Shown here: positions 1-64,000 of the stretch, in pieces
Layout of the letters: the number at the start of each line of letters is the position of its first letter
Position numbering within the stretch: the stretch's first letter is position 1
From: Schmidtea polychroa
Taxonomy: Eukaryota
Direction of reading: 5' to 3'
Length of the DNA stretch: 64,000 bases
Assembly (NCBI GenBank): GCA_044892525.1
Contig: CM097885.1
Location: 8,434,001-8,498,000, forward strand
Notes under the pieces: generated by a model
Told to the model about the DNA's origin: nothing
What the model saw: the letters and a program-made list of their open reading frames with translations, nothing else
The model's database searches: none
Made by a program: the position numbers and the translations under genes

Positions 1-1311
1 ACATGTTTGAATTGAATTTTGGAAAGTAAAATTAAAGTGTAAATGATAAACATATATTTTAGTTACTTATTATAATATTTAAATATCTTATAAATAATAA
101 TATTTTTTGTATGATAATTATGATAATGTGACCCGCACATAGACCTTTAACCTCTTTTTTTAGTCCTTCATTCTTATCGATAAACATCAATTATCTTTTG
201 AAGGGTTTGTACGTTTTATTTCAGGCCATGTGAATTTCGGGTAAGGGCCTTTGTTCTTTTGATTTCTCTATGGTTTTGTACTATGTTGGCTTTTTTTGCT
301 TATTTACCTCCTATTTATCGAATCCGTTGGCGAGTTTTACTTTTTCAATGTTTACTACAACCTTTTTATTCGCGTAAAATTATGAGTGTTGTAGTCTCTG
401 GCGCATGTCGAGGTTTCATGTATTTAATGTATTTAGTTTGGTGGAATTGAAGGAGGGATTTGTGTCGGTAGGATATGGTTCCGGGCTGCGTCTATAGTTT
501 CAAATGGGATATCATTAGTATTAGTAAGGAATTCGACGAGGAAACATATCCCAGTTTTGAAAGGTAGTCCAACTGGGGAGTTGGTGCATGTTACTTGTAT
601 GTTTAAAAATGAATTTTTGGGAAAATGAGCGCAATAGGTCTCTCTCGAATTATGTGCAAACCAACAAGAAACAATGTTTTTCCTATCAATTATAGTGAAG
701 ATGATATTTTATCATTTGGAGTATGGTAATGGGCGGACTAGGTCGACGTGAGGTATATCTAATCGATTTTCGGTGGGAAAACGGACAATTGGAGGTTTGC
801 TATGTCGTACGATTTTGTTCTTTTAACATTCTGCACATTCTTTGACACTTTATATCCTTACGCATGAATGGTCAAGCATAATGCGTATGAATCATATCGT
901 AAATATTGTTAATGTCTGTATGATTAAGATCATGAATTGACTCGAATGCTTTTTTTCTGAGTTGTAGAGGTAGAATAGGATGAGGAGAATCAAGAATAAT
1001 TGAAAAACAGCTTTCCTGGGACCAGAAGGTCTTCCTTTCTGACACCATTGTAATAAGATATAATTTAGTGTTGAAATGCAACATTTATTTATGACATCTG
1101 TTGATTGGCCTTGATTGATGTGTTTGGTTTCTTCAACAATTTTAACTTCAATAATTTTTTTGAACATGTTTGAATTGAATTTCGAATTTCGGTAAATTAA
1201 AGTAAAACTAAAGTGTATATATTTTAATTACTTATTATAATATTTAATTTATAATTTTTAAATATTTTATATATAATAATAAATTTTGTATGATAATTAT
1301 GATATTATGAC
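1..1311 (+). repeat. Diverged direct repeats (~135-150 bp) at 1-133 and 1164-1311
   Basis: Both copies begin acatgtttgaattgaattt and end tgtatgataattatgata..tgacc. They bracket the integrase relic. Confidence 0.7.
150..1100 (-). pseudogene. Decayed Ty3/Gypsy integrase fragment
   Basis: The minus strand reads LRKKAFESIHDLNH ... VKECAEC*KNKIVRH ... PHVDLVRPLP ... IFTIID (HHCC zinc finger and first core Asp), with stops and frameshifts. Confidence 0.7.
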
Positions 1312-2519
1312 CAGCAAACTCTTCGTATAACGTCCTCAAATGATCTATTAAGACCACGAACATAGAATCAACATCCGAATATTTTGAAAGTAATAATCTC
1401 GAGTGCCCAATAGATTAAATACTTTAAAATATTCCGATATAGTTCACCCATTTTTCAAATCAAAATCTAAAAAATAAAATTTTTAAAAACAATCAAAATA
1501 TACTGAAAGATAAATTTGGCATTCTCTATTACTAAATAAATGATTAAAATGTTCTTGTATATATACTTAATTTGATATACACCATCAAATATATGGATGA
1601 TGAAATTATATTGTAATTTTAGTTTAGGAAAAAGTTTAAAAATTCCATTTCATCAATTACTGATTTAATATCTTTAATAATTTTGTAAACAAATAAATGA
1701 AAATCTTATAACTGACGGGTCGCTTCGGCCGTATATCAGGCAAGTCTGTAATGAAAAGATAAAAACCAAATTATTTATACAAATGACATTTATACTGCTA
1801 TTTATAATACTAGTATTTATTAAATATTTCCTATAATTGATAGATAGATTATGTATTAGATTATAGATTATGTTCTTTAAATATTTTTAAATTAATAATA
1901 AAAAAATATTATATAATTTAATGCATATTTCTCATTTTGAAGTCAAACAATGGAAGTAGGTCCAACATTAACACTATTGTCTTATTTATTACTCGTTACT
2001 CGTTACTGGCCTATTTAGGCCATTATCTTAGACGTCAGTTATTTATTGCTATGATCTATCTCTTAAATAAAATTTCGCAAACGAAAACTCATTCATAACG
2101 TGAATAAATCTTAATCGTCCATATACCCAAAAAAAAGATTTTATTTTTCAAATTAAAAAAAGATAACATTGTTCTGAGTTCTCTAAAACCCACTGTGTTT
2201 GATTTTCCTTGTCGAGGTTCCGTTACTCATTATTTGTGGCTGTAGTCCTGGCTAGCTCCGTCAACCTAATTCCCTAATAATAATAATAACTACTAAGACA
2301 GTGATATACATTATTTGTAATCATAGTGGTAATCTCGGTAATAGTGGTATTTAGGTAATTCATCTTAACTTACTAATTGATCTCCTATTTTCTATTTTTG
2401 TTGTTCTTTTCTGAATTTTTTGTCCTATATATCTCTTGATTTTGTCTTGGTATTCTCTCAATACTTCTTCCCATTTGTCGTCTCAATTTGTGTTACTGTG
2501 TTGTGTCATTATTTGAAGT

Positions 2520-3140
2520 ACTTCCGACTCAGATTAATTCTTGATAAACCGTCGATAATAATTAGTTAAATCTAAGAATGATCTCAATTCTGTGACACTT
2601 TTTGGTTCGGTTGCATTTTTAATTTCTGAAATCTTTCTTTTATTTGTCTGAATTCCCTTTTTAATCTAGGGTGTAGTTTAATGTAGTTCACTTTGGCTAT
2701 ATTTTATAGATATACATTTAGCGATCCTGTCAAGAACTATAGTGCCAAAAACCTGTCGAATTTCTCCTCAATAGCTTAAGTCAGTGCTTTCCAACCTTTT
2801 CATGCTTGTGACACACTTTTTAGACTTCCATCATTTCGCGACACAGCAAATCAGTTTTACCAGAAAACCAGACGTCATACAACTTACGCCATATGAAACA
2901 TATTTAAATATAAATATCGAATTCCAACGATTAAATAGGGTAAACAAGCGTTCTTGCAGCTAAAACACGACGGACTATTTATGTGTATTGTATTTCAGTC
3001 TAACAATCGTTAAAAAGTTTATAAAATTAAGGGACTCTGTGGCTTTTCATTATGTTCACGCGACACACCGGTTGGAAAGCTCTGGCTTAAGTCGTCCACT
3101 GAGATCTGCCTAGTCGACCAATTATCATTTTCCCAATGAA
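2520..3140 (-). pseudogene. Decayed Gypsy RT/connection fragment, interrupted by a MITE
   Basis: The minus strand reads KNATEPKSVTELRSFLDLTNYYRRFIKN, matching the typical LRSFLGLxNYYRRFI motif. Confidence 0.7.
2782..3084. mobile_element. 303-bp non-autonomous hAT MITE
   Basis: TIRs CAGTGCTTTCCAACC / GGTTGGAAAGCTCTG, with an exact 8-bp TSD GCTTAAGT at 2774-2781 and 3085-3092. Confidence 0.9.
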
Positions 3141-4439
3141 GATGTTTTATCTCTACTGAACGTATCTAAATAAATCCCGAAATTTGGATATATAATATTT
3201 ATTCAATGACGAATTCATTCAAATTTATTCATTTCCAAAGATGAGTTATTACTATTTGAGGAATCAAGTCAAAGACTTTTAGTTGATACTTCAAAAGAAT
3301 ATGAAATTTTTCACAACGCCAGTATCGAATCGGTTTTTTTGTCTTTAAAAAATAAACATCCAGCAAATAATAATTTTTGTTTTCCTTTTTCACTATTAAT
3401 AAATTTTAATTCCATGATTTAACGGTCTAAAAACTTTAAAATTTTATGATTTTTTGTCCTTTTAAATAACTTAAAATTTTATGAGCTAATTGAGAGGTGT
3501 TTTCAGCTGAGAGTTAAATATTTCAATGGTTTATCAAAATAATTTTAAATTGTAAATAATTGACTATTAAAATAATTTTTAAATTGGATTTTTTTAAGTT
3601 GAAATACAATATTTCATCAAATAAATACTTGGAATTATGTCGTTAACTTTTGAGCCGGATTTAAAAAATAATTTAGAAGATGTGTTAGCAGCTTCTAATA
3701 CTAATGATGCGTATTATTTGAAAATTGGACACCATTTAATTTTTAAAATATAAATAAAAGCAATTTTTTAAATATGATTAGCTGCACGTAAGTTAGTTAA
3801 AACAAATATTTTTTCGATGAACTTGTAATTCGATTAATTTGTTCTTGTTTTTCGATAAACCTGTTATTCAATGAATTTGCATTCAATGAACTCGTTTTTG
3901 ATGAATTTGCATTCGATGAAATCGTCGGTTACCAAAAATTACTAGCTCACATGAGTTTCTTCTTCTGGAGTCGCGTTAATTGATTACCCCAGTCACTAGT
4001 ACTAGTAAAAACAGAGCCGCCATAAGAAAATTACTACTACTCCTGAGTTTTGTGACCCTCTTAGGCCGAAGAGATCTCGAGTTAGAGCATTAAGCGTGTT
4101 AATTTCATCAGCAATCTGAATATACTTATTGAGGTTACCATGAACAACGTATTACCACCAGATCAACATGTTGCAAGGATCATGAATATTTACCATCCAT
4201 TTATCTTTTGATAATCGCTCAAGGAAAGATTTAGAATATCCATTTTTAAGAACCAACATAACCAGAGAATCAATACTTTTGACTTAATTAATAAACGTGG
4301 ATGATAAAAACCATGCACGACAAACTAATCCTTTCACCATATTTCGGTTGTATTTATATTCACAAAAGCTCTCAATTTGCTGCTCGGGATTCGTCTCCTT
4401 TTGTCTGACACATGCCTGAACTAAATTATAACGAAAACA

Positions 4440-5178
4440 AATGTTGGTGCGCTACCTACTTGACACAAGGATGGCGCAAATTATGGATTATTTAATAAAC
4501 TAAATAAAAGCGCAATAATCAAAACTATTGTTTCAATTATTGAGCGCTTGGTAATAAATATTGATATAAATAACGAAACAGAAACTGAATCACCTGAAGA
4601 TGAGACAATAAATTTGTCCGTAACCGTACCACAACAGTTGACAATGAAACAACGGTTAAAAATCGCCATTCAAAAGAAAAATGAAGTTAATTTTGACGCT
4701 TTGGCTACTTCACCAATTAAAAACAAAACAAAATAGAGAATATCATCAAAAAAGAAATAAATTCTATTGCGGAGAAAAAACGCCTTGGAACATATTTGAA
4801 ATTAGCACAAAAATATTTGCTTACAATAAAATCAACGAGTGTGGAGTCAGAAAGAGCCTTTTCTGCTGCAGGAAAATTGTGTACGAATATTAGATCAAAT
4901 CTTAATGATCAAACAATAGATACAATTTGTTTTTTACGTAGGTATTTTATTAAGCAGAAACATTAAGTTGGTACTTGATCATATCATGTAAAAATATTTT
5001 TTACTCTTTGTTTAATGAATTGTGATTGTAATATTTTTTATTTAATAATAATATATAATAATAATGAATTCTAAAACATTTAAATTTTCTATTATTTCTA
5101 TCATTTTACCGATAAATTACCGGTAAACCGATAAAGTGATGAAATTTTTACCGTTTACCGGTAAATTTGCAGTCCCTA
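4440..5178 (+). mobile_element. 3' remnant of a hAT transposon (dimerisation domain and right end)
   Basis: About 4811-4955 reads STSVESERAFSAAGKLCTNIRSNLNDQTIDTICFLR (hATC). Subterminal taccg repeats at 5106-5165 are followed by terminal TGCAGTCCCTA. Confidence 0.75.
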
Positions 5179-7694
5179 GTTATTAATACAAATTACAACA
5201 ATGACTCTCTAAGCTAACACTAAGTTTAAATAATGGGGAGTTTTATCTGGCGATGTTGATCTAAAATCCTTATTTAATCAGTCACAATACTTATTAATAT
5301 TTACTATAATGTTGACATTTACGAAATTATTAATCTCATTTAATCATAAGTACTGCCGAACATAACTTTTGGTTATTGACTAGATTTTTTGCTTTCTTTT
5401 CATTTGTTCTACTTTAAATGGCATTCTCAATGTTAGATTATTACTATGCTACTTTGTGCTTATCGGTACGGCAGGTCTGTCTGATCGATTATCTATGTGA
5501 TTTCGAGGACTGTTCAGTGGATATTCAATTCATATTCGGAAATGTGCTTAATTCTCATTGAATTCACCTGCGGCTTTACAAACCTATCTCATATCATTAG
5601 TTAGTTCTATCGTTGCATGATTCCTAAAATTGCCGTGCTGTAATCGATTGGATCAAAGTGTTGCTGGCACTGTTATGTAGCTTATCGTTAGCATTGTCCA
5701 TTTCTTCCTAGTGTTATCATTTTTAATATCTACCACTCGCTTGGTCTCATGAAACAAATCCGACTATCTCTCTGGGCAAACTATTCAATATCTTACACTC
5801 GATATGTCGTTTTTCACTGGCTTTCGTGGGTTCTAACATTCGACAACGATTTCAAGTTGTTACTAGATCGAATTGGAATAATTGGAATGAATTTTCTAGA
5901 TTTCTCAATGATTTCGTTGAAAAAAATTTGTTTTGTGTATATTTGTGTTGAAGACTATATGGACATGTCGATGTGAAATGAAGTGAAAAGTTTGTTGTAA
6001 CGTCATGCGAATTTCACTCTCAAGGACTTCACGAAATTTTGTTCTCCTATTCATGAGTTGCGGTTCTTGTAACGACGGAAGTTTAGGCCATCTCAGATTG
6101 CTGACGCCTCAATCACTACGCTGTGCACAATTCGGTTCTACTCGACTCTACTCTCAATTCGATTTAAAATTCAAATTCTACCGATGTGTTATACTTTCTG
6201 CATCTTTCTATTAATTCGCTATCCTCTAAAAAATGACAGTGAAAAAATTGAATTGTAGTTTACCTGAATGAGTTAAAAAATGACTGTGAATATATCGTGT
6301 TTGCTAGTTCTTTATATAGTTTTCTGACCATATAGATTTCTGACCAATCACAGTTGGCCTGTTTTATTTTAATTAATTTATTTTATGATTTTTAGGTTTT
6401 GTTATGTTATTGGTTGGATCTATGTTCTATTTTTAATTATTTCAATTTTAGTTTTCGTTGTTTTATTTTGTTTGTTATTTTTCTCGCTTATTTTCTCTTT
6501 TATTTTCTCCTTTGGATTTTAATAATTCGTGGTTTATTATTTATTTATTTATTAATTCTTCGTTGATTATGTTTTTGTAATTCAATTTCTGCCTGCCTGC
6601 TTCCTTTTTGGATGTTAAATTTTATCTTACTCGATTTTCTTTTATTATTATTTATTGTTGTTTTGTCGATCTCATTTCTTTGTTTTATTTTTACTTTTTC
6701 CTTACGTTATTTAAGCATCTACAAGACCATTTCACTGTTTCTCTTAGTTTTTCTTACAACAAGAAACCAAAAATTTTAAAAGAAGTTTATTATAATCATT
6801 TAGTTTTCAGCCCAACACAAAAACTTAAATTAAAATTATCAATCACAATTTTATCATTATTATTGAATTAATTATATGAAACTTTAATGAATTTTAATAA
6901 TATTGGCTATTTCATTGGCTATTTTAACATAATAATTCTTAATATTTTTCTCCGGTGATTCCAACTTGGTATTAGATTCGATTCCCATTTACATTTGTTT
7001 CACATAGCTCATCGTCCTTCCTTTAATAATTGTGTCTTCCTGTATGTTTATAAATCTGATCTCTACATCCATTTTGTTGTCCTCTCCAGTTGTAAGAGAT
7101 CTAGTTCGGTAAATAAGTTCGACTGGCCTCGCTCGAACCTTTTTCTCCAACCCACCAGGAGTAGGTATACTACGTCCCGGTATCGCTTTCTTTCTCTGAT
7201 TGGTTTTTTATTTGTATATGAATATGAGCAACAAAACTTTAAATTATTTTAATCACATTTAATATATTTTATTCATTACTTTACAAGTTAAATTAAATTT
7301 TAAAAAATGATAACCCAATAAAAATTTCTATATTATTATATCTATATAATTAATAATTATGAACTCGGTTTTTGTCTCATTTATTAAATGGCGGCTCATC
7401 AGGTAAACCCCAAATAAATTGAAATAAAAATAAATAAATAAAACTATTATTAACATTGGTTTCATTATTAGAAAGTAATATATATGAAATAAATATAACA
7501 CCAAACACAGTCCCAATCGTCGGGATATGGCTGCCCGGACAACGATTGGAAATGGTTGTTTGTCAACAGCCATATAGGTAGATATTTAACAATTGAATGC
7601 GACGAATATGATAAATATCAAAAGTGTATAACAATTTATTATTATTATTATTATTTGGTAAATTCTCATACAAATTTGAAAAGGAGTTGAGATG

Positions 7695-7975
7695 TGCATT
7701 TGAACAGCAACACTAGGATACATTGTCGAACCACTTGATAAGATTTCACAAATAGCCATAGTATGTGATATAGGATCACTAGAGTCCAGAGCGATACCCG
7801 AGGAACGACCTGAAACATACAAAGAAAGAACTGCTTGAATTGAAACATACATCATTGTTATTCCTGTAAGCACATTCATTGTCATTATCAACAAAACTTT
7901 CATTGGTGCATTAAATGTCTCAAACATAATTTGAGTCATGGATCCTCTGTCTGCTTTGGGAATATTGAAAAGAAC
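7695..7975 (-). pseudogene. Degenerate, internally deleted actin fragment
   Basis: Reads [19 protein letters not shown] ... [24 protein letters not shown] ... SHT, then jumps to [10 protein letters not shown] (actin LSGGTTMYPG). Confidence 0.85.
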
Positions 7976-8399
7976 TTCTCTACCAGTTATTGAGATTGCA
8001 TTGCCGTATGTGATAGATAATAAAATGAACAAAAATATCCTAATATCATTGAACTCTTATCATTGTCAACACTTACGAATTCATATCCGTTCATTAAGTT
8101 ACACCATTTCATAATTTAAACGAATAGAAACGAAGCTTCAAAAAAATCTTTATTCTCTAAAATACGCGTGAAACTCCTTTTTTCAAACAAGTTTCTATAA
8201 ATCCAAATATCATTCACTTATATTAATAAAAAAACTTGAATTCAAAATACCTTGCCTCGCGCCTGTGCGCGCAAACCAACAGAAAATTTACAAGTAATAC
8301 TCAATGCGCAAAAAGACAAATTTAAAGACGAATTTACAAACTGACAAGAATCTATAAATTTCACATTCAGGAATCAAAATACACAAAAAGAGATAAAAA

Positions 8400-9750
8400 C
8401 TTTTCACTTGTCACCGGTATACAAAAAATATTTCAAGACTTATATTTAGCCAAGTAAAATTTGAGGATGTGATAGAGATCATATCCTCTCAAATTATGAA
8501 AGACTACAGGTAGTGTTTGTCGTATTTTCCTGGAAAGATTACAAGTGTTGCAAGCAACACCAAGGAATTGACCGGTAGTGATCATGATCCCTGACTGAAC
8601 TAACTAACAATTTTTACACAAATGACAGTTTGTAGTGTTATTAAAATTAATTTGATCATTTTCTGTGAATATCATTTTCTTATTTTTATAATAATAGGGA
8701 TTTACAATATTTTTAGCGATATTATTAATTTCTTTTAAAAATTCGTCTACCCTATGAATGATTTATAAAATTTTACGCCTGTATAATTATTTATGCATAA
8801 AAGTCCAGCCGAAATAGGTAAATGTTTCTGATAATATTTAGGATCTTTAGGGAGGATTGCCTCAAAATCGGCATAAGTAATAAAATGAAGAGTGACGGTT
8901 TTGCTATAATCGGTATATTCTAATAAAGGATTTTTGAGTAGAGTGTACAATGTGGTTCCTAATTGGTTTCGATAACAAAGAACTCGATATTTATTAAAAC
9001 TATCTTCAAGTCTGAATACATTCAGGCATCTAGGACACCACTTACAATAAACACGGACAGAACTGGTAATAGCAACGTAATGATAGGTTTTCCGATTCTG
9101 TAATAATAAAAAATTCAAACAAGTACCTGCTATCACCTTACTACGAAAAATTATTTCTATGAAGGGGTGTTTCATGACGGGATCAGAATTACTTATATCA
9201 ATTAACCCAATTTCGTCGTAACTTAAAACATTAATTGAATATCCTGGGTTTTATCGTTCAAATTTAGCGATATTTGCTAATTTCTTTGGCATATCTGCCG
9301 GGTCATATATCAGTTGGGAAACGTTATAAGAACAAGACAGATGACGCAATTCATCAGCAGTCCAAGAGCCAAAACCGATTAGAGGAAACAAAATTCGTCA
9401 TCGTTATTTACATTTATTATACATTTTTTCCTAATAATGTTCACGGGGTTTCAATGTATTTGCCACCTTACAACCTACTAATCTTGAAATATTTTGTTAC
9501 AATAAAACTAATGTATTCAATTTTGTTGATGGTCCAATTACTCCCCTTTTCATTAATTTTACTAATTTTCTCATTTAAAAGAGAGATACCCTCATCAATG
9601 AAAGTGTCGCTCCAAACACGAGCAGAGTTTGATATTATGAAAGATTGAAGTTCATTGAAATTCATCATTTTTCTCAAACTCTACTTTAATACAAAATTGA
9701 ATTTTTACTGATTTCATTTTATTTACAACTTCTAACAATGTATAATAAGA
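8400..9750 (-). pseudogene. Decayed N-terminal half of a Polinton/Maverick protein-primed DNA polymerase B
   Basis: Motifs occur in the expected order: EKGSNWTINKI; NVNNDDEFCF; HYVAI..CPRCL; ITYADFEAIL (ExoI); CHLCKK..VRDHDH..ACNTCNL (EndoVII-like); LPVVFHNLRGYDLYHI (ExoII). There are stops and frameshifts, and it ends before the polymerase domain. Confidence 0.85.
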
Positions 9751-10237
9751 GTTTGACAATTCAAGCAAGATGTATCCAACTTAGCTATTAGCTATGGGAG
9801 CTATTCAGGTCAGAAACTACGTTAACTATAAAAAACTATTAATTATTTGGGGTACAACCTCATCGTCACTGATATTTACAACATCGTCGTCGTCACTAAT
9901 GGTTATTATTTCATCTTTTTTCATCTTTTTCTGGAAATGTATGAATGTCTTATGTTTCATATTGTTTCTAATAATTTATTGATTGTTTGCATTAATTGTT
10001 GATTTTGTAGTAATGTCATTGATTGTAGTGTTTTCGGTGGTTATGTTCCTATTGTTGTTGTTGTAGGTTTTGAATAAGCAATGCTAAAAATTGATTTTTA
10101 GAAGGCATATATTGAGAAATGATTATGGTGTTTATCACAAAACTCAGTATATGTTGATGCTTCATGATTTTGGCATATGGGACATAACATGTAGGTAACG
10201 CTATTATATTTGTGACCATAGTATTTTTCAATAATAA

Positions 10238-11240
10238 CGTTACAGTCATTATGTGAAACACTGTTACAAAAAGTTGGATATTTATAACCTACAAAATAAT
10301 ATTTTTAAAAAATGATATTTTTATAACTGTAAAATTTGATAATAATATCCTCATATTATTAATAATCATAAGCTTTTGCCATTCTTTCTTTGAAACTAGG
10401 AGTTTTGTTATCTTAATCTGAGCTTTAATATTCAAAAATCGTTCCAACAAAATGAATGTTTTTAAAACAAAACTTTATCAACGAAATTCCAAAAACTTCT
10501 CAAACTCCAAATAAATCATCATTTCTTGCGTCTGTGAGCACATACCATTTAAGAACACCGCGCATACAGGCGCGAGGCCGAAATTGGCTGAAACAATAGT
10601 ATTTTCCCTTAATAGCGTCACAGTCATAATGTAAAATACTATTGAAAATGTTGGATATTTAGAATCTACATAAAATATTTTTAAAAAAATAATATTTATA
10701 AAATGATATTTTTATAAAATATATAATTAATAATTTTTATAACAAAATATCTGTTTAAAAGAATCATAAAAATATAGTCATAACTGTTTTCAAAATAACA
10801 AATAACTTATTTCATAATAATAATAATTTCATCAATTAATTGGTTTCCTCATTTTTCACAATATTTTCATAATAAACTAAAAAAACATTGGTTTCATCTT
10901 AGTCATTTCTCATAACTGTTTTCATAATTGGTTTCATAATTACTGTTTTCATAATTCGTCATAGTAATTTCATAAAAATTAATAAAAACATTAATTTCAT
11001 AATAAAAAAATAAACTAAAAACATACATTTTGGGTTCTTGCATGCGAGATTGTGCATTGCATTTTGAACAGTATTTACTAAATAAGGATAATAAATAAAT
11101 TTTATCATTGACTCTCGATCAGGTAACAGATTTTTGACCTGCATTTTCATCATTTACTAAATAATGATAATATTAATATTATTAATTTTAAAAATAAATA
11201 AATTTACCAATAATTCTCGATTCGGTAGCATTCTGGGAAT
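10238..11240 (+). repeat. Diverged direct and tandem repeats next to the pPolB relic
   Basis: 10238-10330 resembles 10619-10715 (acagtcat.atgt.aa.act.tt..aaa.gttggatattta). There are ttttcataat arrays at 10780-11000 and a duplicated tttactaaataa... unit at 11073 and 11153. Confidence 0.55.
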
Positions 11241-11423
11241 TGGTCGACATCATTTCAAAAATATTCACAAAAAATATCAAAACATAGTGTATATGTCACG
11301 TTTATTATTCACGATCCAATCAGATTACAGATAGGATAGGAAAACATCTGTGCACATACTGTATGTTTGTTTATACGAAGCAGTGACATGATAGTTACTA
11401 TGTGACTACATAAAGGTATGAAC

Positions 11424-12344
11424 TTAGGTGTCTTTGTAATTTCCATGTGACTTAGATCTATCAGTCATTAAGCAAACCAAGTTAGCTTTCTTTATATCTT
11501 GTTGGATCTTTTCATCAATGTATGGTGCAATAACTTTCTTTATGATCGCAGCTGTTTTCGTTCTTCCTAATGTAAATTTTCGCTCGAATGAGTTCGAATG
11601 TGCAATCATTATAGCGAAAAGAAAATTTGTTCTTTCCAGTCTGATATGCAATTGCTGCTTCCTTAGCGCTAACATTTAATTCTTCCTTTGTTGTGAAATC
11701 TTTTTAAAAAAGTCGCTTTTTTCTTACTTGAGGCTCCAACATCTATTGAATTTTTGTGACGAGTAGTTCCAACATGTTGAACAATATCCGATTGACCATC
11801 GTGGCTTATTGAGAATGCTGATGATCAAACTGTACTTTTGCTGTTGTCTGGTGGATAACTCTTGATGAATCCAAATTCTGTGGCATAAATGTCGTTTCTT
11901 GAAGTTTTTCTTTTCTTGCTTGTGCTCAATTGGAATAAAAAAGTTGATTTGCTGGAGACATTTTTGAACGAAATCAACAATGGCATTACTTACAATAATA
12001 GTTTTGATGATTTCTTTATCCAATAATGCTTTTAAATCATAAATCAATTTGCAGATAATTGTAAATTTAAATTTGACAGAGTAGCGAAATATTGAGGTTA
12101 CCAAAATGTTATATAAGGGGTAGGAAATTAGGATTCGAGGGAGGGAAACAGAGGAATTTTTTGAAAAATAATATAACGACTTTACTGAGTATAATTTTCA
12201 TTTTTGCTTCAATTTGATAATATTTTTTAAAAACTTTAATATAAATTTTTGAAATACGGGACAAATGCTGTCCCTTACGCGACATGGGATAAATTCTCAA
12301 AATAAGGGACTGTCCTGGGTAAATACAAGCAAATGGTCACGCTA
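11424..12344 (-). mobile_element. 5' remnant of a hAT-like DNA transposon
   Basis: Reads FTLGRTKTAAIIKKVIAPY...VCLMTD (start of the RNaseH-like core). The minus-strand end TAGCGTGACCAT with gggac/gtccc subterminal repeats lies at 12257-12344. Confidence 0.6.
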
Positions 12345-12366
12345 CATCATTATCAAATTGAATATG

Positions 12367-12447
<81 letters not shown>

Positions 12448-13318
12448 GTTGATAGTAGCAATACCATAATTACTTGGTATTGTTATTGATAGTGAAACGT
12501 ATGAGGCTTGTACATTAGTATATGTATGATTTAGTTTAGTGTGTGGTAGAAATTTGTAGAGCCCGATAGGGTCTCCTTTAAAAAATGTGTTGGGACAGCC
12601 GGGCTGCTTGTATATGTGTTGACAAGAGATAAGCAATAATAAAATAGAATAATTACAATTTATTAACCAGCAAAAAGAGAATACTTTGCCGTGACAAGAT
12701 ATGTCTTCAGTTGTTTCGTCGGTAAATTTGGGTAATTCACAATCTAGATTGATCTCCGCTACAATATTCTATTGAGGGATCTGAAATTACTTTATTTTTT
12801 TCAATCTTCGAGATGTCCATGGATTAATATCCCATGAAATCAATATTTGGGTAGTACTTTAATTTTATGATAAACCGAAATTTATCCTTATGATTGTCTT
12901 AAGGAATATTATAGGGATAATTTTCGTCCTGTTCTGTGTTTGGATAATGTTTATTTCAAAAAAATAAATCATAATTTATTCCTTTCTTTTAATTAATCTT
13001 CTCGTATTCAAGTAAATTAGCTATCAGGACAAATTAAAATTCTTCTGTTGTTAGGATTTGACTAGTAATTCTATAGCTTTTTCAAGAAAAACAATCTTTT
13101 ATTCTTTTCTGTTAGTTTTATGATTTTCCTGTTTAATTTCTTTCCGGAATCTTCAGTTTGATTTTTATATATTTTATTAATTTTTTAATTCTCTATAGTA
13201 ATAGTTTACTATAGAGAATTACTCTATATAATTTTATTATTATTTTGTACCCATTACAAACGGCAACAAATATCACAATTGCAAATTCAAATTGCGAATA
13301 AAAATTAACACCACGCTA

Positions 13319-13381
<63 letters not shown>

Positions 13382-14303
13382 CATTATTAGCATTAATAAT
13401 TATGATAATAAATAAATAGCATTTGACAAAATTGCATTGACAAAAAATAAAGGCATACAGTGATTGAAGGAAAGCATAGAGGGATTGGTATTGGATTAAT
13501 GGCAATAATTGCCAAAATTTCCATATTTAAAAATACCCCAAAATGTCATATAGCATTCCGGGAATCAAAAAATAATATTCAAATTTTGATATCTGGACAG
13601 ATATCCAAATAACATTGATTAATTAAAGGTATATTTAAATTCACTTCTTGCTTTTTATTTGTTATTTGGGTGTCTCAACTGATTTTTTCACTGCTTTTAC
13701 TTTTTACAATACGAAAGTCTTATGAAGAGAATAAGAAAATTAATTAATTTTTGTTTCTAGCCCAACGTTGTTATTATTATTGGTGGCTGTCAGCGCTTTC
13801 CTCTAATGGTGACCCTGTCAAAAAAAGTTTGAAAATAATTAATTTAATCGAACTCTACTTGAACCAAATTTGACATATCCGTATACTCACTGTCTCATAT
13901 TCATGAATAGAAAATACATATTTCTACCACATTTTTACCGAATGAAATCTCAGAGAATTGAGATTGCATTTCGTTAACCATAAACAGATTGAATGAATAT
14001 CGACTAAAAACACAATTATCGGATTCAGTCATTCAAATAACTGTAGTTTTTTCTATTTACATCAAATTGGTAACTAATATAATAAATCAGATTTGCTCCT
14101 GAATTTATGAAATCAATTTCTAATTGAAGTTGAAAAGAAAAATTTTCTAACAGTACAAACATATTTCGGAAAAATCGATTCGTTTTCATAATTTGTAATG
14201 AATCGTTTATAAAAATGATTAAAGCAAATTCATTTAAACATATTCTTTGTATAATTTTATCTTGTCTATGTATTAATATGAAAATATACTTGAAATTATA
14301 GCA

Positions 14304-14348
<45 letters not shown>

Positions 14349-14855
14349 TGTTATTATTATTATTATTATTGGTCTACAACTGATTTCGAGCCCAAGTGAT
14401 TGAATTGTGACGGAATATCATCGGAACACAACACACAGGTAACATTAAATTTAGTCAAAATCAAACACGTCCCAAACATCAATTAACCAAATAAATAGAG
14501 CTCATTCAACACAAAAATAATAAATACAAAAATAAACTAATATGAAACAAAAGCAAGAAGTACTACATGATATCCACTCAAAACACAATATAGATACACA
14601 GCAGAAGTATGCAAATTTGAATTATTGACAATGAGAAATAAGAACGGAAAGTAAAAAGATTTCCACAAAATAAAGTAAGGATAAGATATCATAGGAATGA
14701 ATTGAAAACTAGAATATTCTATAAAAATGGCGAAATTCATCATGGCCACAAGCAGCTAGTAGAAATAAAATAAAAGATAAAATTTGAACAGTTAAATTAG
14801 CAAAAATTAACCTGAAATAACATTGGAAACTAAAACAAAATAGAATATTCTAGAA

Positions 14856-17431
14856 CAGGGGTTCCCAAACTTTTACCAGTCGAGACCCACTATTTAGACC
14901 GCAAAGTTTTCGCGACCCACCTGTAAATAAAACAAGAAAAAAGCTAAAAATGTCGATTTACATATTTATTTAACACGCATATTTAAGAATAATTAATAGG
15001 ATGAATGAGATGAATGAGCCTGCTTTCTATTTTTTGCAATAACATCTTCGACATTTACTTTTATATTTGTTGTTATTAAGCGAAGTGAGTTTGATAGCTG
15101 TAATTTGTTGCGATATTTATTTTTTATTGCAATCATTGACGAAAATGCAACCTCGCATAGATAAGAAGTTGTGAAAGGAAGCAATACTTTTAACGCTGCG
15201 GTGTGTAAAGTTGGATATGTGTTTTGCACCGATAACCAAAACTGTAACAATTTCGTACCGTCAAAATGTAATTTAACAACACTATCTACGAATAGCTCAA
15301 TTAATTCCTCATCCGCTATCGTCGATATACCGGTAACTAAACCACTTTGAAATGGATTTTGAACCCATGTATATTTTTCTAGATTTTTCATTTCTCCATA
15401 GAAATAAAAATCAAAATTTTCTTTAAGTCTGTCCAAATGCTCAATTATTAAAGAAATTAAATCGTTATTGGGCGTTACTTCATTTTCAATGATAAAAGTT
15501 TGGAATGTATCAAAGCAGTCATATTTATTTTCTTGAACATTATTTTTCCACAACATAAGTTTTTTTGTAAAAGCTTTTATTTTACCATGAACCGAAAATA
15601 TATCAATTCCATTTGTTCCTTGTAATTGTAAATTTAAATCGTTCAATTTCGAAAATATATCTGCTAAATAAGTCAGCAAAACTACATATTTCACATCGCG
15701 CAAATTTGATGTGTACTCATCTTGTTTATGTTCATGTAAATATATTGCTACTTCTTCGCGAAGTTCAACAAGTCTTGTCAGGACTTTGCCTTTCGATAGC
15801 CAGCGGACTTCTGTATGCAGCAGAAGAGATTTATGTAAACTTCCCATCTCTTCGCAGAGTTTTTGAAATAATCGTGATTGTAATGGTTTGCTCTTAATAA
15901 AATTTACAATTTTTATAGCAGTGGTCAAAACAGTATTTAGACTTTTTGGTATATTTTTGGATACTAACGCTTCTCTATGAATAGTGCAGTGAGTCCACGT
16001 TGCATTTGGACATTTTTGAAGACAACGTGTCACAGCACCACACATTGCTTTTGCACCGTCGCTACATATTCCGACGCAGTTTTTCCAATCCAGTTTTTTC
16101 AATGTTATATAAGTGTCGAGCGTATCAAAAATTATTTCACCAGTTCCTCGAATGATTGGTTCACAAAATAATATGTCTTCAAAGAACTCGTTGCACCATA
16201 TAAAACGTATGAAAATAATTAGTTGGGACAAACCTTGTACATCGGTTGATTCATCCAGTTGCAACGCAAAAAGTCCACTAACTTGAATTCTATGGATAAG
16301 CTTATTTTCTACCCATTCGGACATTTCATCAATTCTACGAGCAACTGTGTTATTAGAAAGTGGAATTGATTCAACTTCTTTTAAGCTCTGCTCTCCAAAC
16401 ATAATTCCAACAGCATCTTTTATAGCTGGAAGTACTAATGACTCTCCAATAGTGTGCGGTTTACCGGATTGTGCAATTCGCAAACTAATGAGATACGAGG
16501 CGAATATAGCCTTTTCATTAATGCTGATGAAGCGAGAAAATAGATTTTTTGAATTATTTAATTCCTGTAATTTGGTTTTAAAATAATCAATAGGCTTATT
16601 TTTTAAATCGGAATGTTTCGTCTCAAAATGTCGTATTAATTTGTTAGGTCGCATACTTTCATTAGCCAGAATTTCTTGACAAATAACACACTGTGGGCGT
16701 GGATCATCTTCTTTTCTATTCCATGTAAATCCAAATTTTAGATATTCAGAATCATATTTTCTTTTGCCACGTTTTGATGATTGCGAACTTGTTGAAGGAT
16801 TCTCACCAAATTTTCTCTTATTATCTGTTTTTGTTGCTACAGAACCTTCTTTTTCTTTTTCATTTTCAATTGTTTGATTTTGCCCAGGAGTCTTTTTCAA
16901 CCACTTATCCATCGCAGCAATGGTTCTTTAAAAATAAGAATATTAAGAACTTTATTTATTACATGAAATACTATAGCACTAAATTTAAAAAATACTTACA
17001 TTTGATTTTAAATTATGTTTTTTTATTAACGAAACACTTTTATTAACAATATATATAAACTTTTTTATTAACAACACAACACCGTACTTAGTCCAAAACA
17101 AAATTTGCACTGGTTGTCTGAATATTTAAAGTTTGTAATCCTAAATTTCTAATTAACCGTTATTTGTGTTTGGTTGCCTGGTTAAAATGTAGAAAAGTGG
17201 TTGCTATGATGCGATTATTAAAAACAAGTTCTAAATACAAAGATTTGCTAAAAAGAAGTTTAATTTTTAAACCACCTAAAAATATGCAATAATTTTTTGT
17301 CGCAAACCTACTTATATATAAATATTGTGACAAGTTAAGTAAAAGCAAATTAATATGCTCAGTAATACAAATATTAAATTTTTGGCGACACACCGAAAAT
17401 AGCTTCGCGACCCACACTTTGGGAACCGCTG
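14856..17431 (-). mobile_element. Full-length Buster/Charlie-type hAT transposon (2,576 bp)
   Basis: TIRs CAGGGGTTCCCAAA / TTTGGGAACCGCTG, with an exact 8-bp TSD TTCTAGAA (central TA) at 14848-14855 and 17432-17439. Subterminal cg(c/a)gacccac motifs are present. Confidence 0.95.
14993..16912 (-). CDS. hAT transposase (Buster / ZBED5 / SCAND3-like), 639 aa, uninterrupted
   Basis: BED finger CVIC..RHFETKH; QLDESTD; CSDGA; HCTIHREAL; HTEVRWLS; TTSYLCEVAFS. Confidence 0.93.
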   Translation of the reverse strand: MDKWLKKTPGQNQTIENEKEKEGSVATKTDNKRKFGENPSTSSQSSKRGKRKYDSEYLKFGFTWNRKEDDPRPQCVICQEILANESMRPNKLIRHFETKHSDLKNKPIDYFKTKLQELNNSKNLFSRFISINEKAIFASYLISLRIAQSGKPHTIGESLVLPAIKDAVGIMFGEQSLKEVESIPLSNNTVARRIDEMSEWVENKLIHRIQVSGLFALQLDESTDVQGLSQLIIFIRFIWCNEFFEDILFCEPIIRGTGEIIFDTLDTYITLKKLDWKNCVGICSDGAKAMCGAVTRCLQKCPNATWTHCTIHREALVSKNIPKSLNTVLTTAIKIVNFIKSKPLQSRLFQKLCEEMGSLHKSLLLHTEVRWLSKGKVLTRLVELREEVAIYLHEHKQDEYTSNLRDVKYVVLLTYLADIFSKLNDLNLQLQGTNGIDIFSVHGKIKAFTKKLMLWKNNVQENKYDCFDTFQTFIIENEVTPNNDLISLIIEHLDRLKENFDFYFYGEMKNLEKYTWVQNPFQSGLVTGISTIADEELIELFVDSVVKLHFDGTKLLQFWLSVQNTYPTLHTAALKVLLPFTTSYLCEVAFSSMIAIKNKYRNKLQLSNSLRLITTNIKVNVEDVIAKNRKQAHSSHSSY

Positions 17432-20400
17432 TTCTAGAAAACGTCATTATCCATCATGGTGGCGATATTAATTAGAAATAAATAAAATATATTAACTAGA
17501 AAACAAAATAAATAATAAATTACGAAAAATCGCCACCAAAATTGATAAAAATTAAGATTTAAAATTATGTAGAATAAAAACAATTCAAATTTTTTTTACT
17601 GAATCAGTACGCCCACACATTCTCGCACACCAAAATTTAAGTATATATACCGACGCATTTTCAGTCACAATTTTATCGATTTTTGAGTTTCAACTACAAT
17701 CTTTTGCAAACGAATCTAACCGCGTTAGATGTTCGTAAGTGGGTATACAACTAACACACGCTTATCTTGATCTGACTCCAAAGATCGGTACTCGCAATTA
17801 GAAGCGCAACTAACTTCTCGTATTAGTATTTATTTATAAAAATTATAAATACAAAATATGATTTACAATTGTCAATAAACTTGATACCCAAATAAAAACT
17901 TGTCGCAGCTAGGAAAAGTTATCGGTTACACAAACCGTTCTCAGGTATTTCAAAGACGGTGAATGCAGGATCGTAATTGATCAACAGCACCGCTCAACGA
18001 TGAAAGGTAAATGACAAGGGATGCCCGAAGTTTAGGGAGAATGATTACTACACAGAATTTGGTAGTAGCGTTTTCCTAAATATTTAATGAGTTTATACAG
18101 GCAAACAGTTCCTCTCTCTCGAAAATTGATGCTTAAATAATTAAGGCTTTTTACCGTGCAAGGTACAACTGTTACAATTGGTCTATCAATAACTTGATGA
18201 CCTACTTCGGTTTTCTCTTTGCAAAAATGGTTTTTTTCAATAATTTTGTTTTTACTTTGAATCGTCTGGAGTTATATTTTTTCTCAAAAATTAATCGGTC
18301 TTTCAGTTGATCACACTCCTTTAAATATGGAAATTTTAATCTCCAGCTGTCTCTTTAAATTAAATTAATCTTTTCCTTATGTTGGGTGTGCTCCTCACAA
18401 CTGATGCAACTAGGGATTGCCTTTACCATTGATTTTGCTTCTACCAAGCACCGAAGATGACTTATCGACATATTCCCTCCTGTGTACCAATGACAACGAG
18501 TCATGTTGGTGTTGTACACCGAGGTTGGAACCTGTGAGCAGGTGAGCTCTATTGCTAAAACTAATCCCCACAGTGTTCGCGGTTCGGGTTCTAAAATGCC
18601 ATAGTAGGACTTACATCAATCATCAATTTGCCTCTGGTCCAGGTGAGGTCTTTTCGATTTGTCTATATGGTTACAATACAGTCTTTAGAGCAATTAATTG
18701 ATGATTCAACAAACAATTTCGCGTTTTAACATACATTATATTTAATCCCGTTCTAAATACATCAGACAAAACAACAAAAATTGAACACATAACAAATTTA
18801 CACCGAAACACATGATCACAAATAGTTCCATCTCTCCTATTCTACTCTTTTATTTGGTCATTTCCCCCTTACTTAAATCCTATTTTTGTCATTTTATATG
18901 ATTTTTGGGTCCCACCCAGCTATCAGCCCAAAACATAGATTTCGCAAAGTGTACAATCAAAATTGCCTAATTCAATGGCATTTACAAAATCAATCTGCAG
19001 CGTTGCTATACTCTTGGTTTCAAGCTGTTGCTAAAAAAAATTTTTCTCTCTGATTCTAAAATTCTGACTGTTTAAATATATAATTCTAAATTAAAAGTGC
19101 ATTGAAAATTACTTTTTTATTTATCAATTACTAATTATAGTAATTTAATATTTATTTATTACTATTTATATTCATTTATCTGTATGAGACCTATAGTATT
19201 TATTTTATACTATTAATATTTTTCATTATTGACCCGTCTGTGCAAGCCCCAAACGAGTCCAGACCCAACCCTAACATATAGGTAGATCGGGAACTGCGAA
19301 AAGCTTTTGGTTTGCTCGTAGTTCCAAGGTCTAAATGCACAATACTAAGGGTCCAGTGGACCATGTGTGATAAACATTTTTCAAATTTCTGTAATTTAAC
19401 AAACTAATAACGCAGAGAAAACAGAACTAACTTTACATCCAATCTACACTCTTATGAAATATGACACTAAGAGTTCGTTCCCCCAATGTCCAGTGGGCTA
19501 TGGGTAACGAGCATTTAAACTATGTTAGACTTAAATTTCTAATAAAATGTATAAGCAACATCCAAGTACTACTAATCATAAAAGTCGAAGTCAGAGGTCG
19601 GATCATTAGGCTTACCAGATAAAAATAATGGCTGAGGGAAAAGAGTATCTAGACGAATTAATTTTAATCATTTAAGTTTCCTTACATGAAAAGACAAAAA
19701 CTAGCTATTTATTAAAACTAATAATTTATTCCTCACCCAGTAAAATGTCAAACATACCACATAAAAAGATTTCAATAGATATTCGTTGTGTCATGATCAT
19801 CATGAGTTCTATAGTGTTCCGGGAGTATATTCTTTTACGGATCATATATGCCCGATTTGAGTCCCTTTATAATGGAAATTACGGCAAATCGTTTGTATTT
19901 ACAATTACCCAAACATACATAATTAATTAAAATAAAATTTAAAATTTATTAAAAAATCATAAATAAAACGAAATGCGAAGAATTGAACAATATATTATAG
20001 TATAATAATGATACCATCGTAATACATCATGATCCAAGAAGTTTTTATCCATCCCAGTGTGAAGATGGAAAATTAAGATGACTATAATTGGCAACACGAG
20101 AAAATTTCCAAATTAGTCGCAAAGATTTATTAAAATGTAACCACGATTAGCGTCAAACTCAAATATCTAATCGATCCATTAACGGAAGCACGAACGATGT
20201 GATATATGTGCAGGTGTAGATTAGCAGCAAATTACTGTCGGTGGGATTTGAGAGTTGAGAGTCAATAATGTATAATTAATTTATTTTGAATGTTGATTCT
20301 AGGTTATTAAAATAAATTATTTACCATAATATTATAAATCGATATAAATACAAATTAGAAATAGTAAAACAAGATAGTCAATTTTAGGTAAAATTATTTG

Positions 20401-22304
20401 TAAAGTTAATTAGAATTTTAATCCTTACATGTAAATTCTAATATAACATAAAATTAATAATATAATAAAATAAAGGCGGATCCAAATCAAAATTTCTTAA
20501 GGGTAATTTTTAACTTTAAATTTAAGAAAATTCATGAATAACTTCAATTTCAACTTAAATGAATTGATGAAATAAGGGCCATATCCTGCAAAAAATTTTA
20601 AACTTTAATTTTAATGTAATGCATGGATGTAACAAGGGCGAATCCCGCCTAAAGTGTAAATAGGATGACATGAATGGATTGATTGTTTTTATACCGGCGA
20701 TGAAATCGAAGGTAACTGAGTGCCACGCTCACCTAAGATGACGTGTCGTCTAAAAAGTTTAAATATCATTAGACACCCAAATAGTAAGAAGTTTATCGGA
20801 CATCACGATATAGAGAGTTGTGCTCACGACAGTACACAGCTGGACAGGGAATAACCCATGGACAAGGGACAGAAAATTCGCTCGCAGTCGACACACATAC
20901 AACCTGATATAAGGACCCGATCGAGAATGGTAGTCTGATTCTAACAAATGTCGAACTCGATCCATTATCCCTAGTGGAGAAATAATCAGGAAGAGGAACA
21001 CCATCAGTCGGCGGCTATCGAGCGTCTCAGCTGGAAAGATCATGTAAACCAGATACGTTGCGAACGGATTAGCCCGCAACACATGGTTGAGGCATGGAAC
21101 AGTGGCTTCAGAATCGAGAAGACGAATCGCACTGAGAGTTTTTTACCCCCAAGCCACAACGTTCCGACCAATGCTCAATTGTCGTGCTGGTCAGTCTTGC
21201 TGGAACGCAAGAGGTTAACGACATCAACCAGACCTTCGCAAGGTTGAGACGTATTGAAGAGAAAATTGAGCTGGACATCTTTGCCAATTCCTACGGCGAA
21301 CATCTGTGGCCACAATGAGGAGTGGCAGATGAATCTGGCCAAATTGTAAAATCGATACGTGAAAACTCCGATCTCTGTTTCTTGGAGACTCGAGGAACTC
21401 CCACGGACGAGGAACTCGGGACGAAGCCATCCCTCTAGATAGCGTTCCAGGATAATGACATTTAGAGTTTGTTTCATTCAATAGATGATTTTGTCACATG
21501 CATTCTTCATGCATTCTTCTGTCATTAATGAAGACATTCGAGTAAAGCATCATACTCCTTTAGCCGTAACGCTTTCAAGTTCCACTTAATCCAAAAATAA
21601 ATTGATTGGTGAATTCATTCTACTGCCTTCTACACGGGTTCGAATGAACACTGTTGTTGGGGTTGAATCTGTTTGGCGAATAAACTGATTTTTATTCCTT
21701 TTTAAAATATAATATGAAATTAATAATATTTAATTTAAATATACAATCCAGACAAGAACTTCAATTATTAAATGATGATAAATCTATTTTAGAATTGTAA
21801 AATGAAATAAGTAGTAAATTACCTTAAATAATAGGTGTAGTGATTTTTGATTGGGTGTGTTGTTGGCTCTCCCGATTTTCTTTTGAGTAGTTGGTGTGGT
21901 GGTTTTTGATTGGACTATTTTCATCTCTATCCTTCGTCCAATAACTCGATAGTTAAAATCGAAATAATTTTTTGTATAATATAATCCCATTCTTAGATTT
22001 ATTGATTCAATTATAATTAGTAATGGGTTTCTGTGACAAAAAGTAGAGATAGTTAATATGATTTTCTTTCTGAGCCAAAAGTAATTTGTTGAACGAAATT
22101 AGAAATCCTTATAAAATGAGTCTCTGAAAATTGAAAATAAATTAGATAATAAGTAATAAATTGAATTACTTCGGCGAAAGTCGAAGTCAATTACTTCAAA
22201 ATACTTCATATATTTCATTTGTAAATGAAATTAATATATATATTTGGTAAGGTTGCTCTCGTCGATAAAGTGAATTAAGTTCGAGTCTCTCAGAGACATC
22301 GCCA

Positions 22305-22375
<71 letters not shown>

Positions 22376-22422
22376 CATTATTAGTATTATTGTTATTATT
22401 ATTGTTATTATCGTTATTATTG

Positions 22423-22460
<38 letters not shown>

Positions 22461-22510
22461 CATCATTATTAGTATTATTGTTATTATTATTGTTATTATC
22501 GTTATTATTG

Positions 22511-22569
<59 letters not shown>

Positions 22570-22570
<1 letters not shown>

Positions 22571-23608
22571 GTTGAGGTCTGTAAATTAAAATTAAAAATT
22601 TAAATAAAATTTAGGATAATAATTCAAATGGAAAGTAAGCGAGGAAAAAAGGCAAATAAAAGCGGGATCGTGCACAGAATTAATAGTAAAGGAAAGTGCG
22701 ATGAAAACAGTATTAGAAAATGCAAAAAGCAATTACGAAAGGCGAGAATCCGGAAATCCGAGAAAAATCAATAAAGGGAAAAATCATCGAAATCGAATGG
22801 GAAAAACGGGACAGGTATAAATTAGCTAATGGTCAACAAGATGACGGTTAGGGAGTTATCAGAAAAGGGTTAGAAAGGGTCGAAAAACATTCAAACGTAT
22901 GAAAACAGAAAACGTTAATTAATTAATTAATTGGCTAATGGGAAATCCGAGCCAATGGAGAACCCGAGAGATAAAGGAAACCCAAGCTGGGTAAACAAGA
23001 AGAAAGGCAAACAAAAGGAAGATTTGGGCCCATTAGCTTGACACAATGATTAATGGGAAAAGAGTAAGGAGAAGATAGCGCGCGTAGGAAGACCGGTAGG
23101 GCCATTAATTATCTGGATTCGTTGGACCATTATGGGTGACAGCCGAAGCAAACACGTAGGAGAAAATGTCAAACGAAAGATTGGCTCGGCAATAACCATT
23201 TGTCATCCTGATTTCGAGGAGTATATAAGCAAAAGGAAAATCAGAGAAAATCGGCATTCTGCCTCAGCTAGGGTTCGAAGAATTAGACGGTAGGAAAAGT
23301 GGTAAACGAATTAGGGAAGTAGGGAAAAGAAGAAATAGAATTAAGAATACGAAAAGGCGAAAAGGGATCAAACCAAACAGAAACCGAGGAAAACGAGAGT
23401 CAACAGAACTAAAGGATCAAAAGGTGAATATTGTTTGTTTGCAAAGCATCAACGCCGAGCAGAGAATCGTATAAAACTTTGATTGGTAATTGTAGCGTGA
23501 TAATAAATTGTGAACCTGTTGTTTCAATATACGTTGGGTCGTTCACTGTTTTGATTTAAAGAACACTAGGAGTCAGAGAGAACCGACTTGAAATAATCCA
23601 AAACCCAA

Positions 23609-23610
<2 letters not shown>
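22570..23610 (+). mobile_element. Solo LTR (~1,041 bp) inserted in a (TTA)n microsatellite
   Basis: TGTTG...CAACA termini, TATA-like gtatataag at 23221 and AATAAA at ~23502. It shares gggaaa(t/c)ccgag and ggagtcaga...accgactt with the next LTR. Confidence 0.7.
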
Positions 23611-23641
<31 letters not shown>

Positions 23642-23697
23642 TGTATTGGTAAAGTAGACTTATTATATACATGCAGATTCGAGGTCGAATCTAAATT

Positions 23698-24462
23698 AAA
23701 GGGGGAGATATGTTGGGGTTCAACAAGAGAGGCACAAAAATGAGGTGAAAATTGACAAAAACACCAAATTCAAAATAAAAATTTAAAGTACAAAATATTA
23801 ATTAAAAATCAAAAATTTTAAAAAATGAATATTTTCTGGGGGAAACTGGTATGGGCGGATGCTAAATAATGAGACGAGTTCAGCTATAATAAAATAAAAT
23901 CAATGGGGGGGGTCCCTAAAAGGAATAAATTACAAAAAACAAAAATTAATTAACTAATGGAAAACCCGAGCTAATGGGAAACCCGAGGCAATGGGAAACC
24001 CGAGCGAATTGAGAAATCCAATTTTGGAAGGCAATTAATTTAGCTGGATAAAATAAAAGTAATAAGAGCCGTCAAAGAAAATGAGCCAATTCCCTTAAAT
24101 TGAATTAGACCTCCAAGAGGAAGCCCGGGGGGAAATAAGACCAAAAATAATTGGCAAAAATAAAGTCAATTACCAAGTGGGTATAAAAGCAACTGGCAAG
24201 AAAACAAAACTGCCAGTTCGTCGAAGAAAATAAAGTCGAAGTAACGAGCGCGAAAAAGGAAATATTAAAGTTGAGATTTGTTGGCAATTTGAAAAGTGCA
24301 GACAAACCGGATTGTGTCAAGTGTGAGAAAACTAATAAAAAGTGTAAAAGTGTAACTGCATCAGTGTTAATAAAGATTTTGTGTTGGGTTATTTATTTAT
24401 TTATTTGGAAAAGAACACAAAGGAGTCAGACCGTAGTACCGACTTACATCAAAAACCCAACA
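23698..24462 (+). mobile_element. 3' LTR (23711-24462) with polypurine tract; truncated LTR retrotransposon
   Basis: PPT aaagggggagata directly precedes TGTTGGGG, and the LTR ends CCCAACA. It has a TATA box gtataaaag at 24181 and cuts the hAT ORF on its right. Confidence 0.75.
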
Positions 24463-25165
24463 CTATCAATGTTGATTTTTGGCTTATAGTGGTTGACTCA
24501 TCAATCATTACTGAAATCTTAATCTTTGATTTCACTACTTCTGCAACCATATTTTCCCTCATTTCGTTACCTATATGATTGACAATATTAATGCATGCAT
24601 TTATAGAATGAAGAATGCGACCCATTTCAACTCCGTTCATTTCTTGTAGATCAATTTCCATTTCAAAGTTAATAAAGAATCGATTTACTTTTTCTGCTTT
24701 ATATGAAGTTCGAAAAATGTTTGCTGTTACAAATTTCTCACGCGTTAAAGACTTTAAAATAATTTTCTCAAGAGTCTTCTTTTCAGCTTCTGCAACCATC
24801 TTTAATGCAGCTTGATATCCAGCCGATTCTTTGTGATCAAAAATTTTCTTTCGCAGCGACCTCAGATGTTGCTTTCTATCTTCGCCATAATAAGATATTT
24901 CATTATTCGTCCATTATTGAGATATTTTCATTCCCATCTTGGCTTCTACTTTTCGGCAAATGGTGCAGCCAAGCTTCTTTTCTCGAAAGCAGGGGCACAA
25001 AAATCTGTTTTTTGCTCTAATGTCTACCAACTTTGCCAGTCTTCATTGGTGTAATCGTCTGCAGAAAGGAAATCCGACGTCGAAATTTCGATTTCTTCTG
25101 TACTTGATCTGATTTTTTTCTTAACCGGAGAGCCAGTCGAGAAGAAGCTGATGATTTTTTTCATT
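24463..25165 (-). pseudogene. hAT transposase remnant (ZNF862-like), interrupted by the LTR
   Basis: Reads MEIDLQEMNGVEMGRILHS..ACINIVNHIGNEM..KISVMIDESTTISQKSTLIV, then runs into LTR sequence. Confidence 0.7.
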
Positions 25166-25505
25166 TTCAAATTTAATATTTTAAATATAATTTCTAAAAT
25201 ATATATATTAATTTACCACTAAATTTACAACGTCGATAATAGGAAACGATTATAAATGATGACATATTTACTATGAGCGCGTTTTATATAATACCACAGA
25301 GAAAGCACAGAGTTTGCTGGCATAGACCGCCGCATATATTAGATAGTTCGGCCAGCGGAAGTTTACTGGGCACCATTTGTAATTGATATATATATCTTTT
25401 ATAATACGACTAAAAACACAAAAAATGTAAATTTTGCAAATTATGTTTTAAATAATAACGAAATAAGGTGCAGGAACACTATATATTAGAATAGACATAA
25501 AAATA

Positions 25506-26905
25506 TGTTAGACTTACTAAGATACCGAATTAAATATGAAATCGCTTAAAATTTATTATAGTAATATAGCTAACTTAGAATTTGGGAATAGAATTAATTA
25601 AAACCTAGGCTAAGTATAATAAGAGATAAGAGCAACTACAAGGTAACCAGAGAAAAGTAGATATTGGACAGCGCAGTCATTAGTGTAATTCTTTCCTTGG
25701 TGTGTAAATAATGAAATTACACTAAGAGCCAAATTATAGGAAATTGATTATCGGTGAAAGAACCTAGATGAAAGACGGACACAGTCCTTCTATCGGCTAT
25801 CCGCGGACTCGCTCAACTACCTGACAATTATAGTATTGTTGAGGATACCTAAATAACAATTTATAAAGAAATAAATAAAATTACCTGGGGAAGATCGCCA
25901 TGACAAACGGGACGATCTATAGAAACTCAGAAAAGAAAACGGAAGTGAAAAGAAATTAAAAATGAGAAAGAGAAAGGAAACAAAAGTTATCAAACAGGAA
26001 AACAAAATTCAAGGTCAGTACTAATTAATTAGTACAGAAAGGAAAAGGAATTTTGAAATCGGGGAAAAAGGAAAACAACAATATCCTTATCTCGACAGCT
26101 TGCCAGTGATAATAGAATTGATGGGAGAAGGCGGTCAAACAAAGAAAAGGGAAAGGAAAAAACAACTTGACAGCTGTCAGAGATAAAAATGGGACAGTCG
26201 GGGAAAGCAGGAGAAGGAAAGTGGAAAAACACTTGATTATCTGGAGTGCCACAAGAGAAGCGAACTATATAAGGGAAAACTGGTGAACATGAAAAGAGAA
26301 CAAAGAGAGAAGAAAAATTAGAGACAAAGTGACGCGAAATTTAAAACGATTTGGAAGATGATTTGAGAGACAATTTGAGAGACGATTTGAGATACGATTT
26401 GAGATACGATTTGAGAGACGATTTGAGAGACGATTTGAGAGAGAAAATTATTGGAGAAAATTAGACGTTGGACGAAACGTTGTTGGACAAACGATTGTCA
26501 AAAATAATTGTAAAGGAAATAATTGTGGAAAATAATTATTGGAGAAGAGTTGAAGAAAAGAATTAGTTGAATAAGAAAACGAAAAGAAATTATCTGATTA
26601 TTTGAATAAAGTTTGGAAGAGAGTCAAAGAAAACAACCAGCTCAAAATCCCAGTTTAGAAACCAATCAGTAATTTGTGATCTTTTAATCCGATGTTATAC
26701 AGAAGTGCTATTCCTCACCGAGTGTTGTAATAAGCATTGTATAGTCTCCAAGCAGAGTGGTGAATTTATTGCCAGTGTAAAGAGAAAGATAATTTGTGAT
26801 TAGCAATAAAAATTTCTGTTGTCAAGTGTTATTTGTGAATCGTATAAAGACACGCTTGTAGTCAGAGTAACATTTAAAAATTATCACCAACACAATAACC
26901 CAACA
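25506..26905 (+). mobile_element. Probable long solo LTR with an internal 12-bp tandem repeat
   Basis: TGTT...CAACA, ctatataag at ~26265, (gatttgaga(g/t)ac)n at 26349-26445 and AATAAA at ~26805. No TSD was confirmed. Confidence 0.45.
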
Positions 26906-26909
26906 GTAT

Positions 26910-28925
26910 ACAAAGGTACGCTCAGCCACTTCATATATTTCCAACGTTGATCACTGAACGGGTATCAAGCGGTATAGCATAATTGTATTCTGGGTTACGC
27001 TGGAAACAGCACGAACGGGAAAATGTCGATGTTTTTGATATTCACAAATTTTCGGCACTGCCCTTTTCAAGTAAATTTTTACTACCTTTTTCGTTGTTGT
27101 TACTTCTAAACTTGGCGGTGAGAAGCAGTGGCATTGGCCCAATTCAATGAAATCATCAACCCGCCGAAATTGGCAATCGAAATGCCCGAAGAGGCGAATC
27201 TGCTACCCATGGACGAGAATGACTTTAAACTAGACGCTCTCCTGTCAGACATCAAGTGTAACGGCTTTTGACAACAGTTTTCGGATTTATTCATGTGAAA
27301 CATTAAAATTTGTTTCTTCTATTATCTATCTTTATAGTTAATCATTAATGAATTTCTTTTGCTGTGATGAAAATTCTAGGGAGGGAAGGAAAAGTGATAC
27401 GCATAATTTATTTTTCCTTTATTTTTCCATCGACAGTTGGCAGTTCCAACAACACAGTTTTCATAGGAACACTGATCGAGATCGTGATAAATCATGAGAT
27501 TTTGAGCACTGAGTCTACGACGTACTAGTAACAGAATTTTGTTGACCCAAACGACAACATTAATTTTTGCCCAAAAAATTCAAAAAAAAAGTGTACTAAA
27601 AACTACTTTTCAGGAACACGATGACGTAATATGATAATTAAATAGAGAATTCGATTCCAAGCATTCGAGTATCAACATCTATTATAAAAAATTTAAATAA
27701 ATGACGTATTTGCCAATTAATTTTTTTTTTAATATTACCAACTGAAATAAATTTTTTAAATTTATTAGGTAATCACTTATTAAAACAAAATAAAAGATTT
27801 GATGGGGGTTTCATTTAAACTACCATTCCCTATTCGCTTAAAAATAAATCTGTGATAGTCGAGGATTCCTGTTTGAGTCCACACATCTTTCTACTAATGG
27901 CATAAACGAAATCACAAATTTTTTCAATTAGATTAATTACCAGCGAATTTATTTTTAATAATCTCCGTAGTAAATCGTCTTAAAGATGGAGCTCAATTTT
28001 TTTATCTATAAAAGGATAAATATTCATACTATGAATTTCATAGTGCAATAAATTATAATTCCATAGAAATTTATCAGAATTGATATCATCAGTTGAGGAT
28101 GGAGAAATTCCACTTGAATTCTTGCTGGGTAACATTGACAGCCATTCCGACAATGAGGATTCGGATATTGAAGAGGAGAAAATTGGCAGGAGAAATCTGA
28201 TAAAGGAATGTATCAATTCGAAAGCAGTACGAGATTTATTCACAAATGCCTCGAAATCAGAAGCCTGTCTAGGGAATCCCGTGAATAAATTAGACGAGTT
28301 GCCATTGCAGTTGCCATTGGTGTTACCAATAAGCGATTCCGAGGAATTGGTACCGTTTGATCACAACGCTGAACTGGACATGACAGACATTGATGATAAT
28401 GAGTTGATATCAGTAAGCATTTTGATTGGTGGCTATTTACCAATAATATCTATCTACCACCAATCAGACCTACATTTTGAGCCATGAGGAATCCGTTAAA
28501 AAGTTGCGATGGTTTTATAAAACGAACAAAGATTATTATCGGAAGAAAAAGGCAACCGAAGCTAAGAAAGCAGAGAAATTGAAAAGAATCCAAAACAGCA
28601 CAAAGAAGGTTTGTTGGGAATTGTATCGAGTGATGCGGTGAATTATTGATTATTGTTTTACCGGTTCTAGCCGAGAATGAAACGCCAGAAACGCGGGGCT
28701 GAATGGATGGTGAATCCAGATGAGGTGATCCGAGATATCAAACTGAGCTTGCAATCCACAGACACCAAAATCATGAAATTATCCCCCAACAAAGAGACAG
28801 ATGCTCAAAGCCCACCGAATTCCCCAATGAAATACGAGCGAGGTTATCCACTGAGTGACAATGACGCAGCCAGTTACGATGTGGAGGCTACAGAAATGAA
28901 TGATAACTACGATAAAGATGACTAG
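26910..28925 (+). pseudogene. BRF1: BRF1-like (TFIIIB 90-kDa subunit) copy: 5' part frameshifted, 3' exons open
   Basis: Spliced exons 28068-28412, 28468-28608 and 28671-28925 (GT-AG, in frame) give ELDMTDIDDNELIS|TYILSHEESVKKLRWFYKTNKDY, resembling the Brf1 TBP-binding block. Upstream broken pieces FSALPFQVNFYYL, QHSFHR, TEFVDP and a shifted DPPSF match the cyclin-fold part. Confidence 0.65.
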
Positions 28926-29269
28926 TAGCAGCGATCCTATTGATGAAGCATCCTATAATCCATTATTTATCTGATCTTTGTATTTATTTGGAATATATTT
29001 GACTTTTATTTGATTGGATGATTTACTGTTAATTAATTTACCATGAGACATTTAAGGTTTTTGCTAATAACTTTTCCAATATAAATTGCTACAAAGTATC
29101 AATAGATATCAATAAATAGATAATTAAATTTATATCGAATTTATAAAATAGTGTCAGTTTTGAAAATTTAGTAGTCACCTGTTAAATATTTAATATATTT
29201 AACAATTATCTTTCTCTTCTTTATTTTCTTTTCAAACGACATTAAAATCGTTATATTAAGTTTCAGTGG

Positions 29270-29815
29270 AACTTGTATAACATACCAACTAATGAGGAGG
29301 AAGCTGCGAAATTTTTTCAACATCGTGGTCTACTATCAGAAGATGCAAGTCCACGTTCCATGAAGCTGTTTTTTTTAACAAAGTGAACACTCATGGTCTG
29401 TTCTAAACGCCAATTAGTTCGTTCAATTTTGTATTTACCACTGTCGTGTTTTTTATGTACATCTGGCCCTGAGACAAGGGATTCTTTCTCATCAAAGTGC
29501 GTTTACATTGCGACTGCTATCAAGGAGAACATTGCCGAGCATTGTAAGCAGACAGTTGGAAAGTATATAAGATTGAAGAAATAGAGCGGGCTGGATTTGA
29601 GCACTTGAAAGTCAACCATTGATATAATTTTATGGATCCCAATACAGGTGGACATACTCAGACCGTGGAGAGGATCAGTAAATTGGAGGAATAACAAAGC
29701 ACTGATCGTCAATTTGTGATGTTTTACTTGGCCGAGTTCATGTGGAGAAGTAATATTAGCGATGAATCCATTCGATGCTATTCTGGATGAGTTGAAGAAT
29801 CTTACTGCAGAATTG
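29270..29815 (+). pseudogene. Merlin (IS1595/ISXO2-like) transposase relic
   Basis: IPTNEEEAAKFFQHRGLL; IKENIAE; DSWK; HLKVNH*YNFMDPNTGGHTQTVE; YLAEFMWR. Confidence 0.8.
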
Positions 29816-29992
29816 GTTTAAAAAGATTTTTATAATTGGAAATGTTCATTTTTTGATGAGGTCGAGATAACCGAAAGTACCTATTTTACCTTTAAGTTAA
29901 CATTGTGACGGTTAGCCGTATCGACATCGAATTCATTTTCGATGTCCATTAAAAAACAATTTTATTATCTTAAAATGTATTGAATATAAACA

Positions 29993-32900
29993 CTGCCTTT
30001 TTTATTTGAATATTTAAACAAATATCTTCTTTTAATTTTTTATGTTGATTTCAATGCTGGCTAGTTTTTTAAATAAGTAAAACTTCATGCAATCTAATAT
30101 ATACAATTTAAATGTTTATTAGCAACTTTCCGATTTAATTTAAAAGTGAATTCTACCCTTTCATTCCCTTTTTTAAATAATTTTTAATTTTTTCAATATT
30201 TCTGATTAAAGACTTTCCACTTTTATCTCTCACCATATAACTACTTTCGTATTTTCGACTTTTTACTGTGTATGGTCCGTCATATCTATCTTAATCCTTG
30301 GTTCGTATTTCTCGTTTGATAACACTTTGTCTTTCAATTCCAACTTCTTTGCATTTGTTGTTTCGTCATTTGGTCTTTTACTTTAAATTTTCATTGCGAT
30401 ATCTTTCCTGTTGATTCTACTATCACTTTACCATTTCGATCTATCGATTCTCCTACCAAAATAATTTCAGCTGAACTTACTTTCGTTGTTTTTTGGATTT
30501 TCGCGTTGAGGGTATATTTTATTTGTGGGATAAAATCTGCCCAGTCTTTTGTATTTCCGTCTTTAGTGATGCATTAATAAAATCTCTTATTGTCCGGAAT
30601 TGTCTTTCAATTATACCATTCGGATATGGACTCGAATACACTATCTCTATCCGTGCATTTTTGCTTATAATCTTTATGCTATTCGCTTCGAAGCTTTTCC
30701 CACAATCTACATGTAGTTCTTTGGGTGCCCTAAATTTTAGAATCCAATTGTTTAATAATGTATTCCCAATTGTCTCTTCATCTTGTTTATTTATTGCCGT
30801 TAGCAAAATGTATTTGTTGTAAGGGTCGATTATGGCGCAAATAAATCTTTTCCTGTTAAATGTTTACAGATGTCCATATATATTTTATCGAAAGGTTCAG
30901 ATGCTTCCAGTACTTTTGGTTTCTGTTTCATTTATGTAGTCACAACTTTAACTTCTTGGAACGAGTCGCAGTTAGATATTGTCATTTTTCCTAATTTATT
31001 AGATCTCTCATATGAAAATTGTTTTGTATGTATTTGATAACTCAGCTTTAGCATGACATAATAATAGATGTGTTTTGTTAATCATTTCTCTTCTTTTGCT
31101 CTCTAGTATCAATATTCTTTTATCTTTAGTGTTAATAATGTTATCTCCTATTATAAACCTTTCACTTGTTGTGTTCGTATTTTATTTTGAATCTCCTTTA
31201 TTTCATCACTATTTCTTTGCCATTCCTCCCATTTCCCTTCAGTCATTGTATTTAATAATCTGGTTTTCATTTTCCCATATTAAGACTATCGGGCTTCCAT
31301 AAGGCATTGTACACATGTGCTACATATTTTCCTCTATAACCTGTCTGCGTTAGTATGTAATGTATCCTTTCTAAATTCCATTTTTATTTCAAATTTTTTA
31401 TTATAGTTTATCCAGGTCTGAAATTCAGCTGTAATTAGCTTCTTCGTTGTTGGTATAAACGTTATTACCTTATGATCTGTACGTAGTGTAAATCTTTTCC
31501 CATATAAATAGTGATTGAAATGCTGACAAAAATAATATATAGCCAGCAGTTCTTTTCTCGTAATACAATAGCCTCTTTCATGGTTATTCATGGCATGTGA
31601 TTCATATGCGATAACTTGCACAAATAACGTGTCATCCTTCTGTGATAAGACTGCGCCAATTATATCACAACTTGCGTTCGTATCCAATATGAATTCTTTC
31701 TTAAAATCCGGAAATATAAAAATCGGAGCGTTTATGAATGCAAACTTCTATTCTCAAAAGACTTCTCACAGTTTTTATTCCATATTATTTTGTCGCTATT
31801 TTCACCACATACTTTCTTAACTTCTTTGCGTAGTCTTTAATAAATCTTCGATAATAATTGCAAATGCCCAAGAAACTTTAAAATTTTCACACATTTCGGC
31901 CTTTGAAATGATTGAATAGCTTCAATTTTGCTTTGATCAGTTTAGATGCAGCCTTTATTTATAAAATATGGTCCAAGAATTTCACTTCGCTTTTCAGTTT
32001 TTGACATTTTTCTGGATTAATTCTTAATTAATCTTCTGCAATTTTCTGCAATACTCTGCAATATTCCTCTCAAATTTAGCATCAATTTCGCATATACATT
32101 TGTTAAATATCATTTCACCCTCTTAAATCCATCTTAATTCAATACCGAATTGTTTCTGTGATTCCACACCTCCAATAACATCTGGTACAATGATTTTTTC
32201 TACGGTAAATGTCACTATTTTTGTTAGCTTCCCTATCTTTACATAATTTGAATTTTACCGATAGTCTCCAATTTACTGTTATTTGCACACCTTAGCATTT
32301 CATCTGTTTTTATTGTCTCGATTTGGTCTAGTTTATCCAGTAATTACATTAATTCGTGCTCCTTTATCTAACAGACACTCAATTCTGCGACCTTGAATTT
32401 CAAGTATTATACTAGGTTTACCTTGCATTTTATGATAAGTCATACGAGGTCCTTTTTATTCGTCTTTCGTAAATATATTTTGTTCCACTTTGTACTTTAT
32501 ACTATCGGAAATTTCATTTATCCATATAACCTTATCTTCATTCATATCAAATGCCTTTTTAAATAACCATTTATAAACATTATAAACATTAAAATTAGTT
32601 TTATTATCCATATTATTAGATAAATCTTTACTAATAAAATTAAAATTATCCTCACTATTTAAATTATTTACATTATACAAATTATTTACATTTTTATCAA
32701 AATCAAAATTAACTAATAAATGGCTCCAATCACCGCCTCATGCAATGGAGTTTCCTCGTTTGGGTACTGCATTTCTTCGTATTTCTCTTTGGCTTCACTT
32801 GAATAATTAGATTGGTAGTTTGAATGTTGATTTCCAATTGCTGCTACCTCTCTTCTATGATCCTGATTGTTCTGTTGAAATTGGTCTCTTTTATTTCGAA

Positions 32901-34021
32901 GTGGTACCTTATCTCTTCCATAATGGCTCATTTTCTGCTTAAGTCATTCTAGGTTAGTAGCCAGAATTCAGTTTATTTGTGACCTAGATGTACATTCTCG
33001 GCGTGCGTGTCCATATAATCCACATTCAAAACACTGAATCATTCTCTTCTCGACTTATCTGGCTTGGTTTTTGGCATGTCCAGTATACGACGTTTTTAGT
33101 CACTTCCAATGATTTTGCCTTCGGCATAACATTTGTCTGGGCGGGTCTTTGAACGGTTTCTCTGTAGTTTCTGGCAGGTTTCTGATATTTTATAGGTCGG
33201 ATGGAGTTAACATGATTTATACCTTTATTCACTTTCTCTACTTTTCTAATTGTGCTTTTAATTTCTTCTGATGTCTTTAGTTCTTACATTTCTATTTCCT
33301 TTTTAACATTTCTCTCGAGCCCCATTCATGAGCATGCATTTTTTAATTTCTTCTTCATTTTAGTTAATTTCTCTACTTTTTCAATAATTCAGTCTGCTGA
33401 CTCGGATCCTTGTTCATAATTTAGAGCTTCCTTTAAGTTTTCGAATAATTATTTTGGCCTTGAAAATCCTGCTATGAGCTTCTCCTTGAATGTTTCCCCT
33501 TCTGCTTTTTCATGTTCGTCGTATAATGGTTTGTCCAACAGTATGGTAACCAGAATCAACTGGATCTTGACAGATGTTTTCGTAATATTAAAAAATTTTT
33601 GGAATGCTTTGATGAATTCTTCCAGATCGTCCTCTATGTGGAGCCTTTTTAGTAGCAACTTGCAAATCAATAGGTTTATTGGCGTGGTCACCATGTTAGC
33701 AGCAACGACATCGAATTCATTTTCGGTATCCATTACAAAACAACTTAATTAACTAAAAATTTATTAAATACAAACGCTGCCATTTTTATTTGAATCTATA
33801 TTTTTTTTGAACAAATATCTTCGAGGCTATTCTTCTTTTAATTTTTGATGTTGATTTCAAAGGTGGCTAGTTATTTAAATAAGTAGTAATATATATTTTT
33901 AAGCATAATTCAATTTATTAATTTAAAATATTTATATAAAAATTATGCAATCTGATAGATACAATTTAAATGTTTAATAGCAACTTTCCGATTTAATTTA
34001 CCCGCGATTTCTACCCTCTCA
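29993..34021 (-). mobile_element. Decayed Ty3/Gypsy LTR retrotransposon with both LTRs
   Basis: Direct repeats at ~29993-30163 and ~33783-34021 start TGA(A/G)AGGGTAG on the minus strand. PBS-like TGGCAGCG at 33775-33782, PPT at 30164-30174, gag 33449-33733, knuckle CGLYGHARREC ~33000, RNaseH 31334-31687 (ELLAI..FTLRTDH), integrase 30519-30806. Many stops. Confidence 0.85.
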
Positions 34022-34925
34022 GTGATGAAAATTAAATCAATTACCTCAAAATAGAGGATAAAATTTAGAATTATTGAAGTTACGTCATAATTTTACCACT
34101 AGCACAGTTATTGATAGATAAAAAAGTGCAAAGTGAAATTATGATTAAAAAGTGCAATTTCTATAGTCAGAAGTAGTTTTCTTAGATTTAAAGATTTCAC
34201 TCAGACATGGTCCACGAAAAAGATTTGTAATTTGTCGGCACAGATTATTCTATATGAAAATCAACGAAAAGATTTCGATATAAATTTTGTGTTTCTAAGG
34301 AATAATTTTTGCAACATTGGGAACCAAGTATATTTAGTCAAGACATCCTTAACAAAAAAGTTGCGTCTTGATTCAACTAAGAGGATTCTTTAATAAAGAT
34401 CTCGAAAAGTTTCTTGGTTCTCCCAGGAATTAAGAAAGTGTAATCAATCAATATTTTTGGGCTATCTTGAGAACGCAACATATTTAGTCGAGACATCCTT
34501 CATAAAGAAGTTGTATCTTGATCCAACTAAGAAGATTCCGAAATAAAATACTCGATAAGTTTCTTGATTCTCACAGAAATTAAGAAAAGGTAAAACCAAT
34601 CGATAATTCTCAAAAATTCGGCCATGTCCGAATGTATTATGAATTATCACGGATTTTGATAGATGAGTTTTTGCGCATATATATTCGGATCTTGTCAAGA
34701 TTTATAGTGAAAATCCATTAAAATAATTCTTGAAATGTGAGTTGAGTGACAAAAATGGAATCAGCAATAGATATTTAATTTCATTTGTAATTATAAAACA
34801 TCGAATATTGTTACTATCAAAGTCAATTTTAACAAAGTTTTCGATTACATATGAAAGGTGAAAATCACAAAATTCAATAAACAAATCAGCCATTTTATAT
34901 TATGCAGAACTGAATCATCAAGCAT

Positions 34926-35534
34926 TTATATATTATAACTTCTAAATTTGCGCAGAATATCAGAATTGTAAAGATTATCATTTCTCCAATCATCTATAAC
35001 ATCTGCCACATTGAGAATACCTGCAAAATTTCATTTATTATAATTAATTAATGATTTTAAAAGCACTTGGATTAGATTCTAACGCCAAGTCGGCGCATTT
35101 TTTAGAAGCCCAATGCATTGTCTAATAAATCAAGTGAAATTTTAAACTAAATAAATACTTTACATGTCCAAATTTTTCCTTGTAACTTTTCCATTCTTCA
35201 AATGAGATATTAAGGTTACAATTCAACCACGAATTATATAATTCTCTTTGAATTGGATCACATAACACCATTTTAGCTGCTTGTAACTTTTGAAATCTCT
35301 CAACTACACAAATCATTTTGATTTAACTTATTTAAATTAATTTCACCTGCATTTTCATTTGAACATTTGTCAGGATGCCACTGAATAGCTTTAACTTTAT
35401 ACTCAGTTAATATTTGTTCCGGCTAAATTAAATTAACATATGTGGCAATGACAATCTATTTTTACTGAAGAATTTATGGTAACGCCAAGCAAATCATAAA
35501 AATTTTCAAAATGATATTTTTCAAAGTATGACAT
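34926..35534 (-). CDS. DNAJC12: J-domain protein, DNAJC12/JDP-like; 5 exons (35534-35466, 35422-35347, 35303-35164, 35121-35067, 35020-34926)
   Basis: Splicing four GT-AG introns (43, 43, 42, 46 nt) gives NFYDLLGV..PEQILTEYKVKAIQWHPDK..RFQKLQAAK..TMHWA..ILRKFRSYNI*. This has the HPD motif and DNAJC12-type MHW and LRKFRxYxI motifs. Confidence 0.9.
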
Positions 35535-35857
35535 TATTTAATAAATATCTAAAACTTCGTTAAAACAAATTCAACATAATTTCATTGTTAAGCAGATATA
35601 AGTAGAACTATTTCAAAAATAGTTTTGCGATGTATCATTTATGGTAAAATAAGTTTGAAATATTACGTAACGTTTTTTTTATGAAAAAATTCCTTTCAAT
35701 AATTAAATGCAATTTATATACCCTCACTACTTTCTGAAGGATTTCAACTCTTAATAAAAGACTTTGTAAAAAATAATTTAATTCTTAATTAAGTTGAACT
35801 TGTGTTATAATTTCAATAGTTTGTTATAATAACGGCATTACAAAATAATCAAATTAA
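35535..35857. promoter_or_regulatory. 323-bp divergent intergenic region, probable bidirectional promoter
   Basis: The start codons of DNAJC12 (-) and FAAH (+) point away from each other. Confidence 0.5.
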
Positions 35858-38800
35858 ATGGAGATTAAATCTGAGTCGTTTATTAAATATATTTTGATAT
35901 CATTTATTTCTGCTACGTTTGGTGTTTATAGTTCTATATATTTTCTCAGAAAATATAAATTTCAAAAGGAATATAATAATTTAAAATGCTTAAGAGAAGC
36001 CAGAATATTGCAAAAGAAAGTTAATTTTCGAGAATTCGAAAATTACCTCAACAAGAACGATGTATGTTTTGATCAGTTTTTTTTAATTAACAGTTTCCAG
36101 TGTAGTATTGATGAAGAAAATATAACAAACAAATCTTTTGCTGAACTTATCCAACTTTTAAAAGTTGATCATAACTCAAAAGATGACGTTCTTTTAGCAT
36201 ATCAAAAAAAAGTTTTCAATTCATTTATAATTTCACTTGATTAATTTCAAGCAGGCTTTTAGCGTCCATTCCAAATTAAATTGTGTTGTTGACTTCATTA
36301 ATGTTGATGTAAGTTTAAAGATTTCGAGTTATTATGAATATTTATTAATCATAAAATTTATATTTATTAATAAATCAATTCAAAATTAAATGAATTTTAC
36401 ATTCGCCATTTATTATCTCAATTCTAATTTAGTAAAATACTAAGAATTGCAAATATTTTTAAATAAAAATCATGAATTCCGCCGAAGTTGTTTTTGGTTT
36501 ACAAAATTATTTGGAAATTCCATAAAATCTTTATTTGTTGTTAGTCTATGGATGTCCAAAATACCCATTTGAAGCATTTGAACAGATTGAAAATAAAATA
36601 ATTGCATTTTATTTGTTTATTATATATAACGATTATAACTAGTATATAATAATAATATAAAAATAATAATAATAGTATTAAAAAGTAAAATTAATAATAT
36701 TTAAATTCTATTAATATTTTAATAATATTAAAATTGTAATTCTAATAATATAATTGTAATAGAAATAAACATAAAAAAAAATTATTAAAATAGTAATAAT
36801 AACAATAATTATTAAAAAAAAATAACAGTTACATATAAAATTATAAAATAGAAATAAAAAATTATTAAAAAATATTAAAATTGTAAATCTAATAATATAA
36901 TTGTAATAGAAATAAACATAAATAAATAATAATAATACAGATAAAAAATAATTTAATAAATAAAAATAATTTAATTATTATATGTAATAATAAAATTATA
37001 TTAAAAAACTAATAATAATATTTAAATATAAAATTATAAAATAGTAATAAAAAATTATAAAAAATTATTAAAAAATAATATTAAAAGTGTAAATCTAATA
37101 ATATAATTGTAATAGAAATAAACATAAATAAATAATAATAATACAGATAAAAAATAATTTAATAAATAAAATAAAAATAATTTAATTATTATATGTAATA
37201 ATAAAATTATATTATATTAAAATAATTATATTAAATTATAATTGTAATAGAAATAAACAAATAAATAATAATACAGATAAAAAATTATTTAATAAAATAA
37301 AATAATTTAATAAATAAAATATAAATAAAAATAATTTAATTATTATATTATTATATGTAGTAATAAAATTACAAATAGTAATAAAAAATATCAAAAAAAT
37401 AATTTATTAATTATTAAATTATATGTAATAATAAAATTATATTAAAAAACTAATAATAATATTTAAATATAAAATTATAAAATAGTAATAAAAAATATAA
37501 AAAGAGCTTTAAAAAATTATTGAAAAAATAATATTAAAATTGTAAATCTAATAATATAATTGTAATAGAAATAAACATAAATAAATAATAATAATACAGA
37601 TAAAAATTATTTAATAAATAAAATATAAATAAAAATAATTTAATTACTATATTATTATTATATGTAGTAATAAAATTATAAATAGTAATAAAAAATATAA
37701 AAAGAGCTTTAAAAAATTATTGAAAAAAATAATATTAAATAATAAAAATAAAAAAATTAATAATTATATTTAAATATAAAATTATAAAATAGTAATAAAA
37801 AATATAAAAAGAGCTTTAAAAAATTATTGAAAAAATAATTTTTTAATTATTGTAATAGTAATAAACAAAAATAAATTAATAACAAAAATGTATTATTAAT
37901 TATAAATATAATTTTGATTATTGCCAGAAATCAGAAATCAATTTCAATGGACCATTGGCTGGTTTGCCAGTCAGTGTAAAGGATAATTTCTGTATTAAAG
38001 TAAGTATCTTATATATAAGTAAGTATCATATATATATATATATATATTTATTTATTTATCACAATTACTACTTGTCACTCGAAATAATCTATAAAGTAGG
38101 ATGCCCAATCTGTTACGATAATTCGTAATTTTCTTTAATTTTCTCTTTTGTCAACTTTCACACATTCTTTATTACTTTATCCGACCACCTGGCAATCCGC
38201 TTTCCAACAGCTGTCTTTTTATACTCCGTCTATCAAAACAATTTAATTGCTATCCAGCAATTATTCCCTCATTTCGAGTCTGATTGCCTCAAAAACAAGT
38301 AAATTGCTCGGCCTCGTCTTTGATGTTTTATCTAAACTCATTCTTATCGCTTGATAATTTCTTGGGCTTACCTCACTTTTCGCATTGGGTTTTCCACAGT
38401 GTTCGAGTTTCCTGTTGACTCGGGCTTTCCATTAGCTGATTAATTACCGTATATACTCGCGTATAAATCCAGAAATTTACCTCAAATTTACAAGTCAAAA
38501 TAGCCACTTATCCGCAGGTCAAGGTAAGTACAAATTAATTTTTAACGAAATTATTAAATTGGTTATAATTTGTGGTGTTCATTTATTAATGATACAGTAA
38601 TTTTTATCATTAAATAATTACCGTATATACTCGTTCTCAAGCCGACATTTTTTGAAAACAATTTGGGTGGCAAGTGAGGGTGTCGGCTTACGAGCGGGTG
38701 ATAGTAGATTTATATAATTTTCAGGATGTAAATTGAATATTGGTATTTTAATTTTAGATGGTCGAGGTCCTACATAGCATAAAACCTACAAGATTCTAAT

Positions 38801-41800
38801 GCGCTATCGTAATCTATACTAAATTATAAATATCTACACTTTCCTTTATTTAATTTATTTTTATATATTTATTTGTTTTAATGAATTGTTTATACTGTCA
38901 AATTATATTTTTGGGTCGGCTTAGAACGGACAATTGTAGGAGTATTGTAATTTATAAATTGTAATAAAGAATTGTAATTTATCAATATTTTCAAGCATTA
39001 TTAATGAACAAATAATAAACTTGACAATAAGATTGTTTTTATCCATAAACTGAACAAAAAAGTGAAGCAGTGCAAAATGACAAGTTTGTTCGAGACCCAC
39101 GAAAAAATAGAAAAGAGCGTAGTAGCATCAGTAATGCTATGGATGAATCAGAAGGTAATGCAGGTGATCTAGCAGATGATGATGCTCAATCTGAGGATAA
39201 TGATTACACAGAGAACCATTTTGGAGATGACATGATTCAAATGAGTTCTACAATGAACTTTATGTTTTGCAATAAATATATTAAATGTTTTTTTACTTTT
39301 CTTTCTTCTACTTATACACCAGTATATACGGTAATTTGTTTTTACCTAATTACATCCTGGGAATCCTCACTAAGTTTGTCATTAAACCATACCAATTTCC
39401 CCATATGAATATTATTTTTCAAATTTTCAATCAATTTTTATTTTATGCATTCTCCCAACATTTTACTAAAAATGAATCAGCATAATAAATATGCCAGGCC
39501 AAATACAGTAGGTGAGCTACTGTATGGGGTGTATAATCTTCATGTATGCCTTTTTAGGGATGCGGGCATAATTATCCATTTTCTTTTAACTTGTGTTATT
39601 GATAGAAGCCCCGATGATTTTCATATGTTTTTCTGGAGCCTTTAATCACTCTGTCTATCAGTTTGTTCTTTATGGACATGTACTCTTCATATCTGAATCC
39701 GAGTTTTCTAAATATATCGTTATTGCGTTTGTCCCATGTTCCGAGGGAGCATACCACGAATGTTTTTACTGTTGTATGTTCCCACTAACAAGTTCAAAGT
39801 AAAATACTCAATAAAAAGTTTGATTATGTCACCTATATAATAATTCTAAAATAATAATATTTCAAACCAATTTCTTTTCCCTTTCTTTCAGTTGATTGAT
39901 TTTTCTCAGTCACTCCATAACATGATTTAGAAATTTAATAAAAATTCAATTATGATAAGGTTGTGTTAAGAAAATCAATTTTTTTATTTCGTTTAAACGA
40001 ATTAATTTTTAATATTTTATAAATTTTATAAAAGTTTTCCTAATTATTTCAATATGATAGTGTGATTAATTATTATAAGAATGAAAGTTTGTATATTTTT
40101 GTTTTTTCTGTCCATATAATGCATATTTGTATAATTGATAAAATATATCAATTATTGATATAATAATTGATATATTATACCATATTAAACATAGTAAGGA
40201 TGATTGACAGACAAACTTTCATTCTCATAATGTAGATAATGTCTGAGGGATGTCGGAAGAACGAAGACAACATTTACAAGAAGCTGATAGAATTCATAAA
40301 TCAAATAATAATATTTAAACCCATATGAAATAGTGAAATAAATAAATGAAATGAAATTTAGGAAATGGAATAAATAATTTATTTTTATTGTTGATGTCAG
40401 AACTGTATCTACGCTTAGTGATTGTCTTTCAAATAAAGATATCCAATTAATACATCAAAGAACGCTGAGAAGAATGTAGGAAACAGAAAAGAATCGGAGG
40501 AAGTCGTTAGATGAAATAACTATGTTCAATTGGATTGTCGTTGCTTAACATAGTTAATGAATTTTGTTTGCAAGTTTGTATTGAATGGTGTATTAAAAAT
40601 TCTATTTCATTGATAAAATCTAAAAGTGATTCGCATGTTAAGAAATTATTGAACTTGGGAATTATTTGGTATTACTAAATTTAATGTTGAGAATACTGTG
40701 ATTAATATGAGTAAGATAGTTCTGTCTAATGAAGAGTTACGTATTTTAAAATATGGTCCTAACCATTGCATAAAAAATAGGATTGATGAAAATAAATTGT
40801 GTGCAAAAATTGAATGTGTTTATTATAATATATGTAAGTCAAATAAGGATTCTGATCTACTTACGGTAGAAAGTATGCTGAGTGCAAGTACTATTGAGTA
40901 TGTTGATAAAAATAAAAAACAGAATATTAAGGATTTTTTGGTACTGAAGAACTTAGCAAACAAAGATATTAATGTTTGTAAATTTGATAAAGGAAATGGA
41001 TTAGTGATTTTGGACCATGATGTTTATGTGAATAAATTAAATGAAGTACTCTCAGGTTCTCAATTTCTAAAAATTGATAAGTTTCGAAAAAAAGGAGATT
41101 GTCACCTCTAAAGGATGAAGTGATTTTGAATACTATGTTGTGTGATTTAGTTAAGAATAATCATATTGATGAAGAGGTAGCAAAACTAATTCATGCAAAA
41201 GGTTCACAACCAGCTAAATTATATGGACTTCCAAAAGTTCATCAAGACGGAGTTCCCATAAGACCTGTTTTATCTATGGTTGGAACAGCTCAGTATAAAA
41301 TAGCAAAGTATTTGGATGGATTATTAAAACTCTTAATAAAATCTGAGTTTAAATGTAAGGATAGTTTCGAAATTACATCATGTATAAGACAATTGAATAA
41401 AAATAATGTTAATGAGTATATGGTTTCGTTTGATGTATGTAGTTTATTTACTAATGTCCTGTTGAAAGAAACAATCGATTTATGTTGTGAATTATGGAAT
41501 GAAAATATTAGTGCGCATAATATGTGTGATGGATGTGCATTTAGGAAGCTTTTAGAGTTTGCAACTTCCAAAGTTAATTTTCTATTTAATAATGAATGGT
41601 ATGAACAAATTGATGGAGTTGCTATGGATTCGCCCTTAGCACCAACAATGGCTTCAATATTTCTGGCATGTTTAGAAAAGAAAATTGCTTCTTTTCAATA
41701 TGAAAAACCAATTGTGTATAAAAGGTATGTTGATGATATTTTTCTGATATTTAAAAATAATGAACATGTGGAACATTTTTTGGATTACATGAATGGATTG

Positions 41801-43276
41801 CATAAGAACATTGTATTCTCATGTGAAACTGAGAAGGATTCGTGCATAGCAGTAGTATGATGTGAGCTCCCCAGATCAGGAGCTCCCCGCGCCACATATA
41901 CCCCCTCCCCCCCCCCCCCCCGGGAAAAAAAAATTTTTTTTTTAATTTTTTGTTTTAATTAATTGGCCTGGCGGGCTCACACTTTTTTTCATCCCAAAAA
42001 TTAATGTTCCCACCAACGGATTTTATTGGACGATACCTCATCTTAAAGCTCAGTCCAAGACCTTTCGATTGATCCATAGAAGGTATCATCATCATTAATA
42101 TTGACAAAGTTATTAACAATCGATGACCACCATCTTTTCAACGTTAAATTATTATTATTATTCAAAATATTATTAATTGGCCGGGCGGGCTCACACTTTT
42201 TTTCATCCCAAAAATTAATGTTCCCATTATCCGAATTTATTAATCGATAGCTTATTTTGAAGCGTAGTCTGAGACCTTTCAATTGAGCCATAGAAGGTAT
42301 CATCATCATTAACATCGGCAAAGTTATTAAAGTTTTACCGAGACCATTTTTCAAGGTCATTTATTTTTCAAAATATTATTTTCAAGGTCAAGGTCAAGGT
42401 CATTTATTTTTTTTCAAGGTCATTTATTTTTTCAAGGTCATTTATTTTTTCAAGGTCATTTATTTTTTCAAGGTCATATTTTAAAATTTAAATGTACAGA
42501 GTTCCCGACAACGATAATTATTCAACGATAGCTCATTTTAAAGCGCAATGCAAGACCTTTCGATTGATTCATAGAAGGTATCATCATCATTATTATTGAC
42601 AAAGTTATTAACAATTGATGACCACCATCTTTTCAACGTTAAATTATTATTATTATTCAAAATATTATTAATTGGCCGGGCGGTGACATACTTTTTCTCA
42701 TCCCAAAAATTGATGTTCCCACCAACGGATTTTATTGGACGATACCTCATTTTAAAGCCCAATGCAAGACCTTTCGAATGAGCTAATGAAGGTATCATCA
42801 TCATTATTATTGACAAAGTTATTAACATTTTACCAAAAATCATTTTCAAGGTCATATAATTATTAATTGGCCTGGCGGGCCCCTACTCTTTTTCATCCCA
42901 AAAATTAATGTTCCCATTATCCGACCTTTCGAATGAGCCATAGAAGGTATCATCATCATTAATATTAACAAAGAGAATGACTCACCCAATGACTCACCCA
43001 ACGATGTCTAATATTTTTAGAACGATGACTCATCAAGGTCAAGGTCAAATTTTTAATAAAAGGTCAAGGTCATTTATTATTTCCAAGGTCATTTATTTTT
43101 TCAAGGTCATTTATTTTTTCAAGGTCATTTAATTTTCAAGGTCATTTATTATTTTCAAGGTCATTTATTTTTTCAAGGTCATTTATTTTTTCAAGGTCAT
43201 TTACTTTTCAAGGTCATTTAATTTTCAAGGTCATTTATTAAAATAATTATTATTTTCTAAGTTTTTAGTTTCTAAG

Positions 43277-43351
<75 letters not shown>

Positions 43352-46300
43352 CTATCCGACAAAATATTCTGTCCCCCTATGGGTATTGCTAGCAAGGGTA
43401 CTGGTCACATTCAACATGTCGCAAGGGTACTGTTTACAAAATTACTGGTAAAAATATTCAAGACAAAACTTTCTAAATTCTAAATATTATTCTTTAAATA
43501 TACACTAAAATTTATTAACACATTCACATTCATCATCTCCACAGTTCATAACATTTTCAACAACATGATCTATACAATCCCTATATACACACGGTTCAGT
43601 ATCCATAAATTCCTCCATAGGTTCATCAATTTCTTGAATGCTTTCCTCATCATTTTGAGTGTTTTCTTCATCTGTTTCATCAAATTTCGAATCTTCACTC
43701 TCTGCTACCCAGTCTATATTTAATGCGTTTGTAACAGATAATATATCCGCCATTTTCACACCAGATATTTCTGCTAATTTTTCCAATAAAAAGTTTATTA
43801 TAAATTCTAAATATTAAATAATTCGATAATTAACTAATCATATTAACCTTTTTCTGTAGTCATTATTAGTATTTTAAAACTATAGTATATATTTGTTTAT
43901 AGAAAATATAGAATATAAGCGAAAACAAATATGACTAAATACATTTATTAAATACAACATTAAAATAACTGTGAAAGTCTAGCAGACATAATTTTCCAAA
44001 TTGGAGAATACACATCATTATTATCAACTTTATATCCTTGGATTGTAATTGTTATATACCAATTTTCGTTTTCTTTGAAACTGATTTCATCAAAGGAATC
44101 ATAAAATTTTGCATATCGGTTGTTGAAAAATGCATTTTGATTGCATGATAGATTCGTATTCAACCTTTTGAAAACATCATCTATGGTTTTAATATCTAAC
44201 ATTGAAAGCGTGCCGGTTAAGCTGTTAATTCTACATTTACCAGTTTTGAAATATATTATTGGATATTTATTACTTCTATTGATAAGTTGTTGTGGTTTCC
44301 CTATTGGAAATACCATTTTTGATACATCAGTTTTTGCCCTGTAATTTATATTTGAAAGCATTTTAATGAAATAATTTTAAAAACTTTGATATATATAGGT
44401 ATTTAAAAACAGAGTTCATTTAAATTATCAATATAAACAATAATTATATAGTTTAAATTTAAAAAATGGAATTACGAAATGATGCAGTATACCAAATCGT
44501 TGGTCCAAGTGGTAGCGGGAAAACTTTATTTGTTTGTAAATTACTAAAATCAAATTTGTTTAAAACAAAATTCAACAATATTTATTGGCATAGGGGCGCC
44601 GACGAAGAACACGGATTGACGCAATCAAGTTTCTGTCAGTTGAAAAACATGAAAATAGTAAAGGGCTTTGATAAAAACTGGTCAAGTCGTTTGAAGAAAG
44701 ATGATGTCATCATTATCGATGATTTGTATCAAGAAGCCAATAAAGAAAAGGACTTTAATAATTTATTCACAAAAATCAGCAGACATGTTGGTGTAACAGT
44801 TATTTTCATAACACAAAATCTATTTCATCAAGGTGGTGCACATCGAACACGTAATTTAAATGTACAATATTTAGTTATTTTCAAGAATCCTAGAGATGCA
44901 ACTGTCATTGATTTTCTTGGACGACAAGCATACCCTAATAACCGTAATTTTCTTATCAGTGCATTTCAAGATGCCACGAAAATACCGCATGGGTATATAT
45001 TTCTCGATTTCACACAACAATGCCCTGATGATATACGGGTAAAAACAGATATTTTCAACCCAAAAGGTGCCATGGTATATAAACAAAGTTCAAAACAAAT
45101 TTGAAAACATATAAATCATGTTTTCAAAAACAAGGATATCGGGTAAAAAACAACCAAAAGTTCCACCAACAACTAGTTATACTCCATCTAAAGATCTTAT
45201 TACAGAAAATTTTCCTGCAATGAATCTTATTTCGAAAAATCCTAAACCTAAACCTAAAAGTAAAACCACTAAGAAAGTAAAAGTTGTTAAAAATCATCGG
45301 AGTTTCCCGTTTTTCAATACATTGTTAAAGGCACCAAGTATGAAAAGAAACAGTATTTTGCAATCATTTCCAAATTATGTTGTCGATGATTTACTCGATA
45401 TTATACTTAAAGTAGTCAAAGGCAAGATTAAAATCAGTAAATCTAAAAAGCAATTATTGAGTAAACATAGGAAACCTTTGCTATCATTAGTAAATAATAA
45501 AAATCGTCAACAAATGAGAAAAATTATATATAAACAACAAGGGGGATTTATCGGTGCATTGATACCTTTAGCAATATCATTATTAGGTGGAATAATAGGA
45601 AGTCGATCATAAACAATGGGTGCTAATCCTTCATTACCAGACATTAAATTTAATATTAAATCTTCTTGTTGTAATGGAGAAGATTTGGACGAACCCGGAA
45701 GACGAAGCCGGTTTTGGTGGAGTGGCAAAATTAAGGAAAAGAGTTCCGAATTCGAAAAAGGAAACTCAGAAGTGGTTATCAGACCAGCTTGCGTACAGTT
45801 TGAACAAACCAATGCAGAAACGATTCCCAACAAGAGCATATAAAACATATGGAATAAATGATTTATGGCAAATGGATTTGATGGAGATGATACCTTATTC
45901 GAAAATTAACAATGGGTATAAATATATTTTAACATGTATTGATGTATTCAGTCGGTTTGCCCGAGCAATACCCGTCAAGGCAAAATCTGCAGATGAAATG
46001 TCCAAAGCTGTTAATCATTTATTTAAAGATGGACATCCTAAAAACTTGCAAACTGATTTAGGTATTAATATTATTATTTTTATTATTATTATTATTATTT
46101 TAGGTAAAGAATTCTACAACAGTAAAGTCAAGCAAATCCTCAATAAAATGAAAATAAACCATTACTCAGTACATTCTCAATACAAAGCTGCTCATGTTGA
46201 AAGATTTAACCGAACTTTGAGAGATAGATTAAAGAAATTATTCGTGCATCAAGGTAATAAAAAATGGGTATTGATTTTACCAAAAATAATAACCAGTTAT

Positions 46301-49300
46301 AATCACTCATCACATCAAGGACTGAATGGATTAAGGCCGATTGATATCACGTCAAAAACAATCTATTCTAAAAAACCTGAAAAAATTACAAAACCGAAAT
46401 ATAAAGTAGGTGACCATGTTAGAATTAGTAAAATTAGTGCATCACCATTTATTAAAAATTTTGATACGAATTGGAGTGATGAAGTCTTTGTAATTTCAAA
46501 AATAAATACTAAACAGAATCCTGTAATGTATGTCATCAAAGACAATGATAACAATATTGTACAAGGAAAATTTTATGAGCAGGAATTACAAGTTATTCCT
46601 CCCCCAAAAGTATTTAGAATTCAGAAGATTTTGAAAACTAAAAATAAAGGCAAGGATAAACAATACTATGTCAAATGGCATGGTTATCAAAACCCATCAT
46701 GGATATCAGAAAAGGATCTAGTAAAGTGAATTTTTATACTATTTTACCAAGCAATAGTTGCCCGCTTATTCATCCAGATAATCAAGCCAGTAAATTCATG
46801 GTCAATCTCCAGAATCCGATTTCTTTAAATGGTGACTGGGAAGTTGCACTGCAAGATTTTACATTCGTGTACAATACATTCCCATTTTATAGTCAATGTA
46901 AGATTGATTTCAAAAGGAATGCTATGAAAACATGTAGTGGTATCTTTATTATCAGTAATTATGATAAAACATCATATTCCGAATCAAATATTAGATCAGC
47001 ACTGCTCTATGTTTTACAAGGATGGATTAAATATCAGTTGTGATTTTAAACCATTTACAATAACATTCGAATATATTGAAGATGCCAAACGATTGGGTTG
47101 CAATAAGTTGAAAAATGAAGTTATGGAAACAGATTACTTATTACGCTTTGATCTATTTGAAGCAAACAGTGTAATGAGAGAAGAAATCAAAATATCAGTG
47201 TCGTATAATAATGAAGTTGAAGAATCATTCACCTTCGCTGACGAATTATATATTGATAAACTTGATGTGTTACTTAAATATTTAAAGTATAATTGTTCAC
47301 ACATATTTAAAAGTTTGGACATTGTGAAAGATTTGTTATTTACCTTCAGTTTGAATGATGACATTTGCGAAGTTACATTTGATAAAAATTTGACAAATAC
47401 ACTTGGATTAGAGAAGCAGCAATATCGGGAAAAATCGGCTGGTATACGTAAACCAAGAATACTTGAACATCATCAACAAATGTTCATATATACTAATATT
47501 ATTGAGCCTATAATAGTTGGTGATTCCAGTGTTCCTCTATTGAAATCGGTGTGGATTGGAAAATATGAACATGATGAAGTTGTCAATATAAATATAGATA
47601 ATCCCATGTATTTACCAATTTCAAGCTCATGTATAAACAATATAGAAATAAATATTCGTGACGATAGTGGAAAACTTATAAACTTCCCAAAAGACTCAAA
47701 AACTCATTTGACACTACATTTTCGTAAAGTAGATGGCTAATTCCGATATTATTAGTATGTATAGTGATAGCCAATCTGGTGGTGAATTACCATATTTTAT
47801 TGGTAAACAGTATGGATCAGGTTGGTTAAAAACAATAGGGAGATTTGCACTTCCCATTCTTAAACGTATTGGTAGTTTTGGCATGAAAACTGCAAAAGAT
47901 GTGATTATGAATGAACAGAAAATATTACCATCCCTAAAAACAAATGCTTTAGCTGAGTTAGGGAAGGTTCTACCTGGAGTTGCTGGTATGTTTCAAAAAG
48001 ATACACCTCCAGTCCCAGCTCCAAAACGTAAAGGGCATGGAATATCGCGTATAAACAAACGAATGAAAGGACATGGAACTATATTTGCAAAATGATTTGT
48101 GGTAAATCCGAATTATGTATATTTGATAGACCGTCGCCCCAGGCAGTAATAGAATTTGGTGCCTTTGAGGAAGTTTTTCCTATGAATTCAATTACTGATA
48201 GTAGAAATGATATCGAGTTTTATATTAATGGTTCGCAAACTGAATATTTAGATTTGAACGATACTTTATTGACTGTTCAGATCAAGGTTGTAGATAAAGA
48301 TAGAAAGGTTTTGGATGCCAATGCGGATGTATTACCAAACAATTTCATGTTTCATACTCTGTTTAAAGATGCAGTGTTGGGATTTAATAATATCAAGATT
48401 GAGGGTGGAAATAATACATTCATTCACAAGGCTTTGATAGAAACTATTTTAAATTACAATTCAGATACTAAAAATACCTGTCTTACACCTATGGGTTATG
48501 CAGCAGCAGATGATGAAAGAAAAAAGTGGGTTAAAGGTTCAAAAGTATTCACTATGTGCTCATCATTACAACTTGATTTTATGGATCAACCGAAATATTT
48601 ACTACCGGGAGTTAATATACATATTAGACTGAAAAGATCTGATTCTGCATTGTCTCTTACTAGTGCAACTGGTGCACCAATATGTCAATTAGTTGATGCA
48701 AAATTATTGGTGAGAAGAGTTCGAGTAGACCCGTCAGTATTAGCTGGTCATCAATTGGGGCTTAATTCAAAACATGCAATTTATCCTTTAAAAACAAAGG
48801 AAATTGTACAATTTGCTATTGCTAAAGGTGCTTCATCATTCTATAAAGAACAAATATTTGGTGACAGAAGAATGCCTAATTTTATTCTGGTAACATTTCA
48901 AAGTGAAACGCAATATAATGGATCGTATACTGCTTCCAGCTCAAATTTCAAAAATTTTGGTGTTACTTCATTGACTTTATCGAAAAATACTGATTATAGA
49001 GAAACATATACTCAAGATTTCGAGAATGATAATTACTGTGCGACATATATGCAGAGTATTGTTAGAAATCTGGGTTATTTAGATAAAAACTTGAATTGCG
49101 GAATAACTCTTGAAGAATTTAAAAGCAAATACCCATTTTTCACATTTGTTTTAGCTCCCGATTTTGATTTAAATCAGAGTCAATTACCACAAAACGGGAA
49201 TTTACGACTGGATATAAAGTTTGCAAAGGCCATTACTGAACCAGTACATGTTATAATATATGGAGTATTTGAAAATGAAGTTCAAATTACTGCAAATAGA

Positions 49301-49757
49301 ACCGTGCTAGTATAAATGTATACAGAAACACCAAAAAGTTGTCATGGAGTAAGCTTTTCAATACTGTTTAATTTATTAAAGTAGTTCTGTTCAGGTCAAT
49401 AGAATTGGAAAACAGATATTGGGAAATGAATTTGTAGGAGTTTTTCCTCTCGATAAAATCCCATATTTGAGCAATAATCAAGCCATAATCGTCAATACTC
49501 AATCGTCTCATCTTGGTGGAGAACATTGGATTGCTATATATGTGAAACCTAGTAATATATTCGTGTTCGATCCTATGGGTTTCTATTACCCTGCTTTGTT
49601 GGTATCAAAACTACAAACAATGGGGAAACCTATTGTATATAATAAAACAATGTTTCAAAATCCCTTGACACAAACATGCGGTCAACATTGTTTAGCTTGG
49701 TTGTTGTATAAAAAATTTGATGATTAATAAATGTATTTTGTATCCTTTGTTGTTGTT

Positions 49758-49788
<31 letters not shown>

Positions 49789-52556
49789 TTATTTCTATTA
49801 TATGAGCTACTAACGAATTAAAATATTTTAATAATGTGATAAACTTTTATTTAATAAAGTATTTAATCCCCAAATGATTATTTTATTACATAAGAAACCG
49901 TGAATTGTATTTGGCAGAGTAATTATGATAAATTCCGATTTTAAATTTTGATTAAGTCCTTTAATATTAACAATTTATTATTAAATTTACTATTTTACAC
50001 TAAATATTTCAAAAACAAATATTCCAAAAGATAATTTAAGATACATTACTCTTTTTAATGAAAATGAGCACTGAAAGTTAAAAGGTACACTCGAAAACTC
50101 ACTCAAATATAACCGAAAGTTATAAAACAACAAAACTAAATTCGTTTAAATATTTTATAGCAATTGGTAGTTCTTATAATTTCCTAACTTTAATGAAGAT
50201 TCTTACCACCTGAGAATAATATTGTTAATTTATCTCGGTGTTATTAAAATTATCTTTCGACTTTACGCTTCTTACCATTTTAGAATAAGATTTTTTATCA
50301 AATTTGACTGATTCAATTTGATGGAGTTATTGTTAATTCGTTTTATTATATATACTCTGAGTTTATCTGACAAGATATTTTCTCCCTCTATGGGTACTGT
50401 TCACAATTGGTACTGCTCGTAAGGGTACTGGTCGTAAAGGTACTGGTGTGTTTTATTTAGGCAAATTTTTGGTTATTATTTAGCATTAAATTCATTGGTA
50501 ATTTTTTAGAGTTAGCGGGATTTTACTAACATTTTTTTTTGTGAATTTCATGTTAATTGAAAGAATATTTAAGGTTTAGTGTTAATTCTAAGATAAATTT
50601 AATTAATTTCTTGATAATTTGCTATATTTTATTAATTTTGATGATGATGATGACTTTGTAATGATAATTTGACTAAATAATTTTTTCATATATTTTTCTA
50701 AGAATATTTACACATTGATGAACTTTAAAATATTGAAAATCTAAAGTTGAAACAATCTAATTTTTTCACGGTGATGATATATTTAAAATCTACTTGAAAA
50801 TTATTGTAAAATATACCTAAATTTAGTTTGAAAGATATATCATGTTATAATGGTTATAATTATGATCAATCAATGAGATATTATCATCTCTAGTTAGGTA
50901 TTTGATGACACATGTGGTTAAATATTTATTTTAATGAATTTTGATCTTTTAGTGGACTCTTTGAATTTAGCTACTAAATTATTTCAATGGAAGAATGTCT
51001 GTGACAATTAAATAAAATTCATATTTTGAAGAATTTTCTATAGATTTTAAGATTTATTAAAGGGCACAAGTGGGTGAAATTATATTCGGTTGGATTTAGT
51101 GAAGGTTAAGATGGTAATATATACGATTTAAGGTGTTTTAAGGGGTAAAGATATTTGGTGAGGGATCGGTTAATGTTTTGAATATTTATATATTCTTATT
51201 GGTAAAATATCAAATTTTCAAGGGAAATAGTCAGCTATGAATAGTTCCTGTGAAATTATATCGTTTTAGAGGTTGTGATGAATGTTATTGCACAGTAATT
51301 TATGTTTCAGAACCAGTTTTTATTAATTATCCACGGTTTTATTAATGGGTAATGACTAATTTACTTGGTTTTGACAATGCAATATTTGAAATATTTAGAG
51401 ATAATTGATATCAAAGGTTATTGCTTTAAATTATTTTATTTAACATTTAAAGACGGACATTCATTATGAAGATAACGGTAACAAAAATATTGACTTAAAA
51501 GAGTTAGACATCGACAACTAAAGAAAATTTAACTTTCATGAAGGAAATTTATGATTTTAATTATATTTCCTGAAATTAAATAGGTTGAATATCAGTTAAT
51601 CTATTGAAGGAATATTGTTATCGGATGGATAAATGATATTTTGCTAAATTACCTTTGCTAAATATTATTTTAAATGACTAAAAATAACAAAATTAAGCAA
51701 TATTCATAAATTTATCGCACAAAATGTCCATGTTTTGGTTACTCAAACATCTTAAATTTCTCGCAAAGATATATTACGTCTAATGATCATCTAATTAAAT
51801 TAGAAAATAATTGTTACTTTATAATATATATTTCTAAATAATAGGCCCCTTAATTGGATAAATGATAACCATATTTCTATTATGACTCCTTTAATTATTT
51901 TTGCCTCAAACAAATTTACTCCAAATGATAAAGAATTTAAAATTATCAATGAATAATGACCATGTTTTTCTCATATTATTAACTATTGTAACGAACATTA
52001 GATGAATAAATTAATTTTTGCTTTAAATGACTACAAAGTTAACCAATAAATTAGTCGCTCGACATAAGTGTAAAGTTACATTTAAAATATTCACGAATTT
52101 CTGATCATCTCACTAAATTACCTAAGAATTTCTAAATGATTAATATAGCCTTGTGACATGTTGAATGTGACCAGTACCCTTGCTAGCAATACCCATAGGG
52201 GGACAGAATATTTTGTCGGATAGACTAGGAGTATATACACCCATGTTAAACAAGGTATGTGTATATAGAATGTATGTATAAAATTATCGCTCCATATTGA
52301 CAACTTCCTGTAAAGGCAAACACAGAATACTGCAAACATAATAATACTCTACCCCATAACTTAGTGTGTAAAAATTATTTAAGGTTTTTTCACTAATAAT
52401 AATAATAATTATAATAATAATAATAATAATAATAATAAAGTTTAATGGATTGTATATATGTGTAAAAAATATTTGAGGTTTTCACGAATATTGTTACAAA
52501 TAATTGTTAATGGGTTGTGTGTGTGTGTGTAAAAATATTTTAGGTTTTTAATATTG

Positions 52557-52621
<65 letters not shown>

Positions 52622-52855
52622 GTTTAATGGGTTGTATATGCGTGTAAAAAATATTTGAGGTTTTCACGAATATTGATAATAATAATGGTTTATGAGTGTT
52701 TTTATGTTTTTGACTAATATTTGCAATAATAATAATAATAAGTTTAATGAGTTGTATGTGTGTGTAAAAATATTTTAGGTTTTTAATATTGATAATAATA
52801 ATAATAATGGTTAATGGGTTGTGTGTGTAAACCATATTTTAGATTTTTCATTAAC

Positions 52856-52903
<48 letters not shown>

Positions 52904-53417
52904 TCCCGCGCGTGTTAATACTTTAAAAGAAAATATTGAAAATTTAAAAAATAATAATATTTATGCAAAGCATGTGCAATAATTATGTCTTTGTTAATTA
53001 AGTAAACTTTAGTATCAAAATACGTTTTTAAAATATATTTAAATTTTAAAATACCGCAACGTAATATATTTTGTTCTACCCCTTCATTGATTTAAGTTGG
53101 TCGGAATTTAATAATAATTATATTATACCCTTTGAGACATGTTGAATGTGAGAAGTACCCTTGTAACCATTACCTATGTAAGCAGTACACATAGGGGGGC
53201 AGAATATCTTGTCGGATAAACTCTGACTATATATGATAATAATAATAATAACTCCCGTGCGTGTTAAAATAAATAATAATACTTTGAACTTGTATTTGAA
53301 AATAATTTACGACATGTTGAATGTGAGTAGTACCCTTGTGACAATTACCCATGTGAGTAGTGCCCTTGTGAGCAATACCCTTAGGGGGACAAAATATCTT
53401 GTCGGATAGACTAAGAG

Positions 53418-53470
<53 letters not shown>

Positions 53471-54077
53471 TTAATATTAATAATAATAATAAATGACCTT
53501 GAAAAATAAATGACCTTGAAAAAATAATATTTTGAAAAAATAATATTTTGAAAAAATAAATGACCTTGAAAAATTTAATGATCACTTAATTAAAACAAAA
53601 AATTAAATTAAAAAATAACCTTGAAAAAAAAAAGACCTTTATGAGTCACGCGACCTTGAAAAAATAAATGACCTTGAAAAATAAATGACCTTGGGAATGA
53701 CCTTGAAAAAATAAATGACCTTGATGAAGCAGATGAAGAAAACACTCAAGATGATGAGGAAAGCATTCAAGAAATTGATGAACCTATGGAGGAATTTACG
53801 GATACTGAACCGTGTGTATATAGGGATTGTATAGATCATGTTGTTGAAAATGTTATGAACTGTGGAGATGATGAATGTGAATGTGTTAATAAATTTTAGT
53901 GTATATTTAAAGAATAATATTTAGAATTTAGAAAGTTTTGTCTTGAATATTTTTACCAGTAATTTTGTGAACAGTACCCATGTTACTTGTTGAGTGTGAG
54001 TAGTACCTTTGTGAGCAATACCCATAGGGGGACAGAATATCTTGTCGGATAGACTAGGAGTATATAATAATTATAAT

Positions 54078-54120
<43 letters not shown>

Positions 54121-57100
54121 CTTAGAAACTAAAAACTTAAAAAAAAAAAATAATAATAAATGACCTTGAAAAAATAAATGACCTTGAAAATAATAAATGA
54201 CCTTGACCTTTTATTTAAAAATTAAATGACCTTGAAAAAATAAATGACCTTGAAAATAATAAATGACCTTGACCTTTTATTAAAAATTTGACCTTGACCT
54301 TGATGAGTCATCGTTCTAAAAATATGATGAGACAACGAATGAGTCATTGTCTTTGTTCTAAAAATGTGATGAGTCATTGTATGATAGAAATCTATATCTC
54401 ATTAGAAAGGTCTTGGACTGAGCTTTAAGATGAGGTATCGTCCAATAAAATCCGTTGGTGGGAACATCAATTTTTGGGATGAAAAAAAGTAGGGGCCCTC
54501 CCGGCCACTTAATAATATTTTGACAAATAATAATAATTTAACTTTGAAAAGATGGTGGTCATCAATTGTTAATAACTTTGTCAATAATAATGATGATGAT
54601 ACCTTCTATGAATCAATCGAAAGGTCTTGCATTGGGCTTTAAAATGAGCTATCGTTGAATAATTATCGTTGTACATTTAAATTTTAAAATATGACCTTGA
54701 AAAAATAAATGACCTTGAAAAAATAAATGACCTTGACCTTGATATTGAAAATAATATTTTGAAAAATAAATGACCTTGAAAAATGGTCTCGGTAAAACTT
54801 TAATAACTTTGCCGATGTTAATGATGATGATACCTTCTATGGCTCAATTGAAAGGTCTTAGACTACGCTTCAAAATAAGCTATCGATTAATAAATTCGGA
54901 TAATGGGAACATTAATTTTGGGATGAGAAAAAGTATGTCCCCGCCCGGCCAATTAATAATATTTTGAATAATAATAATAATTTAACGTTGAAAAGATGGT
55001 GGTCATCAATTGTTAATAACTTTGTCAATATTAATGATGATGATACCTTCTATGGATCAATCGAAAGGTCTTGGACTGAGCTTTAAGATGAGGTATCGTC
55101 CAATAAAATCCGTTGGTGGGAACATTAATTTTTGGGATGAAAAAAAAGTGTGAGCCCGCCAGGCCAATTAATAATATTTTGGAAAATAATAATAATTTAA
55201 CGTTGAAAAGATGGTGGTCATCAATTGTTAATAACATTAAAACTATTAAAGATATATATGATACCTATAGCTCATTCGAAAGGTCTTGGACTGGGCTTTA
55301 AGATGAGGTATCGGTCAATAAAATCTGTTAACGAGAACATTAATTTTTGGGATGAAAAAAAGTGTGAGCCCGCCAGGCCAATTAATTAAAACAAAAAATT
55401 AAAAAAAAAAATTTTTTTTCCCGGGGGGGGGGAGGGGGTATATGTGGCGCGGGGAGCTCCTGGTCTGGGGAGCTCCAATCCTACTACTCATAGCATTTCT
55501 TGGCTTGTTAATTAAACAATATTAATGTCCAATATTAAAGATCATAATAAAGTCTGTATGAGAGAATTAGGAATGTCGGATTTTAAAATCTTATCAAAAA
55601 ATATTTTTTCAATAAAAATTTGAGAACTAGAAGAAATTTTGGTGCAACAAAAACAGCATATTGACAACATATAATAGACATACATGGTAGATAGATATGG
55701 TGGTCAAGAAATAAAGTTATTTATTTCTTAATTGCACGATATTATTCGAGTTCAAAGTTTGAGATAAGTTATAAAGAACAATGAACTTATAATTTTTACA
55801 CAATTACATGAAACTGTTAAGATTTTGTTAAGAGTTGAATACGAAAAATAAGTCAAAACTAACTGATTTATAATTTTAACCTTAATGCAGATATTGACCA
55901 CAAATATTTTTTATTGATTTAAAATAATATATACGGAATTTTAATTAGCTAAATTAACTTAAATTTGTTTTAATTTAAAATGAGCTTTTAGCAACTTAGA
56001 AAAATAATGATTGCAAACTAGTAATTTTTATCGATTTGTTTAAGTTAGAATAAAGGAAATACCTATCTAATACGGTATTTTTATAGTTATATAGTATAGT
56101 TATATACAGGGCCGGCTTTAGTTGGAAGCGGTGGATGCAAAGCATCGGGGCGCCTCTCGGAAAGGGCGCTAAACAATTTAGAATTTTAGTTTCTTTTTAA
56201 TATTTAACAAAAAAACCATTAACAAATTTTTTTTTAACAAGAATTTTTTTTTTTTTTTTAAATAAAATTTCCTTGAAAAACTACTGGCCTACTAGTTTTC
56301 GAAGTGTTTAAGAATTGTTTAATTTCGCAAAACAAAATAAATTATACATGCATAAATTTATTTTGAAACGGCCTGCTATATTCGGTTTAGTTATTTCGAT
56401 TAAAAAAATTAATGCTAAAAAAAATTATTTTAAAAGTCTACCAGTTCTATTCAGTTTTCAATCAGTTCAGTTGTTATTTGGTAAACTTTTTTCGCTAATA
56501 AAAAAAAATTTAATATTAAAATTTTAATAGTAAAATAAAAAAGTGTTCAGTACAGTTTAATAGTAAAAAAGTGTTTTGTTTCAGTACATTAGTTATTTTG
56601 CGGAATTGAATCATTGTACGGTGGTAGGTATTATTTAATTATTTTTATCTTTACTTCTAAAATTTATATTTTTTTAATTAAAAAAATTTTTATTAGCTTA
56701 CCTATATCATAAAATATGAATTCAAAGACAAAATTATCCGGGTGTGAAAATCGAAAACGAAAGGCGAAGAGAGAGTTGGAGGAACAAAAAAATCAGGGAA
56801 GCCTTAACCAATATTTAAAAAAAGCAAATTTGACAATACCTACAATAACGTTAACGGATGATCAGATTATTCCAGAGGATAGCACAAATGGTGAAGTTAG
56901 AAATAATGCCACTAATGAGACACAATCTATAAATTTACAAACAGAAATAACATCTTCATCTAACAAAGAGCTTCAAACCATACATTTAACTGAAACTATA
57001 AGTAATAGTGCTGATTTTCATTCAATTGATCCCGCAACTTGGCCTAAATTTATTAATGATAAAATTAGAAAAATTATTATTGAGCAAGGACCAATGCAAA

Positions 57101-59952
57101 TAAGGAAAGAAGTTTATCCCCGTGATGATGATGGACGAAGTTTTACTAATTATTATTACAATCGTAAATTACCTAATAATGAAATTATACCAAGATCATG
57201 GTTAGTTTATTCAAGTTCAGCAAACCGTGTTTTCTGTTTTTGTTGTAAATTGTTTATAAATCAAATAGAAGGAAACCAGCATTTGATTATAAATGGTTTT
57301 AGTTGCTGGAGAAATTTGTCAAAAACACTTGCAGCTCATGAAGTTAGTACATTACATGTTAATTGTTTTTTAAAGTGGACTCAATTAAAAAAGAAAATGA
57401 ACAACTTAACTACAATAGATGCTGAACTCGTAAAAGTATACGCAGTTGAAAAGAAACATTGGTACGCTGTTTTGGAGAGAATTGTCGAAATCATAAAATA
57501 TCTTGCCAGACAATGGCTGTCTCTGCGTGGCTCGTCAGATACTATCTATGAAAAAAATAACGGTAACTTTTTAAAATTTGTAGAACTTTTTTCTAAATTT
57601 GACATAGTAATAGCAAATCATTTAGCAAAGATACAAAAAAAGGAGACACAAACAGTTCATTATTTAGGCAAAACTATACAAAATGAAATAATATCCTTGA
57701 TCTCTTCGAAAATTTTGCAAAATATTATTCAAATGATAATTAATGCCAAATATTTTTCTCTAATATTAGATTGCACTCCTGATATTAGTCATAACGAACA
57801 AATGATATTTATAGCCAGATTTGTCAATAAAGATGAAGATAATGAAGTTGCAATAAGCGAACATTTTTTGGGATTTTTAAAAGTATCTGACTCCACAGGA
57901 AAAGGTTTAGCAACTTATCTTATTGACAACATTAAAGATTTAGGTTTGAATATTAATGATCTACGTGGACAAGGTTACGATAATGGCGCAAATATGCATG
58001 GGAAAAATAATGGTGTCCAAAAACGTATTTTAAATTTGAATTCTCGTACACTTAATTTAGTAGTGAATGATGCAGCCAAAATTAACACAGAATCATTTAG
58101 TTTCTTTTCCACTATTCAAACAATTTATAATTTCTTAAGCGCTTCAACAAAACGATGGGAGTTCTTAAAAAAAATACTAAAATTACAGTAAAACCTTTGT
58201 CAGCCACCAGGTGGGAATCAAGAGTCGATGCCCTTCGTCCACTTAGGTTTGAAATAGCTGAAATTTTAGATGCTTTAGTTGACATTTATGAAAACCTAGA
58301 AATAGATAATAATACAAAGCATGAAGCTAAGGCTGTGGCTTTCAAAATAAAAGAGTATGAATTTATATGTTCAGTGGTTATTTGGTACGATGTTTTAAGT
58401 AAAGTTAACGTTGTTAGTAAACTGCTCCAAAATCCAAATCAAAACTTAAATGTTTCTTCAGTTGCGTTAAATAGTCTTATTAAATTTATTGAAGAATATA
58501 GATCCGATGAAAATTTTAGTCTTATTCTTCAAACGGCAGAAAATATAGCAGCTGATTTAGAAATACCTGCGAAATTCAAAGATAATACGTTACGAAGAAG
58601 AAAGAAAAAAATTTTTGGTTATGAATCTGTAGACGAAACGCCAGTTGATCCGATACTTAAATATAAAATATCATTTTTTCTGCCAATTTTAGATATTACT
58701 ATCAATTCTTTAAAAGAAAGGTTTAATCTTTTCACAAAATATAGTGAAAAATTTGAATTTATACATAATATAAAAGAAATTAACAAAATGGATGATAATA
58801 CATTAAAAAAACATTGTTCTGATTTAGAAATAATGCTAACCGATGGCGAGAAAAAAGATATATCTGCAACAGAATTATTTAATGAAATAAAAATAGCAAA
58901 GGAATTTTTGAAAGACTTTGAAAACCCACTAAACATCTTGCAATATATATATAAAAATCTACTGGATTCCATTTTTCCCAATTTTGTAATTGCTATTAAA
59001 ATATTTTTAACTTTACCAGTTTCAGTTGCTAGCGGAGAACGATCTTTTTCGAAGCTTAAACTAATTAAAAATTATTTAAGATCAACAATTTCACAAGAAA
59101 GATTAGTTGGTTTAGCAATGATATCGATTGAAAGTGATATATGCGACAAATTAGATATACATAATTTAATTGATGAATTTGCCAGTTTAAAAGCTAGAAA
59201 AGTAAATATCTAGAATAATAGTTTTGTCAATTTTTATACAAAATATATGTATGTTATGTAATTTTTGTATATTATAATATTGTTTCAATAAAATAAAAAA
59301 ATATATAAACAAAATAAAACCTGTTTTTCACTTGGAAAAGAATTATTATTAATTTTTTAATGTTTTTATTACAAATTTAATATTGCCAATTAAATTACGT
59401 TAATTCCAAAAAACCAATAAAATAAATGGGCGTCTAAAATGAGTTTCGCATCGGGGCGCTACTAATGCTAGAGCCGGCGCTGGTTATATATAGCTAGAAT
59501 AATTTTAAACCATTTTCAAATATAAAATGTACACAATAGTTCCACATTTGAAACTTTAATTCTTCTAGGATTATTTTAGCTGTGCAGGATGCTCATATTT
59601 TCTTAACAAACCTTCTAGTTCGAATTGCGTTTTAGTTGATGTGATAAGACAATTGGGAGGAGTTCCATTTGTTAGAACTACTGTTCCACAATCTATGATG
59701 AGGTTCGGTTTGCTTGTTGTGAGAACAGACTTTTATTTATATCAGCTTTCTTTCATCCAACCCAATTGATGGGATTACACTAAATCCAATCGATATTTCA
59801 AAGTCTCCGGGTGGTAGCAGTTCGGGTGAAGCAGCTTTAATAGGTGGGCATGGATCGATTGTTGGAATTGGGACTGACATGGGAGGGTCGATTCGTATAC
59901 CGGCTGCGTTTTGTGGTATTGTTGGGCTGAAACCGACTCATGGACGTCTGAG
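35858..59952 (+). CDS. FAAH: Fatty-acid amide hydrolase-like amidase; exons ~35858-36061, 36101-36211, 36255-36308, 37928-37999, 59569-59702, 59746-59952; 3' exons not found in window
   Basis: N-terminal TM helix; [23 protein letters not shown] (catalytic Lys); [54 protein letters not shown] (amidase signature). Phases are consistent across GT-AG introns. The first, in-frame intron is less certain. Confidence 0.88.
36640..37900 (+). repeat. Near-pure AT degenerate tandem satellite in FAAH intron
   Basis: The block ataatataattgtaatagaaataaacataaataaataataataatacagataaaaa recurs at roughly 200-bp spacing. Confidence 0.75.
38447..39331 (+). mobile_element. Non-autonomous pogo/Tc2-like DNA transposon
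   Basis: TA-flanked TIRs CCGTATATACT / AGTATATACGG, with a second left end at 38621. A C-terminal transposase remnant [11 protein letters not shown] plus an acidic tail lies at ~39120-39230. Confidence 0.7.
40698..41850 (+). pseudogene. Penelope-like retroelement reverse transcriptase (frameshifted), split by the Polinton and continuing at 55495-55524
   Basis: [59 protein letters not shown]. Removing the Polinton and one TSD copy restores [18 protein letters not shown]. Confidence 0.9.
41851..43683 (+). repeat. Left inverted arm (~1.83 kb)
   Basis: Reverse-complement match to 53721-55488, comprising the terminal GC block, ~214-bp units, TCAAGGTCA arrays, (ATT)n, a ~90-bp motif and the 3' end of the acidic ORF. 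Confidence 0.9.
43505..43863 (-). CDS. Small acidic protein with Cys-containing C-terminus; 2 exons (43863-43848, 43806-43505)
   Basis: ATG at 43863 plus a 41-nt GT-AG intron (43847-43807) gives in-frame [21 protein letters not shown]...[10 protein letters not shown]...CGDDECEC. Confidence 0.6.
43960..44361 (-). CDS. 133-aa protein; TBP-like N-terminus, possibly OB-fold/SSB-like C-terminus
   Basis: The ATG-initiated ORF diverges from the ATPase gene. LSNINYRA and [11 protein letters not shown] recall TBP NIV and LIFxSGKxV strands. The functional call is tentative. Confidence 0.5.
   Translation of the reverse strand: MLSNINYRAKTDVSKMVFPIGKPQQLINRSNKYPIIYFKTGKCRINSLTGTLSMLDIKTIDDVFKRLNTNLSCNQNAFFNNRYAKFYDSFDEISFKENENWYITITIQGYKVDNNDVYSPIWKIMSARLSQLF
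44466..45104 (+). CDS. A32/FtsK-HerA-like genome packaging ATPase
   Basis: Walker A GPSGSGKT, Walker [36 protein letters not shown] and PHGYIFLD. Confidence 0.93.
   Translation: MELRNDAVYQIVGPSGSGKTLFVCKLLKSNLFKTKFNNIYWHRGADEEHGLTQSSFCQLKNMKIVKGFDKNWSSRLKKDDVIIIDDLYQEANKEKDFNNLFTKISRHVGVTVIFITQNLFHQGGAHRTRNLNVQYLVIFKNPRDATVIDFLGRQAYPNNRNFLISAFQDATKIPHGYIFLDFTQQCPDDIRVKTDIFNPKGAMVYKQSSKQI
45118..45612 (+). CDS. Basic core-protein precursor with C-terminal amphipathic peptide
   Basis: Lys-rich, ending [25 protein letters not shown] as is typical of Polinton small structural ORFs. TATA-like tatataaa at ~45076. Confidence 0.75.
   Translation: MFSKTRISGKKQPKVPPTTSYTPSKDLITENFPAMNLISKNPKPKPKSKTTKKVKVVKNHRSFPFFNTLLKAPSMKRNSILQSFPNYVVDDLLDIILKVVKGKIKISKSKKQLLSKHRKPLLSLVNNKNRQQMRKIIYKQQGGFIGALIPLAISLLGGIIGSRS
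45616..45843 (+). CDS. Putative overprinted N-myristoylated small protein (75 aa)
   Basis: aaacaATGG start 3 nt after the upstream stop; MGANPS (MGxxxS) followed by SSCC. It overlaps the integrase 5' end in another frame. Confidence 0.5.
   Translation: MGANPSLPDIKFNIKSSCCNGEDLDEPGRRSRFWWSGKIKEKSSEFEKGNSEVVIRPACVQFEQTNAETIPNKSI
45674..46729 (+). CDS. Retroviral-like (rve) integrase with C-terminal chromodomain; 42-nt intron at 46062-46103
   Basis: DDE triad WQMDL / QTDLGKEF (after splicing) / [27 protein letters not shown]; chromodomain [12 protein letters not shown]. First ATG (MEKIW) is at 45674. Confidence 0.93.
   Translation: MEKIWTNPEDEAGFGGVAKLRKRVPNSKKETQKWLSDQLAYSLNKPMQKRFPTRAYKTYGINDLWQMDLMEMIPYSKINNGYKYILTCIDVFSRFARAIPVKAKSADEMSKAVNHLFKDGHPKNLQTDLGINIIIFIIIIIILGKEFYNSKVKQILNKMKINHYSVHSQYKAAHVERFNRTLRDRLKKLFVHQGNKKWVLILPKIITSYNHSSHQGLNGLRPIDITSKTIYSKKPEKITKPKYKVGDHVRISKISASPFIKNFDTNWSDEVFVISKINTKQNPVMYVIKDNDNNIVQGKFYEQELQVIPPPKVFRIQKILKTKNKGKDKQYYVKWHGYQNPSWISEKDLVK
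46726..47740 (+). pseudogene. Minor capsid (penton-like) protein; GTG start and one frameshift near 46940-47040
   Basis: The N-terminal [26 protein letters not shown] and C-terminal [44 protein letters not shown] are in different frames. Confidence 0.8.
47733..48095 (+). CDS. Core/membrane-active precursor (pVII/cupiennin-like) upstream of MCP
   Basis: [30 protein letters not shown], with a basic tail containing KGHG repeats. Confidence 0.8.
   Translation: MANSDIISMYSDSQSGGELPYFIGKQYGSGWLKTIGRFALPILKRIGSFGMKTAKDVIMNEQKILPSLKTNALAELGKVLPGVAGMFQKDTPPVPAPKRKGHGISRINKRMKGHGTIFAK
48092..49315 (+). CDS. Double-jelly-roll major capsid protein (Polinton PY/hexon-like), 407 aa
   Basis: [73 protein letters not shown]. 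The start overlaps the upstream stop (ATGA). Confidence 0.92.
   Translation: MICGKSELCIFDRPSPQAVIEFGAFEEVFPMNSITDSRNDIEFYINGSQTEYLDLNDTLLTVQIKVVDKDRKVLDANADVLPNNFMFHTLFKDAVLGFNNIKIEGGNNTFIHKALIETILNYNSDTKNTCLTPMGYAAADDERKKWVKGSKVFTMCSSLQLDFMDQPKYLLPGVNIHIRLKRSDSALSLTSATGAPICQLVDAKLLVRRVRVDPSVLAGHQLGLNSKHAIYPLKTKEIVQFAIAKGASSFYKEQIFGDRRMPNFILVTFQSETQYNGSYTASSSNFKNFGVTSLTLSKNTDYRETYTQDFENDNYCATYMQSIVRNLGYLDKNLNCGITLEEFKSKYPFFTFVLAPDFDLNQSQLPQNGNLRLDIKFAKAITEPVHVIIYGVFENEVQITANRTVLV
49316..49727 (+). CDS. Adenain-like cysteine protease; 2 exons (49316-49348, 49395-49727)
   Basis: FVGVFP; VNT..GEHWIA (His); FDPMG (Asp); FQ..TCGQHC (Gln/Cys). ATG follows the MCP stop directly, a 46-nt GTAAGC...TTCAG intron restores the frame, and AATAAA overlaps the stop. 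Confidence 0.85.
52340..52860 (+). repeat. Degenerate tandem repeat with (AAT)n spacers inside the element
   Basis: Recurring ttaatgggttgt...tgtgtaaaaatattt(g/t)aggtttt, about 6 copies. Confidence 0.7.
53721..55488 (-). repeat. Right inverted arm (~1.77 kb)
   Basis: Mirror image of the left arm, with substitutions and a different number of ~214-bp units. Confidence 0.9.
56107..59482 (+). mobile_element. hAT transposon (Tip100/ZMYM1-like), 3,376 bp
   Basis: TIRs CAGGGCCGGC / GCCGGCGCTG, with an exact 8-bp TSD GTTATATA (56099-56106, 59483-59490). gcatcggggcgc occurs near both ends. Confidence 0.93.
56716..59213 (+). pseudogene. hAT transposase with TTF zinc finger, frameshifted near 58165
   Basis: [58 protein letters not shown]. 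It is split into two overlapping ORFs at an A-run, and the CxxH segment is missing. Confidence 0.9.
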
Positions 59953-61056
59953 GTTACTGAAATTGTTTATAATTTATTTATAATTAAAGGATATAATTTA
60001 TTGATTTTTTGTAAATAGCCCCTATAACCAGTCTTGCCCAGTTAGAACTTTTTTTATTCTAATCAATAATTTTTAATTTAATTCGAATTTTTGACAAATT
60101 ATTTTTTTCGATCGATATTCATTTATTAAAACAAATTAATTTTATATTTTAATTTTATCGGAAGATTTATTTAAAACAAAAAATTTTTCTTGGCCTATTT
60201 TTACATTACTTCAAAGTTTAAAATTTTGTTTTGGTGGAGATTCGGAAACAAAAATGCAAATTCTGTCAAGTGTCGATATATTTTTAACTATCTAAATATA
60301 TTTTAAATGATTTTAACAAATTACTTGAAATATCCAATCCTCGGCTGAAATGACTTTACAGTATAAATTGAGGAACTAGAAGAAAATGAAATTAATTTTT
60401 AATACCTTACAATTGAAAGGTCTCGATTGATGGTACTGAAAAAATTTACTAGTTGATTGAAGATTCTTGTTCTGCCTAAATGTATAAATATATGTTGTAT
60501 ATCCAAAAAATGCCCATACCTCAAAACCTCATTTCTCTAGCAGTTCCTGTCTGCATTTTTACAATCTAATTCAATTATCGAAGCTCTCAAATGTTGGTAA
60601 AAATAGTATTAAAAAATATTTTTAGTGTGATACAATTTGATTACGATTATTATTGATTAATTTGTTTGTATATTTTTATTTTATTTGTTAATGATACGAT
60701 TCCTAGCCTGAAGAAGATTGGTAAATGATCGAAATATATTGGAATGTTATATTTTAATATACTTAGCGATTTTCTATTATTAAAACTTCGCCTTCTTTTT
60801 TTTGATTATTAATTTAAAATTAAAATTATTAATTAATATTAATAATCACTTTATTAAAAAAAATAAAAATGTCGACCATGCTAATAAAACAAAATATATT
60901 ACATAACTAATTATCTAAAACCATATTCGTATACACTATAGAAACTCGAGGATTATATAATCATATATATATATATATTTTCGGATTTTATTAGGGCTTT
61001 TGGTTTAGTAAGCTCAAAGTATCTTACTGATTATTAATAAACTTTTGGAATATGAC

Positions 61057-61490
61057 CAGTGTCGGATTTAGATCTGATAAGGCCCTAGGCTATTTGAAAT
61101 ATGGGGCCCTTTATAAGACCAGATATCATACCTCAGCGGCAAATATGATTTTCGGATACCTAGAGGGATAAACTAAAATACAATTAAGAAGTATAGATTG
61201 TGAAAGAATAAATCTTTAATTTAAAATCATTTTTATTCATAACAAAATTAGCAATGCAAACTCTGATAAAAAGAAGCAAATTAAAAAAAACAATTTACAA
61301 AGGCTTATTATCTAATCTCTTGAAACATCCTATGAGTATTAAGAAATTATATTAAACTAAAATATTTTCTTTCTTGCCTTTGCAAGTCACTGAGGATATC
61401 GTCGAATGATAAACTGCGTAGTTTGTCACTTTCTATACACATGAGACTGAGGGAACATAATTTATCTTGAGTCACTGTTGTTCTAAATTT
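61057..61490 (-). mobile_element. 3' end remnant of another hAT element
   Basis: The minus strand reads RTTVTQDKLCSLSLMCIESDKLRSLSFDDILSD. A terminus-like CAGTGTCGGATT with ggcccc-type subterminal motifs is present. Confidence 0.65.
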
Positions 61491-61600
61491 AATTGCTTAA
61501 AATTTAATTACTGCTGCTATCAGGAAATCATTACTTTATAATAATAATAATAATAATAAACAGTAAGACATATAATATAATCAGAGCTTACATTCGTAAT

Positions 61601-61960
61601 ATGGAGTTACCAGTTTATATTCGACCAATTTTTACAACCGCTGCACCTTTGAAATCACAGCTTTGTAAATCTCAAAAATCTCTAACATCAGACCTATTTC
61701 AACGAGATTGTATATGCCAATCCTCCACTAACTGTTTTTGCTTCTCAAAAAACATTGTATACCAAATTACTTGCACAAGATGTGACGCATCGTACATAGG
61801 CGAAACACAGAACGCTCCAAACAAGACTCAACGAACACATCAACAGCAAAACCAGCAATTATAATTATCACGAACACTGGAAAAAAATGCACAAATCAGC
61901 ACCACTCATACACGAAACAAAATTCAAAATATTACAAGATATTCATGAGTATCAAAAAAC
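61601..61960 (+). pseudogene. Penelope-like GIY-YIG endonuclease fragment
   Basis: KNIVYQITCTRCDASYIGET, then a frameshift to RLQTRLNEH. Confidence 0.8.
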
Positions 61961-62509
61961 ATTGATATATTGTTTTAATAAATAATAATAATAATATATT
62001 ATTATTAGAAAGCGCTACTTAAATACCGTTTTACCATATATTTCAGCAGTTTCTCTGTTTATAGAAAAAATTATAAAATAGATTTATTATTTTAACTTTT
62101 AAATTAAGCAATAATGATAATAAACTACAAAGTTATTTTTATGTGCTAATTGACATTTTACAAAAGTTTCAAGATTGTATTAATTTCAGTTAAATTTCAA
62201 ATTGTTAATTTTTATTTGTTTATAGTAAAAAAGGATTGCTGCCATTGGCGAAATATTCTATTAGTGAGTCTTTATATATGTTATAATGATAAAATTTTTA
62301 ATATTTTGTTTTTATGGGGTCTAGTGAAAAGTTGAAAAGGTATGTATGAAAGTGGGTTAAAATTAAAAAATGTAGAAATATCTTTGTAAATACATATATA
62401 ATGCTTTTTTGAATTTTTAATAGGTTATTTTTGTCTTTGAAGTTCTTCCAAATCTGAGTCCTTTGCAAGATTGATAGTCTTGATTTTATTTATTACAATG
62501 ACACCAAAG

Positions 62510-62680
62510 CGCAATAAGTAAGGGTCTAAATGACATTAAGTAAGGACAAATGACAATAAATAAGGGCTTAGTGGTATTAAATAAAAGGCTTATTGACAAT
62601 AAATAAGACAGGCTAAAGGACAGTAAATAAGAGAATAGATGGAATATAGTAAGGGTCTAAATGACATTAAATGAGGACAT
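62510..62680 (+). repeat. Degenerate ~21-bp minisatellite
   Basis: Recurring taa(g/a)taagggtctaaatgaca-like unit. Confidence 0.55.
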
Positions 62681-64000
62681 ATTGATTGTGATTATGTGTA
62701 GTTAATGTTTATTTAATTTTTGTAATAATTAAGTTATTTAGTATTAGATTTTCACACTTTTTATTTAATAAGTATTTTTACAATTTCTGATGGATTTAAT
62801 CATAATAAAGGTAAGATTTATTAATATTATTATTAATATTATTATCATATTAATAACTAAATATTTTGAAGATTTTCGAAATGTGTTTTTAATTCTTCAA
62901 ATTTTACGTATTGATTTTAGCACAAATTCTATCATAAAACATAAATTAACTAAAAAACGTACATTATTTTTTCTATGGAAAATTAAAAAATTATTCGAAA
63001 ACATCAGTAATTTCTTAATATTTAAAATGAGATTCTTATTAGCAAACTGCATTTTTGTATCATTTTTATATTTTTAAGTTAAAGACAATTCTTTTATTAT
63101 TGAAATATTAACAAGTATTTAATAGTTAATTAAACATACATGGCAATGATTTAATTATAAGATAACGCCAATCAAACATTCTTTTCACGATATATTTCGA
63201 CAGTTTTCCTGTCATCGCCAGCTGGGATATAATAACTATATAATTAAGGATTTTAAAAAAATTTATTAATTTTATAAATTAAATAAAAAAATTTTATTAA
63301 TTTATATAACCATAATAATGAATTTATAAGAATTCAAAATTGAATCAACTACGCTAAAATCATATAATTCCTTATTTAAATCTATTAATAATCTGAGATT
63401 CATTCAAAAACTTGTCTAAATAACTGCTGTCACCAGTTTACAACCAGATAAGCAAAAATCAAAAACGTAGAAATTATAATTTTTTATAAAAATGGGAACG
63501 CCAAATGAATTCCAAACTGATTTCTTGATCTTATTTTACACTAGAACAGTTTGCAGAAATAGAACTACTTGCACTAGTGTCCTTGAAAATCGCTTTGTGG
63601 ACTATATGACTCCATTTCCTGACGGTGTCTATAAGCACTTTGAAAATTACTCTTTTGAACTTCCAATTTCATTTGAATGCGATATTCGACTTTTGTCAAA
63701 GAATATTTATCAAAACTGTTAACAACATACGAATGTATTTAATCCCGATCTTAACCTCTGACAGATTGAAAATTTAATCGGAAGTTGATGTGTTGCGTTA
63801 TATTTACGGCTAGCCTCTTTCGTACACTAAGATACCCCTTATCCATTTTTTATTGGATATGGATCGATACATTTGCACATTTAATATCGATCTAATTGTT
63901 TTTAGACATTAATGAATCTAACTTTATTGCCTAAATTCTTATCCAATTCGTCCCAGAATGTCGATCGTTGTGGCACCTGTAAAATAAAACAATTACCATA

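What the first reader, a model, noticed from the sequence alone, without database searches (positions are those of the whole stretch)
41851..55488. Polymerase-less Polinton-like element that keeps the virion and integration module
Seen: both termini and the TSD are present, so nothing is lost to the window edge. ATPase, integrase, MCP, protease and core ORFs are open, yet no ORF or pPolB motif is visible anywhere inside, including the 4-kb ORF-free 49730-53720. Established: Polintons are defined by pPolB plus integrase, and AGT-repeat termini are protein-priming origins. Inference: this is a helper-dependent, capsid-donating satellite or defective virus replicated in trans. The alternative is a one-off deletion derivative.
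Basis: partly seen in the sequence, partly recalled or inferred. Interest (0 to 1): 0.85.

Follow-up and report, generated by a model that had tools for sequence, protein, structure and literature searches.

The report
Polymerase-less Polinton hybrids with satellite arm
This virus-like jumping element keeps its capsid and integration genes but has a gene-less stretch where its DNA polymerase should be, as do many sister copies in the same genome, and they likely spread by borrowing the polymerase of full-length relatives.

Summary
Observation confirmed: a 13.6-kb Polinton/Maverick insertion with both ends and a 6-bp target duplication. It carries ATPase, integrase, capsid and protease genes and no trace of pPolB.

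It is neither a one-off deletion nor a separate satellite virus. The gene block is about 99% identical to that of full-length, PolB-bearing siblings. At a (TTA)n tract behind the protease it is joined to one arm of an abundant gene-less palindromic element with the same ends.

Such hybrids are common: 27 of 60 position-ordered copies, seven junction classes overall, and 21 of 21 with both ends found have their own target duplication. Their cores interleave with full-length cores, and 10 of 21 have mismatched ends. A reciprocal PolB-only palindrome also exists.

Best reading: defective, recombinant genomes copied in trans by the siblings' polymerase (inferred). Capsid donation is unsupported: siblings encode their own capsid, and this copy's penton is frameshifted.

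PolB-lacking, amplified Polintons were reported in insects (preprint). This scan had already noted the gene-less palindromes elsewhere in this genome; my look-ups showed no note on the hybrids.

The parts
41845..41850 (.). left copy of the 6-bp target-site duplication CATAGC
41851..43683 (+). left terminal inverted repeat; AGTAGTA end, internal tandem repeats
43505..43753 (-). 82-aa acidic ORF, function unknown; its 3' part recurs in the right repeat
   Evidence: no Pfam family
43960..44361 (-). fused remnant of a TBP-like gene and a 139-aa gene; about 0.6 kb present in 10 of 10 copies is missing at 44221-44226
   Evidence: PF00352 2.8e-15 for the sibling's gene
44466..45104 (+). A32-type packaging ATPase, 212 aa, open
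   Evidence: PF04665 E 2e-7
45118..45612 (+). 164-aa basic protein, open; core-protein role is inference
   Evidence: no family over cut-off
45674..46729 (+). retroviral-type integrase with chromodomain; predicted 42-nt GT-AG intron at 46062-46103
   Evidence: PF00665, PF00385; intron from sequence only
46675..47740 (+). minor capsid (penton) gene, frameshifted near 46970 in this copy
   Evidence: a sibling's 355-aa frame folds like mavirus penton, E 1.4e-8
47733..48095 (+). 120-aa ORF, open, function unknown
48092..49315 (+). double jelly-roll major capsid protein, 407 aa, open
49316..49727 (+). adenoviral-type cysteine protease; predicted 46-nt GT-AG intron at 49349-49394
   Evidence: PF00770 E 1.2e-6; intron from sequence only
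49750..49795 (.). (TTA)n tract where the gene block joins the gene-less arm; full-length siblings go on here towards PolB
49788..53720 (.). one arm, plus part of the central spacer, of a gene-less palindromic Polinton-type element; lacks about 1.8 kb at 52136-52236 that other arms carry
53721..55488 (-). right terminal inverted repeat; differs from the left end at 4 of the first 48 bases
55489..55494 (.). right copy of the target-site duplication CATAGC

Best explanation
This is a hybrid Polinton in which the capsid-and-integration block of a full-length family is joined, at an AT microsatellite, to an arm of a gene-less palindromic relative, and it is likely a defective genome copied by the polymerase of full-length siblings. 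Shown: the architecture, shared ends, several junctions, separate target duplications, near-identical copies at unlinked sites, mosaic cores and ends. Inferred: (1) full-length, gene-less and hybrid genomes replicate together as free linear DNA, primed at the shared AGTAGTA ends by sibling pPolB; (2) the polymerase switches template, or genomes recombine, at the (TTA)n tract behind the protease, which replaces the PolB half by a satellite arm; (3) the hybrid is re-copied, its ends are sometimes re-matched, and it is integrated by its own or a sibling's integrase. Packaging into particles is possible (13.4-16.5 kb against 16.4-17.7 kb) but untested.
For: Helper present: 5 of 10 copies fetched around the capsid gene carry full-length PolB homology behind a 99%-identical core and the same ends; the frame read has exonuclease and polymerase motifs. 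Frequent and recurrent: 37 of 90 core copies (27 of 60 taken by position) run into the satellite arm, through 7 junction classes at one tract, and 0 of 90 run straight into the terminal repeat. Inserted as such: 20 of 20 other hybrids with both ends found have a perfect, different 6-bp duplication. Multiplied without PolB: the window copy and two unlinked copies share the junction and differ by 0.3-0.7 per thousand over 3 kb; three further such pairs exist. Recombining pool: hybrid-to-full-length distance 0.64% against 0.52% among full-length; 14 of 28 hybrids have a full-length copy as nearest neighbour; four-gamete violations 27% under 100 bp and 43-53% beyond. Ends: 10 of 21 hybrids have mismatched ends inside a perfect duplication, 11 have matched ends of several types. 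Reciprocal product: a 12.1-kb palindrome with two PolB frames, the same ends and its own duplication.
Against: No free DNA, particle or transcript was observed. PolB was verified for only 14 of 33 position-ordered copies classed as PolB-side, from capped or exact-match lists, plus 5 of 5 read in full. The seven junctions may partly be nested deletions of one hybrid. Four of the 27 lie within 80 kb and two form one inverted duplication, which leaves 23 of 56. Some four-gamete violations can be recurrent mutation. The origin of the satellite arm was not found. Mobility through the integrase and host repair alone is not excluded.
Confidence: 0.72

Rival explanations
1. Hybrids arise on the chromosome, by gene conversion or break-induced template switching between integrated full-length and gene-less copies, and never replicate as free genomes.
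For: 2007 matches of an arm 20-mer and 240 of a core motif give abundant templates; AT microsatellites are break-prone (general knowledge); mosaic haplotypes.
Against: Near-identical hybrids with one junction sit at unlinked sites with different duplications. Mismatched ends reach to within 8-13 bases of a perfect duplication, which conversion would have to reach without touching the flank. Every junction class with more than one member recurs at several loci.
Confidence: 0.12
2. The PolB-less form is an evolved, cooperative capsid donor, and with PolB-only palindromes forms an incipient two-part virus.
For: 17 of 26 hybrids keep 9 of 9 checked frames open. A same-family PolB-only palindrome has its own duplication, and a second outward-facing PolB pair is listed but unread. 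Sizes cluster near full length. AAV snapback genomes have been given regulatory roles (PMC8235507, abstract).
Against: Hybrids form no lineage of their own. Variants shared with full-length copies are 34 silent to 3 replacement, those shared only among hybrids 9 to 11 (Fisher p 0.0002), although young variants are always less purged. Full-length copies that need no partner are the majority. PolB-only forms are rare (2 outward pairs among 55 exact matches). Open frames are expected in copies under 1% diverged.
Confidence: 0.08
3. The hybrids need no helper: their own integrase moves them by cut-and-paste and host replication or repair multiplies them, like Ginger-type transposons.
For: The integrase frame is open in 23 of 26 hybrids, and all have 6-bp duplications.
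Against: Does not explain snap-back palindromes, shuffled and re-matched ends, or gene-less elements with the same ends that need factors in trans anyway.
Confidence: 0.06
4. Misassembly or a single post-insertion deletion.
For: One palindromic hybrid (L183/L165/L184) has inverted flanks and no duplication, so fold-back artefacts or chromosomal fold-backs occur in this assembly.
Against: The exact junction occurs at 4 unlinked sites; 21 hybrids have their own duplications; the ORF-free part has no homology to the parent's PolB half beyond microsatellite and a repeated end motif.
Confidence: 0.02

Closest known systems
Polinton/Maverick elements (pPolB plus integrase; PMC5499653 listing, PMC8097293 passages)
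   Same: Terminal inverted repeats with a repeated end motif, 6-bp duplication, integrase, ATPase, protease, major and minor capsid genes; full-length siblings of about 17 kb.
   Different: No pPolB; that half is replaced by a gene-less arm. Predicted introns, whereas intact vertebrate elements were found intronless.
polB-lacking polintons of insects (bioRxiv 10.1101/2025.02.07.637071, section 13 read)
   Same: Keep the other hallmark genes and the terminal repeats, lack polB, appear to have amplified after the loss, and coexist with polB-bearing relatives.
   Different: There a LINE cargo accompanies, or an LTR element replaces, polB in a few elements, and the mechanism is left open. Here the replacement is an arm of the family's own gene-less satellite, recurs at one tract in about 40% of core copies, and has a reciprocal PolB-only form.
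Defective and snapback genomes of DNA viruses (AAV snapback genomes, PMC8235507 abstract)
   Same: Subgenomes that keep both ends, carry only the replication side or only the capsid side, and include palindromes.
   Different: Here they are fixed as chromosomal insertions of a protein-primed element; interference or help was not measured.
Non-autonomous Polintons (Kapitonov and Jurka 2006; recalled, not read)
   Same: Share ends with an autonomous partner and depend on it.
   Different: Recalled as lacking most genes; this form keeps the whole virion and integration block.
Satellite viruses and virophages; Tlr elements and Polinton-like viruses without pPolB (PMC4028283 passages, PMC5499653 listing)
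   Same: Capsid module without pPolB.
   Different: Those are old separate lineages, many with another replicase. This one is 99% identical to its helper and encodes no substitute replicase.

Membership tests
Polinton/Maverick (autonomous) | terminal inverted repeats with repeated end motif | tested here: met
Polinton/Maverick (autonomous) | 6-bp target-site duplication | tested here: met
   CATAGC; 20 of 20 other hybrids with both ends found
Polinton/Maverick (autonomous) | retroviral-type integrase | tested here: met
   PF00665 over cut-off
Polinton/Maverick (autonomous) | protein-primed PolB | tested here: not met
   present in siblings
Polinton/Maverick (autonomous) | ATPase, protease and double jelly-roll major capsid protein | tested here: met
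Polinton/Maverick (autonomous) | open penton gene | tested here: not met
   frameshifted in this copy; open in 23 of 26 hybrids; fold from a sibling
Defective (DI-type) genome | derived from a co-resident parent, keeps cis-acting ends, lacks an essential gene | tested here: met
Defective (DI-type) genome | multiplied after losing the gene | tested here: met
   near-identical hybrids at unlinked sites with different duplications
Defective (DI-type) genome | replicated by the helper's polymerase; interferes with the helper; packaged | not testable with these tools
   inferred only
Satellite virus | own lineage, distinct in sequence from the helper | tested here: not met
   cores interleave with full-length cores at 0.64% distance
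Satellite virus | capsid genes under purifying selection within the satellite lineage | tested here: inconclusive
   9 silent to 11 replacement variants among hybrid-only shared sites; small numbers, young variants
Polinton-like virus or Tlr element | substitute replicase (helicase, PolA or primase) | tested here: not met
   no further long frame; no Pfam family in 6 of 6 read-through frames of the ORF-free part

The most novel reading that the evidence does not exclude
The genome preserves a Polinton splitting into a multipartite colony: capsid-and-integrase genomes, PolB-only snap-back genomes and gene-less palindromes share one set of ends, swap arms at a fixed hot spot, keep near-packageable length, and complement each other in trans, so that the two partial forms could propagate together without a full-length copy.
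Probability: 0.15. Interest if true: 0.88.

Novelty: new variant of a known kind. Interest (0 to 1): 0.6.

Why it matters
How Polintons replicate is still inferred from gene content. Dozens of young polymerase-less insertions with their own target duplications (about 100 by extrapolation), shuffled ends and a reciprocal PolB-only form are genomic evidence that pPolB acts in trans on free, recombining genomes. The hybrid junctions are unique markers, so the question can be tested by sequencing free or nuclease-protected DNA and by comparing strains. It also offers a mechanism for the swapping of replication and capsid modules reported across these viruses (10.64898/2026.10.13.758929, sections 11 and 13) and for the open case of polB-lacking insect polintons. 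Surveys that require PolB would miss about 40% of the capsid-gene copies of this family.

Tried and rejected
Decayed pPolB inside the element: rejected.

Hidden coding in the arm: two divergent arm variants show no codon periodicity (35 of 134 mismatch spacings divisible by three, control ATPase 40 of 52; 7 of 38 indels). The alignment is noisy, and a spliced gene is not strictly excluded.

tRNA-like genes in the arm: ARAGORN found 0 in the window stretch and 0 in 6 of 6 loci. Rfam gave only sub-threshold matches.

Expression: no RNA holder listed. The four runs laid were contigs only and show neither splicing nor levels. No evidence either way.

Origin of the arm: only 2 lone arm matches of 2007 were read for this purpose; one was another arm variant, one a rearranged stretch beside PolB fragments of another lineage. 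Left open.

One search gave 3 matches that are not the family's PolB and is not used.

The palindromic hybrid L183/L165/L184 was dropped as evidence: inverted flanks, no duplication. L053/L054 (nested in another element) and L158/L177 (ends not in the stretches) were left out of the end and duplication counts; L154, L166 and L167 had no right end fetched.

Pfam did not report the PolB family for the sibling's polymerase; the assignment rests on 59% identity to PF03175-positive frames and on motifs.

Flip-flop hairpin isomers as the cause of end variation: considered by eye, not seen.

The host species was not established; two paper searches used a guessed host name.

Full report
1. Observation. 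The element runs from 41851 to 55488, with AGTAGTA ends, a CATAGC duplication and inverted arms of about 1.8 kb. It interrupts a reverse-transcriptase frame (PF00078). The ATPase, integrase and protease are confirmed by Pfam. The 407-aa protein folds as a double jelly-roll capsid protein. A sibling's 355-aa frame folds like the mavirus penton; in the window this gene is frameshifted near 46970. About 0.6 kb present in 10 of 10 first-fetched copies is missing at 44221-44226, fusing a TBP-like gene and its neighbour. Three searches found no pPolB trace: tblastn, best E 0.3; own-genome profile, best E 0.52 with a positive control at E 0; Pfam, 0 of 6 frames.

2. The family. The genome is 781 Mb; the species was not established. 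The capsid protein gave 102 scored matches at about 100%, and a motif at the protease end occurs 240 times. Of 10 copies read on both sides, 5 carry full-length PolB homology behind the protease and 5 do not. One sibling frame of 1365 aa shows the exonuclease and polymerase motifs (motif names recalled). An end pattern, which misses at least one end variant, occurs 1114 times. So most elements with these ends lack the core motif.

3. What fills the gap. The ORF-free part matches the parent's PolB half only in microsatellite and a repeated end motif. It matches, at 92-99% over about 2 kb, each arm of gene-less elements with the same ends. Five such palindromes of 12.7-15.1 kb and one asymmetric element of 8.1 kb have their own duplications. 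An arm 20-mer occurs 2007 times. The window element is therefore left end plus gene block, then part of the spacer and one arm of such an element, joined at a (TTA)n tract with a few bases of shared sequence.

4. How often. Of 90 core copies classified, 53 continue towards PolB, 37 into the arm and 0 straight into the terminal repeat. Thirty of these were picked for likeness to the window's capsid protein (10 hybrids). The 60 taken in order along the largest contig gave 27 hybrids (45%, 95% interval 33-58%), or 23 of 56 after merging a local cluster of four and one inverted duplication. Extrapolated, that is about 100 hybrids. PolB was confirmed for 14 of the 33 PolB-side copies from capped lists, and 0 of 27 hybrids had such a hit within 8 kb. 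The 37 fall into seven junction classes of 13, 9, 6, 3, 3, 2 and 1; some may be nested deletions. Besides the window, 20 of 20 hybrids with both ends found have a perfect and different duplication, at 13.4-16.5 kb against 16.4-17.7 kb for 4 full-length copies. PolB hits in their stretches lay in the flanks only.

5. Copying and recombination. The window's exact junction occurs at 4 sites. Three of them differ by 0.3-0.7 per thousand over 3 kb of core; the fourth has another core haplotype. Among 48 cores (20 PolB-side, 28 hybrids) the two kinds interleave: mean distance 0.64% between kinds, 0.52% among PolB-side copies, and 14 of 28 hybrids are nearest to a PolB-side copy. Four-gamete violations rise from 27% under 100 bp to 43-53% beyond. 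The window's arm is only 83-86% like its sisters' past about 50860 but 99.5% like other arms, so it recombined again. Ends differ at 4 or more of 48 bases in 10 of 21 hybrids, 1 of 4 full-length copies and 1 of 6 gene-less elements; the rest match, in several end types. Mismatched ends inside a perfect duplication point to exchange before integration (inference).

6. The reciprocal form. L188/L189 is a 12.1-kb palindrome with the same ends, duplication GAGACT and two PolB frames 98.6% like the sibling's; it matches the window element only in the terminal repeats. Two PolB palindromes of other lineages also have duplications. Among 55 exact matches of a family PolB 24-mer there are 2 outward-facing pairs, one unread.

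7. Capsid donor? 17 of 26 hybrids keep 9 of 9 checked frames open (protease not checked), as expected for young copies. Variants shared with PolB-side copies are 34 silent to 3 replacement; those shared only among hybrids are 9 to 11 (p 0.0002; without the selection-biased capsid gene 19:3 against 5:10, p 0.0015). Young variants are always less purged, so this is absence of support, not disproof. Full-length siblings carry their own capsid genes, and the window copy is among the most damaged.

8. Mechanism. Most likely (0.72) these are defective recombinant genomes, made by template switching at the tract and copied by sibling pPolB from shared ends. The anatomy and population pattern are shown; free replication, helper use and packaging are inferred. 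Rivals are conversion on the chromosome (0.12), cooperative two-part virus (0.08), integrase-only movement (0.06) and artefact (0.02). No expression evidence was obtained.

9. What is known. By definition Polintons encode pPolB and integrase (PMC5499653, search listing), so this is a derivative and not an autonomous member. A preprint reports insect polintons that lack polB, some with an LTR element in its place, apparently still amplifying, with the mechanism open (10.1101/2025.02.07.637071; passages and section 13). Module swapping across these viruses is described in 10.64898/2026.10.13.758929 (abstract, sections 11 and 13). Vertebrate Mavericks: about 17 kb, intronless when intact, virion genes under purifying selection (PMC8097293, passages). 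Reported gene loss has tended to remove the capsid module instead (PMC4028283, passages). AAV snapback genomes: PMC8235507, abstract. Passages of PMC11131425, PMC6431247 and 10.1101/2023.08.22.554363 showed nothing on such hybrids. Kapitonov and Jurka 2006 is recalled only. Nine searches listed no paper whose title or abstract start describes hybrids between a Polinton core and a palindromic satellite arm; I did not read most listed papers, subscription papers are missing, and preprint supplements, which may bear on the insect cases, could not be seen. Earlier notes of this scan describe the gene-less palindromes, the TBP-like gene, polymerase introns and copy-back elements in this genome; I had found the first two before looking. 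Searches returned nothing.

10. Verdict. Real feature; a new variant of a known kind. The single copy is a damaged member, but the population it belongs to is a well-resolved record of trans-replication and recombination in Polintons. Interest 0.6.

Noticed in passing
L188:1752-7801 with L189:1-6067: PolB-only palindrome of the same family, 12.1 kb, two full PolB frames facing outward, own 6-bp duplication.
   Followed up: partly
L087/L088 and L089/L090: PolB palindromes of two other lineages with other end types and 6-bp duplications; one holds only the 3' part of the gene.
   Followed up: partly
window 46062-46103 and 49349-49394: Predicted short GT-AG introns in the integrase and the protease; another family's integrase frame (L060:9603-9860) ends just after the same motif.
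   Followed up: partly
L059:4310-4774 (-): Full-length siblings encode a 154-aa TBP-like protein (PF00352).
   Followed up: partly
L060:2409-6506: The family's PolB holds an endonuclease VII-like zinc motif (PF02945, below cut-off) and an asparagine-rich repeat near its start.
   Followed up: no
window 43348-43430, 50327-50444, 52146-52237, 53136-53441, 53975-54066: A roughly 85-bp motif occurs once per end in full-length copies but several times per satellite arm; a candidate cis signal.
   Followed up: no
L052:4022-4120 and L076:3782-3880: Weak Rfam match to metazoan SRP RNA (29.6 bits, gathering 70) within the 1.8 kb of arm that the window copy lacks.
   Followed up: no
L065/L066 and L053/L054: Nested insertions: a full-length copy and a hybrid each sit inside gene-less arm sequence.
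   Followed up: partly
L183/L165/L184: Perfectly palindromic hybrid centred in the capsid gene, with inverted flanks and no duplication; fold-back artefact or chromosomal fold-back.
   Followed up: partly
window 40707-41844: The element interrupts a reverse-transcriptase frame (PF00078) that reads on for a few codons past the right duplication.
   Followed up: partly
window 56716-59213: hAT-type transposase in two frames (PF14291, PF05699).
   Followed up: no
window 36600-37900 and 26334-26452: A very AT-rich repeat array (GC 8-17%) and a 12-bp tandem repeat.
   Followed up: no

Follow-up and report, generated by a model that had tools for sequence, protein, structure and literature searches.

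Adenovirus ITRs carry sites for host factors, and viral enhancers carry nuclear-receptor sites, for early transcription or replication. Subterminal repeats are present in CACTA and Foldback transposons. In the mouse, NR5A motifs within SINE B1 are bound by the pioneer receptor Nr5a2 at zygotic genome activation, and the NR5A monomer motif is given as TCAAGG(C/T)CA, according to PMC11102866. The FTZ-F1 receptor of Schistosoma mansoni bound 7 of 7 EMSA oligonucleotides with YCAAGGTCA and 4 of 30 without it (PMC8673669, S4 table). The bound oligonucleotides include T-rich contexts and a DR0 form, TCAAGGTTA oligonucleotides were bound in 2 of 2 cases, and the in vivo meg-8.3 site of this receptor also sits in repeated sequence (PMC8673669).

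Planarian Polintons are silenced by piRNA and de-repressed during differentiation, with tissue-specific activation (PMC8532177). Receptor-site arrays in Polinton TIRs were not described in the literature searched, a scope outside which lie Repbase, subscription journals, and bioRxiv supplements. The arrays considered here lie at the ends of a Polinton-derived element in the planarian Schmidtea polychroa, within a 64-kb stretch of DNA analyzed as a whole (the window).

The element and its host intron

The element is contained in an intron of approximately 21.6 kb (38000–59567, + strand) of a FAAH-like amidase gene, which agrees with the earlier placement of it inside a FAAH gene. The exons of this gene fall near 35858–36212, 36252–36299, ~37935–37999, ~59568–59691, and ~59734–59951 (+). 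Among named sequences, those closest to the host amidase exon come from schistosomes; a search with amidase exon 1 gave no match. The insertion site is a decayed reverse-transcriptase ORF (41135–41850, +; RVT_1, E 3.8e-08), which we take to be Penelope-like, and its frame picks up again beyond the right target-site duplication (TSD). An influence of the arrays on the FAAH-like gene has no support.

Judged from its sequence, the element is a non-autonomous Polinton/Maverick derivative and not an intact Polinton. It spans 13,638 bp (41851–55488) and has (AGT)2//(ACT)2 termini, with AGTAGT at 41851 and ACTACT ending at 55488, flanked by the 6-bp TSD CATAGC at 41845–41850 and 55489–55494 (both +). 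The left TIR of ~1.8 kb (41851–43690, +) comprises a C-tract, ~215-bp subrepeats, motif arrays, an (ATT)n run, an inner module, and the 3′ part of an acidic ORF. Its alignment with the right TIR (53718–55488, −) has 1477 identical and 77 mismatched columns (~95%) and many indels. The inner module follows the (ATT)n run at 43348–43429 (+), and extra copies are found at 54056–53964, 53424–53329, 53218–53126, and 52227–52146 (−) as well as at 50364–50418 (+).

The genes include an A32-type packaging ATPase (44466–45104, +; Pox_A32, E 2e-07), an rve integrase with a chromodomain (45674–46729, +; rve PF00665, E 6.6e-08, plus Chromo), and an adenain-type protease frame (49380–49727, +; Peptidase_C5, E 1.2e-06). 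The 407-residue double-jelly-roll major capsid protein (48092–49315, +) yields a model with a pLDDT of 85.9 that matches an iridovirus capsid in Foldseek (E 4.7e-17), with PBCV-1, mavirus, and Sputnik also matched. A putative minor capsid gene, so labeled from its position, is split into two overlapping frames (46675–47740, +) and is a single ORF in relatives. A 133-aa chimeric remnant (43960–44361, −) resembles the start of the relatives' TBP-like genes over residues 1–45 and a different neighboring gene over the rest. Together, the termini, TSD, TIRs, integrase, ATPase, capsid, and protease bear out the earlier identification of the element as a Polinton.

The DNA polymerase gene is absent. 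A tblastn search with polymerase-like ORFs of four relatives gave 0 matches in 41851–55488 at E ≤ 10, the polymerase identity of these ORFs resting on Atlas features, with no name obtained from Pfam, NCBIfam, or PDB sequence searches. In the three long relatives L111, L116, and L130, the polymerase-like ORF points inward and starts 370, 993, and 75 bp, respectively, from the right contig end.

Inward arrays of the 9-mer and neighboring motifs

The window contains 42 copies of YCAAGGTCA versus 0.57 expected, and the highest count among 100 shuffles is 2. One copy (26009) lies in the remaining 50 kb; the 41 within the element (21 left, 20 right) are not independent, forming a tandem array with an 18-bp unit on arms that are themselves copies of one another. 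When the arms alone (3.6 kb) are shuffled 200 times, the mean is 0.1 and the maximum 2. All 41 arm copies point inward, those of the left arm on the + strand and those of the right arm on the − strand, a symmetry that counts once because the arms are one inverted repeat. Of the 35 spacings within blocks, 21 measure 17–19 bp and 5 represent 6-bp overlaps (DR0). The earlier note was accurate in describing arrays of roughly 15–20 copies per side, inverted on the right, spaced mostly at 17–19 bp and including some direct repeats. The spelling is TCAAGGTCA in 39 copies and CCAAGGTCA in 2; TCAAGGTTA appears once among the array variants, AAAGGTCA accounts for three sites, and all 8 occurrences of AGGTCAAGGTCA in the window fall inside the element.

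Array L1 (42351–42476, +) holds eight TCAAGGTCA with a DR0 triplet and is mirrored by R1 (54692–54779, −), which holds five. L2 (43033–43233, +) contains 12 YCAAGGTCA, and its mirror R2 (54161–54303, −) contains eight TCAAGGTCA. A lone TCAAGGTCA at 42846–42854 (+), absent from the earlier note, sits in a 215-bp subrepeat, at the homologous slot. R3 (53494–53724, −) has seven YCAAGGTCA plus degenerate copies and no left counterpart; it meets a copy of the acidic ORF at a TCATCAA microhomology.

A second motif, TGACTCA, which we assume to be an AP-1-type site, is found 7 times in the arms, always inward, versus 0.1 expected and a maximum of 2 in 200 shuffles. Three sites (42978, 42990, and 43026; 42978–43032, +) lead up to L2, with the last touching the array, three lie at 54304–54376 (−; 5′ ends 54376, 54346, and 54310), and one falls within R3 (53642–53648, −). 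Two of the three sites per arm lie in flanking sequence that is not the same on the two sides. In the gene block, TATAAAC occurs 6 times versus 0.96 expected, a count matched by 0 of 200 shuffles.

Other roles were considered for the arrays. Neither a structural nor an RNA role is retained: as single-stranded DNA, L2 does not fold (z 0.28), and the element has 0 Rfam matches. A coding role is likewise rejected: reading frames that cross the arrays are short artefacts of low complexity, and the frame is disrupted by spacings of 17, 19, 20, and 25.

Capsid searches of viral_contigs returned no relative. The run search listed no RNA run. A triple-motif pattern gave 110 stretches (109 loci) in the same collection, mostly Gly-Gln codon repeats by inspection, and with an AT-flanked pattern, 5 viral and 6 prokaryote loci were retrieved, each containing 2–4 nine-mers; the proteins of the element had 0 matches among 120 pattern-derived loci. 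In a metagenome scan, the array was present in 0 of 70 capsid-related loci, 21 of which are at least 3.5 kb and gene-mapped, and a terminal repeat was demonstrated in none. The arms had no blastn match in the 70 loci, and no terminal inverted pair was seen in the 7 longest loci checked; therefore, the absence of the array there is not a test of conservation.

Candidate binders and explanations of the arrays

The 41 arm copies fit the NR5A extended half-site YCAAGG(C/T)CA, and by analogy with the schistosome receptor, the arrays can likely be bound by a host NR5 (FTZ-F1-type) receptor. The variants CCAAGGTCA (2 copies) and TCAAGGTTA (1 copy) should remain bindable, because such oligonucleotides bound schistosome FTZ-F1. 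The receptors listed in the literature for S. mediterranea include FTZ-F1, HR39, two COUP-TFs, one TR4, and two NR4As. ERR is present in Macrostomum but reported missing in S. mediterranea and in all parasitic flatworms analyzed (PMC8363021), and is without support as a binder. The earlier assignment of the 9-mer to NR5A or ERR receptors is supported for NR5A, through the motif match and schistosome FTZ-F1 binding; ERR is an unlikely binder in a planarian host.

The explanation that we tentatively prefer, at somewhat less than an even prospect, is that the TIR arrays are an enhancer platform of host FTZ-F1/HR39 and AP-1 for the early genes of the element. Host FTZ-F1/HR39 would bind the arrays together with AP-1, and the bound factors would open the chromatin at the element ends. 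The opened ends would switch on early genes, which in complete relatives are sited near the ends (polymerase at the right), and the late capsid genes would be served by an element-encoded TBP acting at their TATAAAC boxes. In favor of this explanation are the counts and inward orientation of the two motifs, the schistosome EMSA results, a probability of ~0.0015 that any given 215-bp unit contains this 9-mer, the polymerase-like ORFs close to the right contig ends of the long relatives, the TATAAAC excess, and the tissue-specific activation of planarian Polintons. In the present polymerase-less copy, the arrays would be baggage inherited from the family, and the FAAH-like gene, if affected at all, would be so incidentally. 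A broader proposal, which is rather doubtful, is that such arrays in animal Polintons act in general as a host-sensing early switch, in which a pioneer NR5 receptor and AP-1 would open the integrated ends in a tissue- or wound-dependent manner and turn on the polymerase and viral TBP before the capsid genes.

The copies themselves are a 17–19 bp minisatellite expanded from one slot of the 215-bp subrepeat. A neutral origin is plausible, if somewhat doubtful: a chance NR5-like 9-mer in one subrepeat would have been amplified by slippage and by template switching between the ends and mirrored into both arms by the inverted repeat, perhaps bound by a receptor but of no benefit to the element. The arrays carry a tandem 18-bp unit with a 91–96% match, and the homologous slot in 8 215-bp units reads TCAACGTTA in 4, TCAAAGTTA in 1, and TCAAGGTCA in 3, leaving 5 of 8 slots without the motif. 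Array variation is of the slippage type (spacer length, 6-bp AGGTCA duplication, and unit number); TCA stands at both ends of the 9-mer, and thus a 6-bp slip yields a new perfect site. The right end bears a template-switch junction, R3 having been born at the microhomology, and further amplified units that lack the motif are found in the repeats (the 215-bp unit, a 16-bp unit at 53516–53559, and (ATT)n). Non-significant conservation comparisons are compatible with neutrality too. Relative to an 18-bp reference, units with ≤5 mismatches have 12/342 core versus 52/342 flank mismatches, and anchoring units by their flanks only gives 16/16 perfect nine-mers, two results on the side of the enhancer platform. 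The core–flank contrast is exaggerated by DR0 units and by shifts of register in T-runs, and it vanishes with ≤6 mismatches (63/459 and 79/459; p 0.17). In the paired arms, core mismatches number 2/123, against 6/214 for the other array positions (p 0.72) and 77/1554 arm-wide (p 0.12). Contigs from 4 of the 23 listed runs have 0 motif variants in 42700–43075 and also 0 in the spacers of 42895–43075, a comparison that does not separate motif from spacer and in which the chance of 0 variants in 9 sites is 0.2–0.3. Against neutrality, the unit that was amplified matches a textbook site perfectly, and a second canonical motif, TGACTCA, adjoins it in excess. Also against it, the three single substitutions (core positions 1 and 8) are variants bound in the schistosome EMSA; two further degenerate copies near 53641–53659 are unlike those variants.

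The subterminal position of the arrays (500–2000 bp from the ends), their strict polarity and near-regular spacing, and the several DNA-binding proteins encoded by the family would also suit iterons, comparable to the subterminal repeats of CACTA and Foldback transposons, for an element-encoded protein (a terminal protein/polymerase complex, integrase, or packaging or core protein), with the likeness to a receptor site being coincidental. This is improbable: such binding was not found described for Polintons in the literature searched, the arms differ in copy number, and neither the identity with a host motif nor the presence of TGACTCA sites alongside is accounted for. Very improbable is a role in latency instead of activation, with COUP-TF, TR2/TR4, or NR4A silencing or clustering integrated copies via the DR0 and AAAGGTCA forms, presumably their preferred sites. 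The 8 AGGTCAAGGTCA and 3 AAAGGTCA sites and the COUP-TF, TR4, and NR4A complement of S. mediterranea agree with it, as does the enrichment of planarian Polintons in the B compartment (PMC10558129). However, most copies stand singly as extended half-sites of the NR5-monomer type rather than as direct repeats, and piRNA already accounts for the silencing of planarian Polintons.

Under the broader proposal, the numerous copies would also spread dense FTZ-F1 platforms over the planarian genome, host introns included. A named host factor (FTZ-F1/HR39, with AP-1) and a defined target would bring the waking of integrated Polintons within reach of experiment in an animal amenable to RNAi and ATAC, and would link Polinton ends with the principle behind adenovirus ITR enhancers. 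Neutral arrays would amount to a commonplace minisatellite at the end of a transposon.

Comparison with known systems

The sites in adenovirus ITRs and viral enhancers have been tested and are mostly few and heterotypic, whereas the Polinton arrays are a homotypic minisatellite of candidate sites. In its (AGT)2 ends, 6-bp TSD, long TIRs, ATPase, rve, double-jelly-roll capsid, and protease, the element is like a Polinton/Maverick of the animal adintovirus type; unlike autonomous members, it lacks a protein-primed DNA polymerase B gene. Its length of 13.6 kb falls inside the 12.7–24.6 kb range of vertebrate Polintons, while its ~1.8-kb TIR exceeds their range of 46–1447 bp (both ranges from PMC8097293). 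It shares the identical 9-mer, T-rich contexts, and DR0 with schistosome FTZ-F1 elements (PMC8673669), but carries ~20 copies per end within a minisatellite, as candidate sites known from sequence. Mouse SINE B1 (PMC11102866) is likewise mobile and carries NR5A motifs, but it is a retroelement of short length that its host exploits, whereas here a virus-like DNA element bears dense arrays in its own termini.

Layout and growth of the receptor-site arrays

The window contains 42 copies of the nonamer YCAAGGTCA (0.57 expected from shuffles), 41 of them within 42351-54779 and the remaining one at 26009. The left group lies entirely on the plus strand (21/21) and the right group on the minus strand (20/20), such that the whole set faces inward. 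The left blocks hold 8 (L1, 42351-42476), 1 (the single site, 42846), and 12 copies (L2, 43033-43233), and the right blocks 5 (R1, 54692-54779), 8 (R2, 54161-54303), and 7 (R3, 53494-53724). Within blocks, 21 of 35 spacings are 17-19 bp and five are 6-bp overlaps. AGGTCAAGGTCA is found eight times inside the element and nowhere else in the window, and shuffling the arms alone yields at most two nonamers in 200 trials. A pattern count over the window confirms the array positions and copy numbers of the earlier note, which had overlooked the single site. As the arms form an inverted repeat, the arrays are necessarily symmetrical and share one polarity; the pattern in both arms is therefore one observation. 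NR5-type arrays in the terminal repeats of this element are a real feature.

The arrays are accompanied by seven TGACTCA sequences, which we take to be AP-1 sites, in the same orientation as the arrays (0.1 expected). One per arm adjoins the head of L2 or R2; the two remaining sites in each arm sit in flanking sequence in which the arms differ.

The outer repeat is composed of ~215-bp subrepeats, in which a homologous slot carries TCAACGTTA in four of eight units, TCAAAGTTA in one, and TCAAGGTCA in three; both L1 and R1 begin at this slot. The arrays themselves form a minisatellite with an 18-bp unit. As T-run length varies, unit number differs between arms (8 versus 5; 12 versus 8), and 6-bp duplications within arrays generate the overlapping DR0 sites, slippage accounts for copy number with or without selection on the motif. 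R3, which lacks a left counterpart, starts at a TCATCAA microhomology joining a copy of an acidic ORF to the array head and is followed by a further copy of an (ATT)n-plus-module block of which the right half has several, an arrangement that suggests template switching between the element ends. The acidic, Cys-containing 102-aa frame (43505-43813, minus strand) has its 3′ part duplicated in the right arm (53678-53899, plus strand), suggesting that the inverted repeat was extended inward through copying.

The element, its relatives, and its insertion site

The element spans 13,638 bp (41851-55488), and its AGTAGT/ACTACT ends and 6-bp target duplication agree with the signature reported for Mavericks (PMC8097293). 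Its terminal inverted repeats of ~1.8 kb are 95% identical across aligned columns, with numerous indels. Profile matches identify an A32 ATPase and an rve integrase with a chromodomain; a 407-aa capsid-type protein (predicted model, pLDDT 85.9) matches the fold of double-jelly-roll capsids, and an adenain protease frame and a putative minor capsid gene split into two frames are also present. The integrase contains a 42-nt in-frame AT-rich insert (46061-46102) with GT...AG ends and an 8-bp direct repeat on both sides. This insert is missing from all three relatives in which the site was located and looks like a recently acquired short intron. Head-to-head with the ATPase is a chimeric ORF (43960-44361, minus strand), the beginning of which resembles the TBP-like genes of relatives and the remainder another gene.

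Seventy related loci occur in metagenome contigs, and nearly all of the 21 mapped (those of at least 3.5 kb) share the gene order of the element. Four carry an opposite-strand ORF of 1150-1370 aa. In the three of these ORFs compared with Pfam, the sole named domain is endonuclease VII (3/3), and NCBIfam and PDB sequence searches return no name; the one tested by Atlas features (L130) is similar to polymerase-B clusters. As the long polymerase-like ORFs of relatives have no match within the element by sequence search, this copy is a non-autonomous Polinton derivative without a polymerase. The gene-free right interior (49750-53480, ~3.7 kb) yields no polymerase remnant; it harbors the inner repeat module in at least four copies and, between (ATT)n runs, another repeated unit. 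Outside the element, a polymerase-like gene of Polinton type has left a broken remnant at 8323-10271 on the minus strand (tblastn E 3e-66). The putative minor capsid gene is present in two tandem copies in three relatives (L128, 1423-3475; L129, 2-1830; L130, 5610-7684). Another contig, L126, begins upstream of the ATPase (1-2460) with bacterial-looking coding DNA and also contains what resembles, by eye, a phosphatase-type gene interrupted by a short intron; it is possibly chimeric. Contigs mapping to 376 bp of the repeat, which are not copy numbers, amount to 10,530, 53, 51, and 1 in sequencing runs X1, X8, X12, and X18, respectively; at least in run X1, the family is abundant.

The element is inserted in a decayed reverse-transcriptase ORF, the frame of which continues beyond the right duplication, within a ~21.6 kb intron of a FAAH-like amidase gene (Amidase match, E 3.6e-29; exons placed using two homologues). 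After one match at 99%, the amidase exon is closest to named sequences of Heterobilharzia (73%) and Schistosoma japonicum (70%), which makes the host a flatworm. The suggestion that the arrays could affect this FAAH-like gene finds no support, the nearest exon being at least 4.4 kb away and the intron transposon-filled. Two hAT-type transposons (DUF4371/Dimer_Tnp_hAT) are located at 56105-59480, in the same intron and with the transposase split over two frames, and at 14993-16912. A 1.2 kb, extremely AT-rich nested tandem repeat (8% GC, 36646-37889) lies in an intron of the amidase gene.

Probable receptor binding and possible constraint on the nonamer

NR5A2, a pioneer factor that also acts at SINE B1, binds TCAAGG(C/T)CA as a monomer (PMC11102866), and the array nonamer fits this site. 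Schistosoma mansoni FTZ-F1, reported to be broadly expressed, bound 7/7 oligonucleotides with YCAAGGTCA, among them T-rich ones and a DR0 form, versus 4/30 without it, and TCAAGGTTA in 2/2 (PMC8673669, S4 table). Table 2 of PMC8363021 gives FTZ-F1, HR39, NR4A, COUP-TF, and TR4 for S. mediterranea, and ERR is stated there to be missing. Given the schistosome binding and the presence of FTZ-F1 and HR39 in S. mediterranea, a host NR5 protein can very probably bind the array sites in vitro. ERR, the other receptor class proposed earlier, is unlikely. The core changes CCAAGGTCA (two copies) and TCAAGGTTA (one) agree with bindable variants; those known to be bindable do not include the TCAACGTTA slot or a pair of degenerate copies near 53641-53659.

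Among units within five mismatches of the 18-bp reference, the nonamer core has 12/342 mismatches versus 52/342 in the flank, although units are non-independent and register shifts inflate the flank counts; at six mismatches the contrast is lost (63/459 versus 79/459, p 0.17). Flank-anchored units have a perfect nonamer in 16/16. Differences between arms affect 2/123 core and 6/214 other positions (p 0.72; p 0.12 against the whole arm). In contigs from four runs (42700-43075), all 32 variant places lie within 42738-42894, none in the single site, and 42895-43075 is invariant, spacers included. Arrays are seen in 0/70 related loci, which are not seen to extend into the terminal repeat.

Possible roles of the arrays and known parallels

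A function for the arrays is plausible. The most likely reading, put forward tentatively, is that host FTZ-F1/HR39, together with AP-1, would use the arrays as an enhancer or opening platform; their occupancy would open the element ends and turn on the early genes of the family. The polymerase-like ORF of relatives points inward and starts 370 (L111), 993 (L116), and 75 bp (L130) from the right contig end, such that the terminal repeat would lie upstream of it. Late genes may be driven by the element's own TBP, in which case the early step would fall to host factors: Pfam TBP is matched by 4/6 ORFs tested in relatives (E ~1e-17), and TATAAAC occurs six times in the capsid gene block versus 0.96 expected (44432, 45078, 45529, 47632, 47677, and 48050), ahead of the ATPase, core-type, integrase, 120-aa, and capsid genes.

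That the arrays are a neutral minisatellite, for which slippage suffices regardless of selection, is a serious though less probable alternative. Iterons for an element-encoded protein are unlikely, and recruitment of repressive or tethering receptors is more doubtful still. Planarian Polintons are described as piRNA targets whose H3K4me3 and RNA rise during differentiation, with tissue specificity ascribed to change in the surrounding chromatin, not to sites in the element (PMC8532177).

Polintons as a class are already known, as are mobile elements that bear receptor sites. No dense NR5-type array in Polinton ends came up in the literature searched or in passages of PMC8502044, PMC10558129, and 10.64898/2025.12.11.693146. 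In Drosophila, Fos is reported to co-operate with Ftz-F1 downstream of JNK (PMC4610234), which offers no more than an analogy for TGACTCA sites beside NR5-type arrays.

Follow-up and report, generated by a model that had tools for sequence, protein, structure and literature searches.

The question raised by this locus is whether three short GT..AG segments, lying in the integrase, protease and acidic genes of a virus-like element, are spliceosomal introns, and whether they share one history. The element lies in a 64,000-nt window of Schmidtea polychroa contig CM097885.1, i.e., the whole stretch of DNA that was analysed, and all coordinates are positions in this window (Table 1). An original prediction had described the segments as host-sized micro-introns and proposed long nuclear co-adaptation, in which splicing could gate integrase and protease activity. 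All three GT..AG segments were recovered where they had been placed, with ends that join open exons, as expected of U2-type introns. Their conservation suggests that all three are likely spliceosomal introns.

Table 1. Features of the element and of the host genes used as size controls (positions in the 64,000-nt window)
Feature	Position	Strand	Details
Host DnaJ-like gene (size control)	35021..35534	-	predicted introns 43, 43, 42, 46 nt
Left target-site duplication	41845..41850	+	CATAGC
Maverick/Polinton, family A, subfamily A1	41851..55488		13,638 nt; AGTAGT termini and flanking 6-bp duplication
Left terminal inverted repeat	41851..43683		~1.8 kb, internal tandem repeats; inner end approximate
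Acidic ORF, predicted exon 2	43505..43806	-	
Acidic ORF, predicted phase-1 intron	43807..43847	-	41 nt
Acidic ORF, predicted exon 1	43848..43863	-	ATG, 5 codons + 1 nt (16 nt)
TATA-binding-protein (TBP)-like ORF	43960..44376	-	deletion here fuses two ORFs that are tandem in other copies
Packaging ATPase, Pox_A32 type	44466..45104	+	PF04665 E 2e-7; no intron seen
Basic ORF	45118..45612	+	conserved in relatives
Integrase, predicted exon 1	45671..46061	+	catalytic D69 and D129; PF00665 E 7e-8; foamy-virus integrase alignment
Integrase, predicted phase-1 intron	46062..46103	+	42 nt; GT-(ATT)n-TTAG between 8-nt direct repeats
Integrase, predicted exon 2	46104..46729	+	catalytic E and chromodomain-like end
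Putative minor capsid gene	46726..47740	+	named by position alone; frameshift near 46970 here
Small conserved ORF preceding capsid gene	47733..48095	+	
Major capsid protein, predicted double jelly-roll	48092..49315	+	no intron seen
Protease, predicted exon 1	49344..49348	+	ATG + 2 nt; ATG-RA adjoins donor in 9/9 lineage representatives
Protease, predicted phase-2 intron	49349..49384	+	36 nt
Protease, predicted exon 2	49385..49727	+	His/Asp/Cys catalytic motifs; PF00770 E 1e-6
Right terminal inverted repeat	53721..55488		holds second, partial acidic ORF copy (53721-53899)
Right target-site duplication	55489..55494	+	CATAGC
Host amidase gene intron (size control)	59703..59745	+	predicted 43 nt

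The element and its host setting

The element carries the 6-bp target-site duplication of a Maverick/Polinton (CATAGC on both sides), and its ~1.8-kb terminal inverted repeat arms are 76–98% complementary. Its rve-type, retroviral-like integrase matches PF00665 above cut-off and contains the D, D and E motifs, and the packaging ATPase and adenovirus-type protease exceed the cut-offs of PF04665 and PF00770, respectively. The capsid protein gave no sequence match in Pfam, PDB (with the capsid alignment as query) or NCBIfam, and PF21738 occurs in 15% of the members of its Atlas cluster. Its structure model (pTM 0.77) was matched by Foldseek to adomavirus, virophage and large-DNA-virus capsid proteins, with E values down to 1e-22; by this predicted fold, it is a double jelly-roll major capsid protein. 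A search of a viral-contig collection found no relatives of the element.

This copy is broken by the frameshift near 46970 and by the deletion in the TBP-like region, and no polymerase match was found within 41851–55488, although longer copies have a putative polymerase region. It is a defective family member and not an autonomous Maverick. An intron at the frameshift was ruled out, as other copies read in one frame. The TBP-like ORFs of copies L078, L086 and L162 match PF00352 above cut-off.

The claim that neighbouring host introns measure 42–46 nt agrees with the sizes predicted in the DnaJ-like and amidase genes. In the former, DnaJ profile positions 15–36 and then 41–63 fall on successive exons, and in the latter, Amidase profile positions 65–105 and then 110–174 flank the intron. 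In a rough sample of host myosin genes, the median was ~48 nt, with 28 of 36 candidates at 41–58 nt, which puts introns of 41–42 nt towards the bottom of the host range and one of 36 nt below most of the sample. The protease intron, 36–40 nt in most lineages, is thus shorter than most host introns sampled.

Predicted introns at the starts of the protease, acidic and polymerase genes

The protease model of the original prediction paired an ATG at 49316 with an acceptor at 49394. Its donor at 49349 is correct, but its start codon and acceptor are not, since relatives place the ATG at 49344–49346 and the acceptor at 49384. Among 38 family-A matches, which include some copies counted twice, the earlier pair is in frame in 13, two of which lack the acceptor AG at the 49394 position, and out of frame in the other 25. 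The 46-nt intron (49349–49394) was rejected as the conserved form, an isoform limited to subfamily A1 being possible. An in-frame tandem acceptor also lies at 49381, 3 nt before that at 49384, and the donor reads GTAAGC in this copy vs. GTAAGT in 38/38 other family-A matches.

The position of the protease intron is constant across nine lineages with capsid identities of 51–100%, and its length ranges from 36 to 47 nt. Although the lengths observed (36, 37, 39, 40 and 47 nt) fall in each of the three frames, 9/9 lineage representatives have an acceptor that is in frame and stop-free. The intron ends are conserved in 8–9 of the nine representatives and the interior in as few as 3–4, and this combination of conserved ends and drifting interior, typical of U2-type introns, is strong for the predicted protease intron. 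Because the nine representatives were picked by the donor motif, their donor conservation is partly built in. The reading of loci by position is free of this bias, and it finds ATG-RA|GT...AG after the capsid stop in 14/14 loci of family A, 3/3 of family B and 3/3 of family C. The same arrangement stands at the protease start in seven of nine metagenome loci; one of the two exceptions is a contig that ends just past the donor, and the other, the most distant (capsid identity 42%), is intron-free. Common to three families in this genome and to metagenome relatives, the predicted protease intron is old and clade-wide, which fits a long dependence on the host nucleus.

The predicted protease N-termini (M-X-[ST]-x-[QE]) align with those of the uninterrupted database homologues P0122, P0124 and P0134. 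P0122 and P0124 are known as proteins only, for which an intron-free gene or a spliced RNA are both possible sources. No spliced-type start was found among the cluster members of the closest protease match, and such protein homologues are predicted as contiguous ORFs, which biases the comparison against intron-bearing relatives. Exon 2 shows a dN/dS of 0.05–0.07 against subfamily A2. The unspliced message would consist of a start, one residue and a stop at codon 3, so that the protease would be produced from spliced RNA only.

The 41-nt candidate intron in the acidic ORF was confirmed after a first exon of 16 nt. In two subfamilies, 44 regex matches preserve the ATG and the donor flank, with an intron of 41 nt in 40 matches and of 45 or 50 nt in four. 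The unspliced reading ends after codon 6 in 43/44 matches, and subfamily A2 has no internal Met near the intron. The ORF gave no Pfam or usable Atlas match. As a predicted feature, the acidic intron is supported in two subfamilies only.

In longer copies, a long, putative polymerase ORF lacks an ATG and opens at an AG|G whose conservation extends over families A and B and a further copy, L162. Upstream lie three to five open exons with predicted phase-1 introns of 34–51 nt and one of 0.6–1.2 kb. This exon chain is complete in eight of ten copies walked and could not be followed in L069 and L098; one of the short introns predicted in A1 is probably wrongly placed. The long ORF has a weak endonuclease VII match and no Pfam or NCBIfam polymerase match, and it contains what we take to be exonuclease and polymerase-type motifs. 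A divergent 'Beta' polymerase class is <30% identical to the Pfam type (PMC8502044). The same 5'-proximal intron pattern is predicted for the acidic gene and for the polymerase found in longer copies.

The ATT tract in the integrase gene

The integrase segment was found as described, i.e., 42 nt, GT..AG, in frame and stop-free, two residues past the second catalytic Asp (D129), where it splits a Gly codon. Of the 23 in-frame GT..AG stretches of 30–50 nt in the ORF, none is more AT-rich than this one; judged from the sequence, its donor departs from the consensus and no branch signal is apparent. Exact donor-side matches across the genome (324 + 949, reversed control 0) amount to at least 1,273 copies. 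An assembly artefact was ruled out, with 30/30 top copies identical and over 1,270 matches. The insert is present in 14/14 family-A loci and absent from 37/37 readable metagenome loci and 7/7 family B/C loci, and family A (support 100/99) is nested among insert-free lineages in the tree. The predicted integrase intron is young, a recent gain confined to family A. The proposed long co-adaptation fits the old and widely shared protease intron, but is not supported for the three introns as one event.

In subfamily A1, the tract carries interruptions and is 42 nt in 24 of 30 DNA-picked copies, near the host short-intron size. In subfamily A2, 27 of 30 DNA-picked copies are readable and have tracts of 60–174 nt (median 96), and over family A the tract ranges from 30 to 303 nt, with length drift nearly always in whole ATT units. 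The tract is in frame and stop-free in 30/30 A1 and 24/27 A2 copies; its length is not a multiple of three in 3/27 A2 copies, two of which retain GT..AG and stop-free flanks. This regularity might suggest that the tract is translated into a poly-isoleucine loop next to the catalytic Asp, which the enzyme accommodates or exploits, and a structure model leaves residues 130–148 unstructured (pLDDT <50) with the core partly folded, an observation of little weight as other alignment rows are gapped there. However, the in-frame, stop-free state follows from the 3-nt unit, which slips as a whole and needs more than one substitution to become a stop. Moreover, the D-x-G-x-E-F spacing is invariant, without an insert, in 120/120 homologues listed, and the commoner subfamily would gain ~20–58 residues, mostly Ile, and up to ~100. 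Translation is therefore very improbable, and the 14-residue read-through integrase, to which the original prediction had given meaning, reduces to an ATT microsatellite.

It is also improbable, though less so, that only the protease and acidic introns are real and that the integrase tract is an unspliced microsatellite which inactivates the family-A integrase, the element being moved by the integrases of families B and C. The genome does contain intron-free integrases, and the tract is a plain repeat of a kind found elsewhere: 11 of 225 ATT arrays have flanking direct repeats (shuffled mean 0.6), two of the 11 being the integrase insert and several lying inside element repeats. Compared with the capsid and protease exons, the integrase has about twice the dN/dS. 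In contigs from four runs presumed by guess to be RNA and one run of unknown kind, no spliced joint at the three sites is among the 15 listed of 207 joints, a set dominated by run X8, or among the 15 listed of 44; one X4 joint at the integrase repeat lies outside those listed. However, both integrase exons are far below neutral between A1 and A2 (dN/dS 0.13–0.14, or 0.12–0.15 each, at a dS of ~0.33), and the tract is present in both subfamilies. The GT and TTAG ends are retained in 56/57 readable DNA-picked copies (the search pattern itself required the GT), while the tract between them differs several-fold in length. Furthermore, no insert-free family-A copy was found among 119 scored of 13,567 candidates with an insert-free query. 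Since its flanking exons are under purifying selection, the tract is probably spliced out.

As to its origin, the (ATT)n tract lies between two copies of an 8-nt repeat, and the AG|GT within this repeat is also found at the same site in intron-free relatives. Duplication of this repeat likely gave the donor and the acceptor at once, so that the insertion would have been tolerated and have spread with family A, and slippage later changed the tract length in both directions. The 8-nt repeat is no proof of origin, because in Drosophila direct repeats are as frequent beside old introns as beside new ones (PMC3443670). A search upstream of ATT arrays found no retroelement 3' end common to them; a retrotransposon tail is a possible source of the tract.

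Probable obligatory splicing and comparison with known elements

It is quite probable that the three segments are genuine spliceosomal introns of different ages, which the host spliceosome would have to remove before the protease, integrase and acidic genes can function, splicing being most likely an obligatory, constitutive step and not a switch. A regulated gate, in which removal of real introns is controlled by tissue or cell state and switches integrase activity and capsid maturation, is unlikely. Unspliced protease and acidic messages would stop at once, which favours a gate, but most introns are expected to bring in a stop when they are retained. The protease donor is the full GTAAGT in nearly all lineages, in contrast to the degenerate host donors in the window; however, the young integrase intron has almost no features of its own and hardly any room for regulatory sites. 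Unspliced sequence is also seen in presumed-RNA contigs: the protease-intron sequence is continuous with exon 2 in contigs of runs X1–X3, and the acidic intron with its exon 2 in one X4 contig. Such contigs are weak counter-evidence to splicing, because their RNA status was guessed and more than 1,200 copies of the element exist.

In a more tentative reading, which is less likely than not, the integrase intron is newborn, a bare (ATT)n that entered a duplicated AG|GT next to the second catalytic Asp and was rescued by the spliceosome over a ten-fold length range in a clade with ancient 5' protease and polymerase introns. Host splicing might then act as a switch between quiet integration and replication or particle maturation, with transcripts passing as host mRNA. 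If so, a microsatellite with two splice dinucleotides can act as an intron over that range of lengths. With over 1,270 copies and tracts of 30–303 nt, the family provides a natural length series in which intron birth and minimal splicing signals are testable, and the integrase intron would be a rare dated gain, with intron-free sister families in the same genome. Such introns would mean that the element is transcribed in the nucleus by the machinery of the host. Maverick annotation and calls of 'intact' elements presume intronless genes, and ORF finders would miss or mis-call a clade whose protease and polymerase starts are spliced.

In vertebrate Mavericks (PMC8097293), a C. plicata Maverick (bioRxiv 10.1101/2022.07.12.499685) and adintoviruses (PMC8502044), the core genes of intact elements are described as intronless, and nematode Mavericks as having introns in cargo genes only (same sources). 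The present element resembles animal Mavericks in its 6-bp duplication, long inverted repeats, retroviral-type integrase, ATPase, protease and capsid; longer copies carry a candidate for a protein-primed family-B polymerase. In contrast to those elements, which are usually described as intron-free, splicing is predicted here for the protease, the integrase, the polymerase and an accessory gene, and a TBP-like gene is present in the clade. Dinoflagellate eupolintoviral elements with introners (PMC12166617) likewise contain spliceosomal introns within Polinton-like elements, as copies of intron-generating transposons mostly acquired after integration. In contrast, the protease intron here appears inherited across families and hosts, the integrase intron has become fixed in a family that is spreading, and the introns show no transposon body.

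Intron gain at duplicated AGGT, through insertion, tandem duplication or break repair, is described in PMC3443670 and in a report on Daphnia neointrons (PMC4202315). As in these cases, a short direct repeat would supply both splice sites and leave the coding unchanged, but the filler here is almost pure (ATT)n, placed in the active-site loop of an integrase in over 1,270 copies. Ginger1 DNA transposons also have a DDE integrase-type gene interrupted by introns, one to four in number and mostly GT-AG (PMC2836005); unlike the present element, however, Gingers are simple cut-and-paste transposons without capsid, protease or polymerase genes.

Structure of the Maverick and its surroundings

The host genome, probably that of an animal, is AT-rich, 781 Mb in size and contains myosin genes and short introns; the window is part of one of its large contigs. 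The Maverick has AGTAGT termini, ~1.8-kb inverted repeats and a 6-bp target duplication. It codes for a Pox_A32-type ATPase, an rve integrase and an adenovirus-type protease, and the predicted structure of its capsid protein matches double jelly-roll capsids. This copy, which belongs to subfamily A1, is defective, with one frameshift and a deletion that fuses two TBP-like ORFs, and no polymerase was found within it. The stretch standing in place of the polymerase shows no match to the corresponding part of a longer copy and includes repeated terminal-repeat pieces. Three Maverick families occur in the genome, A (A1 and A2, with an integrase dS of ~0.33 between them), B and C. The clade also carries a gene of the TATA-binding-protein family (PF00352; E 2e-14 to 2e-18, above the cut-off), accompanied in family A by a tandem, more divergent TBP-like ORF; nothing on TBP in Polintons was found in the titles and abstract openings of the literature searched.

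Positions of features in the window and at related loci
Feature	Locus	Position (nt)	Strand	Remark
Polymerase remnant of another Maverick	window	8254-10295	-	broken
hAT-type transposase gene	window	14993-16927	-	
Reverse-transcriptase ORF (PF00078)	window	40653-41860	+	cut by Maverick insertion at 41851
Maverick	window	41851-55488		13,638 nt
Acidic ORF segment	window	43847-43807	-	41 nt
TBP-family gene	window	43960-44376	-	
75-codon ORF	window	45617-45843	+	Met-Gly start
Integrase segment	window	46062-46103	+	42 nt
Frameshift	window	near 46970		
Protease intron (predicted)	window	49349-49384	+	
Stretch in place of polymerase	window	49800-53600		
Terminal-repeat pieces	window	near 52146, 53147, 53337		
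hAT-type transposase gene	window	56713-59213	+	two overlapping frames; upstream of host amidase exons
TBP-family gene	L078	1026-1484		
TBP-family gene	L086	2393-2866		
TBP-family gene	L162	5349-5816		
Apparent short introns	L098	upstream of 12568	-	metagenome

Start-proximal segments of the protease and acidic ORF

At the protease start, the DNA 3′ of the capsid stop was read by position in every locus containing it. An ATG-RA directly followed by GTAAGT, an AT-rich stretch and AG was observed in 14/14 A, 3/3 B and 3/3 C loci, and also in seven of nine metagenome loci (capsid identity 51–56%). At the metagenome locus L084, the contig edge falls just past ATG-AA-GT, and at L114, the most distant one (capsid 42%) and a long-branch outlier of the capsid tree, the gene is uninterrupted. 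Across nine lineages, each sampled by one representative, the predicted intron measures 36, 37, 37, 37, 37, 39, 39, 40 and 47 nt, and thus no single reading frame continues through the stretch across the clade. Each of these nine representatives, which were chosen by motif, has an in-frame, stop-free acceptor and reads M-E/K-stop when left unspliced. Purifying selection on exon 2 is strong (dN/dS 0.05–0.07). The N-terminus predicted for the window protease is spaced as in the uninterrupted database homologues P0122, P0124 and P0134, which, together with the pattern in relatives, places the acceptor at 49384; a second in-frame acceptor lies in tandem 3 nt upstream. The original prediction had joined an ATG at 49316 to an acceptor at 49394; this model keeps its frame only in A1 (13/38 matches, two without that AG) and fails in A2 (25/38 matches). 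The three segments that it noted, in the protease, integrase and acidic ORF, are real, and this one boundary is corrected. The protease segment is very probably a genuine intron, as judged from sequence comparison. Four database proteases known as protein only (P0125, P0126, P0129 and P0138) have predicted N-termini that resemble read-through of the same start-proximal intron, in that Y-E-V-S/C or M-K-Y-V precedes the conserved start.

A 16-nt first exon and a 41-nt stretch of the acidic ORF are kept in 44 regex matches from A1 and A2, the stretch being 41 nt in 40 and 45 or 50 nt in the other four. The unspliced ORF meets a stop after codon 6 in 43 of the 44, and the donor is lost in one of 30 copies read by position. 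Conservation of coding type starts at the acceptor, and the A2 ORF has no internal Met that might serve as an alternative start. With support from two related subfamilies, this segment is probably an intron.

Host introns predicted in the window are 42–46 nt long, as had been noted originally, and 28 of 36 candidate myosin introns, a rough sample with some false calls, are 41–58 nt (median ~48). The element introns are host-like in size, but at or under the short end.

The integrase tract

The integrase segment splits a Gly codon two residues past the catalytic D129. It is present in 14/14 family-A loci and absent from the best 120 of 1,567 homologues (120/120), from 37/37 readable metagenome loci (54 fetched) and from 7/7 B/C loci. 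In the tree, A1 and A2 form a group (support 100/99) that has B as its sister and falls among lineages lacking the insert, so the insert was gained on the branch leading to family A. It reads GT-(ATT)n-TTAG and has on each side one copy of an 8-nt direct repeat with an AG/GT that is found at the same site in several intron-free relatives; candidate sources of the tract are slippage on duplicated sequence, break repair or a retroelement tail. ATT arrays with flanking direct repeats of 7–15 nt also occur elsewhere (L156, L166 and L183), a hint that such insertions recur in the genome.

Exact donor-side patterns matched 324 (A1) and 949 (A2) genomic places, and the reversed control none. In the first 30 places taken per subfamily, the A1 tract was 42 nt in 24 (range 42–75 nt), and the A2 tract, readable in 27, was 60–174 nt (median 96), with three not multiples of 3; the longest, from another sample, was 303 nt. 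The open frame, from which the original prediction had derived extra residues in an unspliced integrase, is explained by the 3-letter repeat unit and lends no support to such a read-through product. Both exons show dN/dS of 0.12–0.15 between the insert-bearing A1 and A2. Since these exons are under selection and an integrase with 10 to 100 extra Ile in its invariant active-site loop is implausible, splicing-out is the simplest reconciliation, and the tract is likely removed in this way. A dead family-A integrase, with the element moved in trans, is very improbable; the exon dN/dS is about twice the capsid value, yet far under neutral. The 75-codon ORF overlaps the integrase gene start in another frame, and family C shows a comparable one.

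Predicted polymerase 5′ exons, expression and known systems

In longer copies, the long polymerase-like ORF lacks an ATG; its first open codons follow a conserved AG/G site in A1, A2, B and the additional copy L162. Upstream of it lie three to five open exons with predicted phase-1 introns of 34–51 nt plus one of 571–1,213 nt, preceded by CCAAT- and TATA-like motifs identified by eye; the chain is complete in 8/10 copies walked and incomplete in L069 and L098. This predicted 5′ part sits between protease and polymerase at L075, L063, L067, L154, L149, L158, L068 and L070. Its exons are acidic or rich in Asn and all of phase 1, its last intron is long and filled with repeats, and L158 shows an apparent exon duplication. 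The copy in the window has lost this part. The apparent short GT..AG introns before the L098 polymerase ORF are in other phases. The polymerase remnant in the window, ~44% identical to family A, starts at the same AG/G acceptor-like site. The ATPase and capsid genes showed no intron.

Splicing is deduced throughout from conservation. The integrated element would most likely rely on host machinery for its transcription in the nucleus, with splicing of the messages as a required step. Regulated removal, i.e., the gating by splicing raised in the original prediction, is unlikely, though it ranks above the dead integrase moved in trans. In contigs of runs guessed as RNA, whose library type is uncertain, some join intron sequence to exon 2, and no spliced joint at the three sites was present among 15 of 207 and 15 of 44 joints listed, for an element with >1,200 genomic copies. 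The protease intron may also aid expression or hinder small-RNA silencing, by analogy with introns in C. elegans (PMC5554785).

Among the listings and excerpts searched, no publication described spliceosomal introns inherited in the core genes of Mavericks, and earlier annotation, e.g., in Repbase or the original Polinton paper, is possible. Excerpted sources describe the genes of 134 intact vertebrate elements as lacking introns, citing Kapitonov and Jurka (PMC8097293), Maverick core genes as intronless with introns in cargo genes (bioRxiv 10.1101/2022.07.12.499685), and dinoflagellate Polinton-like elements as containing introners (PMC12166617); others concern group I introns (PMC12220804), Ginger introns (PMC2836005), intron gain (PMC3443670, PMC4202315) and adintoviruses (PMC8502044). 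Excerpts of PMC10748475, PMC8504770 and bioRxiv 10.64898/2026.10.13.758929 contained no pertinent statement. Beside these systems, splicing is predicted for several core genes of the present Maverick family, whose predicted introns include an ancient one and a newborn one.
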